Part shown: positions 1-49,385 of the stretch, one piece after another | Layout of the letters: each line of letters begins with the position of its first letter | How positions within the stretch are numbered: the stretch's first letter is position 1 | Source of the DNA: a virus | Length of the DNA stretch: 49,385 nt | IMG/VR virus record: IMGVR_UViG_3300025858_000002 | Strand: one strand, 5' to 3' | Made by a program: the position numbers and the translations under genes | Notes under the pieces: model-generated | Database searches by the model: none | The model's input: the letters and a program-made list of their open reading frames with translations, nothing else | Told to the model about the DNA's origin: nothing

Positions 1-127
1 AAGTAATAGCTGTTGCTGGTGATTTAGGTGCGATATTTCCACAAGTTGGTGGTGTTTATCCACAAAGTATGTTCTTTAATATGTTCCTTGGGTGTTCAAA
101 TTTAGTAAGTGTTAGAGGTGATATATT
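1..127. repeat. Terminal overlap identical to 49259..49385 (circular closure; unit genome 49,258 bp)
   Basis: First and last 127 nt of the window are identical by direct comparison. One reading frame runs through the junction. Confidence 0.9.
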
Positions 128-875
128 CAAGACTATTTATGGTGCTACATCTGTAAATATGTTTAGAGGAACATTTCAAAGTACAAAATTGGCTACAATA
201 CCTGCTTCATTATTCTCAGGTTTAACTGGAGCTCCTGCTAGTAGCTGTTTCAATGGTTGCTTTAGTGGAACAAAAATTAAAGAAGTTCCAGCAACGTTAT
301 TCCATACTATGTCCGGTACACCAGCATCTGCGGCATTCCAGACTATGTTATTAACTACACCAATTACCACTTTACCTGTGGAATTATTCTCAACATTTAG
401 TGGAGCACCAACATTTGGATTGTTCCAATCAATGTGTTCTAGTTGCTTTGCACTTAAATCATTACCTGCGGGCTTATTCTCAATGTTTGGTGGAGCTACG
501 GCGACAGGTATGTTTTACAATGTATTTTCCAATAGTGGGTTAGAATCAGTGCCAGACAATCTATTTGGAACATTTACTGGTAATCCAACATCTAATTGCT
601 TTAATGGTATGTTCTATAACTGCGTAAATCTTGCTACAGTAAGTGATAAGATGTGGGATATATCAGGTATGAATAATACATCTGCAGCAACTATATTTGA
701 TAATTTGTTCAAAGGATGTTCAAAGATGACATCATCTTCACCAACATTGGCTTATGGTAATACAACGAAACTTTGGGAAAAATTCACTGCATATACACCA
801 TCGCCATCAACTAAACCATTTACAAACTGTACACTTATGGCAGATTATGATAGTGTACCATCAACTTGGAAATAA
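1..875 (+). CDS. DUF285/BspA-like 26-residue-repeat protein, 3' part (5' part is 48895..49258 across the circular junction; about 412 aa in total)
   Basis: Frame 3 is open from base 3 to TAA at 873-875. It carries about 27-aa periodic repeats (F..C/G.F.....I/L..V/LP..LF....G). The last repeat, MFYNCVNLATVSDKMWDISGMNNTSAATIFDNLFKGC, resembles the DUF285/26-residue surface-protein repeat. Confidence 0.7.
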   Translation, partial: VIAVAGDLGAIFPQVGGVYPQSMFFNMFLGCSNLVSVRGDIFKTIYGATSVNMFRGTFQSTKLATIPASLFSGLTGAPASSCFNGCFSGTKIKEVPATLFHTMSGTPASAAFQTMLLTTPITTLPVELFSTFSGAPTFGLFQSMCSSCFALKSLPAGLFSMFGGATATGMFYNVFSNSGLESVPDNLFGTFTGNPTSNCFNGMFYNCVNLATVSDKMWDISGMNNTSAATIFDNLFKGCSKMTSSSPTLAYGNTTKLWEKFTAYTPSPSTKPFTNCTLMADYDSVPSTWK

Positions 876-885
876 GGAGTTTAAA

Positions 886-1008
886 ATGCCTATACATAAA
901 AAAGATGGTGGTTATCAATGGGGAAGTCACGGTAAAGTTTATCCAACCAGAGCAGGTGCTGAAAAACAAGCAGCCGCCGCTTATGCACACGGTTACAAAG
1001 GGAAATAA
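886..1008 (+). CDS. Hypothetical small protein (40 aa, MPIHKKDGGYQWGSHGKVY...)
   Basis: Internal ATG of ORF-track 754..1008, with AAGGAG about 7 nt upstream, directly after the stop of the preceding gene. Confidence 0.5.
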   Translation: MPIHKKDGGYQWGSHGKVYPTRAGAEKQAAAAYAHGYKGK

Positions 1009-1019
1009 TAGGATTAAGA

Positions 1020-1448
1020 ATGTCACCTACTAAATTTACATTTATATTATTAACAGCTATCTTGAGCTTTTTTGCTCCATTATATACATTGCTTCTTTGG
1101 ATGTTTATGTTTGTCATTGCTGATCTATTCACAGGAATGTGGGCAGCTAAGAAATGCGGCATCTTGTTAGAATCACACAAACTCAGAAAGACAGTAAGCA
1201 AGACAACATTGTATGCAATGGCAGTAGTCCTTTTACACGCAATAGATACTCAAATGTTACCGTTTGCATCTCTTCAATTAGCTAGGGTTGCTACAGCTAT
1301 AATTTGTGCTATTGAATTGTATTCAATCTTTGAAAATTCATATAAAATAACAGGGAATAGAGTATTCTGGATTCTCACACAGTTCACATCTAAAAAGATA
1401 GAAGAAGTTAGTGGTGTAGATATAGAAGAAGTAAATGACAAAGCGTAA
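1020..1448 (+). CDS. Holin-like membrane protein (phage_holin_4-like)
   Basis: Three to four hydrophobic helices. The motif IADLFTGMWAAKK...KLRKTVSK resembles the D..TG...A..K holin family signature. Confidence 0.55.
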   Translation: MSPTKFTFILLTAILSFFAPLYTLLLWMFMFVIADLFTGMWAAKKCGILLESHKLRKTVSKTTLYAMAVVLLHAIDTQMLPFASLQLARVATAIICAIELYSIFENSYKITGNRVFWILTQFTSKKIEEVSGVDIEEVNDKA

Positions 1449-1764
1449 AGATATATATAGTTTAGATGGGCAATATGTAGTTTGTTATATTTGTGGCAAA
1501 CAGATAATGCCTAACGAAAAAATAAGTAAAGATCACGAAAACCCAGTAGCTAGGTTCCACGATAATAGTGATAAGAATAAGCATATAACTCACTTTGATT
1601 GTAATTGTGAGAAAGGTATGCTGACAATAGAAGAGTACAAGATATGGAAAATATTTGATATGGTTAGGAATGGTAATAAAGATCCTAAATATGTCAAAGC
1701 AGTTGAGAAGTTAACTACTTTGGTAAGAACCATTGTAAACGACAACAAAAGGTTAGAAAAATGA
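1435..1764 (+). CDS. HNH-like endonuclease
   Basis: CYICGK...DHENPVAR...NKHITHFDCNCEKG fits the C..C...DH..P....N....C..C..KG layout. Confidence 0.5.
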   Translation: MTKRKDIYSLDGQYVVCYICGKQIMPNEKISKDHENPVARFHDNSDKNKHITHFDCNCEKGMLTIEEYKIWKIFDMVRNGNKDPKYVKAVEKLTTLVRTIVNDNKRLEK

Positions 1765-2009
1765 ATAAAAAAGTCAAAAAACAATCTTATTTTAATAAAT
1801 GCTGGCACGAATTCCTGACTTGGTATAAACCACAATGGGAAAAAGCCTGGGAAGATTTAAAAGACGCTATTATAATGTTATTATCTGCAATTAAGACTTG
1901 GTTCTTATTTGTAGTCACGACATTCGGCGTTGGTGTATGGAAACTTGTAGTTAAACCTATCTTTGGTAGAATGTGGAATAAGTTAATTGCTTGGATCAAG
2001 AGAATATAA
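1761..2009 (+). CDS. Hypothetical membrane protein
   Basis: ATGA start/stop overlap with the upstream gene. One central transmembrane segment (LLSAIKTWFLFVVTTFGVGVW). Confidence 0.5.
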   Translation: MNKKVKKQSYFNKCWHEFLTWYKPQWEKAWEDLKDAIIMLLSAIKTWFLFVVTTFGVGVWKLVVKPIFGRMWNKLIAWIKRI

Positions 2010-2014
2010 GTTAC

Positions 2015-2072
2015 GGGGGCTGGGTTCATCATTCTTTTCCTTCCTTTTCCTCTAAAGAGGAAGCCCCCACCT
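2015..2072 (+). ncRNA. tRNA-like minihelix RNA (element Z): GGGGGCU/AGCCCCC terminal stem followed by ACCU
   Basis: A 7-bp perfect helix joins 2015-2021 and 2062-2068. Hairpin UCCUC-UAAA-GAGGA (2048-2061) abuts its 3' strand. The interior has a CU-rich tract. The element ends 14 nt before ATG 2086, just ahead of SD AAGGA. Confidence 0.45.
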
Positions 2073-2085
2073 ATAAGGATAAAAT

Positions 2086-2433
2086 ATGAAAAAATACATT
2101 GTAGTTCTTTCTGTATTAGCTTTATTCGGTTGTGCTAAGACTAGTGCTACTGATAATGCAACAAATGCTGCTACATCGCAAATAAACAACATTCATAATA
2201 CCGTTAATAACATTCAGAATGGGCTAAGTAAAGAATGTAAGACTGTGAATGTTATGAATCAATTAAAGACTATTAACAATCAAATTGATACATTAAAAAA
2301 GCAGGTACAAACTATACCTGCTGTTTGTAGTGCTGAAAAAGACACCTTAAAGGCTGATAATAAAAAGTTAATAGCTTATTTGGTAGTATCTTTAGCAGCT
2401 TGTGCTTTCTTGGCTTTCCGTAGAGCATCATAA
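2086..2433 (+). CDS. Lipoprotein with C-terminal transmembrane helix (unimolecular-spanin-like)
   Basis: Lipobox LALFGC at residues 12-17. C-terminal hydrophobic helix LIAYLVVSLAACAFLAF. SD AAGGA upstream. Confidence 0.5.
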   Translation: MKKYIVVLSVLALFGCAKTSATDNATNAATSQINNIHNTVNNIQNGLSKECKTVNVMNQLKTINNQIDTLKKQVQTIPAVCSAEKDTLKADNKKLIAYLVVSLAACAFLAFRRAS

Positions 2434-3104
2434 GAGTGAATAATACCAGTTGTATGTTTGATATATAATTCTTCTCTTGCTGCAACTGCTTCTTCTAAAG
2501 TCTTACAACTCTTAATATGATGAACACCACCAACTGTTATCTGGGCTATCCATCTATTTGTTTGCGTTATATAGGTAACACCCCTATAACCAGACTTATT
2601 GTTCTTGAATAATTTATCATTTCTAAGATTATTTACTTGGGCGTGTTGAAAAACACCAGCTCTTTGTAAGTGTTCTTTAATACCGATTCTATCAATTTCT
2701 TTTATAAGATTGCCTGGGTGTGAACAACTACAGGATTGCCATCTACCTGCTATTACTGAGGCTGCAGAAGCTAGCGTAATATTGCCACACTCACAAGTAC
2801 ATAAAAACTTAACTGTTTTATTAACATAAGTAACATTATTAACTGTTAACTTATTGAATTTTTTACCTGTGTATTTAAGGTATTTAGCCATTGCTTCTTT
2901 TATATGTTTATTTTTTACACATTTTGGGCAGCTCTTAGTAGCACCATTAACAACAGAATTCTTCCTTGCCACAATATATTCGCCACAATCGCATCTAAAC
3001 AGCCAGTATTGGTGGCTTTGTCTTGAATCGTGATTATGATGATCAAAGCGAATAGCTGTTAAGTTATTATAGTGTTTTCCTGTTATATCTATATTTACTG
3101 GCAT
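2376..3104 (-). CDS. AP2-domain DNA-binding protein with two Cys-rich repeats
   Basis: SGYRGVTYITQTNRWIAQITVGGVHHIKSCKTLEEAVAAREE is AP2-like. Two repeats have the form NxLT...(W)LF.C.C.CG......V..G...SC.C. Confidence 0.6.
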   Translation of the reverse strand: MPVNIDITGKHYNNLTAIRFDHHNHDSRQSHQYWLFRCDCGEYIVARKNSVVNGATKSCPKCVKNKHIKEAMAKYLKYTGKKFNKLTVNNVTYVNKTVKFLCTCECGNITLASAASVIAGRWQSCSCSHPGNLIKEIDRIGIKEHLQRAGVFQHAQVNNLRNDKLFKNNKSGYRGVTYITQTNRWIAQITVGGVHHIKSCKTLEEAVAAREELYIKHTTGIIHSYDALRKAKKAQAAKDTTK

Positions 3105-3115
3105 TCTTCATCCTT

Positions 3116-3322
3116 TTAGTCGCCCAATAAGCTATCAATGTATTCCTGTTGGTATCTAATCGAGTCATTGGCTTGAGATAGATTAGAAACACATTCTGCT
3201 AATTGTTTGTTTTTACTTAACTGTTTATCAATAGACGAATCTATAATAAAGGAGTTAATGATTGTAAAAAAACATCCTACAAGTGATACTAATAGGATTG
3301 TTGCAATGTTGTCTTTAAGCAT
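3116..3322 (-). CDS. Membrane-anchored coiled-coil protein (i-spanin- or holin-like)
   Basis: N-terminal transmembrane segment ILLVSLVGCFFTIINSFII followed by a polar helix. It overlaps the 3' end of the lysozyme gene. Confidence 0.4.
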   Translation of the reverse strand: MLKDNIATILLVSLVGCFFTIINSFIIDSSIDKQLSKNKQLAECVSNLSQANDSIRYQQEYIDSLLGD

Positions 3323-3807
3323 AAGTTATATTCCTCTTTCCTTCTTTTTATTATTCCATCATTCTTTTTATCTTTAACCTTTCTATAAGTTAAAATTTTA
3401 GAACAATTCATACTACCTTGTTTGTTAATAAATACTTTGGCTTTATTACCACCAAGATTGTATTCTAGTGATGCATATACGGCGTATTGTGCCATATTTA
3501 ACGTTTTAGGCACCTTATTCCAAACATTGGCGTGTAAGTAAGCTACCATACGCTTTTCTGCTTGTACGCGGCTTATATTGCGTTCTCCTGGTATTTCTGT
3601 TTTACCATTTGGTCCATAAGGTAGAATCCAGCCATAAGATCCTGTTCCGTATCCTATTGACCATCTGCCGCCTGGGCAGAGGTATGAATATGATCTATAA
3701 TCCTCTAAGGATTTTATAAATTCTACAGCAAATTTTTGTTTCGCTGAAATTGGTGGCTCTGGGGAAGGTTCCCTTATAGCACATCCTAATGCTAGGATGC
3801 CTAACAA
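3289..3807 (-). CDS. Lysozyme-family endolysin (GH24-like)
   Basis: FIKSLEDYRSYSYLCPGGRWSIGYGTG resembles the E...Y.D..G..TIGYG lysozyme core. The N-terminus LGILALGCA looks like a signal or lipobox. No in-frame ATG, so a TTG start at 3807 is inferred. Confidence 0.6.
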   Translation of the reverse strand: MLGILALGCAIREPSPEPPISAKQKFAVEFIKSLEDYRSYSYLCPGGRWSIGYGTGSYGWILPYGPNGKTEIPGERNISRVQAEKRMVAYLHANVWNKVPKTLNMAQYAVYASLEYNLGGNKAKVFINKQGSMNCSKILTYRKVKDKKNDGIIKRRKEEYNLCLKTTLQQSY

Positions 3808-3843
3808 AGTCTTATAAAAGTTTGAAATGGTTAATTCTCTTAG

Positions 3844-3963
3844 TTAGAACTTTACCCAAATCCCTGCTACAGTTTTTACATACCGTGCGTTCTTATAGAT
3901 AAAGTCTGTTACTCCATAAGTTTGTTCAATATACTCACCTAAAAAGTTAATACCTAATTTCAT
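3844..3963 (-). CDS. Hypothetical small protein (39 aa)
   Basis: Own translation MKLGINFLGEYIEQTYGVTDFIYKNARYVKTVAGIWVKF. It fills the gap between 3965..4255 and the lysozyme gene. Confidence 0.35.
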   Translation of the reverse strand: MKLGINFLGEYIEQTYGVTDFIYKNARYVKTVAGIWVKF

Positions 3964-3964
3964 T

Positions 3965-4255
3965 TTACACCTCTTTTTCGTTTAAATCAATTTTTTTCCA
4001 AAAGTTCTTTGCACTTGGTCTATCGTTGTAATGGTTCCAATTTGCTATAGAAGCATCTCTAGATGAGCCTAGAAATTCATAAGGATCCCAACAATCACAA
4101 GTTTTTGTTATAGATGGACAAAATAATCCATTCTTGTCTGTATATTCTTTTGTCTTATATCTACCGTGGCATTGTGTATAGTACATATCCATTAACTTAA
4201 CAGTTATAGGTAAGTTTCCACACTTTTTACACGGCACAGGTTTTTCTTTATTCAT
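3965..4255 (-). CDS. Hypothetical Cys-rich (zinc-ribbon-like) protein
   Basis: ORF track. CKKCGN...C...C.C pattern. Start/stop junction with the upstream gene. Confidence 0.5.
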   Translation of the reverse strand: MNKEKPVPCKKCGNLPITVKLMDMYYTQCHGRYKTKEYTDKNGLFCPSITKTCDCWDPYEFLGSSRDASIANWNHYNDRPSAKNFWKKIDLNEKEV

Positions 4256-4602
4256 TATTCATTTCCTTCTAACAATCTTTTTAATGTTTTCCACTTATTA
4301 CTTGTGAATAGATAATTTAAAGTATTGTATTCATTATCTAACTTTATATGGAGTTCATTCCAAAAAACTATCGTTTCATAGAAGTTTTCCCGTGTGTAAT
4401 CCAAAAACTCTATTGATTGTTCCTCAGTAATAAGCTTTACTTTTTCCTGCCAAGCTAAGAATTGTATATCATACCCTAATTGGTCTTCTAGTTGTTCTAA
4501 ACTAGTTTCACAACAATACCTAGCAAAATGTACAATTTCTCGACGTTTATAAAATAACTCAGTTATTTCAGAAATATCGATTATACATTCTTTATCAATC
4601 AT
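4255..4602 (-). CDS. Hypothetical protein
   Basis: ORF track. Overlaps both neighbours within the same-strand operon. Confidence 0.5.
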   Translation of the reverse strand: MIDKECIIDISEITELFYKRREIVHFARYCCETSLEQLEDQLGYDIQFLAWQEKVKLITEEQSIEFLDYTRENFYETIVFWNELHIKLDNEYNTLNYLFTSNKWKTLKRLLEGNE

Positions 4603-4982
4603 AGTATATTATCTTTAATCTTTTGTAGTTGGTCTTCAAAATACTCAGCTCTTGTAATACCCCGCGTTATACACAAAGATAATAAGTTTCTATTAGCTAG
4701 CTGTCTTAATTCGTCCATCAGCGTTTCTGATACTGCTGGTTTCAATTTACCGGCGTGTATTGCCGCGTGACATTCTGCACAAACAGGATATAAGTTAGGC
4801 AAATAGAATCTTGTTAAAGGATTAGATCGAGGAATTATATGATGTATATGTTCAGCTGGTCTTACTATATATCTTTCTGCACAAGATCTACAAAGTCTAT
4901 TGTGACGTAACTGAGGATATAGTTTATCACACCGATCATAGACTTTTTGTTCGTCATTTACGGCTAATCTTTTATATCGCAT
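4599..4982 (-). CDS. HNH endonuclease
   Basis: CRSC...HIHHIIPRSN...CAECHAAIH is a classic HNH layout. Confidence 0.75.
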   Translation of the reverse strand: MRYKRLAVNDEQKVYDRCDKLYPQLRHNRLCRSCAERYIVRPAEHIHHIIPRSNPLTRFYLPNLYPVCAECHAAIHAGKLKPAVSETLMDELRQLANRNLLSLCITRGITRAEYFEDQLQKIKDNIL

Positions 4983-4998
4983 AATAATCTCTTAAATT

Positions 4999-5079
4999 TG
5001 GTGGCGGTGTGATTCAGAGGAGAGAGAAAGTAGGAAGGGAGTCCGAATCATTTATAATTGTAGTCAAACAATCACCGCC
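4999..5079 (-). ncRNA. tRNA-like minihelix RNA (element A): GGCGGUG/CACCGCC stem followed by ACCA
   Basis: On the minus strand a 7-bp perfect helix joins 5079-5073 and 5009-5003, followed by A-CCA (5002-4999). A 6-bp helix UGAUUC/GAAUCA (5050-5045 with 5015-5010) abuts it and closes a 29-nt CU-rich loop. There is no anticodon arm. Confidence 0.5.
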
Positions 5080-5086
5080 GTAAACC

Positions 5087-5431
5087 TTAGAATGGAATAT
5101 CATCACCAAAATTTGTATTAGAACGAGCTATATCCGCACCTTCTGGCGAGGTAAAGCTTTTGAGTTCAAAATTAGTAAAATATTTTCCTGTTGAACTTTG
5201 GGATGTTGTAATGTTAACAGTTGCTTTTACCCTATCACCTGCTCTAAGCATTCTTGCCGTTTCTTCCAAGAATTTAGGTACTCTACAAGTTAATACTGCT
5301 TCTTTTGGACCAAACTTAGTTTCTGATTTGTGGCAAATAATTAACTCACGGAACATAAAGTTACCGTTTGATGTCTGACGTTCTGTTTGTGTATTTTTTA
5401 ATACTTCAAATGTTTCTGTTACTGTTAGCAT
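5087..5431 (-). CDS. ssb: Single-stranded DNA-binding protein
   Basis: OB-fold-sized protein ending in the acidic SSB tip GDDIPF. Confidence 0.7.
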   Translation of the reverse strand: MLTVTETFEVLKNTQTERQTSNGNFMFRELIICHKSETKFGPKEAVLTCRVPKFLEETARMLRAGDRVKATVNITTSQSSTGKYFTNFELKSFTSPEGADIARSNTNFGDDIPF

Positions 5432-5434
5432 ATT

Positions 5435-5725
5435 TTATCCTAATTTTATAAATGTTTTTGTTGTGTATTGTGGTTCCTCGTATTGGAAGGATTCCACATC
5501 TCCTATTGTAAAAAAGTCGCTTATTTCTTGCAAGGACTTTCTTATCAATTCGTATTTATCCTTATCTAGGTTAACCTCTCTGCAGAGGAATAGATAAGAA
5601 TGTAGCACAGCTAAGAATACATCTAAGCCCTGCTCTGTTGATTTTTCCAATCCTAGTTGTTTTCTACCAGAATTGAAGTTTTGGGCAAACAGTTCTCTAT
5701 TTACCGGTGGTACTATATGTCGCAT
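5435..5725 (-). CDS. Hypothetical protein
   Basis: ORF track. Tightly packed within the recombination module. Confidence 0.5.
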   Translation of the reverse strand: MRHIVPPVNRELFAQNFNSGRKQLGLEKSTEQGLDVFLAVLHSYLFLCREVNLDKDKYELIRKSLQEISDFFTIGDVESFQYEEPQYTTKTFIKLG

Positions 5726-6309
5726 ATTTCTTTTACCTTTTGTATATTTTCCACTAGGGAAGCTCTTATCTCTTCTATCTTTTCTTCATCTCTTTCTACG
5801 ACATCAATTTCCATTGGGAACCTAGGGTGATATACAATATAGTAGCATTTCTGCCGCTCAGTAACCATCAGATTGAATTGAACTTGAGTCCTATAAATAG
5901 GTGGTATTTTCTTTGTTTTAAGGTATTTCATAAACTCCTTTAGTTGAAGGCATTTAATTTCAATAATGGAATCATCACCTACTAGACCATCTGGACTACA
6001 ACCTACCCAACCAGCAAATTCGTTATCACAATCTACAAAACCTACTTCTTTAACGTCTAGATCAGTAGTTGCCATAAATAACCTACGAGCTTCTGGTTCG
6101 AGGAGATTTCCCCGTTCCATAGCTCTAGACTTGTATTCATCATCATCTGTATCCTGGATAATTCTTTCCCCTGCTAGACCATACAAACGGTCTTTCTTAG
6201 TTTCCGAATCCCCTAACATAACGTGATAATTACTACCAGTGAATTTGCCTAGCCTAATTTGCTTCCATTCATCAGTTCCTTGAATGATATTATAATGAGG
6301 CTTTGGCAT
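5713..6309 (-). CDS. YqaJ/lambda-Exo-like recombination exonuclease
   Basis: GTDEWKQIRLGKFTGSNYHVMLG plus the D...IIEIKC motif. Confidence 0.8.
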   Translation of the reverse strand: MPKPHYNIIQGTDEWKQIRLGKFTGSNYHVMLGDSETKKDRLYGLAGERIIQDTDDDEYKSRAMERGNLLEPEARRLFMATTDLDVKEVGFVDCDNEFAGWVGCSPDGLVGDDSIIEIKCLQLKEFMKYLKTKKIPPIYRTQVQFNLMVTERQKCYYIVYHPRFPMEIDVVERDEEKIEEIRASLVENIQKVKEICDI

Positions 6310-6577
6310 CTTTATCTTCTCCTAATAGCAATTTCATAAGTTTATCATTTGGAACATTATCCATAAGGCGTTTGGAAAATACTGCAGCTGCTGGAACAAT
6401 CAATTCTTTTTCCCTATCTTCCATTACGGCAGGACGTTTACCACCTGTAGTTTCTATAAAGTCCATCATAAACATATCTAACCAAACAGTTGTTGCTTGA
6501 ATTAGAATTTTAGTTATTGCTTTATGTTCCTTTGAGAATTCTGGGTGCTTTTCAAATAAATCTTCTACAAACGACAT
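6290..6577 (-). CDS. Hypothetical protein
   Basis: ORF track. Overlaps both neighbours. Confidence 0.5.
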   Translation of the reverse strand: MSFVEDLFEKHPEFSKEHKAITKILIQATTVWLDMFMMDFIETTGGKRPAVMEDREKELIVPAAAVFSKRLMDNVPNDKLMKLLLGEDKDAKASL

Positions 6578-7137
6578 TATTTATCCTCCATTTGTTTTAC
6601 TTTCTTATCAATTAAGGTTTGTGCCTTTGTTGCGGTTAATTGTGCAAGATCTGTTATTTGCAACAATTCCAACAACTTAGCAACGTTTGTGTTTTCTTCA
6701 AGCCATTTTCTTTGTTCTGCTGTAATCATAAGCTCTTTATTGCCCATTGTGCCTGCTGTGGAGTCAAACAAGTCTGGTGCTACAATATCGAAAGCCATTA
6801 GCAATAAATAGCGGCGTTGATAAGTTTCTACACCACCTAAAGCCTGTATAGCATTAGAACCAGGAATTGCAATTTCTTTCATTGGTGAAGTGAAAGTTAC
6901 ACTTTTATCTGTATCTTCAATATCAAAAACAGTCATTGTAGCAAATTCACTAGAAAACCTTGTTTGGAGATAGACCCCGTATTTATTACAAAGTTGTGTT
7001 ACCGCTGGTATGATATCTTCTAATTGGAAATATTCAAACTTAGCGTGTGTATTATGTCCAGACTTACCTAACTTAGTGTTAAGTAATTCCGTTTTTATTA
7101 GATTCATCTTCTGATATATATTCATCTTTTCTGTCAT
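6577..7137 (-). CDS. erf: ERF-family single-strand annealing protein
   Basis: MNIYQKMNLIKTEL...KSGHNTHAKFEYFQLEDIIPAV matches the ERF N-terminal signature. Confidence 0.75.
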   Translation of the reverse strand: MTEKMNIYQKMNLIKTELLNTKLGKSGHNTHAKFEYFQLEDIIPAVTQLCNKYGVYLQTRFSSEFATMTVFDIEDTDKSVTFTSPMKEIAIPGSNAIQALGGVETYQRRYLLLMAFDIVAPDLFDSTAGTMGNKELMITAEQRKWLEENTNVAKLLELLQITDLAQLTATKAQTLIDKKVKQMEDK

Positions 7138-7309
7138 TTCTTATCCTTTTATTTAATTTGCACTTTTGGTTTAATTAGACCTTTACTATGAATGGTACAA
7201 ACCATATCAACTGGGGTGCAATATTAGATCTCTTGACTCTTACGAGCATTAAACCCAATTAGTCCGGAAAGTGCGAACGAACTTCAAAGGAGGCATACAC
7301 CCCAACCTC
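7138..7309 (-). ncRNA. Structured intergenic RNA (element E)
   Basis: Long-range helix UGGGGUG/CACCCCA joins 7304-7298 and 7218-7212. GNRA hairpin CUC-GUAA-GAG. Hairpin AUGGU-UUGU-ACCAU. No ORF. Confidence 0.3.
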
Positions 7310-7777
7310 TTAGTTGCCATTTACGGCACGTTCAAACATAACCTTTGTAGCTTCTTCTTTCGTTAACAGTTCTTTATCGTGAACAACCAATGATAAAGCT
7401 CCGTTATCCAGACGGATTACTTCATAGATTCTTTTTTCTGGTTCTTTCTTTTCTACTCTGTACGTTGGTAAAGTAGTTAGTTCAGTTGGTGCTTCAATAG
7501 GTTTAACTTCCTTTGCCCCTTCTATAATGAATTTTGGTTCAAACAATTTAGAAGAGAAAACCGGCAATGTTGGGTATGATCTGTTTCTATAATTTGAAAT
7601 GTTAGTATTTATAGCAGCTTTGATATCGCTAAAAGCCTTTTCTGGTACACCAGACTTAGCAGTACACATACCCTCTATAACCAATCTGTTTATTGTTCCA
7701 GCAGGGGTAAAAGGCAATTCTAACCAGTAGAAAAACTTGGTACCTCTGATGTGTTTGTAGTTTACAATTATTTTCAT
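7310..7777 (-). CDS. Hypothetical protein
   Basis: ORF track. No motif recognised. Confidence 0.5.
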   Translation of the reverse strand: MKIIVNYKHIRGTKFFYWLELPFTPAGTINRLVIEGMCTAKSGVPEKAFSDIKAAINTNISNYRNRSYPTLPVFSSKLFEPKFIIEGAKEVKPIEAPTELTTLPTYRVEKKEPEKRIYEVIRLDNGALSLVVHDKELLTKEEATKVMFERAVNGN

Positions 7778-7792
7778 TCTTTTTCCTTTTTG

Positions 7793-8578
7793 TTAAAATA
7801 AAGCATTTAGCTTTATTGGTTTGTTCGAGTATAAACGCTCGATGCCTTTCTTTTTATTTAATGCCCCACCCCCTTCATTCCATTTAGAGAATTCAGCCAC
7901 TAAATAAAACTCTTTTGGCATAGAATATTCAGATATTAAAACAACATTATCCTGTTCTAATGCCCATTTATAAAATGTATCGTGATCAAACTTTCCAGAC
8001 TTATAACCGTGCTTCCCAGCGTAAGGTGGATCACAATATATCAACCAACCTTTAGGTACATCAAAGTCACTATAAGACCCTTCTATAAATTCTAGGTCTA
8101 GATTAACTCTTGAATGTAGTAGTATTATATCTTCTATATGTGAATATCTTTGATTGGGCTCAGCTTTGCCAGCTAAGAATTCAGCTATTTTTTTATCTTC
8201 TTTAGACTTTGCACAAAGATAAGTACCACCTTGATTTGAGAATGACCACATAGATCTTATCATTGCTCCAATATAAGTATCATCTTTCTTCATAATATTA
8301 AATTCATCTCTGGTAATAGGTATATCTTTGTATTGCTTTACCCATTCTGGGAACTGTTTACAATGTCTATGTAGATCAATCACACCAGATTCTATATCGT
8401 TAGCAACCACTTTAAACCCCTTTTGAGCCATATAATATGCAAAAGATCCACCACCAGTAAATGCATCATAAATACCTATAGGCTTATCTATATCTAGATT
8501 CCTAATGGTTTCGTATAATTCATCTAGTATTCCTGCTTTATTTCCAAGATAGGGGATACGAGGTTCTAATTCAGACAT
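7793..8578 (-). CDS. Dam-like N6-adenine DNA methyltransferase (D12 class)
   Basis: FTGGGSF (motif I) and IYCDPPY (motif IV). ATG 8578 is preferred to the TTG at 8590 used by the ORF track. Confidence 0.8.
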   Translation of the reverse strand: MSELEPRIPYLGNKAGILDELYETIRNLDIDKPIGIYDAFTGGGSFAYYMAQKGFKVVANDIESGVIDLHRHCKQFPEWVKQYKDIPITRDEFNIMKKDDTYIGAMIRSMWSFSNQGGTYLCAKSKEDKKIAEFLAGKAEPNQRYSHIEDIILLHSRVNLDLEFIEGSYSDFDVPKGWLIYCDPPYAGKHGYKSGKFDHDTFYKWALEQDNVVLISEYSMPKEFYLVAEFSKWNEGGGALNKKKGIERLYSNKPIKLNALF

Positions 8579-8723
8579 TTTTATTCTCAAGGTTTTTTCT
8601 ACGGTATTTGTTTTGGTTTTTTCTTATAGTTTCTGCACGATTTTGACATTTAATTAAATAATCATAATCATCTTTACAGATAGTAACAAACTCTTTACTT
8701 TTCTTTACTGGTTCTATTATCAT
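8571..8723 (-). CDS. Hypothetical small basic protein (50 aa)
   Basis: Own translation MIIEPVKKSKEFVTICKDDYDYLIKCQNRAE.... ATGA overlap with the upstream gene. Confidence 0.4.
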   Translation of the reverse strand: MIIEPVKKSKEFVTICKDDYDYLIKCQNRAETIRKNQNKYRRKNLENKNV

Positions 8724-8902
8724 ATATCTACTCTTTTAATATCTTTATTTAACATATCTTTTAGACAAGTTTTATTACATCTAATAGTTGTAGTGGGATT
8801 TTGGAAAACAAATAACTTTAATTGGGAATTATATCCTGCATACTGGTACGTATTTCCATATATTTCATATAAACCAAACGGTTTTAAATCAGTCAACTTC
8901 AC
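8720..8902 (-). CDS. Hypothetical protein
   Basis: ORF track. Overlaps the helicase gene end. Confidence 0.5.
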   Translation of the reverse strand: MKLTDLKPFGLYEIYGNTYQYAGYNSQLKLFVFQNPTTTIRCNKTCLKDMLNKDIKRVDI

Positions 8903-9818
8903 TATACTCTCCTATTTCAAATTGTTTACTAGCTTTAAGTAATTGTTGTTTATTCAAGCCATCTACTACATAGCCACTAGCATCAAAGTCCTTTATTTCC
9001 TTAAAGTATCTTTCATACTTACCATTACACCAAAACAATCTGCCCATTGCTAAGTGTCCGTATCTATCTTTTCTAATAGCCATCAAAGTAGCTTTTCTTT
9101 CTTCTGTATCAAAGAAAGGATCTCTTGCAAGGGTTATAACAATAGTAGCAACATCTGCCTTTTGTGAACCACCTTTCAAATCATACATACCAGGTATTAA
9201 ACAAGTAGCTGGTAGGTCTTTACGTATCTGGGAAAAGGTAATTATGCAAACGTTTTTTTGGAAAGCTAGATTAGCTAGTTGTTTCATAGCATATCTAATA
9301 AACTGTAAATCGGCAGTTTGGTCATTAGAAACGTGATCTATATGGTCAATAATTATCAATTTTTTACCTATTGAGATATATTTTTCTACTTCTCTTAATA
9401 AAGTTTTTAGGTCTTGAACACCATCCGTAGATTCTATTAAAGAAAACATAGGAACATCCCCACCAGATAACTTACCAAATAGTTCATCTAGGCAGGTGGT
9501 ATATTTCTCATATTTAGTCGGGTTTCTTGAAAAGTCTGTCAGAAATTGACGGTAATTATTTTTATCTTGGGGATTTGCGGATTTGTATTCAGTGAAAACT
9601 GCTTGTCTTAGAAAGTCGCCTTTTGCGTTCTCTAATGAGAAAAGAGATGTAGGTATATCTTGCTCGGTGGCAGTCTTTGCAATAGTATTTGCAAATGTAG
9701 TTTTACCGGAACCCGACATAGCCGCAAACATAATTAAATCACCGCTACATATTCCTGTGAGGTTTACATCTAAAAATGGGATGCCCCAACTACCAAGCCT
9801 TTCCATACTCAACTCCAA
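8889..9818 (-). CDS. DnaB-C-terminal/RecA-fold ATPase (replicative helicase-like)
   Basis: Walker A AAMSGSGKTT and Walker B LIIIDHIDHV. Confidence 0.55.
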   Translation of the reverse strand: MELSMERLGSWGIPFLDVNLTGICSGDLIMFAAMSGSGKTTFANTIAKTATEQDIPTSLFSLENAKGDFLRQAVFTEYKSANPQDKNNYRQFLTDFSRNPTKYEKYTTCLDELFGKLSGGDVPMFSLIESTDGVQDLKTLLREVEKYISIGKKLIIIDHIDHVSNDQTADLQFIRYAMKQLANLAFQKNVCIITFSQIRKDLPATCLIPGMYDLKGGSQKADVATIVITLARDPFFDTEERKATLMAIRKDRYGHLAMGRLFWCNGKYERYFKEIKDFDASGYVVDGLNKQQLLKASKQFEIGEYSEVD

Positions 9819-9860
9819 CCGATTCGTTTTTACTATACTACAAACTTTTAGGATTGCAAA

Positions 9861-10208
9861 TTATTTTTTTAGCCTGCTTTTTAGTAAGGCTTCCTTGGCT
9901 TTATATAGTCCTAAATCACCCTTAAAGTAGATATCACCACCATCTGAGAACCCTTGGTAACGCGAATCTATTGCAAACAAGACAGCATCTATTGCATAGA
10001 GCCAACAGTCCTCCGATAGGATCTTTAACTCTTTAGCTTTTCTTAAACGACCTGCATCTGTATAAGGGGGGATAAGGTCACCATCACGTCTTGTTCTATA
10101 CTTTTCAAAGTACTTAACAAGAGATAGATAATCGCCTGGTGTTATTTCACTTGGATCCATTGGAACATCAATAGATTCTAGTAGAGCTAGAACATCTTTC
10201 TTTTTCAT
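9861..10208 (-). CDS. Hypothetical protein
   Basis: ORF track. SD AAAGGA upstream. Confidence 0.5.
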   Translation of the reverse strand: MKKKDVLALLESIDVPMDPSEITPGDYLSLVKYFEKYRTRRDGDLIPPYTDAGRLRKAKELKILSEDCWLYAIDAVLFAIDSRYQGFSDGGDIYFKGDLGLYKAKEALLKSRLKK

Positions 10209-10220
10209 ATTTAATCCTTT

Positions 10221-10410
10221 TGGTGAGGCTGACCAGCAACTTGGATTTCAATGGTCATTTAACGGTAGCGACACCGGGGGTATGAACCCCGTCTAGCCAG
10301 CGGACCGGAAGCCCAGTCCACACCTTTTCCGCACCTCAAAACTGGCGGGGACCGATAACCTTGCGGGGTCACTAAGACACTCCTAGGATGGTCAATCTAA
10401 ATTCGTCCCC
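10221..10410 (-). ncRNA. GC-rich structured RNA (elements B2/B3)
   Basis: A sampled 60-nt line is about 65% GC, against about 32% in flanking genes. No ORF. GGGGAC/GUCCCC helix followed by G-CCA. T-arm-like hairpin CGGGG-UUCAUAC-CCCCG. The 3' end reads GCCUC-ACCA just before SD AAAGGA. Confidence 0.4.
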
Positions 10411-10415
10411 ATAAC

Positions 10416-10461
10416 TGGTGGGCAGGATACAGACGATTTCTACCTGTATAGCAACTGCCCA
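10416..10461 (-). ncRNA. tRNA-Tyr acceptor-mimic minihelix (element B1)
   Basis: Minus strand reads GGGCAG-UUGCU-AUACAG-GUAGAAAUCGU-CUGUAU-C-CUGCCC-ACCA. Plus-strand 12-mer ctggtgggcagg (10415-10426) is identical to the tRNA-Tyr 3' end (14077-14088). Confidence 0.5.
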
Positions 10462-10466
10462 TAAAC

Positions 10467-10670
10467 TTATCTTGTTTTATAAGATTGTAATACTTCAATA
10501 ACACGCCAACTTGGAAATTTCTCAACTTTAACATCTACTTGGTCTTGTGTTTTAATTTCAACACGTACACCTTTCCAAACATTATCACTGATTTGTCCAA
10601 GGGTATAAACCTTGTATTGTTTACTTTCCATCACTGGTGTTAATTTAGATAAATCATATTTCTGTATCAT
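10467..10670 (-). CDS. Hypothetical protein
   Basis: ORF track. Confidence 0.5.
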   Translation of the reverse strand: MIQKYDLSKLTPVMESKQYKVYTLGQISDNVWKGVRVEIKTQDQVDVKVEKFPSWRVIEVLQSYKTR

Positions 10671-10936
10671 TTTTTACTCCTAGTTTTTCTATCCAATTTT
10701 TCGTAGAAATTCTGCCAATAAAAAGCTTCCGCTAATTCTCTTTCTGAAGTTAAACAAAGACTTCTTATAGATTTTATTACTTTGATTGCTTCTTTGCTTG
10801 GCTTTTTGTTATTTGATGGATTAAAATTAAATCTAATTGTAATAAATAAAAGCCATAAAACTAACTCATATTTTGAGATACCAAATCCTATAGCAAATTT
10901 TAATAAACGTCTAGAAGATTGCATATTTATGTGCAT
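10667..10936 (-). CDS. Hypothetical protein (N-terminal hydrophobic segment)
   Basis: ORF track. ATGA overlap with the downstream gene. Confidence 0.45.
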   Translation of the reverse strand: MHINMQSSRRLLKFAIGFGISKYELVLWLLFITIRFNFNPSNNKKPSKEAIKVIKSIRSLCLTSERELAEAFYWQNFYEKLDRKTRSKK

Positions 10937-10939
10937 CTA

Positions 10940-11116
10940 TTATTCCTTTATTTTAATAACTTTACAATCAACATATTCCCACGCAATTACATCTGGTGCC
11001 GATTTCCAATATATACAATCGTGATAATCATCAGATAATTCTGTTATTTCCATTGGACAAAATGTTATTCTTTTTACATATTTGTCGCCTATTTTCAAAT
11101 AATATCTAAAAGCCAT
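10940..11116 (-). CDS. Hypothetical small protein (58 aa)
   Basis: Own translation MAFRYYLKIGDKYVKRITFCPMEITELSDDYHDCIYWK.... It fills an otherwise empty gap. Confidence 0.4.
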   Translation of the reverse strand: MAFRYYLKIGDKYVKRITFCPMEITELSDDYHDCIYWKSAPDVIAWEYVDCKVIKIKE

Positions 11117-11119
11117 AAC

Positions 11120-11323
11120 TCACTCCACTATTATTGTATCCCGCTTTACTGGGATTATTTCTGTTTCTTTTGGGTCAAGTAATATATAAGCACAGTGTCT
11201 TGCATACCATTTATATTTATACCATTTAGCAAATTCTATATTTTCTTGCCAGCCAAGATACCAACCTGTCCAATATAGTCCTGTATTTTTAATTCTAATA
11301 ACCCAATACACTTTATCTTTCAT
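11120..11323 (-). CDS. Hypothetical protein
   Basis: ORF track. Confidence 0.5.
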   Translation of the reverse strand: MKDKVYWVIRIKNTGLYWTGWYLGWQENIEFAKWYKYKWYARHCAYILLDPKETEIIPVKRDTIIVE

Positions 11324-11345
11324 ATCTATTCCTTTTATAAATTAC

Positions 11346-11534
11346 TCAGTGAATCAACATTTCAAATTCACGATTCATAAAATTAACACACCATTTATAA
11401 TCAATACCATTATTAGGTGGATTTTCAATAGAAGCCAATGCAGTCATATAACCTAAAACAAATGTAAACGAATTACTCTCTAACATTTTATGTATTAACA
11501 TTGTTTCGCTATTTTGATTTTGCCAAGGTATCAT
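11346..11534 (-). CDS. Hypothetical protein
   Basis: ORF track. Confidence 0.45.
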   Translation of the reverse strand: MIPWQNQNSETMLIHKMLESNSFTFVLGYMTALASIENPPNNGIDYKWCVNFMNREFEMLIH

Positions 11535-11655
11535 ATTGTTCTCCTAATATTTCAAGAGCTTCAACTGCAATAACCCATCTCTGGGCTCCTGCACCAGTTC
11601 CTACAATAGATTTTAACGCCGCTAAAGCAATCTTATATTTTTCTTCATAGGTCAT
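11509..11655 (-). CDS. Hypothetical small protein (48 aa)
   Basis: Own translation MTYEEKYKIALAALKSIVGTGAGAQRWVIAVEALEILGEQYDTLAKSK. Confidence 0.4.
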   Translation of the reverse strand: MTYEEKYKIALAALKSIVGTGAGAQRWVIAVEALEILGEQYDTLAKSK

Positions 11656-11657
11656 AT

Positions 11658-12083
11658 TTAGTTTCCTTCAAATAACGTTAATTGATGCGATGCCTGTTTC
11701 TGCCAGTCCTGTTTAAACTGTACACAATCTTTAACTTCTGTTATGAATAGAGTTTCTGCACTCATTCTAACAACTCTAGCTGCTCTAGTCCAAACAAACC
11801 TTTCACAGGGTATTTGACCACGTAGAAACCATCTACCCTTATTAGTCACTACCCACTCACCATTATCTTCTTTCCGTAGGGGTATCGCAAGTCCAAAATA
11901 ACGAAGCTTTTGAAAGTTTGTGTATTCTGTTTTGTTTTGTATTAGCTGGTTAAGGTTAGCTTGCTTATTAGGCGTATTGTATAGGTCTACAAGTCCTTTT
12001 ATTAAAACTTTAGTTAGCCCGTGTTTATATTCTGTAGGTATTCTAAGACCACAGCAAGGGCAATACTCTGGTTCTTTCTTCAT
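11658..12083 (-). CDS. Hypothetical protein with N-terminal CPCC zinc knuckle
   Basis: Start taken at MKKEPEYCPCCG, with SD AAAGGA upstream. Its C-terminal 45 aa has a truncated paralogue at 12747..12923. Confidence 0.5.
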   Translation of the reverse strand: MKKEPEYCPCCGLRIPTEYKHGLTKVLIKGLVDLYNTPNKQANLNQLIQNKTEYTNFQKLRYFGLAIPLRKEDNGEWVVTNKGRWFLRGQIPCERFVWTRAARVVRMSAETLFITEVKDCVQFKQDWQKQASHQLTLFEGN

Positions 12084-12188
12084 CTTATATCCTTTTATCT
12101 TTCTTAATAGAATCTTTACCCGCTGAATAACCCATCCAATAATTAAGCTGGCACATACCAATGTATAATAAAAGTAATGTTATGTCAT

Positions 12189-12734
12189 TCATTTCTTATC
12201 CTTTTTACATATCTCTTTTGCAGATGCTACCCAAATTGCTAAAAACACTAAACATCCAACTGTTATTGTTGTTGTAGTCGTGTATGTTGTCCACAGATAT
12301 ATTATTCCTGCACCTACGGCTATTACTGCAAAAGAAAATAACAAAATAGCTACTGGGTTTGTTAAAGACATTAGTCTTAATTTAAACTTACTGGTATGTA
12401 TATCTAAAACCCCTCTTTCTGAGTTTCCAATAGCACTTTCTCTTCCAAACAATATTTGTAGATATCTCTTATAGGTAATTTTTTTGCCAAGATATTCTTC
12501 ATATGAAGATAATTTTCTAACACTTATTGATAAACAAAAACCAATCACAAACAAAACCATAAGCCCCATAATAACAAACATTATATGAACTGGGAGCATT
12601 GGATAGAAAGTCATACTTAAGTATTCTATCCCTGTGACAAGCCCAAATCCTAGACCAAGCAAAAGAAACGTTCCAAGAGTCAAAAATATAATCCATCCAA
12701 TTATCACGAAAAAAGCTTTTAAATAACATCTCAT
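12189..12734 (-). CDS. Multi-pass membrane protein
   Basis: At least four hydrophobic helices in the ORF-track translation. Confidence 0.55.
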   Translation of the reverse strand: MRCYLKAFFVIIGWIIFLTLGTFLLLGLGFGLVTGIEYLSMTFYPMLPVHIMFVIMGLMVLFVIGFCLSISVRKLSSYEEYLGKKITYKRYLQILFGRESAIGNSERGVLDIHTSKFKLRLMSLTNPVAILLFSFAVIAVGAGIIYLWTTYTTTTTITVGCLVFLAIWVASAKEICKKDKK

Positions 12735-12746
12735 AATTCTATCCTT

Positions 12747-12923
12747 TTATTTACTATTTTCTGCAATTAAATCTAATAAATTAGTCATTGCTGCCTGTTC
12801 GCGCCATTCTTGTTTATATTGAACACAATCTTTTATATCAGATATTCCAACAATTTCACTGCTATATCTGGTAACTTGTGCCTGTCTGGTCCAGACAAAT
12901 TGTGATACTTTTATTTCTTTCTT
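12747..12923 (-). pseudogene. Orphan C-terminal fragment paralogous to the 11658..12083 product
   Basis: Own translation QFVWTRQAQVTRYSSEIVGISDIKDCVQYKQEWREQAA aligns with RFVWTRAARVVRMSAETLFITEVKDCVQFKQDWQKQAS. The frame opens only after a TGA inside the methyltransferase gene end and has no start codon. Confidence 0.5.
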
Positions 12924-13411
12924 TCAACAACACATATTGTGTCATTATGAGCTCCCCCGTGAGGAACAAGCAAAACTTCAACTATTTCAAATCCATATTT
13001 ATTACCAACACCACCAGACGACCATCCAAACGATATTACATAACCCCCTGTTTTCACTATTCTTTGCAATTCTGGTCTAGACTTAGTCATAGGGTTAGAT
13101 TGTGTGTCTTGTGTGGTGCAACTACCTCTCACTTTTCTATAAACTTCCGATAGCTGTCTTAATGAGTATGGAGGGTCAAATAAAACGCAATCAACTGATT
13201 CATTATCAAATCTTTTAAGAAACTCTAAGTAATCTAGATGGTTATCAGCAGAAGTATTCGGGTCAATGTCGTTAGTTACATCTGCAATTTTACAATCTTT
13301 TGCAAACGGGTCTATTATAAAACCTATTTTGTAATTATTTATTAGGTCTTTTATGGGTTTAATTGTAAAAGTTAGAGAATTTGGCATCGCCCATATTCTA
13401 TTTATTTTCAT
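12911..13411 (-). CDS. Small DNA methyltransferase (N6-A or N4-C type)
   Basis: IIDPFA (motif I-like) and LFDPPYS (motif IV). Confidence 0.7.
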   Translation of the reverse strand: MKINRIWAMPNSLTFTIKPIKDLINNYKIGFIIDPFAKDCKIADVTNDIDPNTSADNHLDYLEFLKRFDNESVDCVLFDPPYSLRQLSEVYRKVRGSCTTQDTQSNPMTKSRPELQRIVKTGGYVISFGWSSGGVGNKYGFEIVEVLLVPHGGAHNDTICVVERKK

Positions 13412-13791
13412 AACTCTACTCCTTTATCTGTATTTATATTGCCGATGATTTCAATATCTGTGGCTTGTGTATATATTTTATCTAGGCTTGCTAAATATAT
13501 TACTTCATCTGAATTTATAGACTCATATCTTACCCCAAAATAATCAACGCCAATACGAAAATCCCCTTTGTTATCTATATGAACAACATCCCCTTCATAA
13601 ATCAGTATCCCGTTTTTATCTTTTAATCCTGTGCATTGTTCAGCAGTAAATCGTCCCGCAAGGGTTAGCATATTATATAAATCTAATTGAATTGATTTGT
13701 CGGCATTCCAAGTATGCGTAGTGTTATCAAATGGTGCATATCTTTGCAAATCATTATCCCAAAATCTAAACTTAAATCTTTCATTATTCAT
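13408..13791 (-). CDS. YopX-like protein
   Basis: KFRFWD...GLKDKNGILIYEGDVV pattern. Confidence 0.55.
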   Translation of the reverse strand: MNNERFKFRFWDNDLQRYAPFDNTTHTWNADKSIQLDLYNMLTLAGRFTAEQCTGLKDKNGILIYEGDVVHIDNKGDFRIGVDYFGVRYESINSDEVIYLASLDKIYTQATDIEIIGNINTDKGVEL

Positions 13792-13802
13792 AATCTATCC
13801 TT

Positions 13803-14057
13803 TTATTTTATAAAACACATAAAACCCAAAATAGCAATAATTATCCAGATTATTTGAAAATCTCTTAACTTTGCCATTTGTGTTATTGTTTTATCTTGTT
13901 CTGCTAATCTTTTAGCTTCTTCTTTTGTATAAATACCATTGTCAATATCCCAAAGCAATTCTCGTAGATACGCAATTCTGTATTCTCTTTTCATACAATC
14001 TTTTGTAAAAGTATACTTATGTGTTGCAGAAGCATATTCAAACGGTACATTACTCAT
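13803..14057 (-). CDS. Hypothetical protein with C-terminal transmembrane helix
   Basis: ORF track. C-terminus IIWIIIAILGFMCFI. Confidence 0.5.
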   Translation of the reverse strand: MSNVPFEYASATHKYTFTKDCMKREYRIAYLRELLWDIDNGIYTKEEAKRLAEQDKTITQMAKLRDFQIIWIIIAILGFMCFIK

Positions 14058-14077
14058 ATCTCTATCCTTTTATAATC

Positions 14078-14162
14078 TGGTGGGCAGGGCTGGATTTGAA
14101 CCAACGAACTCTGAGAGAACAGATTTACAGTCTGCCTGCTTTAACCTCTTGCATACCTACCC
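14078..14162 (-). tRNA. tRNA-Tyr (anticodon GUA), class II, CCA encoded
   Basis: Hand-folded cloverleaf. Acceptor GGGUAGG/CCUGCCC. D stem UGC/GCA with a GG loop. Anticodon arm GCAGA-CUGUAAA-UCUGU. 13-nt variable arm. T arm GUUGG-UUCAAAU-CCAGC. Ends A-CCA. Confidence 0.9.
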
Positions 14163-14168
14163 ATAATT

Positions 14169-14280
14169 TGGTGGGGATTTCGTAAGGCGTATATCTCTCT
14201 TTCAAGATACTTTATATTGCTTACCCTTTATTTCAAGGCACGATGTCATTATTCATCACTCACGCCACCCTATTATCCCC
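14169..14280 (-). ncRNA. tRNA-like RNA (element C), 6 nt upstream of tRNA-Tyr
   Basis: Terminal helix GGGGAU/AUCCCC joins 14280-14275 and 14178-14173, then A-CCA (14172-14169). Internal hairpins CCUU-GAAAUA-AAGG and AUCU-UGAAAGAG-AGAU. No cloverleaf. Confidence 0.4.
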
Positions 14281-14415
14281 ATAAAGTGCCAGACACTCTC
14301 TGGCGGGAGACCGCTATCAGGTATTTTAACGAGTTATAGCTGCTCTCGTCTATTTTCGCAGGTCGAGCATAGATACTCGGAACTCTCATCGTTCAGCACA
14401 AACCCGACTATCTGC
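14281..14415 (-). ncRNA. Structured non-coding spacer
   Basis: No ORF. Hairpins CCAGA-GAGUG-UCUGG, GCGG-UCUC-CCGC and CGAG-UAUCUAUG-CUCG. Confidence 0.3.
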
Positions 14416-14715
14416 TTATTTAGCAGAATCTTGTTTAATACTCACTTTTATATTCTGTTCAGCATTTCCATAAACGGCATTTGGCATAATCATTTTTTCA
14501 TATAATTCCATTGGAATCATTTTACCATCTTTTTCTGCATAGCAGTCTGTATAATAAGACCAATTAGTCTTCGTGTTATACAAATCAGCTTTTTTGTGGC
14601 AGGCAGGTCTATCAATAACAATACCCCAAAAAGATATTATTGCAAATATTGCTAAAAATATTCCAAATATTACTCCAAAAAACAATAGAATTGGGTGGTC
14701 ATTTATATCAAACAT
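14416..14715 (-). CDS. Membrane-anchored hypothetical protein
   Basis: N-terminal transmembrane segment ILLFFGVIFGIFLAIFAIISFWGIV. SD AAAGGA upstream. Confidence 0.55.
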   Translation of the reverse strand: MFDINDHPILLFFGVIFGIFLAIFAIISFWGIVIDRPACHKKADLYNTKTNWSYYTDCYAEKDGKMIPMELYEKMIMPNAVYGNAEQNIKVSIKQDSAK

Positions 14716-14863
14716 TTTATTTCCTTTTTGTTTTAAAAGCTAGATATAGCAGTTGCTTTCACATCTCTTTTACTAGACGCTATACTCAAAACTTCTGGAA
14801 AGCGTATGCCTCGCACGGATTTATCATCTTTGTATATCTCTACATACGCACTCTCCAAAACTT

Positions 14864-15001
14864 TTACATACTAATCAGTTTATAAATAAACGGTATGCAG
14901 AACAATAAACTTGCTAATAACTTACCAATAAAATTATCAGCTGTTAGTCTTAATACGTTTGTCCCTAAACAAATAGTTAATATGATTGCATAAGTTAACA
15001 T
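14864..15001 (-). CDS. Hypothetical small membrane protein (45 aa)
   Basis: Own translation MLTYAIILTICLGTNVLRLTADNFIGKLLASLLFCIPFIYKLISM. SD AAGGA upstream. Confidence 0.4.
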   Translation of the reverse strand: MLTYAIILTICLGTNVLRLTADNFIGKLLASLLFCIPFIYKLISM

Positions 15002-15018
15002 CTTTTATATCCTTATAT

Positions 15019-15145
15019 TGGTGGGGCGGAAGCCGCGATTCTTAGATAGCGATTGCACTTCTGCTATGACTAGAACGTTTGTTTTATTATGCAAAACTAG
15101 CGAGTCGCCTTATTCCTGTCAATATCCTTGCGGGATATAAGCCCC
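15019..15145 (-). ncRNA. tRNA-like RNA (element D) with internal copy of the downstream SD
   Basis: Terminal helix GGGGC/GCCCC joins 15145-15141 and 15027-15023, then A-CCA. Hairpin AUAUCC-CGCAA-GGAUAU. The 8-mer atatcctt occurs at both 15122-15129 (internal) and 15007-15014 (SD of the next ORF). Confidence 0.4.
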
Positions 15146-15387
15146 AAAACTACTAAGCAGAGAGATAATCAAAAAGACTATCTCTCTACGGTTCACACGG
15201 TCAACCCGTGACTAACTTATGGTTGTTAGGCTTCCATATAGCCGGTTATATTGCATCATAGATCGCAACAGGTATAAATAGGTTGTCCGTTTTGGAATCT
15301 TTCAATCTCTATCGTATATCGTTCTGTAATCTTGATTACTATGAATTAACTAACCCATACTCCCGACCATTAAATCGGGAGCCTGCA
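15146..15387 (-). ncRNA. Structured non-coding spacer
   Basis: No ORF longer than 15 codons. Hairpins CUCCCGA-UUUAAUGG-UCGGGAG (15381-15360), AGAGAGAUA/UAUCUCUCU (15187-15159), CACGG-GUUGA-CCGUG and GUAAUC-AA-GAUUAC. Confidence 0.3.
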
Positions 15388-15843
15388 TTAGTCTTCCAAT
15401 GCTGATTCTGGATCTTCTTCCAACGCTTTAATCTGAGCTACCAAAGCAGAGATACCTGCTTTTTGTGAACCCTTAGCAATTTTCAGAACTTCACCAACAT
15501 CTTTTGCACCTTTGACTTCGTCCATACGTTCGTGCAAGGCAGACATCAAACGTTTGGTTTTTGCAGCAACGGCTTTGAAGATATTATAGTTTTTAATATC
15601 AACTTTACCGATGGTCAATGGGATATCAGAAATCTGAGTACCACCATTTTCTGCTTTAATATACTCATATTCTGCATAAACTTCTTTCACTTTGAAATAA
15701 GCCAGCTTGCTATGAGCCCAGACAGAAAAGATATCGCCCTTAGCAACTTCTTTTTCACTTGTTGCATAAAAACGAAATTCTTTTGAATCCGGTTCGTCTT
15801 TGGTATGAGATACCAAGACACCTTTTAAGATTAAGACTTTCAT
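15388..15843 (-). CDS. Hypothetical protein (first gene downstream of the ribozyme)
   Basis: ORF track. SD AAGGAG upstream. Visibly higher GC than its neighbours. Confidence 0.55.
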   Translation of the reverse strand: MKVLILKGVLVSHTKDEPDSKEFRFYATSEKEVAKGDIFSVWAHSKLAYFKVKEVYAEYEYIKAENGGTQISDIPLTIGKVDIKNYNIFKAVAAKTKRLMSALHERMDEVKGAKDVGEVLKIAKGSQKAGISALVAQIKALEEDPESALED

Positions 15844-15866
15844 TCATTTCTCCTTTTTTATGATTA

Positions 15867-15934
15867 GACTAGTCTCATCAGTAGCATAGGAGTCACCTAT
15901 ACTAGACCGGCATTATACCGGTTTCGACAAATGA
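15867..15934 (-). ncRNA. Type II hammerhead self-cleaving ribozyme
   Basis: Minus strand reads UUUGUC-GAAA-CCGG(UAUAAUG)CCGG-UC^UAGUAUAGG(UGACU)CCUAUGCUA-CUGAUGA-GAC-UAGUC. All core nucleotides are present (CUGAUGA, G10.1-C11.1, GAAA, A15.1-U16.1, C17). Stem I is 9 bp and stem III 5 bp, and stem II is open. Confidence 0.85.
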
Positions 15935-17137
15935 TTACAATGGCAATTCGTTTTCATTTGCTGGGTCTTCCATATCTAAATCTTTCATAAATTCATCTAT
16001 GAAATCATCTACATATGAATCAAATGTATAATACATAACTGACCTTTCTTGAGCATCTTTACCAGGTTTAATGTTCTGTACCAAGAAATCTACTAAGGAT
16101 TCTGTTGATACTTCTTTACCAGCCTTAATAAGTCTTTGAACAGCATTACATACTGCATAATGAGCGTGAATTTGTTCTTCAACTTCTGTTCTAGCATCTT
16201 TTGTCTTATACCCCTTAGACAGATACTTATTCAATAAGATATTTCTTTTGAATTGAAATTCTTTTAATACGCTATGTATCTCATCTTTTTTGTCGTATGT
16301 TTTATTTGGCAATTTTTCATCAGGCATTATAGATGGGTCTAGAAAATACAAACCTTTCTTTGATAAACAAAGTTTTGTTCCATATTCATAAACAGGTATC
16401 TTTACACGAGATGTTGCATATATCCAAACTCCCTGTTGTTTATCATACAACCCAAATTCTTTATGAAATTTCTTTGTAGAAAAGTTAATTTGCGGCTTGA
16501 ATTCAGAGTCAGGCTTTGGCAAGAAGTTATACCCTTTATGACCATAACCATCATCAAGATCATCATATTTGTTATAGTTATAGTTCTTAGGATAAGAATA
16601 AATTTTAGGTTTAAAAGCTCCAGAATTGGAAAACCAAGCACCATCTTTTTCTTCTCCTAATCTCTTATTGAGAATAAGAATTTCGCCAGTTACATTATCC
16701 ATAATAGCAAACTTAGACGTTCCAAGATATGCTTCTAATAATGCCTGATATTTCTTAACCCAAGTAATATCTTTATCGTGCAAATATGTATCACCAAATG
16801 TTTCAGAATCAGTTTTTCCTTCTGTTGGTGTGATAGCCAATGTCCCGTTATGGGCTAAACTAATTCTATTATAGATAAATGGGTGTGTGTTTTCTGGCTT
16901 AACTTCACCCTTTGATGCAATTCTAAAATGAGCAACAAATGAAGTATTTTTTTCGTTAACTAATTCTAACATACCGAGAAAATCTTCTTTAACCATCATA
17001 CCTTTTTTAAACTTTGTAGGTTTGCCATCTTCTTTAAAGATAACACCACCGCCTTGAGGGTTTGCTTCCCAAGCTCTTTTAAAATATTCTTTATCCAACG
17101 GATCAACTCCAGCTGGCTTCGCAATAATAATGCACAT
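15935..17137 (-). CDS. Class-II (Ntn, Cys2) glutamine-amidotransferase-like protein with about 200-aa C-terminal extension
   Basis: MCIIIAKPAG (nucleophile Cys directly after Met), HFRIASKG, NTHPF and LAHNGTL. Confidence 0.7.
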   Translation of the reverse strand: MCIIIAKPAGVDPLDKEYFKRAWEANPQGGGVIFKEDGKPTKFKKGMMVKEDFLGMLELVNEKNTSFVAHFRIASKGEVKPENTHPFIYNRISLAHNGTLAITPTEGKTDSETFGDTYLHDKDITWVKKYQALLEAYLGTSKFAIMDNVTGEILILNKRLGEEKDGAWFSNSGAFKPKIYSYPKNYNYNKYDDLDDGYGHKGYNFLPKPDSEFKPQINFSTKKFHKEFGLYDKQQGVWIYATSRVKIPVYEYGTKLCLSKKGLYFLDPSIMPDEKLPNKTYDKKDEIHSVLKEFQFKRNILLNKYLSKGYKTKDARTEVEEQIHAHYAVCNAVQRLIKAGKEVSTESLVDFLVQNIKPGKDAQERSVMYYTFDSYVDDFIDEFMKDLDMEDPANENELPL

Positions 17138-17374
17138 AGTTTCTTCCTTTATAAATTATGAAGAAGATAGCCACCAAAACTATAAGCGACACTCGGGTCA
17201 AATTATAGTGTTATGGTAAACCCTCACAAGTAGTGACTTTCGCATACTATATCCAAACAAGTTTGGCATCAATGGTACTCACCCTATGTTGATCAACGGG
17301 TAACTTTTACATAGACAACTATCTTCTTCTTTTGTTAAGCAGACAAATAATATTACCTCTGTTAAAAGTAAAGA
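17138..17374 (-). promoter_or_regulatory. Structured 237-nt leader between amidoligase and amidotransferase-like genes (element F)
   Basis: An 11-bp long-range helix GAAGAAGAUAG/CUAUCUUCUUC (17329-17319 with 17170-17160) closes about 150 nt and ends about 20 nt before the start codon. Inner helices are ACUAUAA/UUAUAGU and CCAAAC-UU-GUUUGG. A GAAA tetraloop motif is present. Confidence 0.4.
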
Positions 17375-18727
17375 TTATCCATCTAACTTATTCACTAGGA
17401 CCAAGGCTTCTTGGTCAGTAATGAATCTTGTCTTCTTTTGTTGTTCAATACAATCTTTTATATGCTTCTTTGTAGCTTTTGAGAAAGACTTATACCAATC
17501 TTTTTCTGGTATATTCTCAGCTACAAGATTAAACATTTCCTTAGCAAACTTAATACGTTTAATAATCAAATCGTGGTCTAATGATGATGAAAAGATTCTA
17601 AACTCACAAGTATCTGTTCTACGTCCGGGTGCAACTGCCCAATGATGCGAATCTGTTCCAGAATCAAATGAACAATATCTCATAAACTTTTCTATATTAG
17701 TTCTTAAAGATATTGCCTTCAATAATATTTGCATCTCAGCAGAGCTACGAGCGTGCTTCATAATAACTCTAGCAATATTTCTAGAGTCCTTACCAGGCAT
17801 CGATACGTGAATATGAATTCCTGCTGTTGGTCCAGCTTTACCACCATTTTCTGATATAGCTTTACAAACTTCTTTTAACGGAGATATATACTTCCACCAA
17901 GAATAAGACCCACAGTTCCAAGATAACTCATTTTGTCCATCAACTGATGAATCATATCCATAGAAAGCTAATCCTTTATGAGCATCTTCTAATTCTTTCC
18001 AGCCATAGAAATTGCCTTCAAACTCCATTTCCAGCCCCATAATAGCAGTATTTTGCTTATCCATTGGAGTCTTAAAGAATTTCAAGTCGCCCCTGAATCC
18101 ATAATGTCTATTACCCATTTCTTTTGTTGTCAATTCATAATTGCGATGACAAGTATTACATACGAGTCTATCACAGTTAGGAACACGGGTTAAAGTGTTT
18201 TTAATCTCGCTAATTCTTTGGATTGATTCTGTTGTCTTGTGACAAAAATCACAGGTCTGAGCAACTTTAACAAAGTGTTTATTAGGCAATTTACTCAATT
18301 TAACCTTATAACGTCTTTCAAGTTCTGGTAACCCAAGCTTCAAATATTCTTCATCTTTCTTATCAATACGCTTTTTTTCAGCTTCTTGCTGTTCCTTAGT
18401 CTTTTTATTACTATTCCAAATTACAGTGGATTGTCTTCGTTGATATGCATCTAATGCTTCTCGATAACTTGGAGTAGGTATTCTAACCTCATCCCAGCTT
18501 TCTGATACACTTATCTCAGCACTTCTTGGCAGATGAATAACTTCAAATCTTACAAAATATTCCCTACCATTTCCAACACCAGTACTTTCAATCCCTCTAA
18601 AAAGCATAGTGGCACTTTCTGTTGCGATACCATTATCTCTAAAATAGAATCGTTTAAATTCTTCCATTTCACTATCGTTTGGAATAGTATCAAAATATAC
18701 TCTGCCTTCTGTATGTCTTAAATACAT
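17375..18727 (-). CDS. Amidoligase_2-family protein with N-terminal extension and Cys-rich insert
   Basis: GLEMEFEG, AGIHIHVS and CEFRIFSS (E.E / H.H / EFR triad). CDFCHK...CDRLVCNTCH. Confidence 0.7.
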   Translation of the reverse strand: MYLRHTEGRVYFDTIPNDSEMEEFKRFYFRDNGIATESATMLFRGIESTGVGNGREYFVRFEVIHLPRSAEISVSESWDEVRIPTPSYREALDAYQRRQSTVIWNSNKKTKEQQEAEKKRIDKKDEEYLKLGLPELERRYKVKLSKLPNKHFVKVAQTCDFCHKTTESIQRISEIKNTLTRVPNCDRLVCNTCHRNYELTTKEMGNRHYGFRGDLKFFKTPMDKQNTAIMGLEMEFEGNFYGWKELEDAHKGLAFYGYDSSVDGQNELSWNCGSYSWWKYISPLKEVCKAISENGGKAGPTAGIHIHVSMPGKDSRNIARVIMKHARSSAEMQILLKAISLRTNIEKFMRYCSFDSGTDSHHWAVAPGRRTDTCEFRIFSSSLDHDLIIKRIKFAKEMFNLVAENIPEKDWYKSFSKATKKHIKDCIEQQKKTRFITDQEALVLVNKLDG

Positions 18728-18738
18728 AATTTACTCCT

Positions 18739-19677
18739 TTAATTCCAGCTACAAGCTGTCAGTAAATTGTTTATTTTATCCTTAGAATACCCATAAAGAT
18801 GTTTATTGTCTTCGTGATTATTCAATAAATAAACAATATCTTTTATCTTTTTTGGCATATCAACAAACATTGTATTGATATTTCCTTTTTCTATAATATA
18901 ATCAGTAAACCACTTCATTAAGATCATCCGTTTATATATAATCTCTGGGTGGTTAGTTGATTCAAACATCCTAAATTCAAACGTACCAAATGTTGATAAT
19001 TGATTCCTATATGAACCACCTCCAAATCCATAATTAGTCCTATTTCTAGCTGATATACCTGCAAAAAATTCATATATAGGGTTATTATCTGTACAAACTC
19101 TACTCCAAAAATTTATTACCTTTACAATAGCTGGGTGAGATATATGAATATGTTGTCCAGCAGTTTTACCAGCTTTACATCCTTTTTCCTTTGCATAATC
19201 TAATACTGCTTTAATATCTTTAAGCCGCCATTTATTCATAGGATAATGATTAGTCACAATTTCACAGCCACCATCTGCTACACTTCCATCACAATGAGAA
19301 GAATGAACAATCTTATTGTCAGGTTTGCAAACTGGTCCTTCGAGTTCTATCTCAGTTCCAAGATGACAAATCCTTTTTACTGTCTTTTTAGGTTGATTAT
19401 TATCAAACTTCTTTGTAAATAATAACATTTGATTGTATGTATCTGAACACGCAACACCCCAACAATTATTGTGATAAGGAGTCCTGTATTGACTTCCACT
19501 TCCTTGTCTTATTTGAATACCATCTGCTGTATGCCAAATAAATACCCAATAAGGACGACCTTCATTTCTCAATTTTATAGCTTTTATTTTTCTACCTTTC
19601 ATAACAATATCTTCGTTTTCTGGTATCAAAGATAAAAAATCAGCCCACGTAGCTGGTAACTTTTTAATTATAAACAT
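18739..19677 (-). CDS. Amidoligase_2-family protein (paralogue)
   Basis: GTEIELEG, AGQHIHISH and FEFRMFEST. Confidence 0.7.
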   Translation of the reverse strand: MFIIKKLPATWADFLSLIPENEDIVMKGRKIKAIKLRNEGRPYWVFIWHTADGIQIRQGSGSQYRTPYHNNCWGVACSDTYNQMLLFTKKFDNNQPKKTVKRICHLGTEIELEGPVCKPDNKIVHSSHCDGSVADGGCEIVTNHYPMNKWRLKDIKAVLDYAKEKGCKAGKTAGQHIHISHPAIVKVINFWSRVCTDNNPIYEFFAGISARNRTNYGFGGGSYRNQLSTFGTFEFRMFESTNHPEIIYKRMILMKWFTDYIIEKGNINTMFVDMPKKIKDIVYLLNNHEDNKHLYGYSKDKINNLLTACSWN

Positions 19678-19701
19678 TTTTCCTTCCTTTATTTGTTAAA
19701 G

Positions 19702-19968
19702 TTATTTTATCATTAACATACTCTTATATGCATCTAACCATTTATCAGACTCAATATCACCAGTAAATTTTACATTATACACAGCATATTTAGAATCATC
19801 TTCTGCTTCTTCATCATATACCGGTGGATCTAATTCATTTAATTTGTTAACAAAATCGTGAGCTTTGTTAACATCAATAAAGAATCCAAATTGTTCTTGC
19901 AATTTACTTTGCCAAAATCCAGATTCCTCATCACGTCCGGTCCAATATACCATAAATATTTGATTCAT
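19702..19968 (-). CDS. Hypothetical acidic protein
   Basis: ORF track. Confidence 0.5.
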   Translation of the reverse strand: MNQIFMVYWTGRDEESGFWQSKLQEQFGFFIDVNKAHDFVNKLNELDPPVYDEEAEDDSKYAVYNVKFTGDIESDKWLDAYKSMLMIK

Positions 19969-20014
19969 ATTTGTCCCATTTGTTAATTAAAACTGTTCAT
20001 AAATGTATTTAAAT

Positions 20015-20031
20015 ACCCCTGTCGTGGGGGT
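20015..20031 (-). terminator. Candidate hairpin terminator
   Basis: ACCCC-CACGACA-GGGGU followed by AUUUAAAUACAUUU. The U tract is weak. Confidence 0.3.
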
Positions 20032-20103
20032 AAATAGTTTTTATGTTAAGTTGTAGCCTAAAATATTGTTTTTGCGTGTTGATTGATATTTTTACGTAGT
20101 TTC

Positions 20104-20346
20104 TTAAACATATTCTTCTGCCTTTTTAAAATTAAGACACACAAATCCATAAAACATAAACATAGTAAAATCCATACTATAATCACGGTAGTCAGAATTA
20201 TTAGCATATTCATTAAGATTAAATACTATTATAACTATCAAATCAATCAATCCAATTACCATACAAATAGGTAGCATCACTGGGAAAATAACTAATCTGA
20301 GTATCCAAAATAAAAGTATCAATATAAATCTTATTATTTTTCTCAT
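20104..20346 (-). CDS. Small membrane protein
   Basis: Two to three hydrophobic helices in the ORF-track translation. Confidence 0.5.
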   Translation of the reverse strand: MRKIIRFILILLFWILRLVIFPVMLPICMVIGLIDLIVIIVFNLNEYANNSDYRDYSMDFTMFMFYGFVCLNFKKAEEYV

Positions 20347-20348
20347 TT

Positions 20349-20690
20349 TTAATCTCCTTGATAGGTAGTGACTTGAACTTCAAAGTCAGAACAACGTGAA
20401 ATTATTTTGAATCTATTATTCCAGTCATACCCACGTGGAAATACCCGTATTACGTGATTCATATAAGCATCAACATTAACATCAGGTAGTTTTAAAACAT
20501 CGTGACAACAACCTAATCTATAATAATTGTCATCAATAAACACAAATGATTCCCAACAACAAAATCCTGAATCGTGTCTTCTTTTTGTTAATCTAAAAAA
20601 TATCTCTCTTGTATAAATAAATCTATCATAGATTATGATTGGTATCTCTTTAAGCTCTGATACAGTCATAGTTCCGATATGTTTTGGCAT
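20349..20690 (-). CDS. Hypothetical protein
   Basis: ORF track. SD GAGGAA upstream. Confidence 0.5.
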   Translation of the reverse strand: MPKHIGTMTVSELKEIPIIIYDRFIYTREIFFRLTKRRHDSGFCCWESFVFIDDNYYRLGCCHDVLKLPDVNVDAYMNHVIRVFPRGYDWNNRFKIISRCSDFEVQVTTYQGD

Positions 20691-20843
20691 TTTTTCCTCA
20701 CGCGTGTGATATATATAATATTATAATATATAAATATATTATTTAATTATATAATACTGGTAGATTATATATATACTCCTAGTCTAGATACTTATCTTGC
20801 TGAGAAGATATATATACTAGATCTCTAGACTAGGAGAGGGGGT
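20691..20843 (-). promoter_or_regulatory. AT-rich control region with 13-bp inverted repeat, 11-bp direct repeat and CACGCGTG palindrome
   Basis: Inverted repeat ctcctagtctaga (20776-20788) and tctagactaggag (20824-20836). Direct repeat atatatatact at 20767 and 20808. Several TATAAT-like hexamers. CACGCGTG at 20699-20706, next to the SD. Confidence 0.45.
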
Positions 20844-21317
20844 TTACCACGATGCTTCATATTCGTATGATTTTCCATCGCTACATTTGTTTATTATATC
20901 AATCGTATCTCTTACATCATTGAAGTAATCTTCGTCGTACTCCGTTGAACCAAAAAAGAATCCTTCCGTAGTAGGTAGCAATTCCGATGCTTTATTTCTA
21001 TCTGCTAAAACATCTTCGCAAATCTTTTTTAATTCTGATAATTTCTCATAATTAACATACATCTTTTGACAGTTATCTATTCCATCGCCACAATTATCAA
21101 CAAACCATTTATGAATAGCATTAGCCTTCCGCCAATAACCAACAGGTATATTTAACTCAAGTCCACTTGCAGGTTCAACACACACCTGTTCCGTAGTTTT
21201 TAATACTTCTCCATTTTTATCATAGGACTTAACTATAACTTCAAACTTGAAAACTTTTTCACGTCCCAAATACGTAGAAATATAGTTGTTTTCCTTTAAA
21301 TACATATCCAATCCCAT
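20844..21317 (-). CDS. Hypothetical protein (MGLDMYLKENNY...GYWRKANAIHKWFV...)
   Basis: Start moved to the ATG preceded by AAGGAGG. The ORF-track start at 21359 lacks an SD. Confidence 0.55.
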   Translation of the reverse strand: MGLDMYLKENNYISTYLGREKVFKFEVIVKSYDKNGEVLKTTEQVCVEPASGLELNIPVGYWRKANAIHKWFVDNCGDGIDNCQKMYVNYEKLSELKKICEDVLADRNKASELLPTTEGFFFGSTEYDEDYFNDVRDTIDIINKCSDGKSYEYEASW

Positions 21318-21437
21318 AATTAACCTCCTTGTTATAGTTAAAATAGTGTTTATTTGCATTTATTTACACGGACACGCGTGTTTAATACATTTATGGCATA
21401 AGTACTAGTCCAGAATATAAAAACGCTTGTACAGGCT

Positions 21438-21560
21438 TTATTTTAATTTTCGACTAGATTTTATGTAGCGGGTTTTTGCAATACACTTCTTCGAGCAATA
21501 AATTTGTTTAGGATTTTTTGCTTCAAAGTCTTGTCTACAAATAGTACATTGCTTTATCAT
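21438..21560 (-). CDS. Small zinc-ribbon protein (40 aa)
   Basis: Own translation MIKQCTICRQDFEAKNPKQIYCSKKCIAKTRYIKSSRKLK. ATGA overlap with the upstream gene. Confidence 0.45.
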   Translation of the reverse strand: MIKQCTICRQDFEAKNPKQIYCSKKCIAKTRYIKSSRKLK

Positions 21561-21763
21561 CTGACTCGTCTTGAATAGACTTCTAGTGCGGTCGTACTTA
21601 GTGGATTCGGTGGGTACTGTTCAACGACCATTTTTAAACCTTGTTTAATTTGTGCCGCTTTATAGCCTTGTTTTGCTAATTGTAGTACTTTATCCATTTT
21701 TCCAAATAGACCATTGACCCCACTATGATTTTTAATTTTATCGATTGCGGTAATAAAGCTCAT
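21557..21763 (-). CDS. Hypothetical protein
   Basis: ORF track. The motif LAKQGYKAAQ is shared with the 21966..22277 product. Confidence 0.5.
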   Translation of the reverse strand: MSFITAIDKIKNHSGVNGLFGKMDKVLQLAKQGYKAAQIKQGLKMVVEQYPPNPLSTTALEVYSRRVR

Positions 21764-21779
21764 ATAATCCCCCCTTGGT

Positions 21780-21962
21780 TTATAGTTTATTTATTTTTGC
21801 TTGCTCTTTTCTTCGTAGTAATTCGACTTGTAATACTGAAATATTCGGCAGCTTTGCCATCTTAGAAAGCCATCTATTCAAGCGGTCTTGACGCTTTTGT
21901 TTAGTAGTCTTTTTAATAGGTCTAACAGATTGCTCTTTAATATAAGTCTCGTAGTATTCCAT
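21780..21962 (-). CDS. Hypothetical basic protein
   Basis: ORF track. Confidence 0.45.
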   Translation of the reverse strand: MEYYETYIKEQSVRPIKKTTKQKRQDRLNRWLSKMAKLPNISVLQVELLRRKEQAKINKL

Positions 21963-21965
21963 TGT

Positions 21966-22277
21966 TTATCTCTCTTTGGTAAAGATTGGCAATTGGTTAT
22001 CTGCTACGAACTTCATATTTGTCGCTTTGGTAATACGGTCTTGTCTAGTCGAAGACAAAGCGAGTCCAAGTGTGCGGACATTTTTCCAGGCTTGGTCTTG
22101 GTCTTTTTTATAGCCCTCTTTGGCAAGTTTTAACAAAGCCTTGATGTTTTCCAGCCCCTTAGACTTTAAGAATCTAAAACCACCATTAAGGTCTTGACCG
22201 TTGTCTGGTTCTATTTGCCAAAAACCATCGGCATAATTGCCACCCTTGCCAACAGGCAAAGCCACGAATTTATACAT
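21966..22277 (-). CDS. Hypothetical protein
   Basis: Start moved to MYKFVALPVGKGG, with GGAAGGAAAGGGA upstream. Motif LAKEGYKKDQ. Confidence 0.5.
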   Translation of the reverse strand: MYKFVALPVGKGGNYADGFWQIEPDNGQDLNGGFRFLKSKGLENIKALLKLAKEGYKKDQDQAWKNVRTLGLALSSTRQDRITKATNMKFVADNQLPIFTKER

Positions 22278-22323
22278 TGTGAGTCCCTTTCCTTCCGAGA
22301 AAAGACCCGCCGAAGCGGGTATA

Positions 22324-22728
22324 TTATAAGTACAGGTCGTTATTTTCCATACCAGCGGCAAGTATTGCCTCTAATGTTTTGCCAGTGGTGGAGCGAGGCG
22401 TACGTTTTGCCGTAGGCAATGAGTCCACTGGTACAATTTCCAGATGTTTTTGCTCAGCAAAGAACAGAACATAAGGCGACCTCATAAACGCGTTATTTAC
22501 CAGCAAGCGACTCCCATTTGCGACAAATAGAATTGAATCGCCTAATTGAAAGAAAGTTGAATCGCCTTCAATAGGACACCATTTTGGTCTTTTTGGCGAT
22601 GATGCAGGTATTGTCAATAACAGACGGTCGACTTTTTTACCTGTTATTTCGTTTCTTTCATTTTTAATATAACGGACTCTATAACCATAGTCGTCCCAAC
22701 CGAACAATTTTCCATTTTTCTTATTCAT
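22324..22728 (-). CDS. Hypothetical protein
   Basis: ORF track. Confidence 0.5.
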   Translation of the reverse strand: MNKKNGKLFGWDDYGYRVRYIKNERNEITGKKVDRLLLTIPASSPKRPKWCPIEGDSTFFQLGDSILFVANGSRLLVNNAFMRSPYVLFFAEQKHLEIVPVDSLPTAKRTPRSTTGKTLEAILAAGMENNDLYL

Positions 22729-22801
22729 AGTTTTTCCCCTTTTGTTTATGATATAATCAACCGATTACACCAACCAAAGCCCTAAGCCTTGGCAAGTATA
22801 A

Positions 22802-22951
22802 CTAAAACAAAGCAACCAGTACACCAGCAAAGAACACAAAAGCCCCTATTTGCCAAAAGCCACCAGCCGCAGCGAGCCAGCCTGTTAATACGACCCCTAT
22901 TATTGCTAGAATAATACCCAAGCCCCGCAAAGTTAAAAAGTCTGTTTTCAT
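22802..22951 (-). CDS. Small two-helix membrane protein (49 aa)
   Basis: Own translation MKTDFLTLRGLGIILAIIGVVLTGWLAAAGGFWQIGAFVFFAGVLVALF. It replaces ORF-track 22782..23072. Confidence 0.45.
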   Translation of the reverse strand: MKTDFLTLRGLGIILAIIGVVLTGWLAAAGGFWQIGAFVFFAGVLVALF

Positions 22952-23124
22952 TATCGACTCCTCTGAATTTCAAATTGTTTAAAAAACTGTTTAGCACAGA
23001 CTCTCGCGTACGTTTCATTTTCAAACGTCTTTGCAAGGTCTTTCCGATTTGTTTTGACGCAAGTGCCATCACCCAGACTAATCACCTGCTTCAAATACCA
23101 ATCATTTATTTTAATTATAAACAT
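22951..23124 (-). CDS. Hypothetical small protein (57 aa)
   Basis: Own translation MFIIKINDWYLKQVISLGDGTCVKTNRKDLAKTFENETYARVCAKQFFKQFEIQRSR. G-rich SD. TAATG junction. Confidence 0.45.
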   Translation of the reverse strand: MFIIKINDWYLKQVISLGDGTCVKTNRKDLAKTFENETYARVCAKQFFKQFEIQRSR

Positions 23125-23142
23125 ATTAACCCCCGTTATTGT

Positions 23143-23283
23143 TTATTTACTGTAAATAGTCCACTTTGAATCTAAGTTGTTATTATTTTCAATAACAAGC
23201 CTTGAATTGCGGCTGGTATATTTTCCACTACTGGACACTGCTAACATTTTAGCAATACCCCGCCCGCTTGCTAACACTTTCAT
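23143..23283 (-). CDS. Hypothetical small protein (46 aa)
   Basis: Own translation MKVLASGRGIAKMLAVSSSGKYTSRNSRLVIENNNNLDSKWTIYSK. SD AGGGGG. Confidence 0.4.
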   Translation of the reverse strand: MKVLASGRGIAKMLAVSSSGKYTSRNSRLVIENNNNLDSKWTIYSK

Positions 23284-23375
23284 AATTCGCCCCCTATAAT
23301 AGGTCTAATGAACACGCAATAAAACGCACCCACTAACACCACTACACCCAATACACTGCATACTATATTCAACAT
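23280..23375 (-). CDS. Hydrophobic micro-protein (31 aa)
   Basis: Own translation MLNIVCSVLGVVVLVGAFYCVFIRPIIGGEL. SD AAGGGGG. ATGA overlap. Confidence 0.35.
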   Translation of the reverse strand: MLNIVCSVLGVVVLVGAFYCVFIRPIIGGEL

Positions 23376-23387
23376 AACAACCCCCTT

Positions 23388-23585
23388 TTAACCTATTATT
23401 TTATAGTCACCGCGACCATAAAAATACAAGTTTATATTGCGAATCACTACCCCGCGCTCGCCCCTGCCAAATAACCGCTCTATACTACTGGTCGGCATAA
23501 TATAACCATCACCGATTACACTAGCAACCGACCATACTATACCATCACGCACAGACTTGTTTTTATATAACTTTATTCTTATCAT
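23388..23585 (-). CDS. Hypothetical protein (first gene of the leftward block)
   Basis: ORF track, with the start moved to MIRIKLYK behind GGGG. Confidence 0.45.
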   Translation of the reverse strand: MIRIKLYKNKSVRDGIVWSVASVIGDGYIMPTSSIERLFGRGERGVVIRNINLYFYGRGDYKIIG

Positions 23586-23809
23586 TTTTTGCCCCATTGT
23601 TATATAAGTGTTTTCTATTTATTACCTATCACTTACATTTTGTTTATTTACTTGTCCCTATTATTAACCGAATCGCCCCCAAAAAGTGATGACCAAATGC
23701 ACTATTTTACACGCGGCAATGCGCACACGCACCACCGGCTCAAACCCGCAGAAATCCTAAGAAAAAGGGACTGTTTTTTTAGGGGTGGCGAATCAAACCT
23801 CACATCAAT

Positions 23810-23835
23810 GGGTGGGGGTAGGGGGTAGTATAGGG
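23810..23835 (+). other. G-quadruplex-forming motif GGGTGGGGGTAGGGGGTAGTATAGGG
   Basis: Four G runs of at least 3 nt with loops of 1, 2 and 7 nt, in the divergent control region of an AT-rich genome. Confidence 0.5.
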
Positions 23836-23925
23836 TATTGGGAGTAAACATTGGGGTTGACAAGTTATAATGATGGTAGTAGTATAGGTAGTGACCTGTT
23901 AGTATATATGGGTAGTGTATGGGAA
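23822..23925. repeat. Cluster of GGTAGT-type repeats
   Basis: GTAGTATAGG occurs exactly at 23825-23834 and 23879-23888. Further GGTAGT copies lie near 23875, 23888 and 23911. Confidence 0.6.
23857..23885 (+). promoter_or_regulatory. Candidate sigma-70-type promoter of the rightward block
   Basis: TTGACA (23857-23862), a 17-nt spacer, then TAGTAT (23880-23885). The -10 element overlaps one GTAGTATAGG repeat. Confidence 0.45.
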
Positions 23926-24057
23926 TAAACGAGCAGCTGTTGTAAGATACTTTGATGCGGTGCGTAGCTAGGTGTATATATGGGGTCTATTTGAGGTTAG
24001 ATGTTATAGGGTGCAAGAACGCCAGTTTATTTTTATACTTAATTTTAGGTGGAAAGA

Positions 24058-24537
24058 ATGGAAAACGAAATTGATAAGAGTGGTATCAAGGATTTGGCTG
24101 CACGTCAGCGTTGGAACAGTAATAAGGGGCAGTTTAAGGATCCTGAGGTATTAGCTAAGGCTATTGCTATTAGAAAGGCTAATGCTGCAGAGCGGTATAA
24201 GGATCTTGGTAAGTTAATGATGTGGGAGTTTAGTAGACCGCAGAAGGGTGGTAGTACTATTAAGAAGATGGTATATGCTATAGGGGTTGCTAGTACTAGT
24301 TTAAGTGAAAGGGTAGCTAGTGGGGAGTTAATGGGCGAGGATTTGGAGAAGACACTAAGGATCATCGATGGTATGAGTAAGATGGTTGAAAGGCTTCAGA
24401 AGATGAATGAGATAAGAAAACCAGCTAATATCCTTATTCAGAATAATATAGGCAGTTCTAAGACTGGTGGGGTAGTTGGTAGTATAGTGGATGTAGAACC
24501 TACTAAGGTAACTAACCTAGCTGATATGACGAAATGA
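24058..24537 (+). CDS. Terminase small subunit (by position)
   Basis: Immediately upstream of, and overlapping, the large terminase gene. ATG 24058 lies behind AGGTGGA. Confidence 0.5.
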   Translation: MENEIDKSGIKDLAARQRWNSNKGQFKDPEVLAKAIAIRKANAAERYKDLGKLMMWEFSRPQKGGSTIKKMVYAIGVASTSLSERVASGELMGEDLEKTLRIIDGMSKMVERLQKMNEIRKPANILIQNNIGSSKTGGVVGSIVDVEPTKVTNLADMTK

Positions 24538-25991
24538 ACGAAAGAACAGCCTATCTTGATAAAGTTTACAAAGAATACCCAAAGGCTCAGTTAGCCAAAG
24601 AATTATTGTTGTCGTTTAGCGAATACGTTAAATGGCTGCACTTCATTGCTAATGGTACTGAATATGATATGACACCTTCTCATAAGATGTTATGTGACAA
24701 ATTGCAAGAAAGAGTAGAGAAGAGAGAACGTGGAGAAGAGATTAAAAGAAACTTGATGATAAATGTTTCTCCAGGATTTGGAAAGTCTCTCGTGATTGAA
24801 TATTACATTACTTGGTGTTTTGCTAGGAACAAGCATTGTATGTTTTGTTATATAGCGTATGGGGAAAGACTTATTAAAAAGCTGTCTAGGGAATCTAGGA
24901 ACCTTATGGTAACGCCTGCTTGGGGAGAACTGTTTGGTAAAGAAATGGATCCTGGGGATAAGTCTGTATTGAATTATCATCTTATTTCTGGTGGGGTGCG
25001 ATCTGGATTAACCGCTGGTACGGTATCTTCAGCTATTTTGGGGTTAGATGCTGGTAATCCTGCCTCTCCTTTGGTCTTTTCGGGTGATTTGATACTAGAT
25101 GACCCAAATTCTCCTGAAGTTAGGAGTTCTATACACGAACAGGTGGAATTTCCCGAAATCTATCAGAGAAAACTGGCTACACGTAGAAGAACCCCTACAA
25201 CTGGCACTATTTGCGTTATGCAGCGACATTGTGAGAATGATTATGCTGGTTGGGTTAAAGAACACGAAAATGATGAATGGGAATGGTTTATTATCCCTGC
25301 TTTGGATGAAAAAGGTGACTCATATTACGAAAAACGTTACCCAAAGAAAGAATTAGAGCGAATTCAGAAGCAAAATCCCTACCTATTTGCGGCTATGTAT
25401 CTACAAACTCCACTACCTGCTTCAGGGCTATACTTCAGAGAAGAGTGGATAAAAACGTTTAGAACTAATCCTGAAGGCTTTAAGAAGGTATTTATTACTA
25501 CCGACTTTGGTTTCACTACTACTGGAGATAAATCTGCCTTTGGTTGCTGGGGATTGGGTAAGGATGGTAATCTCTATCTTCTAAGATCAGTACAAGGTAA
25601 GTGGGAATCGCCACAAGCTAAGAAAGAATGCATTAGTTTCTTTGAAAGGTGTAATGTAGCCTTTAATCTATGTAGACGTGTGTACGTTGAAAATACATTA
25701 TCTGGTATAGGTTTTATTCAGGATATGAAGAAAGAATGCCCTAAGATGGCTATTGTGCCTCTTCGTAGAGGTGCTAAGAAGAATAAGGCTAATCGTGCTG
25801 AATCAGCTTGTACTTGGTTAGAAGCGGGAAGAGTCTTTATAAGAGAGTCAGATCCTAATTATGTAAGCATTAGAGCTGAATTATTAGCCTGGAATCCTGC
25901 GGAAAAGAATCCTAAGGATGAATGGATTGATAATTTTGGTGATGCTTGTGAATTAGCATTTAATGACAAGGTTGGTAGTATTTTTATATAA
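24534..25991 (+). CDS. Terminase large subunit
   Basis: Walker A SPGFGKS, plus size and position. Confidence 0.8.
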   Translation: MNERTAYLDKVYKEYPKAQLAKELLLSFSEYVKWLHFIANGTEYDMTPSHKMLCDKLQERVEKRERGEEIKRNLMINVSPGFGKSLVIEYYITWCFARNKHCMFCYIAYGERLIKKLSRESRNLMVTPAWGELFGKEMDPGDKSVLNYHLISGGVRSGLTAGTVSSAILGLDAGNPASPLVFSGDLILDDPNSPEVRSSIHEQVEFPEIYQRKLATRRRTPTTGTICVMQRHCENDYAGWVKEHENDEWEWFIIPALDEKGDSYYEKRYPKKELERIQKQNPYLFAAMYLQTPLPASGLYFREEWIKTFRTNPEGFKKVFITTDFGFTTTGDKSAFGCWGLGKDGNLYLLRSVQGKWESPQAKKECISFFERCNVAFNLCRRVYVENTLSGIGFIQDMKKECPKMAIVPLRRGAKKNKANRAESACTWLEAGRVFIRESDPNYVSIRAELLAWNPAEKNPKDEWIDNFGDACELAFNDKVGSIFI

Positions 25992-26002
25992 AAGGAGTAA
26001 AA

Positions 26003-26215
26003 ATGTATATAAAGTTTGAAGATATAGAAAATAATAACAAAGTAATCTTTGCTGAACTGTTACCTGAGGAGGAAGAAGGATTTTATAGAATCAAGACTCT
26101 TGATGATGGTATGATTTGGAACTTGGCTAAGAAATGGTACAAGATGATTGAATTGACAGAAGACGAACTTGAAAGGATAGAAGATGAAATTAACTCTAAA
26201 AAGAGTCACTCTTAA
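26003..26215 (+). CDS. Hypothetical acidic protein
   Basis: ORF track. SD AAGGAG. Confidence 0.5.
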   Translation: MYIKFEDIENNNKVIFAELLPEEEEGFYRIKTLDDGMIWNLAKKWYKMIELTEDELERIEDEINSKKSHS

Positions 26216-26594
26216 GAAAGACTATACTATTGGGCAACTTTATGTAGATGGTGTTTACTTTTGCGATACATTGGAAGATACGGTTCGAAATCCGGTTTGG
26301 GGTCGTTTTATTAAGGTTTCTGGGAAAACCGCTATCCCTTATGGGACTTATACCGTTGCTGTAACCTATTCTAATAGATTTGGAACTTTAATGCCTGAAA
26401 TACTAAATGTGCCTAATTTTACAGGAATAAGGATACATTCTGGCAATACGGCTGAAGATACCGATGGTTGTGTACTTGTTGGTGTAAATTCTGAGGTTGG
26501 CAAGGTTACGAGCTCTAAAGCTGCTTATGGTAAACTGTTTCCTTTAATCAAGGATGCTGCTAAGAATGGAAAGGTCACTATTGAAATAGTTTAA
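26184..26594 (+). CDS. DUF5675-like protein (L,D-peptidase-like fold; possible cell-wall enzyme)
   Basis: TIGQLYVDGVYFCDTLED...AIPYGTYTV...VPNFTGIRIHSGNTAEDTDGCVLVG matches my memory of the DUF5675 family signature. Confidence 0.5.
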   Translation: MKLTLKRVTLKKDYTIGQLYVDGVYFCDTLEDTVRNPVWGRFIKVSGKTAIPYGTYTVAVTYSNRFGTLMPEILNVPNFTGIRIHSGNTAEDTDGCVLVGVNSEVGKVTSSKAAYGKLFPLIKDAAKNGKVTIEIV

Positions 26595-26950
26595 CTTTCT
26601 TCAATGTTTATAATTGTAGTGTAATCATTATCTACTGCTTCGTGAAAGGCTGCTGAAAATCCTAATATCTCTTTTTTAGAGTCATTACGCAATAAGCCTT
26701 TCTTTTGCAATGCATCTAGGAAAGCCTTCTGAAATCCACCAAAAATGTTATCTGGATCTAATCTACACGATAAAGGTATGTAGAAATCATAATCTATGAA
26801 TATTGGTGTAGATAAAGTACGATTTGGTATTTGTAATGCCATTTGTGCTGTAGCTAGCTTTTTAAGCTTTGCACCAATAGCCCAGTGAGCTCTATCTGCA
26901 TTTATAATCTTATTCATATCAGGGTAACGCCCTTTTATAATAATTTTCAT
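26591..26950 (-). CDS. rusA: RusA-like Holliday-junction resolvase
   Basis: RLDPDNIFGGFQKAFLDALQKKGLLRNDS fits the RusA D.DN...K...D.L motif. Confidence 0.65.
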   Translation of the reverse strand: MKIIIKGRYPDMNKIINADRAHWAIGAKLKKLATAQMALQIPNRTLSTPIFIDYDFYIPLSCRLDPDNIFGGFQKAFLDALQKKGLLRNDSKKEILGFSAAFHEAVDNDYTTIINIEES

Positions 26951-27105
26951 TTTGCTTCTTTTGGTTCAAATAATGGAGCATAGCCACAACAATCCATAAG
27001 CATTATTGTTTCTTTAGATATACCATTATCCCCAGCCTTTAAGGTTGTTTCTACAGTTTTTGCAGTGCTTATAGCCCCACACTTGGGACAAATATACTTT
27101 TTCAT
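26947..27105 (-). CDS. Small zinc-ribbon protein (52 aa)
   Basis: Own translation MKKYICPKCGAISTAKTVETTLKAGDNGISKETIMLMDCCGYAPLFEPKEAK. ATGA overlaps at both ends. Confidence 0.45.
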   Translation of the reverse strand: MKKYICPKCGAISTAKTVETTLKAGDNGISKETIMLMDCCGYAPLFEPKEAK

Positions 27106-27368
27106 TTTTTTACATTCTTTGATAAGAAGCTTAAAGTTTCTTTTGCATCATCTTCTGCAATTTGAATTCTGTTGTCATATTCAAGTTCAAAACCCATCAA
27201 TATTAGTTCGTGATTCTTTTCATCACCCATAATCTCTCTTACTTTGTTAGCATTCTTTTCATCGCCAGCTTCAATGAATGCAGCAAGTAAAGGTGTGTAT
27301 CTATGGCGTGCTTCAGTTTCAGACATAAGGTTGTCTTGTATCAAAGATAATATTTTTTCGTTTTTCAT
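27102..27368 (-). CDS. Small helical protein with two E..H motifs (ferritin-like?)
   Basis: ETEARH and DEKNH. Start taken at the TAATG junction (27368). The ORF-track alternative is 27389. Confidence 0.35.
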   Translation of the reverse strand: MKNEKILSLIQDNLMSETEARHRYTPLLAAFIEAGDEKNANKVREIMGDEKNHELILMGFELEYDNRIQIAEDDAKETLSFLSKNVKK

Positions 27369-27715
27369 TAGTCTAACCTTTTTTTCCACTTTGTGAATTT
27401 TTGTTCGATAACTACGTTGATATTAGATATTTTAGCAGGAAGTGCCAAAAAATCAATACTATCCCTAAATTCCATAAACTCTTTCTTATCGTAAAGGTAA
27501 GTCTTCGGTGAGTTTATTTGTTGTTCTAAGAACTTAACTCCTTCCTTTTGATATAAAAAAAGAAGATACAATTCTGCATCTTCCTTAGTATCAAAATAGT
27601 AGCAAGTCCAACTTGAACCACTTAAGGCGTAATTCTTAATCTCTTGTGTAATAAGGTATTTATTAAAAACTAACCCATCTTTAACTATAACCTTACAAGG
27701 TCCAGATATTTCCAT
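27368..27715 (-). CDS. Hypothetical protein
   Basis: ORF track. SD GGAGGAAA upstream. Confidence 0.5.
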   Translation of the reverse strand: MEISGPCKVIVKDGLVFNKYLITQEIKNYALSGSSWTCYYFDTKEDAELYLLFLYQKEGVKFLEQQINSPKTYLYDKKEFMEFRDSIDFLALPAKISNINVVIEQKFTKWKKRLD

Positions 27716-27734
27716 TGGTTTCCTCCATAAACAG

Positions 27735-27764
27735 ATTTTATGCGAATATCTGATATAAAGTCAA
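27735..27764 (-). promoter_or_regulatory. Candidate promoter of the leftward 27715..26591 island
   Basis: Minus strand: TTGACT, an 18-nt spacer, then TAAAAT. Confidence 0.5.
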
Positions 27765-27778
27765 GAAATTTTATAATC

Positions 27779-27807
27779 TTGCAATAATTAAATATATCTT
27801 CTATAAT
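27779..27807 (+). promoter_or_regulatory. Candidate promoter of the portal/head operon
   Basis: TTGCAA, a 17-nt spacer, then TATAAT, 20 nt before ATG 27827. Confidence 0.6.
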
Positions 27808-27826
27808 TTCAGATAAGAGGTTGTAA

Positions 27827-29413
27827 ATGTCAAAAACTCAACACAAGAAAGTCAATTCTGCAAAATTGAATAATTCTCTTAGTGGACTCGTTGCCGGTAT
27901 AGTACCTATTGGTGGTGCAGCTGGTGGGCGTACAGGTTCATTATCTCCTAATTCAATAAATTCTACAGCCACCCTGCAAATGCAAGTCAGGGGTGAGTTT
28001 GTTACATTAAATTATCAATTACTTTCATTTCTTTACCAACAGTTTGGTGTTGTTCAGGCATTGATTGAAGTTCCAGTATTAGATGCTTTTAGAGGTGGCG
28101 TTAAGTTTTCAGCTTTTGAAAAGAAAGTTTTGCCACCTATGAAAAAGAAAAAGAATTTATGGAGTTTCTTCAAAAATGAAGAAAAACAACAACAAAAAGA
28201 TCCAGCTAAAGAGCAATTTGATATTCAAGAAGAAATGCTTGAAAGACGTGCAGAGTGGGAACGCGAACAAGTTAAAAAAGATGAAGAACTTAAAAAAGCT
28301 GATGATTCGTATTTAAGGAACGAAATATCAAAAGAAGAACTTAGACGTATCCAAATCTACGTAAGAAGAGAACAAATATGGATTAAACTGCAACAAGCTC
28401 TTTATTGGAAGAGATTATATGGTGGTGGCGGAATTGTAGTATTAGATGGTAGGAATCCTAAGACTGAACTGAAATTAGAAGATATTAACGAAGATACTGA
28501 TCTTGAGTTTTATGTAGCAGATAACTGGGAACTTTCATCTTCAGATACAAATGCTTTAGCCTTATCAAATATTGATTGGATGTCAGATACACCATTTACT
28601 TTGAAAGGACACGCAATTCATAAATCCCGTGTAATTATACTTAAAGGCAAAGAATTTCCATCTTTCTACAGAGCTGTAGGACGTGGTTGGGGGATGTCCA
28701 TATTGGAACCTTTAATCAGAACTTTGAATAAAAGCATCAAAAACGAAAATGTTATATTTGAATTGCTAGATGAAGCTAAAACTGATGTATTTCAATTGTC
28801 AGGTTTAAACGATTCATTACAGGATGATGATGCGACAAAAGCTATTACACAACGTGTAAGTTTAGCTAATTATTTGAAAAATTATTTAAAAGCGTTATTA
28901 TTAGACTCAGAAGACAAGTACACACAGAAACAATTATCATTTGGTGGTTTAGCTGATCTTAAGATTGATACCAGAGTAGATTTAGCTGCTGATGCTAGAA
29001 TTGTTATGAACAAGTTGTATGGTACATCTCCAGCTGGGTTTAATTCTGGAGAAGCTGATAGAGAAACATATGCAGACGCTGTTGAGGCTGAAATCAGAGT
29101 ACCTGCTGAAAATCCAGCAATTAGATTGTTGGAAATCTGTGGTAGAAAGGTTTTGGGTAAAACATTGGACTTTGAGATTGAATGGGAAAATCTAATAAAG
29201 ACCAGTGCATATGATACAGAAAAAATGAAAACATTGAAATTGGCTAATCTTAACGAAGCATCAATGTTTGGTAGAATAACAAACAAAGAATGGCAAGAAG
29301 CTGTTAACAAATATGATTTGCTTGGATTAGAAGTTTCCTATAAAGAGAAATTTGCAGCAGATCCTATGGTTAAACAGGTGTTTAAACCAGGCTTTGGCGG
29401 TGGAGGTAAATAA
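27827..29413 (+). CDS. Portal protein
   Basis: 528 aa. First gene of the head operon, ahead of the protease/scaffold and capsid genes. Confidence 0.7.
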   Translation: MSKTQHKKVNSAKLNNSLSGLVAGIVPIGGAAGGRTGSLSPNSINSTATLQMQVRGEFVTLNYQLLSFLYQQFGVVQALIEVPVLDAFRGGVKFSAFEKKVLPPMKKKKNLWSFFKNEEKQQQKDPAKEQFDIQEEMLERRAEWEREQVKKDEELKKADDSYLRNEISKEELRRIQIYVRREQIWIKLQQALYWKRLYGGGGIVVLDGRNPKTELKLEDINEDTDLEFYVADNWELSSSDTNALALSNIDWMSDTPFTLKGHAIHKSRVIILKGKEFPSFYRAVGRGWGMSILEPLIRTLNKSIKNENVIFELLDEAKTDVFQLSGLNDSLQDDDATKAITQRVSLANYLKNYLKALLLDSEDKYTQKQLSFGGLADLKIDTRVDLAADARIVMNKLYGTSPAGFNSGEADRETYADAVEAEIRVPAENPAIRLLEICGRKVLGKTLDFEIEWENLIKTSAYDTEKMKTLKLANLNEASMFGRITNKEWQEAVNKYDLLGLEVSYKEKFAADPMVKQVFKPGFGGGGK

Positions 29414-30312
29414 TGAGCTTATTTAATGAAAGTGAACACGTAATAGTAAAAAAGGATGCTGATAACATCCCAAAAGGTCAAACATATACTGCTAAGTTTA
29501 TTTCTGCAGGCTTAGTTGGGCATCAAGAAGGTAACTACTTATTAACTCAAGGCGTATTAGATAATATGGCTTATAGTTTAAAAGGTTGTCCTGTACTTGT
29601 TGGTCATCAAGATGTTTTAGATGAAGATGATATGGAAGAAAAAGCAGTTGGCTATGTTAGCAATGTTAATCGTTGGGAAGATGGTTGTTGGGCTGCTGAA
29701 TTTGTAATCTTTGATCAAAAGACTATAGAAAAGATAGAAAATCGTGAGCTTCCGTATGTTTCTTGTGCTCACAGATCTAATTTGTCTAATGAAGGTGGTA
29801 AGCTAAATAATGTACCATATAAAAGAGAGATCTTGGATGGTCAAATGCTTCATCTTGCATTAGTCAAAAAACCTCGGTATAATGGAACTGACATATGGAA
29901 AAACGACTCGGAAGATCACTTTGTGTCTGAAGGAGTTGAATTCAATAAAAAGGATAATGTTATGTTTGGATTTAAAAAGACTAAAGTCGAATTAGATAAA
30001 GAAACATTGATAAATACATCTTCTGGTGAGAAGACAATTGAAGAATTGGTAAATGAATTAGAAGCTGCAACAGCTGCTATTTCAGATAAAGATTCTAAGA
30101 TTGCTGAACAAGATGTAAAAATTAAAGATCTGGAATCACAAGTTGCAGAAGCTAAAGCCGCAGTAGAAACAAAGGTCGCAGACCCAGTTGTAACTACAGC
30201 TGCAGCTGTAACTAATGAAACCGATGAGCAACTTAAGAAAGACTTAAGCAATTCACTTTCAGCCAACGTTGAAACTAAAGTTGTTAAGGTCCCAAGAGTA
30301 ACAGTAAAATAA
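29413..30312 (+). CDS. Prohead protease/scaffold-like protein (XkdF/DUF2213-like)
   Basis: Position, plus a C-terminal coiled-coil Ala/Glu/Lys-rich tail. Confidence 0.5.
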   Translation: MSLFNESEHVIVKKDADNIPKGQTYTAKFISAGLVGHQEGNYLLTQGVLDNMAYSLKGCPVLVGHQDVLDEDDMEEKAVGYVSNVNRWEDGCWAAEFVIFDQKTIEKIENRELPYVSCAHRSNLSNEGGKLNNVPYKREILDGQMLHLALVKKPRYNGTDIWKNDSEDHFVSEGVEFNKKDNVMFGFKKTKVELDKETLINTSSGEKTIEELVNELEAATAAISDKDSKIAEQDVKIKDLESQVAEAKAAVETKVADPVVTTAAAVTNETDEQLKKDLSNSLSANVETKVVKVPRVTVK

Positions 30313-30322
30313 GGAGTATTAA

Positions 30323-30814
30323 ATGGCTATTGTAAAAACTGATTTCTATACTCAGGATTTGAACCAATTTGCACCAAAACGTCTGCGTGGCGAATTGATG
30401 GATTGGGGTTTGAATGCTGAAGTAATGGAAGTACAAGTAGATGTTAGCGAAACAGGAACTGTTTACGCTGGCGATAAAGTAATGATTGTAGGTACATCTT
30501 CAGGCAAATTGAAAGTAGCATTGGCTGGTGACGGTGATGCAGGATATGGTTATGCAATCTATAACCCAAAGAAAGGTTCTTGGAAAGCTGGCGATAAATT
30601 GTCCATCTTACGCGATGGTGGTGTATTGAATTGTGTAACAGAAGATGCGATTTCTGCAGGTGCGGTTGTTTATTATGACCCAACTGATGGAAGCGTTACT
30701 ACCACAGAAACTGATGCAGTTATAGGTATTGCCCTTGCTGCAGTGTCAGCTACAACTGGTGGTATCTTAATCCCAGTAGAAATTGTTAAAGAATCAATAG
30801 TACCAACAATCTAA
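30323..30814 (+). CDS. Head-associated protein (decoration/scaffold candidate)
   Basis: Lies between the protease/scaffold and capsid genes. Confidence 0.4.
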   Translation: MAIVKTDFYTQDLNQFAPKRLRGELMDWGLNAEVMEVQVDVSETGTVYAGDKVMIVGTSSGKLKVALAGDGDAGYGYAIYNPKKGSWKAGDKLSILRDGGVLNCVTEDAISAGAVVYYDPTDGSVTTTETDAVIGIALAAVSATTGGILIPVEIVKESIVPTI

Positions 30815-30828
30815 AAAGGGGTTAATAA

Positions 30829-31845
30829 ATGAAATACTTAGTAAATGGCGTTGAAAAAGAACGCTCAGAATTATTTAACAGTGAGGAATTGGCTGTTATT
30901 GATCGTAACCAAGAGATATTGAATTCTACTGGTTATTCTGATATCGATTTGACATTACTGACTGTAATGGAACGTGATATTTCCCAACAGAAATTTTACA
31001 CTATCGATCCAGAAAAATTTGTTCCTTTTGATAAAACACAAGGTGGCTTTGCAGATTTCATTGCTGTCTTCCGTAACTATCAAAACATCGAAGGCGATAT
31101 CAATTCTTGGGAACGTGGTGTTGATGCAGATAATGCACGCCGTGGACAAGTTGGTGTTAAACTGGAAAAAGTTGCAGTATCTATCCATAACTTGGATAAG
31201 ATGGTTTCTTATTCTTTGTTTGAATTGCGTCAAGCACAAGCAACCGGAATTTGGAATATCGTTACAGAAAAAGAACGTGCTCGTAAACGCGACCACGACT
31301 TGGCTGTTCAGAAAGCTGTTTTGTTAGGCGACTCAGACCACAAAGGTTTGTTGAACCAAAGCGATGTTTATACAGATACAAGCATCCTGACAAAGAAAAT
31401 TTCTACAATGACTGCTACAGAATTTAAAACATTCTTGGCATCTGCATTTGGAAACTTCTTCAGCCGTACAGGAATGACTGCTATGCCTGATACATTGGCT
31501 ATACCAGTATCTGACTTTATGGGCTTGGGTGTTGCGGTTGATGAACAATATCCAGTATTCACAACTATGTTCCAACGTTTACAAGACGTTTTCCGTCAAG
31601 TAACTGGAAATGCAAAGGCAGAAATTATACCTTTGGCATATTGTGAAGACACATACAATGACGGTAGCTTCAAATATGTTCTGTACCGCAGAGACTTTGA
31701 TACATTGCGTATCTACAACCCATACGACTACCAAGTTGTACAAGGTGCCACAGTAGACGGAATGAACTATCAAAACACTGCTTGGTCACGAGTATCTGAT
31801 GTGTTCGTAAATCGTCCAAAAGAAATGTTGTATATGAGCTTCTAA
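30829..31845 (+). CDS. Major capsid protein
   Basis: 338 aa. Position, a strong SD, and a strong terminator downstream. Confidence 0.7.
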   Translation: MKYLVNGVEKERSELFNSEELAVIDRNQEILNSTGYSDIDLTLLTVMERDISQQKFYTIDPEKFVPFDKTQGGFADFIAVFRNYQNIEGDINSWERGVDADNARRGQVGVKLEKVAVSIHNLDKMVSYSLFELRQAQATGIWNIVTEKERARKRDHDLAVQKAVLLGDSDHKGLLNQSDVYTDTSILTKKISTMTATEFKTFLASAFGNFFSRTGMTAMPDTLAIPVSDFMGLGVAVDEQYPVFTTMFQRLQDVFRQVTGNAKAEIIPLAYCEDTYNDGSFKYVLYRRDFDTLRIYNPYDYQVVQGATVDGMNYQNTAWSRVSDVFVNRPKEMLYMSF

Positions 31846-31871
31846 TTGAAGTTTAACAACGAAAATGCCTT

Positions 31872-31906
31872 GGGGCGGGTTGAAATATGCCTGCCCCAAA
31901 TTTTTT
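31872..31906 (+). terminator. Rho-independent terminator after the capsid gene
   Basis: GGGGCGGG-UUGAAAUAUG-CCUGCCCC followed by AAAUUUUUU. Confidence 0.8.
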
Positions 31907-31918
31907 AGGAGTATTAAA

Positions 31919-32161
31919 ATGAGAATCAAAAATACTGGTAAAAACACTATCAATATTGCTCTAGGTAGAATTTCTATTTCATTGGCACCTGATGGTGTAT
32001 GTGTTATTCCAAATGAAGCATATTCTGCATTACACAAAGTTTTCCCTGCATTAGTTGAAGATATTATAGAAGATAAAGTTTCTGAAGTAATAGTATCTAA
32101 ACCTGTTAAGATTGAAAAACCTAAGGCTAAAGGAAAGAAAAATGCCAAGAGTAAGAAGTAA
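31919..32161 (+). CDS. Hypothetical protein with Lys-rich C-terminus
   Basis: ATG lies behind TAGGAG. Tail sequence KPKAKGKKNAKSKK. Confidence 0.5.
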   Translation: MRIKNTGKNTINIALGRISISLAPDGVCVIPNEAYSALHKVFPALVEDIIEDKVSEVIVSKPVKIEKPKAKGKKNAKSKK

Positions 32162-32357
32162 TACCACGGTATATTTGCCTAGTGGAGCTATTGCTCGTAA
32201 AGGCGAGATTAGTAATGTTACTGATTCGGATGTAAGGTTAATGATAAGATGCAAAATGGAGTTTAACCTTTTAGAGGATGAAGTAATTGAAGATATTAAA
32301 GTAGAACCTATTAAAGCTAAGAAAAAGAAGAAAAATGTTTCCGATAACAACGCCTGA
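32142..32357 (+). CDS. Hypothetical protein with Lys-rich C-terminus
   Basis: ATG 32142 (MPRVRSN...). Tail sequence KAKKKKKN. Confidence 0.45.
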   Translation: MPRVRSNTTVYLPSGAIARKGEISNVTDSDVRLMIRCKMEFNLLEDEVIEDIKVEPIKAKKKKKNVSDNNA

Positions 32358-33243
32358 GTTTAAGCTTTTCTTTTTAAGAGATAATGCTTTTGAATATCAA
32401 CCATATCCTACTTGGACTAAAACAGTTTGGGATACCAATGACATCTGTTTAGATTCTAATCTATTCTACAAATCATTAGTAGATTTAAATGCTTTAGAGC
32501 CAATTAACGATGATCCTTTGGACCCAAAATGGGTAGCATTGTGTTCAACCTATATATCAGGTAATACCTATTCCAAGGACGATGTAGTTTATTATAGTGG
32601 TAACTATTATGTAGCCTTGGAAAACACTAGTGAACCAGTAACCAATATGAATTACTGGCGTAAACTTACTACAACTATGTTGAACACATTGTTCCCAGAT
32701 TATCGTGTATGGGCAGCACCTACTGCATATAAAAGTGGTGATTCGGTTATTGCTATCATAAATTACAAAGTTGGTATATGGACATCTAATGCAGATGATA
32801 ATTATACAGATCCAGCAGTTAATCCTTTAATTCCTGATGCTGTAAATGAAACCAATTATTGGACTATAAGTGATGAAGAAATAGACTTTATTTTAGATTC
32901 TGATATAGATAGAGCTATGCAAGAAGCTTCCTTTAAGTTTAATCCATCATTGTTTTCTAGCGATAAGGGTAAAATGGTATTTTTATATCTGACTGCCTTC
33001 TTTCTAGTTTACGATAGATTGATGGGAAATGCTGGTATGAATGGTAATTCAGCTGCAGGTCCTGTAACTTATAGGTCTGTTGGTAAAATGAGTGTTTCCT
33101 ATATGGAATCTAAATTGTTTGAAAAGTATCCATCATATGAATTCTTATCAACCAATGATTATGGAAGAAAGGCATTTAATTTGATGTTGCCATTCTTACG
33201 TGGAAATGTTCAGGTTATAAGAGGTTCAGCAACACCGGAATAG
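32335..33243 (+). CDS. Head/neck structural protein with two CBM5/12-like motifs
   Basis: YISGNTYSKDDVVYYSGNYYVA and AYKSGDSVIAIINYKVGIW. Confidence 0.45.
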   Translation: MFPITTPEFKLFFLRDNAFEYQPYPTWTKTVWDTNDICLDSNLFYKSLVDLNALEPINDDPLDPKWVALCSTYISGNTYSKDDVVYYSGNYYVALENTSEPVTNMNYWRKLTTTMLNTLFPDYRVWAAPTAYKSGDSVIAIINYKVGIWTSNADDNYTDPAVNPLIPDAVNETNYWTISDEEIDFILDSDIDRAMQEASFKFNPSLFSSDKGKMVFLYLTAFFLVYDRLMGNAGMNGNSAAGPVTYRSVGKMSVSYMESKLFEKYPSYEFLSTNDYGRKAFNLMLPFLRGNVQVIRGSATPE

Positions 33244-33247
33244 TGTT

Positions 33248-33847
33248 ATGGCAGATTTGAATAAAATTGTTAGTGGTTATATAAAAGCTCGTCTGAATGC
33301 TGCTATTCTAGATAACGCATATGCTATGAGTAAAATGGCTGCGTGTGCTGGTATCAAAGGCAATGCTGAATTGATAAAAATAGGTAGAATAAACAATTAT
33401 GGTACTTATACTGCTGGTGCTAATAAGAGTACTCATATACCTGCTAGACCGTGGTTAGATGCAGGTGTAGGCGAATCTGATGCATTACCTAAATTTGAAA
33501 AGATGTATATAGGTAATCTTATGGGTGCTATAAATAGTAGTTTAAAAGATTCAAGATTTGCAGGAATAAAGGTAACAGAATACACAACAAAAGAAGGTAC
33601 TCTTGGAACAACAACAGCACGTGTACAACCAAGATTCACATCTGTTCAAGGTATAGGACCAAGTAGAATAATGATGAGAATAGCGAAGGCTATGTTTGAG
33701 AATCAGAAATCTTATATAAGTGATTCGCAAGGGGATAAAAATAAACCATCAACTATAGAGAGAAAGGGATTTGATCATCCACTATATAAAGATGGTAAAT
33801 TGTTAAATGCTATAACTTATTGGGTACAAGATGAAAGCAACGGCTAA
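33248..33847 (+). CDS. Head-tail joining/morphogenesis protein (by position)
   Basis: ORF track. Lies in the late operon. Confidence 0.4.
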   Translation: MADLNKIVSGYIKARLNAAILDNAYAMSKMAACAGIKGNAELIKIGRINNYGTYTAGANKSTHIPARPWLDAGVGESDALPKFEKMYIGNLMGAINSSLKDSRFAGIKVTEYTTKEGTLGTTTARVQPRFTSVQGIGPSRIMMRIAKAMFENQKSYISDSQGDKNKPSTIERKGFDHPLYKDGKLLNAITYWVQDESNG

Positions 33848-34028
33848 AATAGATATAGATTTCGTTGAAGAAACAGTATATGATGGAGAAGGGTTTTATA
33901 AAAGAGTAAAACCTAATGTAACCGTTGAACCTATAGGAATTAGTGGTACTGTTAATGAAGACTTTTCAAAAGCAATTAAAGCCTTCAACAAGAGAAACAA
34001 GACCAAGTTTAAATTAAAAATAGGATAA
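33831..34028 (+). CDS. Hypothetical structural-module protein
   Basis: ORF track. Confidence 0.4.
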   Translation: MKATAKIDIDFVEETVYDGEGFYKRVKPNVTVEPIGISGTVNEDFSKAIKAFNKRNKTKFKLKIG

Positions 34029-34030
34029 GT

Positions 34031-34432
34031 ATGTCTAGTTTTTTTGCTGATGCTCTTGGTGATAGTTTGATAGGTGCTGGACAAGTTAAGCTTGTAGCTC
34101 GCACTACTTTATATGTAGATGGCTTCAGTACACATACAGAAACTATAACAAAATTTACTGCACAAAAATCATTCCAACCTTTAACACCAGACGAAGCCTT
34201 TGCATTAGGTTTTGGTGATTATGGTACTAATGAATTTATCACATTGATTTCACTTAAAAAGATTCCAATGCCATCAGGTACAGGAGCAACAACTGTTGTG
34301 AGATTTAATAACAAAGATTGGTATGTAAGAAAAGTACTTCCTTGGGTATGGGATGAAGGCACTCCATTTGCACAAGGTTATTATGAAGTAATAATGTCCA
34401 GATTTGAAGAAACAAAGGTAAATCCAAATTGA
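34031..34432 (+). CDS. Head-tail adaptor/tail completion candidate
   Basis: ORF track and position. Confidence 0.4.
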   Translation: MSSFFADALGDSLIGAGQVKLVARTTLYVDGFSTHTETITKFTAQKSFQPLTPDEAFALGFGDYGTNEFITLISLKKIPMPSGTGATTVVRFNNKDWYVRKVLPWVWDEGTPFAQGYYEVIMSRFEETKVNPN

Positions 34433-35016
34433 TACAGTATAAAGTAATAGAAAAATATTTATCGAATATGTTTGTTGCTTTGTTAGGCGATCAAGCTGAA
34501 AGCTTTGGGTTTTCTACAGACTCAAATGTAAGATGTATAGCTGACAGACAAAATAAGAGTCCTATGCCTACAGCTGCTACAGTTCTCTATTTCAGAATAG
34601 ATGATTATGATAACTGGAGAGTACAGAGATATGGACGTGGAACTATAACATACGATGCACAAGGCAATGAATATATAGGCGAACAACGAACATTTAAATG
34701 TGTTGTAAATATCTTGTCAAAGAATCTTGGAGATGCATTCGATGCAACACGCTTCTTAATTGCAAATCTTCAAAACAATCGGTATAATACTTATGTAAGC
34801 GATAACGGAAGATTGCTGGGTATTGAACAGATTTATAAGATGAAAAACTTATCTGATCTAGAGAACGGTACTTGGACAGAAAGAATACAATTTGAAATTC
34901 AAATGAATTTCAGAGAGGCAATAGAAGTGAAAGATACACAAATGTTTGTTAAAAAGCCTGAAACACCGGCAGATTTAGCACTAAGTGTAGATATGAATAT
35001 AAATTTAGAAAAATAG
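34429..35016 (+). CDS. Tail terminator/neck candidate
   Basis: ORF track. TTG start overlaps the upstream stop. Confidence 0.4.
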   Translation: MIQYKVIEKYLSNMFVALLGDQAESFGFSTDSNVRCIADRQNKSPMPTAATVLYFRIDDYDNWRVQRYGRGTITYDAQGNEYIGEQRTFKCVVNILSKNLGDAFDATRFLIANLQNNRYNTYVSDNGRLLGIEQIYKMKNLSDLENGTWTERIQFEIQMNFREAIEVKDTQMFVKKPETPADLALSVDMNINLEK

Positions 35017-35025
35017 GAGTAATAA

Positions 35026-36177
35026 ATGACAAATGTTATTAACATACGCAATTTCGTTGATGTATCTACTAGTGTAGTTCAAACATCAGCTAATGTTGCT
35101 AGAGATTGGGGTGCTGCCTTATTTGTGCAAAAAGGTACAAACGGACAGACAACCGCCTTGACTCAATATGACGATCTTGAAGCTGTTGTTAATGGTGCTG
35201 GTTCTAATTCTGAAGCTGCTAAGTTTGCGACACAGTTTTATGGAACAACTTATAATGGTATTGCACCAACGTCTTCTTTCTGGGTAGCAATTATAGGTGC
35301 AGAAGATGTAGATGAATTTAATACTAATTTTACTGCATTGATGGCTAGTGAAGATTATTACTTGATTGGTGTAGATACTAATTTCACTACAGATGCTAAG
35401 AAAAGTGCAGCAGCTATTGTACAAGCTACACAAGCTAATGCTACTCATAAATTGTTCTTAGATGATGCATCAGCAGAAGCTGCTAATTTGGATCTGGAAC
35501 ACGATACTGCATCTATTAGTGCATATTGCAAGAATAACGGTTATACAGCTACATTTGCTATTTGGGTTAACCCAACTAACACTGTTAAGTATTACAGTGC
35601 TGCGGCAGCTAGCTTTTTCTCAACAAGACAGTTTAATACCACAGACCGCAAAATGGCATCTATTGCCCATAAAGCAGCACAAGGTATTAGTCCTGTTGAT
35701 TTGACCGATACTAATGTAACAGTAAGTCCGTCACAAGCTTTTGCTAATTTGGACGAAAAACATACCAATTTGTATGCTAACATTAAGATTGTTGGTTTGC
35801 CAGCTTGGGAACGTGGAAACGTTGGTTCAGGCGATGATTTAAGCGATTATATCTCTGCTGACTATTTGAACTATGTTGTAACAATGTCGGTATTTAACTT
35901 GCTGCAAACAACCCCAAGAGTTCCAATGAACAACGATGGTGCAGTTATGTTGGCTGGTGCAATCGAAACAGGATTTGTTCGTTTGTCTAACGCAGGCGTA
36001 ATAGCCGGTGGCGTATCACTGGATGGCGAATCATTCCCACAAACAGGTTACAAGATTTCGATTCCAATCCCAACAGGAATTGCCAAAGCAAACGGTCTTT
36101 GGGAAGATATAGATTGCCGTGCCTTGTTAGCAGGTTCTGCTAAGAAAGTTGTCATAGGAAATACTTTGAAGAAGTAA
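35026..36177 (+). CDS. Tail sheath protein
   Basis: 383 aa, immediately upstream of the tube, chaperone and tape-measure genes. Confidence 0.6.
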   Translation: MTNVINIRNFVDVSTSVVQTSANVARDWGAALFVQKGTNGQTTALTQYDDLEAVVNGAGSNSEAAKFATQFYGTTYNGIAPTSSFWVAIIGAEDVDEFNTNFTALMASEDYYLIGVDTNFTTDAKKSAAAIVQATQANATHKLFLDDASAEAANLDLEHDTASISAYCKNNGYTATFAIWVNPTNTVKYYSAAAASFFSTRQFNTTDRKMASIAHKAAQGISPVDLTDTNVTVSPSQAFANLDEKHTNLYANIKIVGLPAWERGNVGSGDDLSDYISADYLNYVVTMSVFNLLQTTPRVPMNNDGAVMLAGAIETGFVRLSNAGVIAGGVSLDGESFPQTGYKISIPIPTGIAKANGLWEDIDCRALLAGSAKKVVIGNTLKK

Positions 36178-36307
36178 AACAATGACAAGAAAGAGTAATG
36201 AATATTATGGTAAGAAATATTGGCGATGGGCTACACCATTAGAACAAAGTAGAAATAGAGATTACTGTAAAAACAAATTTGGAAAAAAATAAACAAGGAG
36301 TTAAAAA

Positions 36308-36907
36308 ATGGCATTTGATGGAGCATTTAATGATATAGGTCTGGTGGACTTCGAAATCCGCACACCTATGGGAACATTATCAGCTAAGAATCTTGGTCCT
36401 AATGACGTAACTATTCTTTTGCAACCAGGTAATAACGGAAACGTTATGGAAGTTGTAGAAGGTTCAACTGGACAATTGTTAGCTAATAAGTCGTATAAAG
36501 TAAAGAACTGGTCTGTAACATTGAGATTGTTAAGACATTCATTAGATTTCTGTAAAGGAACATATCTGATTCAAGAAATTCTGAATGGTCACATTACAAT
36601 GGTATCTTTGAAATACAGAAACCGTAACTTTGGTTCTTCTGCTAATCGTGGTGGCGTAGACGTTTTCAATGAACAGTTAACAGCTGGACAAGCATTTTTG
36701 GTAAACTTTGCTGGTTTGGAAGCTGGTTCTGGTGCAAGTGGTGACTTTGAAATTACATTCAAAACATCAGGTGCTATTTACGAATCAGGTGCTTACCAGT
36801 CTTGGAGCAATCAATATGCACCAGAAGTTATGCAAGATCGTTCAGGCGATATACAATACACTGGTAACATTGATGATTATACAAACACTACGAAAGTAGC
36901 TATATAA
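36308..36907 (+). CDS. Tail tube protein
   Basis: Lies between the sheath and chaperone genes. Confidence 0.55.
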   Translation: MAFDGAFNDIGLVDFEIRTPMGTLSAKNLGPNDVTILLQPGNNGNVMEVVEGSTGQLLANKSYKVKNWSVTLRLLRHSLDFCKGTYLIQEILNGHITMVSLKYRNRNFGSSANRGGVDVFNEQLTAGQAFLVNFAGLEAGSGASGDFEITFKTSGAIYESGAYQSWSNQYAPEVMQDRSGDIQYTGNIDDYTNTTKVAI

Positions 36908-36921
36908 GGAAAGGAAAAAGA

Positions 36922-37323
36922 ATGACGAAAATTATTGAAGAATATAAAGAAATAGTGGACAAGCAAGTAAAGATTGCTCAAGAAAGCGGTGATATTCCAA
37001 GTGATTATGTTTACAGCTTTAATGAAAAGACTTGGTTGTTAACATTACCACAATCGGTTATGGCACAAAAACGTTTACTATTTCTTATGACAACATATCT
37101 TAACGATCCTACATTTGATAATGATGAAAAATTGTTAAGAGAAGTAGCCAAGCAGACCAAGGTAAATGGTGCGGCAGTAAATATAGAACAGCTTGAACTT
37201 GGTGAGATAGAAGTATTAAAAACTGCATATATGGATGGACTTTTACTCCCTTTATTCCGCGGGGGCGAAAAGGCGATCGAGAAATTTATGCAAGCGACAG
37301 TACAGATACTAGGTCAAAAGTAA
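36922..37323 (+). CDS. Tail assembly chaperone (G-like)
   Basis: Lies directly before the tape-measure gene. A -1 frame extension lies downstream. Confidence 0.6.
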   Translation: MTKIIEEYKEIVDKQVKIAQESGDIPSDYVYSFNEKTWLLTLPQSVMAQKRLLFLMTTYLNDPTFDNDEKLLREVAKQTKVNGAAVNIEQLELGEIEVLKTAYMDGLLLPLFRGGEKAIEKFMQATVQILGQK

Positions 37324-37520
37324 CGCCCCCCAAAAGTCTTGATTGGTTATTCCTTAACCCTGTTCTAGAGGGCTACATATCATATGCGGATCTTAAAAAT
37401 GGCACTCTTAACTTATATGATCTATTAGTCTTGAATGACCTGATAGAATACAAATATAACTTAGAAGAAGAAAAGAAACGTAAAATTGAAAGAGCGAGAA
37501 AACTAGCAAATGGCACGTAG
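37254..37520 (+). CDS. -1 frameshift extension of the tail chaperone (GT-like product)
   Basis: The -1 frame is open from 37206 to TAG at 37518-37520 and has no in-frame ATG. Slippery heptamer C_CCT_TTA lies at 37248-37254 in the zero frame. Confidence 0.5.
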   Translation: MPRGRKGDREIYASDSTDTRSKVTPPKSLDWLFLNPVLEGYISYADLKNGTLNLYDLLVLNDLIEYKYNLEEEKKRKIERARKLANGT

Positions 37521-39132
37521 ATCAGAAGTTATTGAATTAGCAGCAGATTTAAATGTTGAGAACATTACTGGCTTAGATAAGCTGCAAAAGATGTTAGATA
37601 AGCTACCAAAGTTCGATGCTAGAAAAGCTGGTCTCGAAGTTACTGGTGGTGCTAAATCATACACACAGTTCTTACAACAACAAAGAGTAGCTGGTTATGG
37701 AATGGCTCAAGCTAATAGCGATTTAGCAAGCCTTGCCAGAGAAATGACAGCTAGAAACGTTAAAGACCCTATCAGTGGTGTTACGCAGCGTACATACGGA
37801 ACATTAAGTAGACAGCAAAAGAACGTTATTCAGAACATTGGTGCTACTTATGATGATATTATAGCTGATGCTAGAAGTAAGATTTTAGAGAAAAGAAGAG
37901 AAGATAAATCATTAAATAGAGCTTCTGAATCTGAATTAAATAGACGTAATGCTTTAGAAAGACAAATAAACTACGCTGAAAAGTGGTTAAAAGATAATCC
38001 TAATGCTCCTGCCAATGCTAGACGTTTGATGGCTGCTAGGGGTTCTACTTTAGCTGGTTATGCTATAGGACAACAAAGTGAATTTCTAGATACTAAAAAT
38101 ATGCAAAATCTTTCACAAATGAAAGACACATTTGATAGTATCAAAAAGAATACTGAAGCCACTTCAGTAAATACTGGTAAAAATGGTTGGTTATCTACTA
38201 TCTTAGAAGTTGGTGCATTGAATAGAGTTGGGGGTTGGGCTTCCAGTTCTAATGGTGCAACTATGGCTGTTAACGATTTATTACAAGGTGGTTACGGTTT
38301 TGGTAGTCAAATAGCTAAAACTGCTACGTCTGCATTTACAACTGCTGTAGGGGCTACTATAGCTGCTGTAACTGGTGTTGCATATGTTGGTATGAAAGTT
38401 GCAAATGCAAATCAACAGGATGCATTAAATACCTGGCAGGCTATGCAATACGGTAATTTTGCAAATTCTAATTATCAAAGTTTAGCATCTAAAACTGGAT
38501 TAGCTACTAAAGAACAATTATTTCAAGAATCTCAAAAAGCAGCTGGTTTTGAAGGCAGAGCTGCATTCGGTGCAGTATCTGAATCCGAATATACTGGTTT
38601 AAGTATGTTGCCAAATTATTGGAATGCTATGATGGCAGGTTTGAGTGAAAATGAAAGAATGAAAGCACTTAAAAGTGATATAAGTACTTTACCACCGTCA
38701 TATGCAATGCAAGCTATGAATATGGCTGGGATTCCAGATAACTTTAGAGCGTATGTTAATTCTTCAGCATTTAAAGAAATTAGTGCTAATAAAACTATAG
38801 ATAGACAAGAAGAGTTTGATAGAAGTGTTGCAGAGAGAGGAACACAAGCGTATTTTAATAAAGAAGAAAGAAATTATTGGTTAGGTCGTTTTAGAAGAAA
38901 TAGCACATTATTGGGTGCAAATGAAACAAGTGGTTTTGGACTTTTAGCACCATTGGTAAATGCATTAAGTGGTTATGGATGGAATGGTACAGCTGGTGTT
39001 ATGGGTAATGATAAGAATAATGGAGATATAAATTTAACAGTTAATGTTGATGGAGAACAAAGAGCAAAAATACAAGCTACAAAAGAAGACGCTGTTAATA
39101 GAAACTTTATATTTACTGCTGGAGCACAATAA
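37510..39132 (+). CDS. Tape measure protein
   Basis: 540 aa, helical with Ala/Gly-rich hydrophobic segments, in the expected position. Confidence 0.75.
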   Translation: MARRSEVIELAADLNVENITGLDKLQKMLDKLPKFDARKAGLEVTGGAKSYTQFLQQQRVAGYGMAQANSDLASLAREMTARNVKDPISGVTQRTYGTLSRQQKNVIQNIGATYDDIIADARSKILEKRREDKSLNRASESELNRRNALERQINYAEKWLKDNPNAPANARRLMAARGSTLAGYAIGQQSEFLDTKNMQNLSQMKDTFDSIKKNTEATSVNTGKNGWLSTILEVGALNRVGGWASSSNGATMAVNDLLQGGYGFGSQIAKTATSAFTTAVGATIAAVTGVAYVGMKVANANQQDALNTWQAMQYGNFANSNYQSLASKTGLATKEQLFQESQKAAGFEGRAAFGAVSESEYTGLSMLPNYWNAMMAGLSENERMKALKSDISTLPPSYAMQAMNMAGIPDNFRAYVNSSAFKEISANKTIDRQEEFDRSVAERGTQAYFNKEERNYWLGRFRRNSTLLGANETSGFGLLAPLVNALSGYGWNGTAGVMGNDKNNGDINLTVNVDGEQRAKIQATKEDAVNRNFIFTAGAQ

Positions 39133-40013
39133 TGAGTTTAACACCTTACATACATCCTAGTACATTAACAGGCAACTTACAAACAGGTGCGTTGCTTGGA
39201 AATGCTTTATTCCCAAATGAATCTGGTTACGATAAAAGAGAACAAACAACTAGAGATACAATATCTAATATAAGCACCGGTGTTAAAGAATGGTCAGATG
39301 AAATATCAAATAGTCTAGGATTCAGATCTCCTATGTATAAGATAGGTCAAATAGCTGCATCTGACTCACTGATGACTAAAGGTGTATCTAAATATATACC
39401 AGATGCAGTTAAGGGTATGGTTAGAGCCGTATCTAATACTATCAATGGTGTTGAACAAGAAGGTATTATAATTGATGGTATTGGTATCGTAAGTGCTGAA
39501 ATAGCAGTTGATATGCCAAGCAATTCTATCCTTTATAGGTCTAATAGAATTATTGATCAAAGAGTAAGAACACCTAATATTGTTAAAATGCAAGTATTTG
39601 TATCTAATTACTTAAATGATGATATAGTTGGAACATTGATAGATTCTGTTGCTAATGTAGATCCCACAGGGATTCTATCACAAGCTAAGAATATGTTTCT
39701 TAATGATGGTAATACTCGTGGTCAGCAAGCACTTTATAAATTACGTTACTTACAAGAGAATGGTAAACCGTTTAGAGTATATACGCCACACGGGTTTTAT
39801 GAGAATATGTTAATTAAAGCGATAAGACCAGTAACTAATGATAAAACAATGGATATGTTATATTGTGAAGTTGAGTTTACTGAAATATTATTCTACTCTC
39901 CATTAGGTAGTGGTTATGATAAAATTCCAGCTAGACAAAATGTTGTAACCACTGGAAGCACATTAAGTGGTTGGACAAAGAAAGCTATTAGCAAAGTATC
40001 AGGATGGTTATAA
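39132..40013 (+). CDS. Distal tail/baseplate protein
   Basis: Position after the tape-measure gene. Confidence 0.4.
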   Translation: MSLTPYIHPSTLTGNLQTGALLGNALFPNESGYDKREQTTRDTISNISTGVKEWSDEISNSLGFRSPMYKIGQIAASDSLMTKGVSKYIPDAVKGMVRAVSNTINGVEQEGIIIDGIGIVSAEIAVDMPSNSILYRSNRIIDQRVRTPNIVKMQVFVSNYLNDDIVGTLIDSVANVDPTGILSQAKNMFLNDGNTRGQQALYKLRYLQENGKPFRVYTPHGFYENMLIKAIRPVTNDKTMDMLYCEVEFTEILFYSPLGSGYDKIPARQNVVTTGSTLSGWTKKAISKVSGWL

Positions 40014-40294
40014 TGAATGAACTACTCGTATCTCCGGAAGAACAAGTTATTGCATTAAGCGATGGTTATTCTGCACAAATATTATTTGACCCTTTTTATA
40101 AACGTTGGTATTATAACTTATTAAAGGATGATGAAATTCTTTATGCAGGTATTGCATTGACTGTTGATACTAGACCACTTTATAAAGTAACAGGGTATTA
40201 TCTTGGTATAATTGATAAAGTCTCAGATAATACATTCTATGAACCTTTTTCTGAGCTTGGTGGAAGACTTGGACTATTAGAGATAACAGAATGA
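40013..40294 (+). CDS. Small baseplate-module protein
   Basis: TAATG junction start. The ORF-track alternative is 40004. Confidence 0.4.
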   Translation: MNELLVSPEEQVIALSDGYSAQILFDPFYKRWYYNLLKDDEILYAGIALTVDTRPLYKVTGYYLGIIDKVSDNTFYEPFSELGGRLGLLEITE

Positions 40295-41700
40295 TAATAA
40301 ATGGACAGAAAGTAAATTTTGATAGAATTGTCAGAGTTACTCTGATAGGATGGCAGGGTTGTATTGTTGAATATTGTCCATTGGCTGATGAATCCTTGAT
40401 AGCAAGAATTGAATTTGAAACATTAGAAATTCCATCTAAAAATAACCCAAAAAAGCCAGGCTACACAGCAACTGTTAAGCTTTATAATGTTGATGATAGA
40501 ATTGCCACTTGTATAGCTAATAATCAAAAATGGCTTGTAGATTATGTCAATGCAGAAATGACAGATGAACAAAAGAAAGCAGCAGTAAAGAAATATTATT
40601 CTGATAGATTACAGTTAAGATTGGAAGCTGGTTATTGGAATCACGAAGGTAATAAAAGAGATTACAAACCTTTATTTGAAGGATTTGTTAATTCTTCCTA
40701 CACATATCGTAAAGGACAAGATTATATATCTGTCTTACAATGTTATAATTTTATGGAAGATACACCAAATAATAAAGCTATACTTGATAGTATTAGTAGT
40801 TACTCTGAGGATGAAACTATAACTACGAGTGAAAATAGAAAAGGTGATAGTAATTGGAATTCAACATTCCATAAATTTGTATCAAATTTTGCTATCTTTA
40901 AGAAAAATCCGCTTTATCATTTAACTAACGATGAAGAAGTATTCCCTAAAATGACTCTAGTGACAGATGAAGATAGAAAAAATGGTGACTTTTTTATAAT
41001 TAGATATGCCACTGATGCTACTGGGAAAAAGGCAGATCCTATTTTAGCGAGTAAATTATCGGTAGGTGCAAGCGGTATAAATACTAGTTCTTTTTATTCA
41101 AATGAATCAACGTTGTATGGATTACTATCGGATTTATGTAAATATAAAAATTCTAATTGCTGGTGGACGGAAGATTATGACTTTAATACTGATAAAGTAA
41201 CTTATATTATTTATCCAAAAGGAAGCGGTAGTGATTATACAGAATCGGATAAATCTGAAATACAGATTGTTAATTATCAGAATCTTCTTGAAGCACCAAC
41301 TGTTACAGGAGGCGGGAGCTTAACAATAAGAATGTTATTTGAACCAACAGCAAAGCCATTATTAAGGGTAGCTTTAATTATAAAAGACGTAGGAACTGTT
41401 AATGGAACAAGTAATAGTAGTGTTATAAATGCATCATCTTTTTCAGCAACTCAACAAAGTATCAACGCTAATTTACAGTCTGGTAATTTTACACCATTAG
41501 TACAAGGTCCTTATTCTATGTCTGTATATTCTCAAGAAAAAATGAATGAACAGGCACAAAAGAAAGGTTATTTATTCAATATAGGATTCCCAATTATTAG
41601 AGTTGAACACAAAGGTGATACTCATAGTCCAACCTGGGAAACAAATATAACAACTGCACCAACAATAAAAGGTATATTTACTAAGGATTTAAATAAATGA
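40291..41700 (+). CDS. Baseplate hub-like protein
   Basis: 469 aa, upstream of the spike gene. Confidence 0.4.
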   Translation: MIINGQKVNFDRIVRVTLIGWQGCIVEYCPLADESLIARIEFETLEIPSKNNPKKPGYTATVKLYNVDDRIATCIANNQKWLVDYVNAEMTDEQKKAAVKKYYSDRLQLRLEAGYWNHEGNKRDYKPLFEGFVNSSYTYRKGQDYISVLQCYNFMEDTPNNKAILDSISSYSEDETITTSENRKGDSNWNSTFHKFVSNFAIFKKNPLYHLTNDEEVFPKMTLVTDEDRKNGDFFIIRYATDATGKKADPILASKLSVGASGINTSSFYSNESTLYGLLSDLCKYKNSNCWWTEDYDFNTDKVTYIIYPKGSGSDYTESDKSEIQIVNYQNLLEAPTVTGGGSLTIRMLFEPTAKPLLRVALIIKDVGTVNGTSNSSVINASSFSATQQSINANLQSGNFTPLVQGPYSMSVYSQEKMNEQAQKKGYLFNIGFPIIRVEHKGDTHSPTWETNITTAPTIKGIFTKDLNK

Positions 41701-42413
41701 AAATTCCTCCGGAATCAATCTTTGCAAAATATCTTATTAAAACTCATTATTTAGTAAGAGTGCTTACTTTCTATCCTGAAACACAAACAGTAGATGTAAT
41801 ACAAGATACATTTGAATTTACACCATCACCAATAGGTAATTATATTGTTACTAATGAATTCGATGAAGAAGTTGTTACGGTATTGACTACTCCAGATATT
41901 ATAAGAGGAATACCGGTACAACAGTTAAGATGGGGACAGTTTGAGATACAATGCTGTCCAAAGAAAGACGATACTGGATATATTGAAGTATTTGTTGATG
42001 ATATACAAGATTGGATAGAAAATGGTTCTAAGTCAGTTCCTTGGAGTGATAGTAAGTTCTTAAAGAAGAATTCTGTATTTGTTCCATTTGTTCCGAATCA
42101 CAAGAATGCTGTTGAAGATTACCCAACACTTAATGATAGATTGATTATTAAATCCGAATCAGCTAAGGTTGAAATAGTAGAAGACAATGATGGAACAAAA
42201 ATAAATGCTATAGCAGATACCATAGCTTTTACTGGCGATTTAAGTGTAGATGGGGATATAACTTGTACTGGCGATATTAAAGCTACAGGTGATGTTATTG
42301 CTGGTACTGTAAGTTTAAAGAATCATACACACGCTGTTCCTGGAACAGGATTGTCGGCACCATCTGGTGGTGGACCAGTAACAGGATCAGCAACAAGTAA
42401 TGCACCTGCATAA
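41697..42413 (+). CDS. Baseplate spike (gpV/Mu gp45-like)
   Basis: C-terminal GDLSVDGDITCTGDIKATGDVIAGTVSLKNHTH. Confidence 0.6.
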   Translation: MKIPPESIFAKYLIKTHYLVRVLTFYPETQTVDVIQDTFEFTPSPIGNYIVTNEFDEEVVTVLTTPDIIRGIPVQQLRWGQFEIQCCPKKDDTGYIEVFVDDIQDWIENGSKSVPWSDSKFLKKNSVFVPFVPNHKNAVEDYPTLNDRLIIKSESAKVEIVEDNDGTKINAIADTIAFTGDLSVDGDITCTGDIKATGDVIAGTVSLKNHTHAVPGTGLSAPSGGGPVTGSATSNAPA

Positions 42414-42423
42414 GGAGAAATAA

Positions 42424-42783
42424 ATGATAACCTGGACAACTGATGCAAATAATGATATTAGCTTAGCTAATGGGCAAATTGCTAATAATCAAGCACTAGC
42501 AGCTTTACGCACTAGAATAGATGCAGCATTGCAAATTATAAAGGGTGAGTTTGACGATACCACTCAAGGTGTTGACTATTTTGGTATTATATTTTCTGAT
42601 ACACCTTTATCTATGAAGGTTCAGGAAATAACAAGAGTAATTAACTTGATAGATGGTGTAGAGAAAGTTGAGTTCAAAAACTACTCCTTCGATAATAAAA
42701 CACAAACAATGACATATTATTTCACTATTTATAGCACTTATGGACAATTTGACTATAATAGTTTATTTGATATTTCTGCATAA
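42424..42783 (+). CDS. Baseplate wedge protein (gp25/W-like)
   Basis: Size, and position before the J-like gene. Confidence 0.45.
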   Translation: MITWTTDANNDISLANGQIANNQALAALRTRIDAALQIIKGEFDDTTQGVDYFGIIFSDTPLSMKVQEITRVINLIDGVEKVEFKNYSFDNKTQTMTYYFTIYSTYGQFDYNSLFDISA

Positions 42784-42812
42784 TGATGTTATAATAATTT
42801 AGAGGTAATAAA

Positions 42813-43994
42813 ATGGGAAAATGGACTGATCAAGGTTTTGTAGCTAACTCATTGCTGTATTACAAATCTCAGCTTCAAGAATTGTTTATAGAAGCCTTTG
42901 GTGATGATTTCTTAATTGATGATTCTTTGCCACAGGGTGTATTGATAACAAGAATAGCTGAACTATTATACAACACTGATATGGATGGTATAGAAGCGTT
43001 TAGCAGATTAAACATTAACACTGCTACTGGTATTCTATTGGATATGATAGGTAACCATCGTGGATTACCAAGATCTGAAGGCACTCCACAGCTTGCTACA
43101 GTTACAATTACATCTAATTCATTACAGTTACCTTATACTATCCCACAGGGGCAAGTGTTTACAACAACTGGTAAGAATGATTCATTTATAGCTCAGACCG
43201 GTAAGCTGATAACAACAGCTACTGAAACAATAGTTTTAGAATATTCACAAGATGGCAATTCAAATACAAGTGTTGGTGATACAATGTACACCACTAATTT
43301 GCCACAGATTACTAATCTTGAAGTAACATTGATGACTGATGGACAACCAACAGAAGCAGATATTGATTACAGAACACGGTTAATAAATACCTACGCAGTT
43401 GCAAATAATACATTAAGCTGGGTAAAGAACCAATTATTAGATTTAGATACAGTTAAAACAGTTGGTTTTAATTATAATGATACTGCTGGTGTTGTAGATA
43501 CATTACCAGCCTACACGACAGAATGGATGGTAGTTCCAGTAGAAGGTGCAGATGTAGATTATTTTAAAGATCAAGTAGGAACTACTATTATAAATAATAA
43601 GGTTCCAAGTTCTCCTACAGCTGGCAATACTACAGTTGAAGTTATTGATGTATTTGGTAAAACTAAAGATGTAAACTTTACTATACCAGATAAGATAGAA
43701 TTAGCAATTGAGGTATCTGTATCAACGCCTGAAACAACTGGTGTACTTGATTTGACTAATGTAAATTCAGAAAAAATAGCTATATCAGATTATATCAATA
43801 GCTTAGATATTGGTAAGAATGTATCATACGCTAGATGTTTAGCACCATTAACATCTGATACTGGTTATGACATTGTTGAGTTTAAGATAAAAGATAAAGC
43901 AATAGGTACTTGGGTTATTAACAGTAACTTTACTATTGCTAGCAGAGAATATGCATCTATTGAACTTGGTGATATAACTATTGGAAACGCGTAA
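42813..43994 (+). CDS. Baseplate J-like protein
   Basis: 393 aa, in the expected position within the baseplate cassette. Confidence 0.55.
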   Translation: MGKWTDQGFVANSLLYYKSQLQELFIEAFGDDFLIDDSLPQGVLITRIAELLYNTDMDGIEAFSRLNINTATGILLDMIGNHRGLPRSEGTPQLATVTITSNSLQLPYTIPQGQVFTTTGKNDSFIAQTGKLITTATETIVLEYSQDGNSNTSVGDTMYTTNLPQITNLEVTLMTDGQPTEADIDYRTRLINTYAVANNTLSWVKNQLLDLDTVKTVGFNYNDTAGVVDTLPAYTTEWMVVPVEGADVDYFKDQVGTTIINNKVPSSPTAGNTTVEVIDVFGKTKDVNFTIPDKIELAIEVSVSTPETTGVLDLTNVNSEKIAISDYINSLDIGKNVSYARCLAPLTSDTGYDIVEFKIKDKAIGTWVINSNFTIASREYASIELGDITIGNA

Positions 43995-44536
43995 TGTATG
44001 ATAACCAAAATTATCCTTGGGCTTACCAAAAGGCACCTAATCTTGTTAAGATATATGATGGTCTTTTCCCATTAGTATCTAAAGCAACTCCATTAGGTAT
44101 AGGTAATGCTTTCTATTTGGATTACCTTACAGGTAAAGGGTTATTACAGTATGGACAATATTGGGGTTTAAGGGGTGTTTGGAGTAATCTTATAAATGGT
44201 ATGACGTGGGATATGGATATATGGAATTCCCCTACCAAAGTTTGGGATGGAACACCGACAGATATTAACGAAGATATGTTCAAGAAATATATCTCTGTTA
44301 AGACATTTGCTAATGGTAAAAATATGTCTTTGAATCTACTTAAAGATTGCTTTGATATATTGCTAGTAGGAAAGACATACACAATAGAAGTAATAGAAGA
44401 TTATCTTGAATATATTATTAAGATAACTGCATCTCAAGCAGTAATTGATACGATATTTCAGATAAAAAGTTCAGATCCTGAGTTTTTAGGTAAACCATCA
44501 GGAATTAAATATAGTTTTTTATTAGAAGCTATTTAG
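43994..44536 (+). CDS. Baseplate/tail-fibre adaptor (gpI-like)
   Basis: Position. Confidence 0.4.
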   Translation: MYDNQNYPWAYQKAPNLVKIYDGLFPLVSKATPLGIGNAFYLDYLTGKGLLQYGQYWGLRGVWSNLINGMTWDMDIWNSPTKVWDGTPTDINEDMFKKYISVKTFANGKNMSLNLLKDCFDILLVGKTYTIEVIEDYLEYIIKITASQAVIDTIFQIKSSDPEFLGKPSGIKYSFLLEAI

Positions 44537-44545
44537 GAGTAAAAA

Positions 44546-46603
44546 ATGTTACATAAAGGTAGTATATTTGCACAGTCTGGTTCTTTAGATCCGACAAAGA
44601 CCAATACTGATTTCCAACTAGGGCATTTCCCTGGTACAACAGCTAAAGCTGAAGATGTTAACACATATGGAAATATGTCGGATGCCGAATTAAAAGCTGT
44701 ATGCAATGAAGTGGAAAATGCTATTACTGGTTACGGAGTAACATTAGATCCTAATAGTTCTACTCAATTGGAGAATGTTCTTAAGAACAAAGTCGGTGGT
44801 GGGACAGGACAAACTGGTATAGATTATTCAACTTTCACTACAGCTCCTACACAAGCTGGGAATGCTATTAACTTTGCTACGTTTGACATCTTATTCAATA
44901 ATGAAGTTTTCTATGGTAAGACACAAGGTGATTTCACAAGAGTTACTATTGCTGCACAAACAGTATCAGCAACTGGTGCGTGGGATGATGGTGTTCATTT
45001 TATTTATTCAGATAATAATGGTAATATTCTTCATCAACAAGAAATGATACAAGGATCTGACGGTGATACCAAATGTATGTTGGGTAGTGTATTTGTTATA
45101 AGCGGTATATTTCAGACAGATAGCTGGAAATTTCAACCTTGGTTACAAATAACGTCTGCTGAAACAAGAGAATCATCCACTGCTCAAACTAAGGGTGGAA
45201 TGATGATGGCTGCCGGTGGTATTAAATTACAGATGGGTGCATTGGAAGTTAAAGCTGAAGGTATTAACTTTGCTGTAAATAAGTATGATCCTAACATTAT
45301 GCAAATGGGTGCTTTGAATCCGTATCCGTATAAGTTCTTGTATAAAGATTATAATCCATCGTTACCATCTGCTACAGATGTAGATACAACTCATTTGTAC
45401 AATATGACCAGCGGAACTTGGGATGATATATCTTCGCACGAAGGATATATTTGTTTAGTTCCTTGTATTGCTCCTACGGGACAAACATTGATGATACCAG
45501 CAATGAGTACAAAAGCTGGTGCAACATATGCTAGCATATTCTCTTCAATAGATGAAGCATCAGATGCAGTATTCTCACTAACATATGACTTAGATAATGT
45601 AGCTAAGAGATCTATTTATCTTGGACAAACATTGATTGTTAAGATTGGTGCAGATGACTTTACTGATCCTACACAATTTATGGTTGTTGGTTTAGTTCCA
45701 CAAGAATTAGCAAGCTTTACAAATAATGGTGGACAAGGCGGTGGCGTACCTGGTAGCTATATGCCAATGCCGGAAGTCACTTGGACTGCAACTAGCTTAA
45801 TTCTTCAGAACAATGCATCTAATTATGTTACAGGTTCTGCAAGTGTTCCTGTTACTGTATTTATGCCAGTTAACCAAATTGACACAGTGAATCAAGTTAT
45901 TCTTAAATATTTTCACGATACGGGTTTTCAAGGTATGACCTTTGAATCTAGTGTTAAATGGTGGTCAGGACATTTACCTGTATTCACAACTGGACAGAAT
46001 ACGATTATTATATTTGATTATATTTCTGGAAGCTGGTATGGAAGAGAAATAAATGCAAATATGTATGCTCCTATTGGAAGTTTGGTTACATATGCTGTAA
46101 GTACAACACCAGCTGGGTATTTATATTGTGATGGTTCTGCAATTAGCCGTACTTCGTATAGTGCTTTGTTTGCAGTAATTGGAACAAAATTTGGTGCTGG
46201 AGATGGATCTACAACATTCAATTTGCCAATAAGAAATGATCCACTTACTGAAGTTTATAGAGCAACTATAAGCAATCAACAGGTAGTTATTTATTCCAAT
46301 GGTAGTATGGATATTACGGCTACTGCTGGGTTTACTGGTGGTTCAAAGACATTCTCTGTACCATTTGAATCAGCTCCTGCTGCAGTTGGCGGTGGTGTTG
46401 ACCAGTACGCCGGAGAAAGACAAATATATGCTTACGTAAGCGGTACAACTGCAACAACGATTATAATATCAGAAAGAACTGATAATGTATTTAGATGGGC
46501 TGTAACTGGAATGGCATCAAAGACTTGGTTAGCTACTAACTTACCAAGACGCTTTAATGCATCTGGCGATCCTAATCTATTCTATGTATTTATTAAATAC
46601 TAA
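44546..46603 (+). CDS. Tail fibre with phage tail-collar domain
   Basis: PIGSLVTYAVSTTPAGYLYCDGSAISRTSYSALFAVIGTKFGAGDGSTTFNLP. Confidence 0.75.
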   Translation: MLHKGSIFAQSGSLDPTKTNTDFQLGHFPGTTAKAEDVNTYGNMSDAELKAVCNEVENAITGYGVTLDPNSSTQLENVLKNKVGGGTGQTGIDYSTFTTAPTQAGNAINFATFDILFNNEVFYGKTQGDFTRVTIAAQTVSATGAWDDGVHFIYSDNNGNILHQQEMIQGSDGDTKCMLGSVFVISGIFQTDSWKFQPWLQITSAETRESSTAQTKGGMMMAAGGIKLQMGALEVKAEGINFAVNKYDPNIMQMGALNPYPYKFLYKDYNPSLPSATDVDTTHLYNMTSGTWDDISSHEGYICLVPCIAPTGQTLMIPAMSTKAGATYASIFSSIDEASDAVFSLTYDLDNVAKRSIYLGQTLIVKIGADDFTDPTQFMVVGLVPQELASFTNNGGQGGGVPGSYMPMPEVTWTATSLILQNNASNYVTGSASVPVTVFMPVNQIDTVNQVILKYFHDTGFQGMTFESSVKWWSGHLPVFTTGQNTIIIFDYISGSWYGREINANMYAPIGSLVTYAVSTTPAGYLYCDGSAISRTSYSALFAVIGTKFGAGDGSTTFNLPIRNDPLTEVYRATISNQQVVIYSNGSMDITATAGFTGGSKTFSVPFESAPAAVGGGVDQYAGERQIYAYVSGTTATTIIISERTDNVFRWAVTGMASKTWLATNLPRRFNASGDPNLFYVFIKY

Positions 46604-46613
46604 AGAGGAATAA

Positions 46614-46934
46614 ATGATAAAACTAATTATAGCTGATACATTGAATCTTTCTTTTGCTGTAATAAATAACACAGACCAATCACCTGCCGACTTATCAACT
46701 GTAACTGCAAGGTTAATGATAAAGAAGTCATTAACTGATAAGATTCCAAAAGTTACTAAAGAGTTGATTCATCCTGTTTCAAACATACTAAACTTTGAAG
46801 TTACAGCTGATGAAACTGCTACACTAGCAGCAGGACAATACAATATTGGTCTAAAGTTATATTATGATAGCGGCGTTGAGATTACTCAATGGCAAGATTT
46901 ACTAGTTGCTGAAAAAGGTGTATTTGATGAGTGA
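46614..46934 (+). CDS. Hypothetical protein (fibre module)
   Basis: ORF track. Confidence 0.45.
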   Translation: MIKLIIADTLNLSFAVINNTDQSPADLSTVTARLMIKKSLTDKIPKVTKELIHPVSNILNFEVTADETATLAAGQYNIGLKLYYDSGVEITQWQDLLVAEKGVFDE

Positions 46935-48387
46935 TATGATAATTGTTCCATTAAAAATAGACCCATTGGTTATAACCAAATTAGAACCAGCACAGGGTAT
47001 AACAACCTTACGCGGTGAGTCTTTTATATGGAATCCAGATGTTGCTAACGATTTAATAGAACAATTAAATGCAGCATTAGAATATATATCAACATTATCA
47101 TTAGCTGACTTACCATCAGATCCTTTGCATAGAACTGTTACTGATACGCAAATCGCTGACTGGACACTGGCATATATTCAAACGCATACACATATCAATA
47201 AGCTCGTATTAGACGCTACTACTGCTAGCTTTACTATAGCACAGGCTGCTAATTTAGCTAATCAGAGTGGCGTTAATACTGGTGACCAGGACTTATCAAG
47301 TTATGCTCTAAAGACTGAAATACCAACAGCATTAAGCCAATTATTATCAGATTCAACTCACAGAACCGTAACAGATGCTGAAAAAGCATCTTGGAATACT
47401 GCATCAAGCGAAGCTCATACACACAGTAATAAGAGTTCTTTAGATTTAGTATCAGGAACTAATACTGGTGATGAAACTGCTACCACAATTAAAAGCAAAT
47501 TAGGAATTACAACTTTATCTGGTTCAAATACTGGTGATCAATATATACCAACAGCACTAAGTGAGTTTACAGATGACTCTACTCATAGATTAGTAACTGA
47601 CACAGAAAAGTCAACTTGGAATGGCAAACAGGATGCATTAGGCTTTACACCTGAAAACATTGCTAATAAGAACGTTAACAACGGTTATTGCCCTTTAGAT
47701 AGTGGTGGCAAAGTACCTTTAGCTAATTTACCATCTACTTTATTGAAATACCAAGGTGTATGGAATGCTTCTACAAATACTCCTACACTTACCAACCCAG
47801 ATTTAACAAAGGTTGGGTATGTTTACAATGTAGGAACGGCGGGAACACAGTTTGGGATTACTTTTAGCCTTGGTGACTGGGCTATCTATAATGCGTCTGG
47901 TTATGTAGAGAAATCTGATAATTCAGATGATGTTGTTAGTGTTAATGGTCAGACAGGTGTAGTAGTTCTAGCTAAAGGAGATGTTGGTTTAGGCAATGTA
48001 GATAATACATCAGACGTTAATAAGCCTATATCGACAGCAACACAAAATGCCCTTAACTTAAAAGCTGATTCGGCTAGCTTGGGAGATTATGTAGTAGAAA
48101 TGGCTACAGGATTATCCGGTACAAATTATACAGATGGTTGGTATAGACTATATAATACAGGTTGGATTGAACAAGGTGCTTTTGTAGCTGCAGTTGACAC
48201 TGTGGCTTTGATAAAAACTATGAAGTATGTTAATCAAGTTTTGATGGCAAAAGTACAGGCGATTGCTACATCATCAACTGGACGTGTAATTGCAGTAAAA
48301 GATAATTCAACAGCTTCAACATTAAATGTACTTCGTAATGATTCTGGATTTAAGTGGTCTTACGATATAAAAGGCACAGTTGCATAA
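46927..48387 (+). CDS. Second tail fibre with HR.VTD...W...HTH.NK repeats
   Basis: Three repeats: PLHRTVTDTQIADW..THTHINK, STHRTVTDAEKASW..AHTHSNK and STHRLVTDTEKSTW. The start overlaps the upstream stop. Confidence 0.6.
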   Translation: MSDMIIVPLKIDPLVITKLEPAQGITTLRGESFIWNPDVANDLIEQLNAALEYISTLSLADLPSDPLHRTVTDTQIADWTLAYIQTHTHINKLVLDATTASFTIAQAANLANQSGVNTGDQDLSSYALKTEIPTALSQLLSDSTHRTVTDAEKASWNTASSEAHTHSNKSSLDLVSGTNTGDETATTIKSKLGITTLSGSNTGDQYIPTALSEFTDDSTHRLVTDTEKSTWNGKQDALGFTPENIANKNVNNGYCPLDSGGKVPLANLPSTLLKYQGVWNASTNTPTLTNPDLTKVGYVYNVGTAGTQFGITFSLGDWAIYNASGYVEKSDNSDDVVSVNGQTGVVVLAKGDVGLGNVDNTSDVNKPISTATQNALNLKADSASLGDYVVEMATGLSGTNYTDGWYRLYNTGWIEQGAFVAAVDTVALIKTMKYVNQVLMAKVQAIATSSTGRVIAVKDNSTASTLNVLRNDSGFKWSYDIKGTVA

Positions 48388-48444
48388 TTATTTAATAGAA
48401 AACAATTTTAAAAAGCGTTATAATGAAACTAAAAGGAGTTCATA

Positions 48445-48714
48445 ATGTTTTTAGGAAAATTTGATGTTTTATCAACTGAATGGACAACACTAGAAGAAGT
48501 TCTTGGCAGCGTATCTGCTGATCTTACATATACAATTCAACTAATCAGTGGTATTGGGGTATTATTTAATGACAATTCTAGTGAACCTGCAGTTGATGAA
48601 GGTATGGTATTAAGTGGTGGAAATCCAACAGCTGTTTATAAAAATGGCAATGGTGTTCTTTATATGAAAGCTATTGGTGATACTGCTTATATTGCTATTT
48701 CTACAGATGAATAG
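48445..48714 (+). CDS. Hypothetical protein
   Basis: ORF track. SD AAGGAG. Confidence 0.45.
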   Translation: MFLGKFDVLSTEWTTLEEVLGSVSADLTYTIQLISGIGVLFNDNSSEPAVDEGMVLSGGNPTAVYKNGNGVLYMKAIGDTAYIAISTDE

Positions 48715-48723
48715 GAGATTATA

Positions 48724-48885
48724 ATGAGTTTAGCTATAAATAATGTTCTTTATCTAGGAAGTGCAGTACCAGGAAGCGGTGGCGGCAGTGCTGGACGTAC
48801 ATTTACATTAGCTGCATCCGAATCAGAAGCTCTAGCATTATCATTAGAAGCTGGCGTAGGAACGTTTGTATATTATTATATATAA
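48724..48885 (+). CDS. Hypothetical small protein (53 aa)
   Basis: Own translation MSLAINNVLYLGSAVPGSGGGSAGRTFTLAASESEALALSLEAGVGTFVYYYI. SD GGAG. Confidence 0.4.
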   Translation: MSLAINNVLYLGSAVPGSGGGSAGRTFTLAASESEALALSLEAGVGTFVYYYI

Positions 48886-48894
48886 GGAACCTAA

Positions 48895-49385
48895 ATGACA
48901 ACTGCAATTTCTCAAATTATGTATGAAAACGGACATAAGATCCCAACTTTTTGTGAAGCTGGGCTTAAAACCAATGCATATGAGAATGGACATAAAGTAT
49001 TTCCAGATGAAACACTTGATTGTTTTCAATTGACGATTAAAGATACTGAACAATTTTCAGTTGCAATATCAGCATCAGGTGATTTTACTATCGATTGGGG
49101 CGATGGAATAAGCGATACTATCAACAAGACAAATACTACAAATACTGCATATACTCACGATTATACTAGTCGTGGTAATTATTACGTAAAAATTCGTGGC
49201 TTAGCAACAGGTTATAATACTTCTAATTTCCCTTGTTTAGGATTTCCTAATAGGACTGAAGTAATAGCTGTTGCTGGTGATTTAGGTGCGATATTTCCAC
49301 AAGTTGGTGGTGTTTATCCACAAAGTATGTTCTTTAATATGTTCCTTGGGTGTTCAAATTTAGTAAGTGTTAGAGGTGATATATT
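48895..49385 (+). CDS. DUF285/BspA-like repeat protein, 5' part (open at the window end; continues at 128..875)
   Basis: ATG 48895 with no stop before the window end, so it is absent from the ORF track. DFTIDWGDGISDT...YTHDYTSRGNYYVKIRG looks like a PKD-like beta-sandwich. Confidence 0.7.
   Translation, partial: MTTAISQIMYENGHKIPTFCEAGLKTNAYENGHKVFPDETLDCFQLTIKDTEQFSVAISASGDFTIDWGDGISDTINKTNTTNTAYTHDYTSRGNYYVKIRGLATGYNTSNFPCLGFPNRTEVIAVAGDLGAIFPQVGGVYPQSMFFNMFLGCSNLVSVRGDI
49259..49385. repeat. Terminal overlap identical to 1..127
   Basis: Direct comparison. Confidence 0.9.

Follow-up and report, generated by a model that had tools for sequence, protein, structure and literature searches.

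The window analysed here, a 49,385-nt (49-kb) stretch of phage DNA, carries at least seven small predicted RNA structures that are not tRNAs and both ends of which imitate those of a tRNA precursor (Table 1). These units follow a common plan, in which a terminal helix rich in G is followed by the discriminator A73 and CCA; Z carries CCU instead, and B2 ends in GCCA. A, B1, C and D are read in the same direction as the early genes, from the minus strand, and Z is the sole such site among the late-region spacers. Units Z, A, B1, C and D had been described in the original prediction and are all present, the sole correction being that G+1 of B1 is nucleotide 10460, with 10461 as the U at position -1. 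The closing helix of B3 is weak (5 bp, with one G-U pair and three G-C pairs) and a rival GGCU/AGCC pairing competes with it; its termini are nevertheless paired in the centroid fold. Spacers within arrays measure 5-6 nt: GUUAU (5 nt) separates B1 from B2, GUUUU (5 nt) separates B2 from B3, and AAUUAU (6 nt) separates C from the tRNA-Tyr. A Shine-Dalgarno (SD) sequence and start codon had been predicted within about 20 nt of Z, A and D, which proved correct: the distance from the tail is 13 nt for Z (SD and AUG), 16 nt for A (start codon of an HNH endonuclease gene) and 17 nt for D (SD and AUG). The SD and AUG of a 115-aa gene follow B3 at 12 nt. A promoter-like sequence, TTGACC-16-GATAGT, starts about 59 nt upstream of G+1 of D.

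Table 1. Positions and sequence features of the tRNA-end units and accompanying RNA elements in the window (arrow, predicted cut site).
Element	Position	Strand	Terminal helix and tail	Leader	Other features
Z	2015-2072	+	GGGGGCU/AGCCCCC-ACCU	GUUAC	CU-rich interior; 6-bp hairpin adjoining 3' strand
A	4999-5079	-	GGCGGUG/CACCGCC-ACCA	GUUUAC	Trailer AAUUUAAG; CU-rich loop
E1 (borderline, left out of counts)	7212-7303	-	GGGGUG/CACCCC-A, then GUUGAUAU, without CCA		Interior with CCUCCUUU
B3 (probable)	10221-10337	-	GAGGU/GCCUC-ACCA		Encloses multi-hairpin RNA; absent from earlier list
B2	10343-10410	-	GGGGAC/GUCCCC-GCCA		Coaxial stack; absent from earlier list
B1	10416-10460	-	GGGCAG/CUGCCC-ACCA	GUUUAU, immediately 3' of stop codon	45-nt minihelix
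tRNA-Tyr (GUA), genuine	14078-14162	-	Encoded ACCA	AUUAU	Trailer GAUUAU; called by ARAGORN and Rfam
C	14169-14280	-	GGGGAU/AUCCCC-ACCA	CUUUAU	112-nt multi-hairpin RNA
D	15019-15145	-	GGGGC/GCCCC-ACCA	GUUUU	127 nt
Type II hammerhead core	15872-15928	-			GUC-GAAA-stem III-C↓U-stem I-CUGAUGA-GAC; between 400-aa and 151-aa genes

Searches of the window with Rfam and ARAGORN called the tRNA-Tyr alone, as had been anticipated for ARAGORN, and no unit matched any Rfam family. With nhmmer, A, B2, B3, C and D yielded no relatives, and the interiors of the units are unrelated; the idea of a dispersed family has thus to be replaced by that of a common design without homology. On these searches, the predicted units are not tRNAs, do not belong to any Rfam family and lack homology to each other. 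It might be supposed that they are remnants of tRNA genes, decayed in or near arrays until functionless acceptor ends alone were left. The last 12 nt of B1 and of the tRNA-Tyr are identical (CCUGCCCACCAG), units are located in tRNA arrays, and tRNA sets differ among related phages, all of which would suit such decay. However, the units gave no match to tRNA models even at E<=10, their sizes (45-127 nt) and interiors are unlike tRNA, and a weak T-arm-like hairpin is present in B3 only, where it is misplaced. Furthermore, many independent units have preserved both helix strands together with the CCA and flanks, and the ends of the B1-type elements described below are invariant between phages of 40-60% protein identity, which argues for selection on the units. 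We consider decay very improbable.

A chance origin is excluded, as the original prediction had maintained. The null was obtained by shuffling the sense-strand spacers (3.15 kb) 1000 times with dinucleotide content preserved, and in it a helix of at least 5 bp followed by NCCA was expected 0.70 +/- 0.83 times and was seen 6 times; with G+1, Y-1 and R73 also required, 6 sites were seen against 0.047 expected, and the antisense strand of the same spacers held 0 sites. CCACCA occurred 5 times against 0.26 expected in the sense-strand spacers, and CC[AG]CCA 8 times against 0.57. When the strict criteria were applied by eye to the scan list for both strands of the whole window, one extra site was found, antisense and in the late region. 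The scan criteria came from the window itself and were fixed before a test on 15 related phages, which is independent, yet concerns phages akin to the window and to one another: their 18 kb of spacer contained 12 non-tRNA sites against 0.65 expected, and the antisense strand contained 1.

In the minimum-free-energy folds, the termini pair and the 4-nt tail is unpaired in every unit, a test that is not independent because unit boundaries were picked so that the termini could pair. Relative to shuffled sequences, fold z-scores were -6.7 for A and -3.9 for C, whereas B2, B3, D and Z folded no better than the controls (-1.1 to -1.5). The proposed minihelix of 12-13 bp, in which a second hairpin abuts the 3' strand, holds for Z (stack of 12), B1 (14, with a 1-nt bulge) and B2 (13) and not beyond these: the stack of A is 16, and C (stack of 6) and D (stack of 9), with closing helices of merely 5-6 bp, have neither an abutting second hairpin nor a T-like stack.

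The flanks are shared more widely than the folds. A leader UUAY↓G and a trailer CCA-A(G/U)UUU characterise both the non-tRNA units and the tRNAs that these phages encode. Among 21 tabulated non-tRNA units, U-4, U-3 and A-2 were each present in 16/21 and Y-1 in 20/21; after the CCA, A+1 was present in 14/21, U+4 in 18/21 and U+5 in 15/21. The discriminator was a purine in 21/21, a count that, like that of Y-1, is not independent evidence because most units were selected on these criteria. The same flank tendencies were seen in 13 ARAGORN tRNAs of these phages. A single-stranded UUAY leader, a G+1 opening a G-C-rich helix, a purine with CCA and an A/U-rich trailer make up the four parts of the signature of a bacterial RNase P substrate. 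In this recognition, the RCCA of the substrate pairs with the P15 loop (GGU) of RNase P RNA, U-1 contacts A248 and the protein subunit binds leader positions -8 to -3; hairpin model substrates are cleaved as well (PMC11143913). RNase P-type recognition had been suggested earlier; the units carry a fuller substrate signature than had been noted, which extends to the leader, the trailer and the array spacers.

Our preferred reading, to which we assign a probability of roughly 60%, is that the units serve as RNase P-type processing cassettes, at which polycistronic early transcripts are cut and small RNAs set free; with the same probability, they would be tRNA-end mimics, each a small structured RNA or a 5'-UTR structure that is unrelated to the others and set inside the complete end signature of a bacterial RNase P substrate. 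Host RNase P would cut the early transcripts 5' of each unit's G+1; host enzymes would have to act, since no RNA-processing enzyme is detectable among the genes of the window. In the B1-B2-B3 and C-tRNA-Tyr arrays, a unit would keep a tail of 5-6 nt after cleavage at the one that follows; this tail may be trimmed to CCA by exonucleases or by RNase E-type cleavage within the AGUUU-like trailer, with discrete small RNAs as the end products. For A, B3, D and Z, which stand directly before a ribosome-binding site, the cut would release the downstream cistron from the RNA that precedes it and, were the 3' side left uncut, the downstream message would receive a base-paired, monophosphorylated 5' end. 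The sequences themselves show the design, its excess over chance, the flank consensus, the recurrence in relatives and the agreement of the ends with those of tRNAs and C4; cleavage, the fate of the products and a benefit to the phage are what we infer. Several observations weigh against this reading: C and D close with 5-6 bp, B2, B3, D and Z fold no better than their controls, and some apparent units have no CCA.

The hammerhead core between the upstream genes is context and stands outside the tRNA-end design. Its predicted cut falls between 15905 and 15904, and it is kept in relatives with differing stem sequences; Rfam gave no hammerhead match at 15872-15928, where a weak freshwater-2 match overlaps. 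A conserved intercistronic ribozyme shows, on its predicted cut, that this lineage does cut its own operon RNA, which is consistent with the earlier proposal that the operons are cut at defined RNA structures and which we count in favour of the RNase P-cassette reading.

The units could also be generic mRNA hairpins, acting as 5' stabilisers or as sites for RNase E, RNase III or RNase Y, with an incidental CCA and no involvement of RNase P. G-C-rich hairpins right before ribosome-binding sites are frequent stabilisers, and the trailers of the units are similar to the RNase E consensus, which Chao et al. (2017) reportedly gave as RN↓WUU. The CCA excess, the purine discriminator and Y-1 (with the reservation made above) and flanks equal to those of tRNAs are features not expected of generic hairpins and thus speak against this explanation, which we consider unlikely.

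Syntenic counterparts of B1 were found in seven relatives. Conservation and covariation in relatives had been proposed as a check: the design recurs, and the B1-type helix is near-invariant and covaries little (5/7 pairs constant, one with a compensatory change), which weighs against the cassette reading. The B1-type acceptor, GGGCRG/CYGCCC-ACCA, is invariant, which suggests that the sequence itself is recognised, as might be expected of decoys or substrates for tRNA-directed proteins (defence toxins targeting the acceptor stem or CCA, the CCA-adding enzyme, aminoacyl-tRNA synthetases). The bias of the phage tRNAs towards Asn, Tyr, His and Gly would fit this role, as would RtcB, encoded by one compact relative, which hints at conflict over tRNA cleavage; but this support is entirely circumstantial, with no toxin or enzyme partner identified, the helix sequences of the other units are unrelated, and we regard the decoy role as extremely improbable. 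Some apparent units of relatives lack the CCA, those of L160 and L159 ending in ACAA or A; together with E1, they indicate that the CCA is not obligatory, a point on the side of generic hairpins. Units in tandem with genuine tRNAs are spaced at 5-8 nt. Host hints come from just two binned contigs, assigned to MAGs of Clostridia and 'Alphaproteobacteria', respectively.

In the seven relatives, an extended -10 promoter precedes the B1-type element by 35-50 nt, and the element belongs to the 5' UTR of the gene for the replication initiator; its leader is strongly complementary to the element interior (z-scores -2.9 to -5.2), with a sequence that differs per phage. In four of them, the downstream SD is complementary to the segment beside the 3' strand, with covariation between the two (ACCUUCC:GGAAGGU, CCUAUCC:GGAUAGG, GACUAUCC:GGAUAGUC). 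The long leader:interior hairpins could be RNase III sites, as in T7 early mRNAs, if the units were generic hairpins. Alternatively, the units may be C4-type regulators: excised antisense RNAs, enclosed by tRNA-like ends and activated by RNase P processing, the loops of which would pair with the ribosome-binding site of the gene that directly follows or with those of further messages from phage or host. The order in the relatives is that annotated in P1 (a1b1, c4, a2b2/RBS), and the interiors of A, Z and E1 in the window are CU-rich and anti-SD-like. Against this, the window units pair with their own downstream translation-initiation region no better than shuffled controls and do not pair with their own leaders (z-scores -0.4 to +2.0), anti-SD 5-mers show no enrichment relative to dinucleotide shuffles (p = 0.22), an antisense loop is not obvious in C or D, and the Rfam C4 model matches neither the window nor the element of relative L005. 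C4-type regulation, a proposal about function that is compatible with RNase P cleavage, is possible but rather doubtful.

Among known systems, plant mitochondrial t-elements and tRNA punctuation, in which tRNA-like structures located between coding regions or beside them make mRNA ends via tRNA-processing enzymes, as outlined in PMC1920247, offer an analogy of logic only: they are organellar, depend on RNase P and RNase Z, and have no encoded CCA. A single helix or coaxial stack with RCC(A/C) suffices for correct RNase P cleavage (PMC11143913), and Z, B1, B2 and several units of relatives, with stacks of 10-16 bp, resemble such hairpin-type substrates (the 4.5S precursor, acceptor/T-stem models); the units are not homologues of 4.5S RNA, and in many of them only 5-7 bp enclose an interior that is large, unstructured or composed of several hairpins. 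The original prediction, whose interpretation is partly supported overall, had named species 1 and 2 of T4 (rnaC and rnaD) as the closest precedent, a parallel that turned out to be loose. These RNAs of unknown function are likewise small non-tRNA RNAs inside a phage tRNA array, with few-nt spacers and A/U-rich trailers (AAAUUAU), and rnaD ends in GCACC then A; but neither has sequence similarity to the units, rnaC retains a canonical T arm (GGGUUCGAAUCCC) and lacks an encoded CCA, and both occur within the tRNA cluster only, in contrast to A, D and Z, which are scattered before ribosome-binding sites.

The C4 antisense RNA of P1/P7 is, on its sequence, the closer precedent. It differs from the units, which have no covariance-model match or sequence similarity to it, encode a complete CCA, number several unrelated examples per genome, some within tRNA arrays, have in the window no detectable a1/b1 or a2/b2 partners, and precede genes of replication, HNH endonuclease or unknown functions rather than icd-ant. 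C4 is an experimentally proven RNase P substrate, excised from a phage operon leader according to Hartmann et al. 1995 as cited in PMC11143913; for the units such excision is predicted. P1 C4 reads ..AAUUAU↓GGUGGGG..CCUGCC-ACC↓U GUUU, and the Rfam consensus is uuuuAu↓GG..CC-aCC (RF01695; clan CL00128, which also contains c4-a1b1). The units share with it the ..UUAU↓GG leader, the G-rich closing helix, the ..CCUGCC-ACC-U end, the U-rich trailer and a position directly before a ribosome-binding site, and the B1-type loci of the relatives repeat its succession of promoter, RNA-complementary leader, RNA, complementary ribosome-binding site and gene. In its ends, the design matches tRNAs and C4 alike.

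From the sequence alone, the original prediction had proposed a family of ACCA-terminated tRNA-like RNAs in this phage; that reading is partly supported, the observation behind it being both confirmed and extended. Every helix and tail it quoted was found in the sequence, those of B1 included, for which the end was corrected (G+1 is at 10460). Each unit is a non-tRNA RNA with tRNA-like ends, in which a paired G+1 stands at the base of a terminal helix that is followed by R73-CCA in A, B1, B2, B3, C and D and by A-CCU in Z. B2 (GGGGAC/GUCCCC-GCCA) and B3 (GAGGU/GCCUC-ACCA) are two more units of the same design, and with them the B spacer becomes a tandem array, B1-GUUAU-B2-GUUUU-B3, which ends 12 nt upstream of a Shine-Dalgarno (SD) sequence; the spacer between C and tRNA-Tyr, the one genuine tRNA of the window, is AAUUAU. 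The units were rejected as tRNAs proper, with a cloverleaf of D, anticodon and T arms, because RF00005 and ARAGORN called only tRNA-Tyr, the sole call that had been anticipated; between 1900 and 16100 nothing else matched the tRNA model even at E<=10.

The expectation that shuffled sequences would not yield equally good matches was borne out: the 3.15 kb of sense-strand spacer in the window holds six sites that combine a helix of at least 5 bp with NCCA, far above the 0.70 +/- 0.83 expected from 1000 dinucleotide shuffles, and under strict criteria (G+1, Y-1 and R73 added) six are observed against 0.047 expected. No helix-plus-NCCA site lies on the antisense strand of these spacers. CCACCA occurs five times in the sense-strand spacers (0.26 expected), a strict count applied by eye to the site list of the whole window, both strands, adds one further site, and Z is the sole site with an RCCN tail in the late-region spacers. 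Folding was better than in shuffles for A (z -6.7), C (-3.9) and B1 (-2.3); for B2, B3, D and Z it was no better.

Coordinates of the units and of associated features in the window and in loci of related phages (L numbers)
Feature	Locus	Position	Strand
Unit Z	window	2015-2072	+
Unit A	window	4999-5079	-
Unit B3	window	10221-10337	-
Unit B2	window	10343-10410	-
Unit B1	window	10416-10460	-
tRNA-Tyr	window	14078-14162	-
Unit C	window	14169-14280	-
Unit D	window	15019-15145	-
E1, borderline, uncounted	window	7212-7303	-
Reading-frame fragment	window	12735-12910	-
Type II hammerhead	window	15872-15928	-
Amidoligase_2-like/GATase_4-like trio	window	15935-19677	-
Hammerhead	L003	11195-11280	
Hammerhead	L006	11098-11150	
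Hammerhead	L019	11388-11454	
Hammerhead	L020	11190-11244	
Hammerhead	L021	11136-11188	
Hammerhead	L157	3950-4016	
Promoter-leader-element 5' UTR	L005	9870-10010	
Promoter-leader-element 5' UTR	L019	12760-12895	
Promoter-leader-element 5' UTR	L020	12240-12386	
Promoter-leader-element 5' UTR	L021	12180-12334	
Promoter-leader-element 5' UTR	L071	8440-8560	
Promoter-leader-element 5' UTR	L157	5200-5334	
Promoter-leader-element 5' UTR	L160	12085-12204	
Sites inside tRNA array	L003	14480-15130	
Sites inside tRNA array	L104	7118-7171	
Sites inside tRNA array	L159	15281-15337	
Sites inside tRNA array	L160	13863-14176	
Sites 18-30 nt upstream of start codon	L005, L019, L020, L021, L157, L158, L160		
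~85-nt array motif	L003	~14540-14620	
~85-nt array motif	L104	~8125-8235	
~85-nt array motif	L159	~15735-15825	
~85-nt array motif	L160	~14370-14458	
~85-nt array motif	L164	~7340-7440	
Compact gene cluster with RtcB	L162	3886-5031	

The window is a complete or nearly complete genome of an uncultivated phage, and identical 49.4-kb contigs exist in JGI sample 3300010352 and in an ENA assembly (ERZ27257449). A minus-strand gene block from about 2376 to 23072 includes genes for ERF, YqaJ, a DnaB-like helicase, methyltransferases, YopX, an HNH endonuclease, two amidoligase-like proteins and a GATase_4-like protein, and the plus strand carries the structural genes; A, B1, C and D are thus sense in the early region and Z is sense in the late region. 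The trio of two Amidoligase_2-like proteins (312 and 450 aa) and the GATase_4-like (Ntn) protein (400 aa) is encoded upstream of the hammerhead and is conserved, with equivalents in L019, L020 and L157-L160; it suggests a small-molecule or peptide ligation pathway.

Three further features of the spacers were recorded. The 3' 12 nt of B1 and tRNA-Tyr are identical, CCUGCCCACCAG (10416-10427 and 14078-14089, minus strand), and the B1-type acceptor is that of tRNA-Tyr with U4 changed to C; this identity may be the trace of a partial duplication or gene conversion. The borderline element E1 is closed by the terminal helix GGGGUG/CACCCC-A, behind which comes GUUGAUAU without CCA; its interior exposes CCUCCUUU, which presumably matches the anti-SD end of 16S rRNA, and a second small helix, GGUUU..AAACC, lies downstream. 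Within a 176-nt 'spacer', the reading-frame fragment IKDCVQYKQEWREQAAMTNLLD is similar to the C-terminal end of the adjacent 167-aa ORF, VKDCVQFKQDWQKQASHQL, and this stretch is probably the leftover of a duplicated gene, not an RNA element.

About 15 distinct related loci were collected by aligning the 400-aa GATase_4-like protein, whose more than 90 homologues share 38-46% identity with it and in many cases lie on contigs of about 50 kb, and by looking up the encoding contigs; a cultured-phage collection and a single-protein IMG/VR scan gave no relatives. When the strict criteria derived from the window were applied unchanged to 18.1 kb of sense-strand spacer from these relatives, 12 non-tRNA sites were found, against 0.65 +/- 0.77 in shuffles (maximum 3), and the antisense spacers gave one. 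A DNA-level palindrome was rejected on this 12 to 1 asymmetry, the one-sided CCA and the variable spacing. The helix sequences are wholly different among units (e.g. GCGAGCGGUG, GCGGGCCU, GCGCGGGCUU and GGGGAC), and nhmmer searches with all window spacers against 17 related loci aligned only tRNA-Tyr and the hammerhead and found no counterpart for A, B2, B3, C or D. The units therefore share a design and are not one homologous family.

The pattern GGGCAGG-N30-60-CCTGCCCACCA retrieved 79 stretches from IMG/VR, about the number estimated for chance, and was not used as evidence; most were tRNAs or G+C-rich, coding-looking sequence, only L071 and L092 lay on contigs of the GATase_4-like-derived relatives, and the AT-rich non-tRNA matches tested had no protein in common with the window. 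A 14-mer IMG/VR scan for the GCGUGUCUACGC motif recovered the same phages only. Homologues of the 115-aa protein encoded downstream of B3 were found on a 1.2-kb contig (67% identical) and in a compact relative, neither of which carries RNA clusters. In that compact relative, L162, the GATase-like, 151-aa, 115-aa and DnaB genes are adjacent and RtcB RNA ligase is encoded right after DnaB; among the tRNAs of other relatives, Asn, Gly, Tyr and His predominate, and the two observations may point to a conflict over tRNA cleavage. Rfam, both at the gathering score and at E<=10, reported only the tRNA and a weak freshwater-2 match over the hammerhead in the window, and nothing in the arrays of the relatives. 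Those tRNA arrays also contain an RNA motif of about 85 nt, absent from the window and without CCA or an Rfam match, in which the hairpin (A/G)AGCGUGUCUACGCA is invariant, the segments UAUAU and UGUUUG/UGAUUG are conserved and the closing helix covaries (GGAUAGGGC, GUGUGCC, GGGGC, GAACC).

The flanks of 21 non-tRNA units (window and relatives) were tabulated beside those of 13 ARAGORN tRNAs of the same phages. U-4, U-3 and A-2 each occur in 16/21 units, with G+1 next in 19/21; a pyrimidine at -1, itself a selection criterion for most of them, is present in 20/21, and most have UUAU at -4 to -1, a leader also seen at units with no unit preceding. After CCA, A+1 (14/21), U+4 (18/21) and U+5 (15/21) prevail, common trailers being AGUUU, AGAUU and AAUUAU. 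Like tendencies mark the tRNAs (U-1 in nine of 13, A+1 in nine, U+4 in ten), and the non-tRNA units thus sit in the processing context of genuine tRNAs. Stacks on the 3' strand amount to 12 in Z, 13 in B2, 14 in B1, 16 in A, 9 in D and 6 in C, and to 6-9 in the 5'-UTR units of relatives; a coaxial acceptor/T-type stack of about 12 bp, or a T-loop contact, would be expected of an RNase P substrate. RNase P is described as pairing with RCCA through P15, contacting U-1 and cleaving hairpin substrates, its protein subunit binding leader positions -8 to -3 (PMC11143913).

The most likely mechanism, to which we assign a probability of roughly 60%, is cleavage at G+1 of each unit by host RNase P. In arrays, such cuts would release small RNAs to be trimmed back to CCA; before ribosome-binding sites they would separate cistrons, and the downstream message may keep a base-paired 5'-monophosphate end. 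Generic hairpins, decayed tRNA genes and decoys would each fit the units less well than cleavage by RNase P. Intrinsic terminators, in which a run of U begins 0-2 nt after a G-C hairpin, were also rejected, since the scan finds none at the units, ACCA intervenes and the trailers in the window have only 2-3 U; promoter and terminator scans gave counts close to shuffles. Copies of a host tRNA 3' end of the attP type were rejected because both helix strands are present, the units are many and no integrase was found among the proteins scanned.

That this lineage habitually cuts its RNA is supported by a conserved type II hammerhead (GUC-GAAA-stem III-C|U-stem I-CUGAUGA-GAC), which lies directly after the GATase_4-like stop codon, before the 151-aa gene. 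Apart from L104, every relative examined has it at the same place, with different stem sequences. The window copy is not reported by any Rfam hammerhead model, the weak overlap being with RF02980 freshwater-2 (33.6 bits, E 0.054).

Seven relatives have a syntenic counterpart of B1 upstream of the replication module, with the sequence GGGCAGG..CCUGCCC-ACCA or GGGCGG(CUG)../..CCGCCC-ACCA. Of the seven helix pairs, five are invariant and one has undergone a compensatory change from A-U to G-C; since proteins of these phages are just 40-60% identical, the B1-type ends are conserved in sequence, beyond pairing. A promoter with an extended -10 precedes the element by 35-50 nt in the relatives, and the interior of the element is strongly complementary to the leader (z -2.9 to -5.2 in the seven), in sequences that differ per phage and covary; in four of them, base-pairing also links the segment adjoining the 3' strand to the downstream SD, and the two partners change in step. 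These 5' UTRs precede two or three non-homologous replication-initiator genes. The long leader:interior hairpin holds GGGCAGG in its loop, from which we infer, on geometric grounds, that it competes with the acceptor-like helix. There is good support for an antisense role like that of C4, the antisense RNA of phages P1 and P7, in the B1-type elements of relatives, but none in the window's own units, which show no complementarity to their leaders (z -0.4 to +2.0), no better duplex energies with downstream initiation regions (0.17-0.74 of shuffles at least as good) and no enrichment of anti-SD 5-mers.

The P1 record is annotated in the order promoters, a1, b1, C4 RNA (48343-48419), a2, b2, icd, and the B1-type 5' UTRs have the order of a1b1-c4-a2b2, without a C4-model match. 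In the P1 sequence, ..GAAUUAU directly precedes GGUGGGGCGUG..GUCCUGCC-ACC, which is followed by U GUUUGACAG; the Rfam consensus reads uuuuAu, then GG...CC-aCC-cuu, and its ends (uuuuAu leader before GG, long closing helix, 3' aCC tail) are matched by those of the units. A mutation in the C4 homologue of CCA reportedly blocks 5' maturation. The C4 covariance model RF01695, which scores 68.8 bits on P1 as a positive control, gave no match at E<=10 in the window or in L005 9800-10100, and the units have no sequence similarity to C4; on both grounds, membership in the C4 family was rejected, the loops of the window's units also finding no leader or ribosome-binding-site partners. The likeness to C4 in how the units would work is nevertheless strong. 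C4 is an established RNase P substrate (Hartmann et al. 1995, as cited in PMC11143913).

T4 species 1 and 2 (rnaC and rnaD), offered as the closest precedent, are a loose one: B1-B3 and C likewise sit in a tRNA cluster with spacers of a few nucleotides, but A, D and Z lie outside any such cluster, and nhmmer detected no homology of the units to either RNA. A canonical T arm is present in rnaC, where CCA is not encoded, whereas the window's units lack a T arm beside the 3' strand; the end of rnaD is GCACC, with A and AAUUAU behind it.

A joint reading, which we put forward as speculative and rather unlikely in its entirety, is that a UUAY-G-helix-RCCA shell excised by host RNase P would serve as a modular scaffold for unrelated payloads, giving six or seven small RNAs per genome together with C4-like switches timed by RNase P. 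In such a switch, removal of the complementary leader would free an anti-SD loop and turn the replication-initiator gene off or on. If true, the scaffold and the hammerhead would together amount to a systematic RNA punctuation of phage operons, analogous to mitochondrial tRNA punctuation, and would provide a testable function for phage stable RNAs unexplained since T4 species 1 and 2.

With many units per genome, one end signature, some 15 relatives and a C4-like syntenic element, this phage group is a compact system that bears on the minimal natural RNase P site, on the segmenting and timing of operons by RNase P and on the roles of excised RNAs; the flank motif can also guide searches of further phage genomes for units of this sort. 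To our knowledge, non-tRNA substrates of bacterial RNase P are few (4.5S RNA, tmRNA, C4, M3 and a handful of mRNAs and riboswitches), and we know of no function assigned in fifty years to the stable RNAs of T-even tRNA clusters. The units are of an already known kind, be it RNase P substrates other than tRNAs or stable RNAs of phages; they are set apart by how many a genome carries, by their scatter in front of ribosome-binding sites, by a clean flank signature and by turning up again across a phage group.

Follow-up and report, generated by a model that had tools for sequence, protein, structure and literature searches.

What kind of RNA lies between an SSB-like gene and an HNH endonuclease gene of an uncultured phage, where a helix on the minus strand is followed directly by ACCA? 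The window, meaning the whole stretch of 49,385 nucleotides analyzed here, represents an entire phage genome (about 49.3 kb) with 34.6 % GC and a 127-bp overlap between its ends. A long operon extends along its minus strand from about 23.0 kb down to 2.4 kb, and the candidate (Element A) is situated at a cistron boundary, between two ORFs of the same strand. The downstream ORF (4599-4982, minus strand, 127 aa) is solidly assigned as an HNH endonuclease from Pfam PF01844, PHROG HNH families and the ORF map, and it is the first of a gene block closed by a lysozyme gene (3289-3807). The upstream ORF (5087-5431, minus strand, from the ORF list) encodes 114 aa with the C-terminal end DDIPF. It had been labelled SSB, and the DDIPF tip and the place after ERF and YqaJ genes do point to SSB, but the protein has no match in Pfam or PHROG; we infer the label from tip and position and write SSB-like. 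When the protein was searched, it was an orphan, with no relatives in IMG/VR and only itself among 5.8 billion proteins. It is carried by ten contigs with identical neighbour proteins, and the one locus examined among them has the same 81-nt element.

In the ORF list, 104 nt separate the SSB-like stop codon from the HNH start (4982), as the original prediction stated, and Element A does end 16 nt ahead of the HNH ATG. No promoter-like or terminator-like sites were called in 4983-5086. The HNH gene has a weak Shine-Dalgarno sequence, AAGAGA, in the 16 nt that follow the element, which would suit a weakly translated gene. Near and distant DNA searches of cultured phages gave no match to the window, the nearest cultured phage by TerL shares at most 29 % identity, and an exact 23-mer from Element A was not found in IMG/VR.

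When Element A (5079-4999, minus strand) was folded with ViennaRNA, the minimum free energy was -22.6 kcal/mol (z = -6.66), and none of 200 dinucleotide shuffles was as good. The plus strand folded no better than shuffles (z = -1.7), and this asymmetry favours the sense strand. Reading the minus strand directly bore out the pairings described earlier: GGCGGUG (5079-5073) pairs perfectly with CACCGCC (5009-5003) and ACCA follows (5002-4999), GAAUCA adjoins CACCGCC directly and pairs with UGAUUC, and the remaining 22 nt contain a UUGU/ACAA hairpin. The minimum free energy fold agrees with the one described apart from a longer inner helix, which has 9 bp (one of them a G-U pair) and closes a loop of 23 nt instead of 29 nt.

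From 5' to 3' on the minus strand, the locus starts with a 7-nt leader, GGUUUAC (5080-5086), which is U-rich like the leaders of phage tRNAs. The 5' strand of the closing helix (5073-5079) is abutted by a 5-bp hairpin, AUUGU/ACAAU, with a 6-nt loop (5057-5072), and a 6-nt A/U linker (5051-5056) leads to a 9-bp hairpin (5010-5050) stacked directly on the 3' strand of the closing helix (5003-5009). The 9-bp hairpin carries a G-free pyrimidine loop of 23 nt (5019-5041) with the core UUCCUA(A)CUU and a UCUCUC run, hereafter the CU loop. The ACCA tail (4999-5002), a discriminator-like A plus CCA, is followed by a 16-nt trailer (4983-4998) with AAUUU straight after the CCA and then AAGAGA. An acceptor-like end is thus present, with seven perfect pairs, one unpaired discriminator A and CCA; the closing helix has no eighth pair because the next inner bases are A and A. 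In the ensemble, computed in a 151-nt context, the tail is mostly unpaired (0.78 for A, C and C; 0.37 for the last A), and the leader GGU can pair weakly with the tail ACC. As predicted from the fold, the layout is that of minihelix-type RNase P substrates, with single-stranded RCCA (ACCA or GCCA) directly 3' of a helix and a single-stranded leader on its 5' side.

Element A is not a tRNA and belongs to no Rfam family. No Rfam family, RF00005 included, was found at the element (4800-5300) at the gathering threshold or at E ≤ 10, and ARAGORN in normal, relaxed, intron, mitochondrial and tmRNA modes called nothing in it; the only tRNA it called in the window is tRNA-Tyr at 14078-14162. Three other known classes were rejected. 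An intrinsic terminator does not fit, as the helix is followed by ACCAAAUUUAAG / ACCAAAUUU with no U run and 4983-5086 is free of calls in the terminator scan. Small self-cleaving ribozymes (hammerhead, twister, pistol, hatchet, HDV-like) gave no Rfam match at E ≤ 10. The same was true of C4 antisense RNA (RF01695), and a strong duplex partner was not found in the phage genome.

Relatives were collected through the large terminase, through an HNH alignment, and through protein search with contig look-up; the samples that contain these contigs are from rumen, gut or digester. The terminase led to G001, a 53.5-kb IMG/VR phage with 75 % identity in this protein and 44.8 % GC. The HNH alignment led to phages of 50-55 kb from metagenomes and IMG/VR (L112-L117, G002 and G003), and closer relatives (L228-L236) have HNH proteins 58-64 % identical to that of the window. 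The lineage counts given below leave out the HNH relatives P0003 and P0009-P0012. The gene order ERF/Sak, YqaJ, small ORF, SSB-like and HNH is common to all relatives, and their syntenic upstream ORFs end in DDIPF, DELPF or similar. A scan with the single YqaJ protein returned distant GC-rich phages only, with "helix + ACCA" matches that lie inside coding DNA.

A related module was observed at the same junction in eight lineages (the window and seven others), where it begins 6-10 nt past the SSB-like stop codon, or 13 nt past it in G002. In the window, the 7-bp closing helix encloses the 5-bp hairpin and the 9-bp CU-loop hairpin and is followed by ACCA-AAUUU. L228-230 have a closing helix of 8 bp, a bare 28-nt CU loop and ACCA-AGUUU, while L235 has 11 bp plus one mismatch, a 35-nt CU loop and ACCA-AGUUU. 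L231-233 have an 8-bp helix, a 6-bp hairpin with the CU loop and GCCA-AGAUU, and G002/L115 a 9-bp helix, a CU single strand followed by an 8-bp CU-loop hairpin, and GCCA. G001 has a 6-bp helix with a 9-bp CU-loop hairpin as its interior and then a separate 7-bp helix; ACCG follows the first helix and ACCA-AGUUC the second. The last two lineages end differently: L234 (8-bp helix, 23-nt CU loop) in AUCA and L236 (11-bp helix, 32-nt CU loop) in UACCU. Fold z-scores of the relatives' modules range from -2.5 to -6.9. In G002, a further CU/CACCA match at 52294-52359 was dropped because it overlaps ORFs.

The module is absent from the junction in five related lineages (L112, L113, L114, L116 and G003/L117), which indicates that it is dispensable. 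There is nearly no gap at this place in L112, L113 and G003/L117, and L114 has two unrelated hairpins. In L116 the junction holds an intrinsic terminator and then a promoter-like site; this marks the junction as an expression boundary and fits the idea of such a boundary discussed below.

With these lineages at hand, the module can be defined by a GC-rich closing helix of 6-12 bp, usually started by G, and an unpaired, G-free, CU-rich loop that is either bare or borne on an inner hairpin. In most lineages there is a third part, an RCCA tail and then an A/G-(A)-UUU trailer, as around the CCA-encoding tRNA genes of these phages. The original prediction of an acceptor-like part holds, as a G-started closing helix with RCCA directly behind it recurs at the junction in six of the eight lineages with a different helix sequence each time. 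Its "T-like" half and the 13-bp geometry of a tRNA top half are not supported: the stack is 7 + 9 = 16 bp against 12 bp, there is no T-loop, and the arrangement is not conserved. The inner helix is absent from L228, L234 and L235, which have one helix and a large loop, and the inner hairpin of G001 is not stacked on an RCCA helix.

Several observations argue for selection on the module. The structure-aware homologue search that had been proposed as a check was successful: a covariance model of the inner hairpin recovered the G001 hairpin with 26 bits and an E-value of 6e-4 in 291 kb. The two hairpins were compared on the covariance-model alignment, as MAFFT misaligned them. In this comparison of two sequences only, 9 of 9 pairs are kept, four of them with compensatory changes and one with a change from G-U to G-C, and in slid controls of the alignment 21-39 % of cells pair. 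No two of the eight closing helices are alike in sequence, and all are fully paired save for the one mismatch in L235. RCCA directly after the closing helix, present in six lineages, is expected by chance in less than 1 % per site. Since RCCA was kept while the adjoining helices turned over completely, inheritance without selection is unlikely.

These data bear on the thought that Element A is a decayed tRNA gene or a chance inverted repeat without function. A 7-bp stem with ACCA is the expected remnant of the two ends of a tRNA gene, but the interior shows no trace of a D, anticodon or T arm, and the distance from GAAU to the 3' end is unfit for a tRNA. Against it there is also an element conserved, with covariation, between lineages that share about 50-60 % protein identity, and a fold with z = -6.7. 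We consider this explanation extremely improbable.

The loop is conserved as a sequence. Its core UUCCUA(A)CUU and a UCUC run occur in the window, G001, G002, L228, L232, L234 and L236, and it is the sequence and not just the composition that is shared across lineages with 35-48 % GC. The pyrimidine loop had been described as a stand-in for the cloverleaf; it is no filler, and in sequence nothing else in the family is conserved as well. When a single-sequence model of L228 was used, the best matches were the window, L234, L231/232 and G001, all weak (E 0.02-0.5), and the model misaligned Element A. Because L234 and L236 keep the CU hairpin without RCCA, the hairpin is the invariant part and needs a function of its own. 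To judge from these sequence comparisons, the CU loop is under sequence selection, and Element A is a real, conserved, sense-strand RNA module and a member of a family of conserved intergenic RNA modules, absent from Rfam, in a clade of uncultured phages of about 50 kb.

Similar tails are found elsewhere in these phages, whose tRNA genes encode CCA. RCCA-tailed G-rich helices are enriched in the window, and all are intergenic and on the sense strand. On the minus strand they lie at gene junctions at 10416-10460 and 10343-10410, next to tRNA-Tyr at 14169-14280, and with a 3' end at 15019-15027; a helix variant on the plus strand (2015-2072) ends in ACCU. In G002, an array of four RCCA-tailed elements (three minihelices and one 76-nt tRNA-like element) is interleaved with tRNA-Gly and tRNA-Ile. 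G003 has one RCCA-tailed element beside tRNA-Ile and a 63-nt element ahead of another gene. The latter has a closing helix of 7 bp as read and 10 bp in the minimum free energy fold, with ACCA 15 nt before the ATG. A UUGU/ACAA hairpin abuts its closing helix at the same position as in Element A, and a single-stranded CU tract stands where Element A has the CU-loop hairpin.

The flanks of these elements resemble those of tRNAs. The RCCA minihelices of G002 and G003 have the same spacers as real tRNAs, the leaders (GUUUAY or AGUUUU) are rich in U for both tRNAs and minihelices, and the trailers read A/G-(A)-UUU. In the window, G001 and G002 the RCCA helix has GGUUU ahead of it. The core motif of RNase E is RN|WUU (PMC5222698), and the trailer AAUUU of Element A fits it. 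This motif was found within 8 nt of the CCA in 6 of 10 phage tRNAs and in 8 of 14 RCCA elements, Element A included, against a background of 9-14 % for any A or any CCA in these phage genomes. According to PMC2190699, RNase E cuts tRNA precursors of E. coli 1-3 nt past the encoded CCA and RNase P makes the 5' end. Substrates of RNase P include acceptor/T hairpins (PMC11143913) and RCCA-tailed RNAs that are not tRNAs (PMC12710915).

We give an even chance to the reading that Element A is a tRNA-like punctuation signal by which host tRNA-maturation enzymes would process the long early transcript. From the observed fold, conservation, covariation, RCCA retention and tRNA-like flanks we infer the enzymes, the cleavage and an effect on expression. 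RNase P would cut between 5080 and 5079, on the 5' side of G5079, which is the predicted site. An endonuclease of the RNase E type would cut 1-2 nt past the ACCA, and an exonuclease would trim back to the CCA. The message for recombination and SSB would be separated from the message running from HNH to lysozyme, with different fates for the two, and a stable RNA of about 81 nt might be released or kept as a protective end structure.

Several results do not sit easily with tRNA-like punctuation. RCCA is missing in L234 and L236, which keep the CU hairpin, and in G001 the tail ACC is predicted to pair, for the most part, with a GGU further upstream (unpaired probability about 0.1, compared with 0.78 in the window). 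As this GGU is present upstream in the window and in G002 too, the RCCA tail could belong to an interrupted helix. The coaxial stack of 16 bp exceeds the 12 bp of a tRNA top half and lacks a T-loop, the tRNA model and Rfam gave no match at E ≤ 10 and neither did any ARAGORN mode, and five related lineages do without the element at the junction. In addition, with a nearest cultured phage this distant (TerL), no host was inferred from which the type of RNase P or the presence of RNase E could be read.

A further reading is a plain stability hairpin that would keep exonucleases off the SSB message at its 3' end or off the HNH message at its 5' end, with RCCA as inherited baggage on which tRNA enzymes would not act. 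A position directly past the stop codon in every lineage, the loss of RCCA in two lineages and a tail that may pair with the upstream GGU would all suit it. It leaves unexplained why RCCA was kept in six of eight lineages while every helix base changed, and why the same tail and spacers are found on minihelices interleaved with tRNAs; nor would such a hairpin need a conserved loop of 23-35 nt. We rate it as improbable.

For the CU loop itself, our leading guess is a surface that binds either RNA rich in purines (Shine-Dalgarno-like) or a host protein with affinity for pyrimidines. The nearest target would be the ribosome-binding site of the downstream HNH gene. When loop and site were paired, Element A reached -5.4 kcal/mol, no better than shuffled loops, and the same was found for G001, G003 and Z; the G002 loop reached -17.3 kcal/mol, a value attained by 1.7 % of shuffled loops. 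Masking of the HNH ribosome-binding site in cis was thus rejected for Element A and is significant in G002 only. Across the phage genome, no outstanding trans target of the loop was found; the best (-21.9) lies within the terminase gene.

Another candidate is an sRNA, either the module itself or a product of it, that would use the CU loop to base-pair with phage or host mRNAs at purine-rich ribosome-binding sites or to imitate the pyrimidine-rich 3' end of 16S rRNA. The helix and CCA tail would then serve maturation or stability only, as for the RNase P-processed C4 RNA of P1/P7. Such a riboregulator is compatible with tRNA-like punctuation and would add a function for the loop. It would agree with the conservation of loop sequence beyond composition, with the CCUCC-like cores present in the loops and the GGAA-rich ribosome-binding sites of the clade (e.g. 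before HNH in L114-L116), and with the complementarity in G002. C-rich loops that bind Shine-Dalgarno regions are also known in Gram-positive sRNAs (PMC6486639). However, the loops of Element A, G001, G003 and Z did no better than shuffles against their ribosome-binding site, the phage genome offers no outstanding target, Rfam C4 is not matched, and complementarity to purine-rich ribosome-binding sites is trivial for any CU tract. We regard the riboregulator as unlikely.

A different role for the loop would be in transcription, where it would load Rho (or bind another pyrimidine-binding factor such as S1 or a cold-shock protein) and limit read-through into the HNH-lysozyme block until later in infection. 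Element A is the top 40-nt window for C minus G in the sense (minus) strand of the early operon, and it has runs of UC/CC dinucleotides. The junction also precedes a weakly translated gene (AAGAGA) and a lysis gene, and L116 has its terminator and promoter-like site at exactly this junction. A rut site is a long (about 60-80 nt), unstructured RNA that is rich in C and poor in G. In Element A 23 nt are unpaired and lie enclosed in a hairpin loop, and the C-rich tracts of the family (23-35 nt) are far shorter than typical Rho loading sites. It is also a specific motif and not composition alone that is conserved, and RCCA retention and the tRNA-like flanks would be left unexplained. This role receives a low probability from us.

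Loop and tail would be brought together if Element A belonged to a new family of phage sRNAs cut from operon transcripts by the host tRNA-maturation machinery; the loop would serve as an anti-Shine-Dalgarno sequence, imitate the 3' end of 16S rRNA or, as bait, capture a pyrimidine-binding host factor such as S1, Rho or a cold-shock protein. We hold this to be rather unlikely. If true, a tRNA-processed riboregulator would be placed at the switch between the early recombination genes and the HNH/lysis block.

The CU motif was also searched as a pattern. IMG/VR contains 65 matches, with a GC-closed intergenic loop in G001 and L071 only. Among 185,579 bacterial and archaeal genomes there were 85 matches, about the number expected by chance, and none lies in a comparable hairpin; neither a host nor a target emerged from the pattern searches. 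L071 is an unrelated phage contig of 5.4 kb that shares no proteins with the window and has the identical 19-nt CU motif in a hairpin loop, with no CCA. Its hairpin, an 8-bp GC helix in sense orientation, starts within the final codons of a 421-aa ORF and reaches into the spacer ahead of the following gene. In a collection of this size a 19-mer match by itself is no more than chance allows, and it is the context that makes it suggestive. The conserved CU loop is an RNA motif found in no library.

By analogy, Element A would work most like the model hairpins of RNase P and the t-elements of plant mitochondria, although it is a member of neither group, nor of C4. Hairpins made of acceptor stem and T arm serve as model substrates of bacterial RNase P (McClain, Guerrier-Takada & Altman 1987; reviewed in PMC11143913). 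These hairpins and the RCCA-dependent substrates that are not tRNAs (PMC12710915) share with Element A a G-started helix, single-stranded RCCA on the 3' side and a U-rich leader, and they are cleaved without a cloverleaf. The model hairpins are synthetic or minimal, with 12 bp and a T-loop, whereas the elements described here have 7 + 9 bp or a single helix of 8-12 bp and a conserved CU loop of 23-35 nt, and their cleavage is a prediction. The t-elements of tRNA punctuation (PMC1920247) are likewise incomplete tRNA-like structures between coding regions that are proposed to set mRNA ends by way of RNase P and RNase Z. They are organellar, do not encode CCA and lack a conserved pyrimidine loop, in contrast to the phage operon with its encoded CCA and RNase E-like trailers.

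Phage and bacterial sRNAs provide two further comparisons. The loops of C4 RNA pair with a ribosome-binding region. C4 RNA of P1/P7 is processed by RNase P (Hartmann et al. 1995, cited in PMC11143913). Together with the related P4 CI RNA, this antisense RNA is a phage sRNA cut from a longer transcript by RNase P, and in that respect it may resemble Element A; the architecture and loop sequence differ, with no similarity to Rfam C4 at E ≤ 10 and no target found in the phage. The Rsa RNAs and RNAIII of Staphylococcus are sRNAs with C-rich loops. 6C of Mycobacterium (PMC6486639) is like Element A in its strong stems and unpaired pyrimidine-rich loops, and the loops of 6C bind Shine-Dalgarno regions. 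The Gram-positive sRNAs with C-rich loops are independent transcripts with terminators, whereas Element A is part of an operon, has RCCA at its end and differs by a longer CU loop bearing a motif of its own. It represents a new RNA family that falls under a general principle already known.

If tRNA-like punctuation is correct, some phages would punctuate their polycistronic messages with stripped-down tRNA look-alikes, borrowing the host RNase P/RNase E pathway as mitochondria do. It would add a class of natural non-tRNA substrates of RNase P, would explain the recurrence of CCA-tailed hairpins in phage genomes and would provide a compact, portable processing signal for synthetic operons.

The same operon contains another candidate for RNA cleavage. 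At another gene junction (15867-15934), just upstream of a ribosome-binding site, the type II hammerhead cores CUGAUGA, GAAA and GUC were observed, and the only Rfam match there is a sub-threshold one to freshwater-2. Like Element A, this hammerhead lies shortly ahead of a ribosome-binding site and would sever a polycistronic message, whereas Element A lacks a ribozyme core as well as any Rfam ribozyme match and would depend on host enzymes. Punctuation by tRNA-like elements, if true, would therefore stand beside self-cleaving ribozymes in one operon, and the hammerhead cores suggest that RNA cleavage at junctions between genes, shortly ahead of ribosome-binding sites, is a recurring trait in this phage.

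In the related phage genome G002, the junction between the SSB-like and HNH endonuclease genes, where Element A and its relatives are located, carries a hairpin with a pyrimidine-rich (CU) loop followed by the HNH ribosome-binding site (L137 17947-18035, minus strand). The loop consists of a CCUUUCC-type repeat, of which about 13 of 15 nt are complementary to the GGAA-rich ribosome-binding site 40 nt downstream of it. Among the lineages, cis masking of the HNH ribosome-binding site looks real in G002 alone. In the related locus L116 (about 2915-2990, plus strand), the CU/CCA module is replaced by a classic intrinsic terminator, which is followed by a promoter-like stretch containing TTGACA, and thus the junction is suggested to be a regulated boundary.

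The CU motif was also observed outside the family. An 8-bp GC hairpin in the phage contig L071 (IMGVR_UViG_3300008085_001091, 3027-3087, plus strand) holds in its loop a 19-nt CU motif identical to that of Element A and lacks the CCA tail; no protein similarity between this phage and the Element A clade was detectable. The hairpin begins within the final codons of an ATP-grasp-like gene; downstream of it are a 191-aa ORF and then a portal-like gene. A shortened CU motif (UACUUCUCUCC) was found in the 13-nt loop of an intrinsic-terminator-like hairpin (10-bp stem followed by a U run) in the related locus L113 (about 3300-3345, plus strand), two genes downstream of HNH.

CCA-tailed elements occur at other places in the related phages. 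The minus-strand array at G002 27291-27904 (L137-L138) contains four non-tRNA elements alternating with tRNA-Gly and tRNA-Ile, with AGUUU/AGAUU spacers between all members. These four, with ACCA or GCCA tails, are three minihelices (short helices followed by the tail) and one 76-nt tRNA-like element, for which ARAGORN made no call. Part of the Element A architecture is present in a 63-nt element of another genome, G003 (7275-7337; L133 4019-4081, plus strand of L133), namely a 7-10 bp closing helix, an abutting UUGU/ACAA hairpin, a single-stranded CU tract and ACCA. It folds with z = -6.9 and lies at a different gene junction, with the next ATG 15 nt further on.

Two GC-rich non-coding stretches fold strongly. 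The first (about 600 nt; L235 1802-2400, plus strand) separates the HNH gene from the CU/ACCA element, folds very strongly (-235 kcal/mol for the enclosing 687 nt, 1719-2405) and contains a T-arm and an acceptor end like those of a tRNA (GGUGG-UUCGAUU-CCACC ... ACCCA). The second (207 nt; window 10209-10415, minus strand; -65 kcal/mol) is immediately 3' of a 45-nt ACCA minihelix and has no Rfam match; a helix with a GCCA end takes up its first 68 nt.

At window 15841-15934 (minus strand), the core motifs of a type II hammerhead are found in the order GAAA, GUC and CUGAUGA, with a ribosome-binding site just downstream. Rfam reported no hammerhead there; its one match, to freshwater-2, was below the gathering threshold (33.6 against 49.9 bits).

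An identical 127-bp direct repeat is present at both ends of the window (1-127 and 49259-49385). The stretch represents a whole phage genome of about 49.3 kb that is either circularly assembled or terminally redundant.

Follow-up and report, generated by a model that had tools for sequence, protein, structure and literature searches.

A phage-encoded 45-nt minihelix with a tRNA-Tyr acceptor end as a candidate cutting signal for host tRNA-maturation enzymes

Introduction

The tRNA cluster of bacteriophage T4 encodes stable RNAs that are not tRNAs, namely species 1 and 2 of ~120–140 nt. For the T-even phages, a catalogue of tRNA-like molecules has been cited, and certain longer T4 RNAs have been described as tRNA precursors that are cut by RNase P (PMC11143913). 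Minihelix substrates of RNase P, composed of an acceptor stem, a T stem-loop, and a 3′ RCCA, were described by McClain, Guerrier-Takada, and Altman (reviewed in PMC11143913). A hairpin that joins an acceptor stem to a T stem and T loop is cleaved efficiently and at the correct site by bacterial RNase P, whether or not the protein subunit is present (PMC11143913), and such cleavage is governed by the 3′ RCCA and the −1 base (PMC12710915). According to PMC2190699, RNase P alone is able to resolve polycistronic tRNA transcripts, and RNase E cuts 1–3 nt after the encoded CCA. Division of messages by tRNA-like elements is known from organelles, where t-elements and tRNA punctuation have been described.

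Bacterial Tyr identity is given by the anticodon together with A73 and G1-C72 (PMC9976931). The tRNA-Tyr of the host is degraded by Retron-Eco7, a defence that phage tRNA-Tyr counters (PMC11555353); Retron-Eco7 PtuAB is the one characterised tRNA-Tyr-specific defence nuclease and cuts the variable loop (PMC12673091). A bacterial Schlafen cuts anticodon arms (PMC13056530). In the literature searched, we found no description of free-standing RCCA minihelices as phage intergenic elements, and none for bacteriophages of message division by tRNA look-alikes. Here, we describe a natural minihelix, B1, in the genome of an uncultured phage and compare it with these systems.

Results

Position and fold of B1

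The analyzed stretch (the window) comprises 49,385 nt of IMG/VR virus record IMGVR_UViG_3300025858_000002 and makes up nearly all of a 49.4-kb contig of an uncultured phage. Its plus strand carries terminase, portal, and major head genes, and a long minus-strand block holds early/middle genes, including those for a DnaB-like helicase, ERF, YqaJ, a D12 methylase, and an amidoligase cassette. The phage is distant from those in culture: its terminase is at most ~29% identical to that of any cultured phage, and the 1.5-kb stretch around B1 had no DNA match in cultured phages.

B1 (minus strand, 10460–10416) consists of a 6-bp G-rich acceptor-like stem with G-C pairs at five of the six positions, a bulged C, and a 7-bp helix stacked on that stem, and it ends in a 3′ ACCA. 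It begins 6 nt downstream of the stop codon (10469–10467) that closes a 67-aa ORF. The parts of B1 and its immediate flanks are as follows:

10461, minus strand: U at −1, the last base of the 6-nt leader GUUUAU after the stop of the 67-aa ORF
10455–10460, minus strand: 5′ strand of the acceptor-like stem, GGGCAG, pairing with CUGCCC at 10425–10420 (fold)
10450–10454, minus strand: 5-nt linker in place of the D arm, anticodon arm, and variable arm (fold)
10427–10449, minus strand: inner 7-bp hairpin in the place of the T arm, 10449–10443 pairing with 10433–10427, loop 10442–10434 (fold)
10426, minus strand: bulged C, equal to C66 of tRNA-Tyr, which opens the shared 12-mer (fold and repeat search)
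10420–10425, minus strand: 3′ strand of the acceptor-like stem, CUGCCC (fold and repeat search)
10416–10419, minus strand: discriminator A (10419) and encoded CCA (10418–10416) (sequence)
10411–10415, minus strand: 5-nt spacer GUUAU between B1 and the next element, B2 (sequence)

An earlier note, made from the letters of the window, had described this element as a 46-nt minihelix. The RNA proper is 45 nt, and position 10461 is the U at −1. The GGGCAG/CUGCCC stem, the second hairpin, and the ACCA of that note all stood, but the two helices do not abut directly, as the bulged C10426 lies between them. The inner hairpin of 6 bp and an 11-nt loop that the note had drawn is the same helix as ours, which has 7 bp and a 9-nt loop when the closing G·U is counted. 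The absence of D and anticodon arms was borne out, since ARAGORN and Rfam found no tRNA at 10416–10461, even at E up to 10.

The minimum free energy of B1 was −15.5 kcal/mol (z = −1.9), and 9 of 200 shuffled sequences folded equally well, so that the folding energy by itself is only mildly unusual. The chance of a matching 5′ strand at the distance observed in B1 was ~0.002, as estimated from composition. The case for B1 is made by the repeat described below, the matching 5′ strand, and the family context, and not by folding energy. The predicted 9-nt loop is not a canonical T loop. In an alternative register, G10443 is paired with C10435, leaving a 7-nt loop; this register is not the minimum-energy structure and requires a 2-nt bulge. 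Within 10434–10442, this alternative loop has the same base as the T loop of tRNA-Tyr (14094–14100, both minus strand) at five of seven positions. The mismatches fall at positions 55 and 56, which are D-loop contacts in tRNA, and B1 has no D loop.

Several other identities were considered for B1 and rejected. A canonical tRNA (RF00005) was dismissed because there is no cloverleaf, ARAGORN and Rfam finding only the tRNA-Tyr at 14078–14162. A tmRNA does not fit either, with none found by ARAGORN in the window and a G-C at position 3-70 instead of G3·U70. An intrinsic terminator was rejected because the scan returned no terminator-like site; the stem is followed by ACCAGUUAU. Likewise, a promoter-driven gene was rejected for want of a strong promoter-like site, and a split tRNA or minihelix intron because B1 is bordered by a stop codon on one side and by another element on the other, and not by the halves of a tRNA. 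A 45-aa ORF (10397–10534) that crosses B1 was regarded as spurious; it begins within the 67-aa ORF in a different frame.

B1 as the smallest member of a family of RCCA-ended elements

We observed that the window contains at least seven elements of the same design, of which B1 is the minimal version. The design combines a U at −1, a G-rich 5′ strand, and an RCCA end, and the elements lie in intergenic gaps in the orientation of the genes. The siblings of B1 are as follows:

4999–5079, minus strand: A, 81 nt, 7-bp stem and stacked 9-bp helix, ACCA, 16 nt before an ATG (fold z = −6.7)
10343–10410, minus strand: B2, 68 nt, GGGGAC/GUCCCC stem, GCCA (fold)
10221–10337, minus strand: B3, 117 nt, 5-bp terminal stem, several hairpins, ACCA 12 nt before the ATG at 10208
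14169–14280, minus strand: C, 112 nt, GGGGAU/AUCCCC, ACCA, 6 nt upstream of tRNA-Tyr (fold z = −3.9)
15019–15145, minus strand: D, 127 nt, GGGGC/GCCCC, ACCA, 17 nt before an ATG (fold)
2015–2072, plus strand: Z, 7-bp stem and stacked 5-bp hairpin, ACCU, in the orientation of its plus-strand gene (fold)

In every member, the first base is G and the discriminator (position 73) is a purine, and all except Z (ACCU) end in CCA. The U at −1 is present in every member except A, mostly within (U)UUAU. Tandem members stand 5–6 nt apart, as do element C and tRNA-Tyr, and the last CCA of each cluster is 12–20 nt ahead of the start codon and a few bases ahead of an AAGGA-type ribosome-binding site. Stems of at least 5 bp that start with G and are followed by NCCA occurred six times in four minus-strand gaps, one of them being tRNA-Tyr. 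In 1000 dinucleotide-preserving shuffles of the same gaps, 0.29 ± 0.55 such stems were found, and none of the 1000 reached six. With the terminal stem enforced in the fold, a second helix stacked on the 3′ strand of the acceptor (gap of 0–1 nt) in A, B1, B3, D, and Z, like the T stem of tRNA. The total stacks measured 9–16 bp across the family, with 13 bp in B1 and 12 bp in tRNA. Relative to B1, the siblings carry extra hairpins of 22–75 nt on the 5′ side.

The gap that holds B1, B2, and B3 is GC-rich (51% GC versus ~34% overall), B2 and B3 being GC-rich themselves. B3 also contains a 9-bp hairpin and a GGGG-UUCAUAC-CCCC hairpin, which is T-arm-like but stands apart from the terminal stem.

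The 12-mer shared with tRNA-Tyr

The 12-mer CCTGCCCACCAG (minus-strand reading) was present exactly twice in the window, at 10426–10415 and 14088–14077, confirming the identity of 10415–10426 with 14077–14088 that the earlier note had reported. The second copy is the final 11 nt of tRNA-Tyr with one trailer base, and the copy in B1 comprises the bulged C, the 3′ strand, the discriminator, the CCA, and a single base of the trailer. The number of extra copies predicted from base composition or by a first-order Markov model was 0.0005–0.0012, and no other 12-mer with at least nine G/C is repeated in the window. The partner of B1 in this repeat is as follows:

14078–14162, minus strand: tRNA-Tyr(GUA), CCA encoded, from which the 12-mer came or with which it is shared (ARAGORN, Rfam)

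This is the sole tRNA in the window by ARAGORN and Rfam. The repeat is in direct orientation, with B1 3.65 kb downstream of tRNA-Tyr, and extends to 17 nt when one gap is allowed.

A direct repeat of a tRNA 3′ end at such a distance could be an integration or recombination scar left by a mobile segment, like attL/attR, and both the 12-mer (17 nt with the gap) and its orientation agree with this origin. However, a scar would leave the matching 5′ strand, the U at −1, and the stacked second helix unexplained, and Pfam detected no integrase in the ORFs scanned between the two copies. We regard a scar as highly improbable. Duplication of a tRNA-gene att site was also rejected as an identity for B1, which has the direct 12-nt repeat but its own paired 5′ strand, with no integrase by Pfam.

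The interior of B1 showed no significant similarity to tRNA-Tyr (p ~0.25–0.35 against shuffles); therefore, B1 is not a simple deletion derivative of this tRNA. We also rejected the identity of B1 as the acceptor plus anticodon arm of tRNA-Tyr. GUA is found in the loop, which looks slightly like an anticodon loop, but the interior alignment was no better than those of shuffles (p 0.25–0.35).

These comparisons bear on whether B1 is a non-functional relic, that is, a copy of the tRNA-Tyr gene, or of the ends of that gene, which has decayed and was kept by chance. The 12-mer, together with a similar trailer and leader, is common to B1 and tRNA-Tyr, and no homologue of B1 was found elsewhere, as such a relic would have it. 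However, the 3′ end is identical at 12 of 12 positions and the interior retains no residual similarity, an unevenness that argues against neutral decay. Furthermore, both helices of B1 are intact, and the pair at position 4, which is U4·G69 in the phage tRNA-Tyr, is C4-G69 in B1, a strengthening change. The design of B1 also matches that of six siblings, and the genome is densely coded. A relic is an unlikely explanation.

Once the family design GGG...CCC-ACCA is taken as given, the additional identity of B1 with tRNA-Tyr consists of positions 4–6, the unpaired C66, and the trailer G. Its chance was estimated at ~0.02, or ~0.2 with the paired positions alone. A specific link between B1 and tRNA-Tyr is likely but not overwhelmingly so on this count, and the simplest explanation for the Tyr-type tip would be that the tRNA-Tyr gene of the phage itself gave rise to it, through descent or gene conversion.

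Specificity of the acceptor end for tRNA-Tyr

The acceptor was searched for in bacteria, with one genome per species, the query being a GUA anticodon loop with GGG(C/U)AGG on one side and, on the other, the complement of that strand followed by A. GGG(U/C)AG...CUGCCC-A was the tRNA-Tyr acceptor in at least 120 bacterial species (at least 120 loci). Among the matches listed, 78 of 121 had U4 and 43 of 121 had C4, the GGGCAG/CUGCCC-A of B1 being equal to the C4 variant; many phyla are represented among them, and the groups include Clostridia, Selenomonadaceae, Verrucomicrobiota, Bacteroidota, Patescibacteria, and Acidobacteriota. In five Clostridia genomes, the six-bp acceptor plus A at tRNA spacing was found once, and this was tRNA-Tyr. 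The earlier claim that B1 copies the acceptor identity region of tRNA-Tyr, including the discriminator, was thereby upheld as specific. No tRNA match to the acceptor stems of siblings A, B2, B3, C, D, and Z was found in the same five genomes. By this comparison, B1 is the only family member bearing a genuine tRNA acceptor, which is of the Tyr type. G1-C72, A73, and CCA, which include the acceptor-end identity elements for Tyr, are common to most siblings, and B1 is therefore not singled out by them.

About half of the bacterial tRNA-Tyr genes listed encode CCA, and their commonest −1 base is U. The phage tRNA-Tyr was closest to genes of gut and rumen Clostridia (83–84% identity among the matches listed). 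As a clue to the host, this likeness, like the strong Shine-Dalgarno sites, is a weak pointer. When 20 kb of the window were searched against 400 Clostridia genomes, the matches listed comprised tRNA-Tyr-like matches and a small number of ORFs with weak similarity (67% identity at best), and included none at 10416–10461. The 67% match joins window positions 12918–13406, the 166-aa ORF of the phage, to a stretch of one Clostridia genome (L141, G087:C221:1579–2070), which may represent a related prophage and point, if weakly, to the host.

With such a tip, B1 could be a Tyr-specific decoy, a role that the earlier note had raised. The released 45-nt RNA would then titrate a reader of the tRNA-Tyr acceptor end (TyrRS, a CCA-modifying toxin, or a tRNA-Tyr-directed defence nuclease) alongside the phage tRNA-Tyr. 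In the family, B1 alone has a real tRNA acceptor, one that is unique to tRNA-Tyr in the five Clostridia genomes. It is identical to tRNA-Tyr at the acceptor end only and has an unrelated interior, a pattern suggesting constraint on the tip. Moreover, tRNA-Tyr is the phage's only tRNA, and phage tRNA-Tyr genes are known as Retron-Eco7 counter-defence (PMC11555353). However, G1-C72, A73, and CCA are not particular to B1, as stated above, and the extra identity given the family design could arise with an estimated chance of ~0.02–0.2. The variable loop that Retron-Eco7 PtuAB cuts is absent in B1 (PMC12673091), and no dedicated promoter was found. In addition, no RNA-repair or tRNA enzyme (RNA ligase, RtcB, CCA-adding enzyme, or synthetase) was detected in the window by Pfam. 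We consider the decoy improbable; it is kept alive by the Tyr-only match, and no finding favours it over descent of the tip from a tRNA gene. There is an equally slender chance that B1, once excised by RNase P, accumulates as a 45-nt mimic of the near-universal tRNA-Tyr tip of bacteria, sequesters a host factor that reads this tip, and, with the single tRNA gene, makes up a two-part answer to tRNA-Tyr-targeting immunity.

Related phage loci

Homologues of the helicase were found at 57–61% identity in about a dozen metagenomic contigs, and a helicase search of 5.8 billion clusters returned nothing between 61% and 100% identity. A pattern scan of viral_contigs yielded no homologue of B1, a scan of metagenome_contigs with the 5′ end of the neighbouring element gave no match, and blastn of the window's elements against 15 related loci detected no sequence homologue. 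B1 is a sequence singleton. The small ORFs that flank it were not detectably homologous to ORFs of the relatives, and Rfam, at gathering and permissive thresholds, reported only tRNAs in the window and eight related loci.

The relatives have another structured non-coding RNA at the corresponding place, upstream of the helicase region; it is conserved among them, is ~230–580 nt long, and has no Rfam match:

L001:9130–9712, L005:9347–9715, L007:9192–9444, L008:1128–1362, and L010:7031–7433, related loci: the conserved RNA

This RNA has a T-arm-like core, GGCGGUUCRANUCACGC, and a hairpin just ahead of the next ribosome-binding site; nothing in the window corresponds to it. The relatives also carry RNAs of the B1-family design that are not homologous to those of the window and that lie ahead of ribosome-binding sites:

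L009:592–716, related locus: 8-bp stem, GCCA, preceded by GUUAU
L009:733–879 and the 92%-identical L005:16569–16713, related loci: 6-bp stem, ACCA or UCCA, then an A-rich stretch and a ribosome-binding site
L001:16742–16811, related locus: 70-nt element with a GCCA end, upstream of tRNA-Ala

The RNAs of L009 and L005 measure 125–147 nt, have G-rich terminal stems, and stand directly ahead of their ribosome-binding sites; between the two 92%-identical copies, a U-A pair of the terminal stem is changed to U·G. The L001 element lies within a 740-nt gene-free stretch (L001:16690–17429) that contains tRNA-Ala and several GC-rich structured segments, of which the 70-nt element is one and another follows the same UUUAU-G junction. 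We conclude that the design recurs across the phage lineage while the sequences turn over.

Two relatives carry RNA-joining enzymes. In L015 (3886–5031), an RtcB ligase gene is immediately downstream of the helicase, and in L010 (9858–10499) an RNA ligase gene is beside tRNA-Leu and tRNA-Trp. The presence of RtcB and RNA ligase in these relatives speaks for a decoy. However, a search for minihelix copies of the tRNAs that the relatives themselves encode (Ala, Ile, Leu, Trp) found none, which speaks against it.

The recurrence of the design also raises the alternative that B1 is a stable small RNA with its own function unrelated to Tyr, processing being only its route of biogenesis, as with the stable RNAs of the T4 tRNA cluster. 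Three tandem elements at the spacing of a tRNA operon exceed what punctuation needs, and RCCA-ended RNAs of 70–147 nt recur in the relatives. However, we found neither a target or partner nor a loop motif that is conserved, and at 45 nt little of B1 lies outside its helices. We hold an RNA of this kind to be distinctly unlikely.

Proposed cutting of the operon transcript

We propose, with a rough probability of 0.5, that B1 is a mimic of the top half of a tRNA that would be cut from an operon transcript by RNase P and 3′ trimming, with a tip derived from tRNA-Tyr. For the family as a whole, the most likely role would be that of cutting signals for host tRNA-trimming enzymes. B1 would be transcribed within the early/middle operon, and host RNase P would cut between U10461 and G10460 and also at the 5′ G of B2 and B3. 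Trimming would then remove the 5-nt spacers up to the CCA, in the way that polycistronic tRNA precursors are matured. Thereby, the message for the 67-aa ORF would be split from that for a 115-aa ORF and the helicase, the latter keeping a leader of ~12 nt, and a stable 45-nt RNA would be set free. In this scheme, we infer the co-transcription, the RNase P cleavage, the 3′ trimming, and any effect on the fate of the mRNAs.

As judged from its sequence, and its loop apart, B1 has all of the features of an RNase P hairpin substrate. It matches substrates of the minihelix type in its coaxial 6 + 7 bp, which are close to the 7 + 5 bp in the top half of a tRNA, its ACCA, and the presence of G10460 and U10461. 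As in t-elements, a tRNA-like fold lies between cistrons on the coding strand, and only 12 nt separate the end of the array from the next ATG. Promoter-like sites near B1 were limited to two matches at 9 of 12 positions inside the upstream ORF, neither of them strong, and the scan found no terminator-like site flanking B1. The lack of a strong promoter-like and of a terminator-like site is consistent with co-transcription.

Nevertheless, the weak folding energy (z = −1.9), the predicted loop, which is not a canonical T loop, and the status of B1 as a sequence singleton count against its cutting by the tRNA-maturation enzymes. Two points count against pure punctuation, in that three tandem elements are present where one would suffice, and that punctuation by itself leaves the tRNA-Tyr acceptor, found in B1 only, unexplained. 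Compared with a decoy, a processing signal, which the earlier note had named as the other possibility, is the better match to the design, position, and spacing of the family.

Discussion

B1 resembles the model hairpins of RNase P in having a stack of ~12–13 bp, a G+1 paired with C72, a purine discriminator, a CCA, and a U at −1. Unlike those hairpins, B1 is natural and encoded in a phage operon and has a 5-nt linker on the 5′ side, a bulged C, and a predicted 9-nt loop that is not a canonical T loop. Similarly, B1 is like the t-elements and tRNA punctuation of plant mitochondria (PMC1920247), where tRNA-like structures lie between coding regions, in that it would set mRNA ends via RNase P and 3′ processing. 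In contrast to t-elements, B1 occurs in a bacteriophage, its CCA is encoded, much less of the cloverleaf is left in it, and it is one of a set of dispersed elements that end just before Shine-Dalgarno sites. The tandem arrangement of units 5–6 nt apart, each with an encoded CCA, recalls polycistronic tRNA operons (PMC2190699). However, the units here are not tRNAs, save for tRNA-Tyr, and the array runs straight into a protein-coding gene.

With regard to phage RNAs, B1 shares with T4 species 1 and 2 its encoding by a phage, its position next to or in line with tRNA genes, a terminal helix, and, as predicted for B1, processing of the tRNA type. It differs in its length of 45 nt and in having a tip common to a specific tRNA, and it is likened to the T4 RNAs by description. 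As for counter-defence against Retron-Eco7, tRNA-Tyr is the only tRNA of this phage, and its acceptor end is common to B1. However, that counter-defence needs a whole uncleavable tRNA, and B1 is without a variable loop.

If B1 and its siblings are indeed cut by RNase P as proposed, this phage and its relatives would use cut-down tRNA look-alikes so that the tRNA-maturation enzymes of the host divide their long messages. B1 is a natural counterpart of the synthetic hairpins that defined RNase P recognition. As the sole member with a real tRNA tip, B1 is the best object with which to separate a need for any tRNA-like end from a role of the Tyr end itself. If the Tyr end matters, B1 would represent a new kind of small-RNA counter-defence against tRNA-targeting immunity.

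Follow-up and report, generated by a model that had tools for sequence, protein, structure and literature searches.

A predicted type II hammerhead ribozyme with a pseudoknot at a conserved gene junction of uncultured phages

Known type II hammerheads and the layout of the phage element

Type II hammerhead ribozymes with a pseudoknot were described in phage operons in 2011 (PMC3088659). Most type II hammerheads carry this pseudoknot, in which loop I pairs with the 3′ tail and which is needed for fast cleavage at 0.5 mM Mg2+; type II hammerheads that possess it cleave fast in vitro, and hammerheads flanking prophage genes cleave 2-kb polycistronic transcripts (PMC3088659). Furthermore, in vivo cleavage by type II hammerheads has been shown in Desulfovibrio vulgaris (PMC8782182). 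What bacterial and phage hammerheads are for is still unproven, and most of the known ones adjoin genes of inconstant identity.

The DNA analyzed here is a stretch of 49,385 nt from IMG/VR record IMGVR_UViG_3300025858_000002 (hereafter, the window), which most likely comes from an uncultured tailed phage and represents its genome almost completely. It matches a JGI metagenome contig of 49,436 bp, its large terminase is 28% identical to those of cultured phages, and a blastn search with the 3-kb neighborhood of the element described below gave no match among GenBank phages. As listed in Table 1, the element lies between the gene for a class II glutamine amidotransferase-like protein and the gene for a 151-aa protein, and it is encoded on the minus strand, as is the whole leftward gene block. 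No sequence match to the 151-aa protein was found in Pfam, PHROG or PDB, and a Foldseek search of PDB with its AF2 model (pLDDT 79) gave nothing significant, the resemblance to the PriA N-terminal domain being weak (E 0.3).

The hammerhead core spans positions 15928-15872, and the pseudoknot tail reaches 15867. Past the TAA stop codon of the amidotransferase gene, the minus-strand RNA reads UCAUUU GUC GAA ACCGGUA-UAA-UGCCGGU C^ UAGUAUAGG-UGACU-CCUAUGCUA CUGAUGA GAC U AGUC UAAUCAUAAAAAAGGAGAAAUGA AUG. The parts follow each other in type II order, namely the 3′ strand of stem II, GAA, the stem III hairpin, C17, the stem I hairpin, CUGAUGA and the 5′ strand of stem II. Stem II is thus an open helix of 3 bp (GUC/GAC), and stem III has a 5-bp core (ACCGG/CCGGU) that becomes 7 bp long, capped by a UAA loop, if one U-G and one A-U pair are counted as well. 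In addition, loop I GACU (15894-15891) pairs with AGUC (15870-15867). All 13 core positions of the hammerhead consensus of Perreault et al. 2011 (C3, U4, G5, A6, N7, G8, A9, G12, A13, A14, A15.1, U16.1 and H17) were present, the core-adjacent pairs U1.1-A2.1, G10.1-C11.1 and A15.1-U16.1 were all standard, and the cleavage triplet of the window copy was the preferred GUC. Note that the core nucleotides and the lack of any core-adjacent mispair were the acceptance criteria of that study (PMC3088659).

Table 1. Features of the element and of the flanking genes in the window
Feature	Position	Strand	Basis or remark
Amidoligase_2-like gene	18739-19677	minus	leftward block
Amidoligase_2-like gene	17375-18727	minus	leftward block
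Upstream gene, class II glutamine amidotransferase-like, 400 aa	15935..17137	minus	Pfam GATase_4, 27.2 bits, cut-off 23
Stop codon TAA of upstream gene	15937-15935	minus	sequence; 6 nt before stem II
Stem II 3′ strand, G11.3 U11.2 C11.1 = GUC	15926..15928	minus	pairs with GAC 15872-15874
Core G12 A13 A14	15923..15925	minus	invariant, 15/15 distinct sequences
GAAA (G12 A13 A14 A15.1)	15925-15922	minus	sequence
Stem III hairpin ACCGGUA-UAA-UGCCGGU, 7 bp	15906..15922	minus	A15.1 = 15922, U16.1 = 15906
C17 (15905) and U1.1 (15904), predicted scissile phosphodiester between them	15904..15905	minus	hammerhead consensus
Stem I hairpin UAGUAUAGG-UGACU-CCUAUGCUA, 9 bp	15882..15904	minus	sequence, fold, covariation
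Loop I UGACU	15895-15891	minus	sequence
Loop I GACU, pseudoknot 5′ half	15891..15894	minus	complementary to AGUC 15867-15870
Core C3 U4 G5 A6 U7 G8 A9 (CUGAUGA)	15875..15881	minus	invariant in relatives except N7 and one U4C
Stem II 5′ strand, G10.1 A10.2 C10.3 = GAC	15872..15874	minus	sequence and relatives
Linker U	15871	minus	one nt separating stem II from tail
Tail AGUC, pseudoknot 3′ half	15867..15870	minus	published type II consensus (PMC3088659) and match to RF02276 arrangement
Shine-Dalgarno AAAGGAG of downstream gene	15850..15856	minus	10 nt past pseudoknot tail
Downstream gene, 151-aa protein	15388..15843	minus	always the gene after the hammerhead

By every criterion of sequence and structure, the element is a further example of the known pseudoknot-stabilized hammerhead type II class and not a new kind. 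It shares with the type II hammerheads of Perreault et al. 2011 (PLoS Comput Biol 7:e1002031) and RF02276 the identical permutation, the complete core, a short stem II, a stem I of 8-9 bp and the location between genes of phage or prophage operons. The pseudoknot is also the same, loop I forming at least 4 bp with the stretch immediately 3′ of stem II; in the Rfam consensus this stretch is AGCC, a tail that several relatives of the window element have too. However, the RF02276 consensus has two annotated stem II pairs and no linker, whereas the window element has a 3-bp stem II and a 1-nt linker. The published prophage hammerheads occur in several copies flanking genes, whereas the window element is a single copy in a 49-kb genome and, unlike those examples, keeps to the same gene junction throughout a phage clade. 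In fact, a search of the window with our own model and with filters off did not find a second hammerhead copy, the next best match scoring 12.4 bits.

Two further systems resemble the element in part. The HHphage hammerhead of haloviruses HF1/HF2 likewise lies just upstream of a translation start in a polycistronic early region, 13 nt upstream of the helicase start codon, and a transcript 5′ end was mapped at its cleavage site (PMC3088659). HHphage, which depends on salt, is however a variant of the core that comes from an archaeal virus and contains insertions, whereas the window element has a canonical core and belongs to a phage with strong Shine-Dalgarno sites. A pseudoknot hammerhead of pistol-like connectivity (Nat Commun 2024, PMC11300833) also has a hammerhead core stabilized by a pseudoknot; there, the pseudoknot takes the place of helix II and involves an extra stem-loop, whereas the window element keeps a normal stem II and forms its pseudoknot between loop I and the 3′ tail.

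Relatives, covariation and chance controls

Relatives of the locus were collected from IMG/VR and JGI metagenomes by an alignment-based scan, from ENA and Logan assemblies by exact-protein look-up, and from GTDB genomes. Note that the alignment-based scan was needed, as pattern scans of IMG/VR that used one or the other flanking protein singly found no relatives. There were 107 amidotransferase homologs, mostly 38-46% identical, many of them on contigs of ~50 kb. Related hammerheads amounted to 15 distinct sequences from IMG/VR, JGI, ENA and Logan contigs and two more in MAG contigs, and the amidotransferase of these carriers was only 36-46% identical to that of the window. A type II hammerhead was present on the coding strand in every locus of the clade that reached far enough downstream, and it was placed between the amidotransferase gene and the homolog of the 151-aa gene. 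The latter is one conserved gene of 149-162 aa across the clade, and in L005, L006 and L043 the homolog is 162 aa long and extended at its N-terminus. The distance from the amidotransferase stop to the hammerhead varied from 0 to ~250 nt, whereas that from the pseudoknot tail to the downstream ribosome-binding site was always short (roughly 10-25 nt), indicating an association of the element with the 5′ side of the gene that follows. All relatives have a purine-rich ribosome-binding site after the hammerhead, mostly AAGGAG-like, with GAGAGG in L022 and AUGGAG in L040. More distant amidotransferase loci with another gene order (L044-L046 and L049) had no hammerhead, indicating that the hammerhead is confined to one clade. 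Exact scans of IMG/VR with a 15-mer and a 16-mer of the core plus tail (CTGATGAGACTAGTC and CTGAAGAAGACAAGCC) gave 15 and 62 loci, almost all of them chance or coding matches; the only hammerheads among these were L013 and L018, both of other families.

We aligned the relatives by hand in a register-anchored manner, with gaps written as N, and MAFFT left this alignment unchanged. Standard pairs occupied 95.0% of 358 cells, as against 29-38% when the 3′ partners were slid by 1-3 columns, and 23 of the 29 pairs showed compensatory changes among the 15 distinct sequences. When columns were shuffled, none of 500 shuffles reached the observed value on any of five measures. In stem I, all eight shared pairs were compensatory and 98% of cells were paired. 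In stem III, compensatory changes were found in 11 of 13 columns and A15.1-U16.1 was invariant, these figures being inflated and the 100% pairing of the stem being partly by construction, since the boundaries of stem III were chosen by pairing. Stems I and II and the pseudoknot were anchored by their distance from the core and are unaffected by that choice. Stem II showed compensatory changes in one of its three pairs and the other two were invariant; specifically, the pairs in the 15 relatives were G-C in all, U-A in 10 and C-G in five, and C-G in all. Stem II is exactly 3 bp in all sequences, with a mismatch closing the helix; a longer stem II was considered and rejected, as the next position was mismatched in every sequence. 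Furthermore, when eight sequences were aligned with plain MAFFT, RNAalifold predicted stems III and I independently, and compensatory changes were present in 10 of 13 pairs.

The pseudoknot covaried as well. It is formed by GAC(U)/(A)GUC in the window, L001, L003, L004, L039 and L041, by GGC/GCC in L005, L006, L022, L032, L034, L036 and L038, and by GAU/AUC in L024, L040 and L048. Its three central pairs were kept in 15/15 sequences, with compensatory changes in two of them, and its longest form was 6 bp in L022 (UGGCGU/ACGCCA). All four combinations of stem II type (GUC/GAC or GCC/GGC) and pseudoknot type occurred, indicating that stem II and the pseudoknot are independent helices. The pseudoknot would hold stems I and II parallel, a task that falls to loop-loop contacts in other hammerheads.

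These results bear on what an earlier note, made on this DNA from the letters alone, had described. Upon re-reading of the minus strand, every coordinate that it gave was exact, and its 9-bp stem I and 5-bp stem III were both found, the latter reaching 7 bp if extended. The type II permutation that it recognized, with stems I and III as hairpins and stem II open, agrees with both the sequence order and the covariation. Its statement that all invariant hammerhead positions are present is borne out by the sequence and the relatives, and the G10.1-C11.1 and A15.1-U16.1 pairs and C17 as the cleavage nucleotide are present, with covariation backing in the relatives. Likewise, the pseudoknot that it proposed between loop I and the 3′ tail covaries in the relatives and is the same as the arrangement of Perreault et al. 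2011 (PMC3088659).

The unpaired core was conserved among elements whose stems had diverged completely: the stem sequences of the 15 distinct elements share no recognizable similarity, while the stems stay paired. G12, A13 and A14, A15.1, U16.1, C3, G5, A6, G8 and A9 were found in 15/15, the three core-adjacent pairs, G10.1-C11.1 among them, were kept in 15/15, and U4 was found in 14/15, the exception being U4C in L040 (CCGAUGA). H17 was C in 10 and A in five, and never G. N7, which the hammerhead consensus leaves free, was the one freely varying core position, with U in nine, A in five and G in one. In five relatives (L004, L032, L034, L036 and L038), an extra A was found between A9 and G10.1 (CUGANGA-A-GAC).

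Such core changes raise the question of whether the element could be a hammerhead-derived relic that is weakly active or inactive here, with its hairpins kept for another purpose, such as stabilization of 3′ or 5′ ends or as an RNase processing site. The extra A after A9 (L004, L032-L038) and the U4C of L040 show that relatives tolerate core changes, and stem II is only 3 bp. However, the window copy has a perfect consensus core together with the GUC triplet, the pseudoknot covaries, and the core is invariant in its unpaired part even though the stems share no similarity, which hairpin function alone would not conserve. We therefore regard a relic as improbable overall and unlikely for the window copy in particular, the family being under evident purifying selection. 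The preferred reading is that the element is very probably a genuine type II hammerhead self-cleaving ribozyme with a pseudoknot, its catalysis being predicted from sequence. The core changes in the relatives could lower activity, and strong activity may not be required in all lineages.

An active CChMVd (+) viroid hammerhead (De la Pena and Flores 2001, J Biol Chem 276:34586, cited in PMC2632901) reportedly carries an extra nucleotide between A9 and G10.1, the same place as that of the extra A in the five relatives. The CChMVd (+) hammerhead is of type III with loop-loop contacts, and the window copy lacks the insertion. In the sub-lineage with the extra A, the insertion may tune the cleavage rate. 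The extra-A sub-clade and the U4C change are natural core variants.

A further alternative is that two unrelated intergenic hairpins are flanked by GAAA and CUGAUGA by chance. These motifs are short and the Rfam score given below is under threshold, which would fit such a coincidence. However, in a purpose-written search with a type II descriptor, the hammerhead was the only compact match in the window, and when the whole window was shuffled 400 times with dinucleotides preserved and both strands were searched, no match had a stem I of at least 5 bp, a stem III of at least 4 bp and hairpins of at most 35 nt. The best shuffle match had 18 summed stem pairs as against 19 in the hammerhead, with long loops. 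Given that the architecture also recurs at 17 diverged loci with compensatory changes, we consider the probability of chance practically negligible.

In the predicted fold of the hammerhead, the RNAfold minimum-free-energy structure contains stems III and I (z = -3.0). Stem II is missing from that structure (-20.4 vs -23.7 kcal/mol), and the tail can be used by a weak alternative hairpin.

Scores against Rfam models

At gathering thresholds, a scan of the whole window with Rfam reported tRNA only and no hammerhead, and a scan of a 201-nt slice at E<=10 reported no hammerhead. On a 73-nt slice, where the filters were most permissive, RF02276 (Hammerhead_II) was the sole family matched, with 24.2 bits and E = 0.0018 over its full length (1-66 of 66). 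The gathering score of RF02276 is 37 bits, so that the element (24.2 vs 37) is not a member of the family in Rfam's operational sense. One relative, L022, scored 36.1 bits against the same model, and a gathering-threshold scan of five relatives reported nothing. Two unrelated type II hammerheads, L013 and L018, also went unreported at E<=10, indicating that the Rfam filters are insensitive to this class. L013 is a textbook-looking type II hammerhead in IMG/VR that scored 44.5 bits by our own model and was missed by the E<=10 scan when that scan covered 13 kb and not a tight slice.

The earlier note had proposed a covariance-model check, with a score below the family threshold counting as refutation. 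In this check, the element aligned to RF02276 in full length and, on the 73-nt slice, to no other family, and its score fell short of the threshold. Formally, this is the outcome named there as refuting; we judge that criterion too strict, because the full-length match was to this family only, L022 came to 36.1 bits, and L013 was missed as well. A gathering score is a curated search threshold and not a property of a ribozyme, so the element is filed under the hammerhead class and not as an Rfam-threshold member. It stands at the edge of the curated Hammerhead_II family, and the Rfam result is not evidence against the motif. A standard Rfam scan misses this clade, so that annotations of phage genomes lack such elements; adding our 15-17 sequences could broaden the Hammerhead_II seed.

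Two other models gave sub-threshold scores. A match to preQ1-II (19.6 bits) was rejected as similarity of a hairpin and a ribosome-binding site. The freshwater-2 RNA motif (RF02980), a candidate cis-regulatory element of 5′ UTRs with three hairpins followed by a ribosome-binding site, aligned in full length with 33.6 bits (E = 0.00076 on the 201-nt slice), covering stem III, stem I and the ribosome-binding site, and the element might accordingly be read as a member of that family. However, this score is below the gathering score of 49.9, the match is absent from the whole-window scan, and no relative reaches the threshold. The score comes partly from the AAAGGAG...AUG stretch and from generic hairpins. 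Furthermore, CUGANGA and GAAA are both missing from the freshwater-2 consensus, and the part of the element matched to its third hairpin is the hammerhead core and tail, which does not fold as a hairpin. Assignment to freshwater-2 is hence extremely unlikely in our view, and we retain the assignment to type II hammerheads.

Proposed cleavage of the transcript and its possible role

The element is presumably transcribed within a leftward operon that runs through two amidoligase genes and the amidotransferase gene to the 151-aa gene, and no terminator-like site was found between the amidotransferase and 151-aa genes. Self-cleavage would most likely occur between C17 (15905) and U1.1 (15904); by homology with characterized hammerheads, the 2′-OH of C17 would attack the adjacent phosphate. 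This would leave the upstream message with the stem III hairpin and a 2′,3′-cyclic phosphate at its 3′ end, and the downstream message would start at U15904 with a 5′-OH and the stem I hairpin, the pseudoknot still being able to form. The new 5′ end would sit ~50 nt upstream of an exposed Shine-Dalgarno sequence, which fold prediction for the 3′ cleavage product leaves unpaired. Cleavage that separates the amidotransferase message from the 15388-15843 message, as the earlier note had put forward, is a reasonable inference, and the same role, severing of transcripts, was proposed for phage hammerheads (PMC3088659); haloviruses HF1/HF2 offer a precedent. The stability and translation of the 151-aa gene would likely become independent of the upstream cistrons, and the phage may benefit through stability and insulation.

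A 5′ end near 15904 could also be a transcription start, if the downstream gene were driven by a sigma-70-type promoter, TTGTAA-17 nt-TATAAT (15940-15912, minus strand). This sequence matches in 10 of 12 positions, its -10 hexamer is the stem III loop, and transcription from it would start ~7 nt downstream, at about 15905/15904. However, such matches in the region are no commoner than in shuffles (31 found vs 32.2 expected), and conservation is lacking, since no -10 hexamer is present among the stem III loops in the relatives (GAAA, AAUAAC, CCUC, UUGU and others). A promoter would also leave CUGAUGA, GAAA and the covarying helices unexplained, and we consider it very unlikely as the source of such an end. 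Note that the promoter and hammerhead readings are not mutually exclusive. Mapping of 5′ ends alone would be ambiguous, because transcripts begun from the promoter-like match would have roughly the same 5′ end as the cleavage product; the end chemistry would decide.

If the hammerhead reading is followed further, the ribozyme is locked to one gene junction in at least 17 diverged phage contigs, directly before a ribosome-binding site. A tentative proposal, to which we give somewhat less than even weight, is that the hammerhead serves as a self-installing 5′ end for one gene across a clade of roughly 50-kb gut or rumen phages, where it might protect the message from 5′-end-dependent decay and insulate its translation from the amidoligase and amidotransferase cistrons. 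In synthetic biology, RiboJ, an engineered derivative of a type III satellite-RNA hammerhead to which a hairpin was added, is used as an insulator before ribosome-binding sites. The likeness lies in a self-cleaving hammerhead between upstream sequence and a ribosome-binding site that gives the mRNA a fixed 5′ end; the arrangement in the window is however natural, and its effect is one that we only infer. The fixed context makes a specific hypothesis testable, namely mRNA separation, 5′-end stabilization or insulation. If the 5′-end role is true, few natural cases would link a hammerhead of bacterial viruses to one defined regulatory job as clearly as this clade.

With regard to the host, one carrier contig was binned in a MAG of Congzhengia sp. 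(Clostridia). This binning and the strong Shine-Dalgarno sites agree with each other and point weakly to a Firmicutes host.

Genes flanking the hammerhead

We characterized the regions on both sides of the predicted type II hammerhead, and the coordinates of the features found are collected in the table below. The order of the upstream cassette, namely two Amidoligase_2-like genes followed by the amidotransferase-like gene, was kept in related phages, and Cys-rich stretches in the 450-aa Amidoligase_2-like protein gave weak cytochrome-c-like matches. On the downstream side, searches with the conserved protein against Pfam, PHROG and PDB gave no match. In the AF2 model of the window's 151-aa protein (pLDDT 79), a beta domain was predicted in the N-terminal part and helices in the C-terminal part, and the sole structural hint from this model was a weak apparent likeness to the N-terminal DNA-binding domain of PriA (E 0.3). 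The ~670 bp beyond this gene (14716-15387) contained only very short ORFs (<=45 aa, minus strand), and relatives carry small genes (63-110 aa) in the same place. This stretch of the window may hold small proteins or a non-coding RNA.

Features in and around the hammerhead in the window, and related elements on other loci
Feature	Position	Strand	Remarks
Amidoligase/amidotransferase cassette	15935-19677	minus	in order: Amidoligase_2-like (312 aa), Amidoligase_2-like (450 aa), class II glutamine amidotransferase-like (400 aa)
Gene served by the hammerhead	15388-15843	minus	conserved 149-162-aa protein, motif GDIFSVWAHSKLAYFKV
tRNA-Tyr	14078-14162	minus	anticodon GTA, long variable arm; same strand as the 15388-15843 gene and ~1.2 kb downstream of it
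Promoter-like TTGTAA-17 nt-TATAAT	15912-15940	minus	10/12; stem III loop doubles as the -10 hexamer
Direct repeat UAAUCAU	15931-15937 and 15860-15866	minus	perfect, 7 nt; flanks hammerhead plus tail (15930-15867)
Palindrome GACUAGUC	15867-15874	minus	perfect, 8 nt; stem II 5' strand, linker and tail
CUCCU, window	15886-15890		stem I, 3' strand
CUCCU/CCUCC, relatives	L001 ~4208-4230; L032/L038/L039; L040 ~3172-3182		L032/L038/L039: stem III apex
Type II hammerheads, two unrelated IMG/VR contigs	L013 1330-1391; L018 589-666	minus (both)	same CUGAUGAGACUAGUC end

Sequence signals overlapping the hammerhead

The predicted start of the promoter-like match falls at the same place as the predicted hammerhead cleavage site, and simple 5'-end mapping would be confounded by this match, which was not kept in relatives. 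As for the UAAUCAU repeat, its first copy takes in the amidotransferase TAA stop codon, and the repeat was not seen in the relatives inspected; it could reflect chance in AT-rich sequence, or a remnant of the insertion or replacement of the ribozyme cassette. Two transcripts could in principle pair intermolecularly via the 8-nt palindrome, and the counterpart segment is also palindromic in the relatives L005 and L006 (GGCUAGCC). However, the palindrome is probably incidental, because this segment is non-palindromic in other relatives (GACAAGCC, GGCACGCC).

In addition, window positions 15841-15922 (minus strand) resembled the Rfam freshwater-2 RNA, in which a ribosome-binding site comes after three hairpins. 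The score was 33.6 bits, below the gathering threshold of 49.9; membership was rejected and the match was judged to be a likeness of architecture only.

Variation among homologous hammerheads

In a sub-lineage of the same hammerhead (L004/L026, L032, L033, L034/L035, L036/L037 and L038), an additional A stands between A9 and G10.1 (CUGANGA-A-GAC), and the hammerhead lies ~100-450 nt past the amidotransferase stop. Since this A was kept across several differing stem I and stem III sequences, it is tolerated or selected. The homologous hammerhead of L040 (3154-3227) has CCGAUGA, a U4C change at a conserved core position; its stem I also contains a bulge and an A.G mismatch. It may be a weakened copy, a dead copy or an assembly error.

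Several relatives with a long stem III also carry the anti-Shine-Dalgarno-like CUCCU or CCUCC in its loop or apex. A putative pairing with the downstream AGGAG could form before or after cleavage; the feature is inconsistent across the hammerhead family.

Type II hammerheads on unrelated contigs

The CUGAUGAGACUAGUC ending of the window's hammerhead was shared by those of L013 and L018, which belong to other families. The L018 hammerhead, whose stem I is long and imperfect, precedes a ribosome-binding site and start codon, as does that of the window. The L013 hammerhead has a stem II of 5 bp, and a weak whalefall-1 match (15.7 bits) was located in the 3' part of this ribozyme.

Follow-up and report, generated by a model that had tools for sequence, protein, structure and literature searches.

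Two predicted amide ligases, a class-II glutamine-amidase-like protein and a type II hammerhead RNA in an uncultured myovirus-type phage

The locus analysed here raises the question of which reaction, and on which target, a phage would carry out with two paralogous ligases encoded next to a protein resembling class-II glutamine amidotransferases (GAT). The genome is that of an uncultured phage of myovirus type, about 49 kb long; the window, as the whole stretch of DNA analysed is called below, measures 49,385 nucleotides. Searches of the literature accessible to mid-2026 found activity data neither on Amidoligase_2 proteins nor on the cassette as it occurs in phages, in keeping with the initial annotation, which knew of no established biochemistry for the phage versions. 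Three ORFs are located on the minus strand exactly where they had been initially placed, in the order A2b, A2a, GAT.

18739..19677, minus strand: A2b, Amidoligase_2 paralogue of 312 aa; ligase core at residues ~100-306, first ~100 residues variable
17375..18727, minus strand: A2a, Amidoligase_2 paralogue of 450 aa; its ligase core is preceded by an orphan N-terminus, a helical linker and a 4-Cys zinc ribbon
18398..18727, minus strand: A2a N-terminal module (residues 1-110), found only in the window phage, pLDDT <50
18149..18253, minus strand: A2a zinc ribbon, C159xxC162 ... C190xxC193
17378..18052, minus strand: A2a ligase core (residues 226-450), with invariant E233xE235xE237, D259/S261/E267, H305xH307xS309, R342 and E375xR377
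15935..17137, minus strand: GAT-like protein of 400 aa, a class-II (Cys-Ntn) glutamine-amidase domain plus a C-terminal domain
16604..17137, minus strand: GAT N-domain (residues 1-178), nucleophile Cys2, all of the glutamine/gamma-glutamyl pocket present
15959..16525, minus strand: GAT C-domain (residues 205-393), a small beta sheet with long helices, pLDDT mostly >90

The same gene order is common to ~100 metagenomic relatives, which are myovirus-like contigs of ~50 kb. An amidoligase ORF is found directly upstream of the GAT gene in 53 of the 78 IMG/VR loci hosting a related GAT gene; the two usually overlap or are 0-15 nt apart, the median distance being ~10 nt. A2b, A2a and GAT are the only universal genes of the family (10/10 loci), and because of this and of the tight gap between ligase and GAT the three probably form a functional unit. 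The cassette is placed in the early region, has small takeover-type genes as neighbours, and is read as a co-transcribed enzyme module of this ~49 kb myovirus. Among 185,579 genomes the family was found only in three MAG contigs, which are probably binned phage. Their binning is the only pointer to a host, and points to Clostridia.

The initial assignment of the proteins to the Amidoligase_2 and class-II GAT families holds, since HMM scores, folds (A2a and GAT models), invariant catalytic residues and gene adjacency all agree. Pfam scores are marginal for all three proteins, being just above the cut-offs: 22.4 bits for A2a and 23.3 bits for A2b against Amidoligase_2 (gathering cut-off 22), and 27.2 bits for GAT against GATase_4 (cut-off 23). 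Amidoligase_2 is matched by 44/47 A2a relatives, and A2b also matches PHROG 7469 'amidoligase' (3.4e-7). The motifs quoted in the initial annotation are all present, and are invariant in family alignments: GLEMEFEG (231-238), GIHIHVS (303-309) and CEFRIF (374-379) in A2a; GTEIELEG (107-114), GQHIHIS (174-180) and FEFRMF (233-238) in A2b; MCIII (1-5), HFR (70-72), THPF (84-87) and HNG (96-98) in GAT.

Homologues of A2a (n=99) share 35-55% identity, and the core columns listed above are invariant in the family alignment. The AlphaFold2 model of A2a (mean pLDDT 78.6, high from residue 111 on) has the fold of GS/GCS2 enzymes, and is matched in Foldseek by YbdK (1r8g, 3e-5), glutamine synthetases, PafA, Dop and GCL, YbdK and GS ranking above PafA/Dop. 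A2b is 26-31% identical to its syntenic counterparts; E109/E111/E113, D130, S132, H176/H178/S180, R211 and E234/R236 are invariant when these are aligned. An exhaustive phmmer search with A2b retrieved 47 cluster representatives, the similarity being confined to residues ~100-306. In glutamine synthetase the counterparts of the ExE, HxH and ExR motifs of both proteins are E129/E131, H269/H271 and E357/R359. A2a and A2b are paralogues, and are predicted to be catalytically intact, ATP-dependent carboxylate-amine ligases. The duplication is real (A2b against the A2a family, hhalign probability 99.35%, E 6e-21, with motifs aligning one to one) but family-wide, and not distinctive of the window copy as had been supposed.

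The same holds for the N-terminal extension of A2a carrying CxxC pairs. It is present, and ~230 aa long, but the pattern CxxC(20-40)CxxC is found in 99/99 A2a homologues. All four Cys are invariant in a 47-sequence A2a alignment, and the segment is modelled as beta strands with pLDDT >90. What varies is the end of the protein. BLAST clustering sorted the N-termini of the 99 homologues in clusters of 89, 6, 2, 1 and 1 members, the window copy being a singleton. In most relatives the place of the orphan residues 1-110 is taken by pentapeptide repeats; Pentapeptide_4 is matched at this position in 19/47 relatives, and the relatives' module gives a profile match to the McbG-like 2xt4 (E 0.008). 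Only two features are specific to the window copy, the orphan first ~110 residues of A2a and the following interval.

17138..17374, minus strand: A2a-GAT spacer, 237 nt, specific to the window phage

The gap is of 4-20 nt in relatives. The spacer had been described as a structured leader; its presence and its singularity stand, a structure is unsupported. The minimum free energy z-score is -1.08, no Rfam family is matched above noise, no ORF is contained, and no homologue was found in ~130 related loci. A single promoter-like site (17229..17202) was noted, and the frequency of such sites is not above chance. All in all, neither a conserved structure nor a function is supported for the spacer.

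GAT has 107 homologues, most of them full length, at 38-46% identity, and its AlphaFold2 model has a mean pLDDT of 89.3. Residues M1, C2, R72, N83, H85, P86, H96, N97, G98 and D110 are invariant in the N-domain, which by Foldseek resembles GlmS (1xff and 3ooj, 1e-5), PurF and EgtC (1e-4); by sequence, the closest proteins are of the stand-alone YafJ/GATase_4 type. HMM alignment with GlmS pairs R72 with Arg73, S75 with Thr76, H85 with His86, N97-G98 with Asn98-Gly99 and D110 with Asp123. These positions of GAT, along with Cys2, fall on the glutamine-binding residues of GlmS. The GAT pocket thus aligned appears suited to a gamma-glutamyl group with free alpha-amino and alpha-carboxylate moieties.

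The C-terminal extension of GAT, also regarded initially as a peculiarity of this copy, is a folded domain of ~190 aa, and the long form is common to the family. It evolves fast (mean column conservation 0.31-0.49, versus 0.63-0.82 in the N-domain); no invariant polar set was found in its alignment, and no PDB entry is matched by fold or by sequence. GenBank phage proteins matching GAT cover residues 1-175 only. Two GenBank phages encode fusion proteins that join the GAT clade with a gamma-glutamylamine cyclotransferase (GGACT) domain (7.5e-18 and 2.7e-21); these fusions are distant relatives, 28-31% identical in the N-domain, outside the window's family.

Two further elements are found downstream of the GAT gene.

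15867..15928, minus strand: type II hammerhead ribozyme (predicted), GUC-GAAA, stem III, UC, stem I, CUGAUGA-GAC, 3' tail AGUC
15388..15843, minus strand: p151, conserved protein of 151 aa encoded just 3' of the ribozyme; strong RBS, acidic C-terminus

A hammerhead had been initially noticed at the 3' end of the cluster, and its existence is borne out. The architecture fits the published type II consensus (PMC3088659): the core nucleotides are intact, the tail AGUC pairs with loop I, and cleavage is predicted between 15905 and 15904, after UC. The folding z-score is -3.06. In the family alignment 95.9% of pair cells are paired, and compensatory changes are seen in 13/19 pairs; the observed score was reached by 0/500 shuffles, and slid controls gave 27-36%. 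No Rfam hammerhead model reaches threshold on the window RNA. With a purpose-built covariance model, two family copies kept out of its construction score 64-68 bits, and the window yields exactly one hit. Covariation strongly supports the identification of this RNA as a type II hammerhead, for which self-cleavage is predicted. It is not special to the window copy, being found directly after the GAT gene in eight distinct relatives. The p151 gene (50-56% identity across the family) is present in 8/10 family loci, which are exactly those bearing the hammerhead. No match was found for p151 in Pfam, PHROG or PDB. It is a neighbour gene, and is not counted as a member of the enzyme module.

The reading that we prefer, and that we hold as readily right as wrong, is that the ligases would equip a target with an amide of gamma-glutamyl type, the Cys-Ntn enzyme would cleave this product, and the hammerhead would separate the mRNAs. 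Each ligase would activate a carboxylate with ATP, as an acyl-phosphate, and join it to an amine; A2a and A2b together could make, in two steps, a gamma-glutamyl-type amide or isopeptide on a cytoplasmic target. Removal of the initiator Met would expose the Cys of GAT, which may then cleave the gamma-glutamyl amide, so that the product is matured, edited or recycled. The GAT-GGACT fusions of related phages support this build-and-cleave scheme. The zinc ribbon and N-terminal module of A2a, the N-terminus of A2b and the GAT C-domain probably select the target, as suggested by the ribbon in all A2a homologues, the clusters of A2a N-termini and the relatives' pentapeptide repeats; a macromolecule is in our view likelier than a small metabolite. 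By cutting the transcript downstream of GAT and ahead of p151, the hammerhead would let the enzyme mRNA and the p151 mRNA meet different fates.

The pocket of GAT would fit just as well the hydrolysis of free glutamine. The three proteins could accordingly be a glutamine-dependent amidotransferase, in which the Ntn domain frees ammonia for the acyl-phosphate formed by either ligase or by both, and a target carboxylate becomes a carboxamide. AsnB, and MurT/GatD in the amidation of peptidoglycan precursors, are analogues, and ammonia is the natural nucleophile of GS-fold enzymes. Like GlmS, PurF and AsnB, GAT has an N-terminal Cys, an Ntn fold, a pocket of the Arg73/Asn98-Gly99/Asp123 type in which no catalytic or glutamine-binding residue of true class-II enzymes is missing, and a second domain located C-terminally; the very tight, often overlapping spacing of ligase and GAT suggests a stoichiometric complex. 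Unlike these enzymes, however, GAT carries a C-domain matching no synthase fold. The coupling is moreover broken by the spacer in the window phage, and no Ntn glutaminase is known to us as the partner of a GS-fold enzyme. A hydrolase is favoured over an ammonia donor because the best matches are of the stand-alone YafJ/GATase_4 and EgtC type, invariant polar residues are absent from the C-domain, and relatives join the GAT clade to GGACT, a breaker of gamma-glutamyl amines. We consider the amidotransferase rather unlikely.

Slightly less probable still is the remodelling of cell-wall precursors, in which the ligases would add unusual linkages to peptidoglycan stem peptides and GAT would trim them, the altered envelope blocking superinfection. 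Gamma-D-glutamyl linkages are native to peptidoglycan. Such a role is the published prediction for the amidoligase plus GAT-II neighbourhood (PMC5498523, PMC10580990, PMC11945000). Searches including Pfam found no ATP-grasp, GGCT or COOH-NH2_lig gene in the window, so that three of the proposed steps are missing; the LUZ24-type amidoligase is wholly undetected by the window's ligase profiles, and zinc-ribbon and pentapeptide-repeat modules are unexpected for a nucleotide-sugar peptide substrate.

Tagging of the Pup type is improbable. The paralogues would share out the roles of PafA (ligase) and Dop (deamidase/remover), a peptide or small protein being linked by its C-terminal Glu to lysines of target proteins, with the Ntn enzyme as processor of the tag. 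A paralogous pair of GS-fold enzymes within a single operon does recall PafA/Dop, and Foldseek matches both (4bjr; 4b0r, 9cku, 7oxy). Yet PafA/Dop score worse than YbdK and GS, neither paralogue has lost any of the ligase motifs, no small ORF for a Pup-like tag is conserved in the ten loci, and an Ntn hydrolase stands where pupylation has a proteasome link. An auxiliary metabolic role boosting host nitrogen or glutathione-type metabolism, for instance by synthesis and turnover of glutamine or gamma-glutamylcysteine, is compatible with the GS/GCS2 fold and has been suggested for Phage-ZRK32, which has amidoligase, GAT, GGCT and glutathione synthase genes (PMC10945688), but is very improbable, as the near absence of the family from the 185,579 genomes argues against host-derived metabolic genes, and the fast-evolving accessory domains with swapped N-terminal modules, the early-region setting and the marginal Pfam similarity to core enzymes all speak against it.

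The build-and-cleave scheme that we favour has metabolic counterparts in EgtA (GCS2)/EgtC (class-II Ntn) and PuuA (GS-like)/PuuD, where a GS/GCS2-fold ligase is similarly paired with a GAT-fold gamma-glutamyl-amide hydrolase, EgtC being among the best structural matches of GAT. Identity to these is only 14-16%, and two ligases, accessory domains foreign to the metabolic enzymes and a phage early-region context set the window cassette apart. The RNA shares with known type II hammerheads (Perreault et al. 2011, PMC3088659) the open stem II permutation, the complete core, G10.1-C11.1, a short stem II, the 4-bp pseudoknot between loop I and 3' tail and an intergenic location in phage; it differs in scoring below every Rfam hammerhead model, in its fixed GAT-p151 position across a phage family, and in that its cleavage is predicted.

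The closest known system is a phage cassette mentioned in the initial annotation. Hardies et al. 2013 reportedly were co-predictors of its set of amidoligase, GAT-II, ATP-grasp, GGCT and COOH-NH2_lig genes. Papers citing Iyer et al. 2009 confirm that the amidoligase plus GAT-II neighbourhood was predicted there, and name phiEco32, LUZ24, PaP3, tf, RIO-1 and PSA-HP1 as members (PMC10580990, PMC5498523, PMC11945000). As in these classical phages, among which also UFV-P2, an Amidoligase_2 gene immediately precedes one for a C-terminally extended class-II GAT-like protein, in the early/replication arm. In contrast to the podovirus cassettes, exemplified by UFV-P2, the myovirus-type window lacks ATP-grasp, GGCT/AIG2 and COOH-NH2_lig, and has not a single Amidoligase_2 gene but two paralogous ones, A2a bearing in addition a zinc ribbon and an exchangeable N-terminal module; its family profiles miss the LUZ24-type ligase, and tblastn found no GenBank phage homologue of A2a or A2b. 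Since three of the five classical components are missing, this is a divergent variant and not a typical member, and the window cassette amounts to a stripped-down, very divergent version of the phage cassette predicted in 2009.

The window is an almost complete genome of an uncultured phage, whose proteins were found on a 49,436-nt contig of the JGI metagenome 3300010352. Minus-strand genes at about 2.4-23 kb form the early/replication arm, which encodes DnaB, ERF, a YqaJ exonuclease, a Dam-type methylase, a lysozyme and YopX. Terminase, portal, protease, major head protein, tail sheath and baseplate hub are encoded by the plus-strand arm, and because of these structural genes, tail sheath and baseplate hub included, the phage is assigned to the myovirus type. 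The cassette and the elements bordering its 3' end are listed below.

18739..19677, minus strand: A2b, Amidoligase_2 paralogue of 312 aa, first in transcription order
17375..18727, minus strand: A2a, Amidoligase_2 paralogue of 450 aa, second in transcription order
15935..17137, minus strand: GAT, class-II (Cys-Ntn) glutamine-amidase-like protein of 400 aa, third in transcription order
3' of GAT, minus strand: putative type II hammerhead, organized as GUC-GAAA, stem III, UC (predicted cleavage), stem I, CUGAUGA-GAC, tail AGUC
15388-15843, minus strand: p151, 151-aa gene just after the ribozyme

The initial annotation had placed the three ORFs at exactly these coordinates, all on the minus strand, and every protein motif quoted there is present. 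About 1.2 kb downstream of the cassette lies a tRNA-Tyr (anticodon GTA) with a long variable arm (14078-14162, minus strand). A 166-aa ORF (12911-13411, minus strand) features the DPPY motif typical of N6-adenine/N4-cytosine DNA methyltransferases, with no Pfam match at E<=0.01; a second methylase, of the Dam type, is found at 7793-8590.

Related contigs of about 50 kb share a constant order, in which A2b-like, A2a-like and long GAT genes are followed by a gap and a gene for a protein of about 150 aa. Only A2b, A2a and GAT are universal among 10 family loci, and the two ligases and the Cys-Ntn enzyme are inherited as a unit. An amidoligase gene directly adjoins the GAT gene in 53 of the 78 loci found in IMG/VR, where the two typically overlap or are less than 15 nt apart. 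The whole cassette family was found in only three MAG contigs among 185,579 genomes, two of the three being assigned to Clostridia. No match to the PADLOC defence/anti-defence system models was obtained, and promoter and terminator scans gave hits at a frequency at or below chance. Two amidoligase ORFs each are present in the viral loci L030 (IMG/VR 3300009034_000057), which has two GAT-like ORFs too, and L084; duplication within the cassette therefore arose more than once.

In HMM searches both ligases score above the Pfam gathering cut-off for Amidoligase_2 (PF12224, 22 bits), as anticipated in the initial annotation, though marginally (A2a 22.4 bits, A2b 23.3 bits). A2b also matches PHROG 7469. 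Since the Pfam scores of the cassette proteins are marginal, the assignments were put to additional tests. Homologues of A2a number 99, with identities of 35-55%; Amidoligase_2 is matched by 44 of 47 relatives (best E 4.9e-8), and residues E233/E235/E237, H305/H307/S309, R342 and E375/R377 are invariant in the 47-sequence alignment. AlphaFold2 models A2a with confidence from residue 111 on. Foldseek relates it to YbdK (1r8g; 3e-5, probability 1.0), GS (8fbp/9n4x), GCL (2gwc) and PafA/Dop, and the modelled fold is of the glutamine-synthetase catalytic type, in agreement with the proposed relationship to GS/GCS2 enzymes. Profile-profile alignment matches A2b 102-281 to A2a 226-422 motif for motif (hhalign probability 99.35%), by which the same fold is predicted for A2b. 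A2b residues E109/E111, H176/H178 and E234/R236 are invariant in four sequences. The ExE, HxH and ExR motifs of the two proteins correspond to the residues with which glutamine synthetase binds metal and ATP. Given the motif-for-motif alignment both paralogues look catalytically competent, and they are predicted to be two intact ATP-dependent carboxylate-amine ligases. A word-indexed search retrieved from A2b only itself, but A2b is not an orphan: syntenic proteins and an exhaustive phmmer search, which yielded 47 cluster representatives, reveal a fast-evolving family. The counterparts found at the same position in relatives are 26-31% identical to A2b, with all motif residues invariant. Among GenBank phages no homologue of A2a or A2b was detected by tblastn, nor any of the region by megablast, and only the N-domain of GAT gives matches, which are distant. 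No published assay for any Amidoligase_2 member was found in the literature search.

The assignment of GAT is similarly marginal by Pfam score (GATase_4, 27.2 bits vs a cut-off of 23), and is borne out by fold and active site. The protein has 107 homologues, mostly full length, most of which carry a precomputed PF13230 match. A ribosome-binding site precedes the start codon, and the nucleophile Cys2 directly follows the initiator Met. Residues M1, C2, R72, H85, N97, G98 and D110 do not vary across 48 sequences. C2, R72, H85, N97-G98 and D110 align with GlmS Cys1, Arg73, His86, Asn98-Gly99 and Asp123, which are the nucleophile, the oxyanion hole and the holders of the glutamine alpha-carboxylate and alpha-amino group. 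The structural model is confident (pLDDT 89.3), and features two domains joined by a disordered linker. The N-domain matches 1xff, 3ooj, 1ao0 and 4zfj in Foldseek (E 1e-5 to 1e-4, probability 1.0), that is, GlmS and PurF (their glutaminase domains) and EgtC, an Ntn hydrolase; as modelled, it has the Ntn alpha-beta-beta-alpha fold. Among proteins of solved structure, YafJ-type proteins and GlmS are nearest to it in sequence. Overall, GAT is predicted to be an enzyme of the Cys-Ntn type whose pocket accommodates a gamma-glutamyl group.

In the C-domain (residues 205-393) evolution is far faster than in the N-domain, and no set of polar residues is invariant. Fold and sequence searches of the PDB gave no match to the domain, nor did Pfam, and in BFVD it is related only to other phage Gn_AT_II proteins. 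A GGCT-like domain is ruled out, as no GGCT-fold match was obtained. A search of GAT for a recognisable ammonia-accepting synthase domain failed, there being neither fold or sequence matches nor invariant polar residues; such an acceptor domain is required only in a true amidotransferase. Fusions of the GAT N-domain clade to a GGACT/AIG2-like domain were found only in distant relatives, at L002 5001-6218 (MW202828; Pfam E 7.5e-18) and L004 5001-5897 (phage C75C1, OQ984151; Pfam E 2.7e-21). Both records annotate the whole fusion just as 'gamma-glutamyl cyclotransferase'.

We favour the view that the cassette makes and trims a gamma-glutamyl-type amide: the ligases and the Ntn enzyme would form a ligation-and-trimming pathway, in which the latter acts as a hydrolase. 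The chief competing model, a true amidotransferase complex, would be allowed both by the conserved glutamine pocket and by the tight coupling of ligase and GAT genes. Hydrolysis is preferred because the best GAT matches are of the stand-alone YafJ/EgtC type, because the C-domain does not look catalytic, because two GenBank phages have proteins of the GAT clade joined to a GGACT gamma-glutamylamine cyclotransferase domain, and because pairs of GS-fold ligases and GAT-fold hydrolases recur in metabolism, as in EgtA/EgtC and PuuA/PuuD. The GGACT fusions narrow the chemistry to gamma-glutamyl amides.

Several traits had been regarded in the initial annotation as distinctive of this copy, and are instead common to the family. 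The two ligases are universal in the family loci, the Cys-rich extension of A2a corresponds to a CxxC...CxxC zinc ribbon present in 99/99 homologues, the long C-terminal extension of GAT is shared, and the hammerhead sits at the same place in close relatives. Two features are specific to the window copy, the A2a-GAT spacer and the orphan N-terminus of A2a. The spacer measures 237 nt in the window vs 4-20 nt in relatives. It had been described as a 'structured leader', for which no support was obtained, and it is rejected as a conserved element; with this exception the observation and family-level interpretation of the initial annotation stand. The 237-nt sequence is no more stably folded than its shuffled versions (z = -1.08), and has no Rfam match in two passes, no ORF and no homologue. 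It is possibly a strain-specific regulatory element.

Residues 1 to about 110 of the window A2a have no relative. In 89/99 homologues the same position is occupied by a different N-terminal module, and many of these modules match pentapeptide repeats. Pentapeptide_4 was identified in 19 of 47 sampled relatives, and the module profile matches the McbG-like 2xt4. The pentapeptide-repeat-like module precedes the zinc ribbon in most relatives (homologues P0002-P0091; e.g. L005 6001-7275). To our knowledge, fusions of pentapeptide repeats to an amidoligase have not been described in the literature. Evolution is as fast in the GAT C-domain and the A2b N-terminus as in the A2a N-terminal module.

A macromolecular target is suspected, since the accessory modules are swappable. 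It is conceivable, if rather improbable, that the module is a phage 'writer/eraser', placing a glutamylation-type isopeptide on a host DNA-binding or defence protein early in infection. The rapidly swapping accessory modules would then set the choice of target, the pentapeptide-repeat-type N-terminus found in 89/99 A2a relatives could be a DNA mimic beside the invariant zinc ribbon, and the orphan domain would have replaced this module in the window phage. Such a mechanism, if real, would amount to a new class of ATP-dependent, GS-fold-based chemistry that serves host takeover or anti-defence at the post-translational level, and to the first function for the widespread amidoligase and GAT pair.

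Between the stop codon of GAT and the gene that follows lie 92 nt, which hold a complete type II hammerhead. The core residues (C3-U4-G5-A6-N7-G8-A9, G12-A13-A14, A15.1-U16.1, H17, G10.1-C11.1) are all preserved, both in the window and in every distinct relative; they vary only at N7 in L008 and by a 1-nt insertion after A9 in L012. The element was found at the same position in every close relative with enough sequence, while the sequences of stems I and III differ. In an alignment of nine sequences 95.9% of pair cells are paired and 13/19 pairs show compensatory changes; none of 500 shuffles scores as high, and in slid controls the value is 27-36%. The three helices are supported by covariation, stem II being open, and the hammerhead reported in the initial annotation at the 3' end of the cluster is upheld. 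A pseudoknot between loop I and the 3' tail is paired in 86% of cells, with compensatory changes from A-U to G-C (columns 59/85) and from C-G to U-A (held-out L130), which are few independent events. This pairing belongs to the published type II consensus (PMC3088659). A covariance model built on the nine-sequence alignment recovers two held-out family copies directly after GAT (64-68 bits), and exactly one copy in the window.

None of the Rfam hammerhead models, at any setting, reaches threshold in the window or in nine relatives, and the sole hammerhead signal is that of Hammerhead_3 in L005 (14.9 bits). The hammerhead call is kept in spite of this because of the intact core and the covariation, and the RNA 3' of GAT is denominated a type II hammerhead, putatively self-cleaving. 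The best Rfam match is freshwater-2 (RF02980) at 15841-15922, minus strand, with 33.6 bits, below the gathering score of 49.9. The match spans hammerhead stems III and I, and the ribosome-binding site and start codon of the next gene, and the motif looks unrelated; it could be that freshwater-2 is the signature of a related element that precedes homologous genes. When IMG/VR was scanned for exact patterns of core and tail, 40 loci were returned, among which there is one further convincing type II hammerhead (L095); the tail sequence is therefore not a general marker. A type II hammerhead-like element with full core and a 5-bp stem II is present in Xanthomonas phage DES1 (L001 152-229; 27.5 bits with our model). 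It is intergenic and away from the GAT gene, in a phage that carries GGCT, amidoligase, GAT and ATP-grasp genes. In L005 (8450-8640) and L008 (8255-8430) about 180 nt of extra, GC-richer sequence, without Rfam matches, lie between the GAT stop codon and the hammerhead.

The p151 protein (50-56% identity) is better conserved than the enzymes, and has an acidic C-terminus (...EEDPESALED) and a strong ribosome-binding site. It co-occurs exactly with the hammerhead, in 8/10 loci. Nothing in Pfam, PHROG or the PDB matches it, and to assign it an SSB-like role is no more than a guess. Loci L015-L017 (IMG/VR 3300033463_001253, 3300031998_000220, 3300031993_000143) form a more distant subclade, which keeps the two ligases and the long GAT and lacks ribozyme and ~150-aa gene. 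Both are replaced there by a plain hairpin, AAATGGGAC...GTCCCATTT, and unrelated genes.

Amidoligase and class-II GAT are among the more widespread enzyme pairs of phage early regions, reported in many isolated podoviruses, and after more than 15 years are still without a demonstrated reaction. The family analysed here offers a minimal three-enzyme version with clean boundaries, the ribozyme marking the 3' end of the unit, and about 100 natural sequence variants, in which natural domain swaps point to the site of target specificity. Practical value is limited by the phage being uncultured. Solving the cassette would give a function to thousands of phage genes annotated as 'amidoligase' and 'glutamine amidotransferase', now read, without evidence, as nitrogen-metabolism AMGs or cell-wall modifiers.

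With reference to Iyer et al. 2009 and Hardies et al. 2013, a 'peptidoglycan modification cassette' is described in phiEco32, LUZ24, PaP3, tf, RIO-1, PSA-HP1 and others (PMC5498523, PMC10580990, PMC11945000). Its genes are those for a COOH-NH2 ligase, an amidoligase, an ATP-grasp enzyme, GGCT and GAT, and it is presumed to block superinfection (PMC5498523, PMC10580990, PMC11945000). The prediction by Iyer and colleagues of a phage amidoligase and GAT-II neighbourhood, mentioned in the initial annotation, is confirmed through these citing papers. The literature search retrieved no biochemical test of the phage amidoligase/GAT cassette; nearest to a phenotype are recurrent missense mutations in both genes upon directed evolution of a Pseudomonas phage (FJK.R9; PMC11450229).

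The system differs from pupylation (PafA/Dop/Pup), as the 10 family loci have no conserved small ORF for a Pup-like tag next to the cassette. As in the classical cassette, Amidoligase_2 adjoins a GAT-II gene in the early/replication arm. Unlike the classical cassette, the window lacks COOH-NH2_lig, ATP-grasp and GGCT genes. In a scan of 25 ORFs, no Pfam match was found to ATP-grasp ligases or GGCT/AIG2 cyclotransferases, nor to COOH-NH2_lig (PF14395) in the cluster or 20 neighbouring ORFs, whereas phage UFV-P2 has one COOH-NH2_lig. The window phage differs also in having two Amidoligase_2 genes, in being of myovirus type, and in the great distance of its ligases, whose family profiles miss the UFV-P2 amidoligase. 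The window cassette is a reduced, new variant of a known, uncharacterised phage system.
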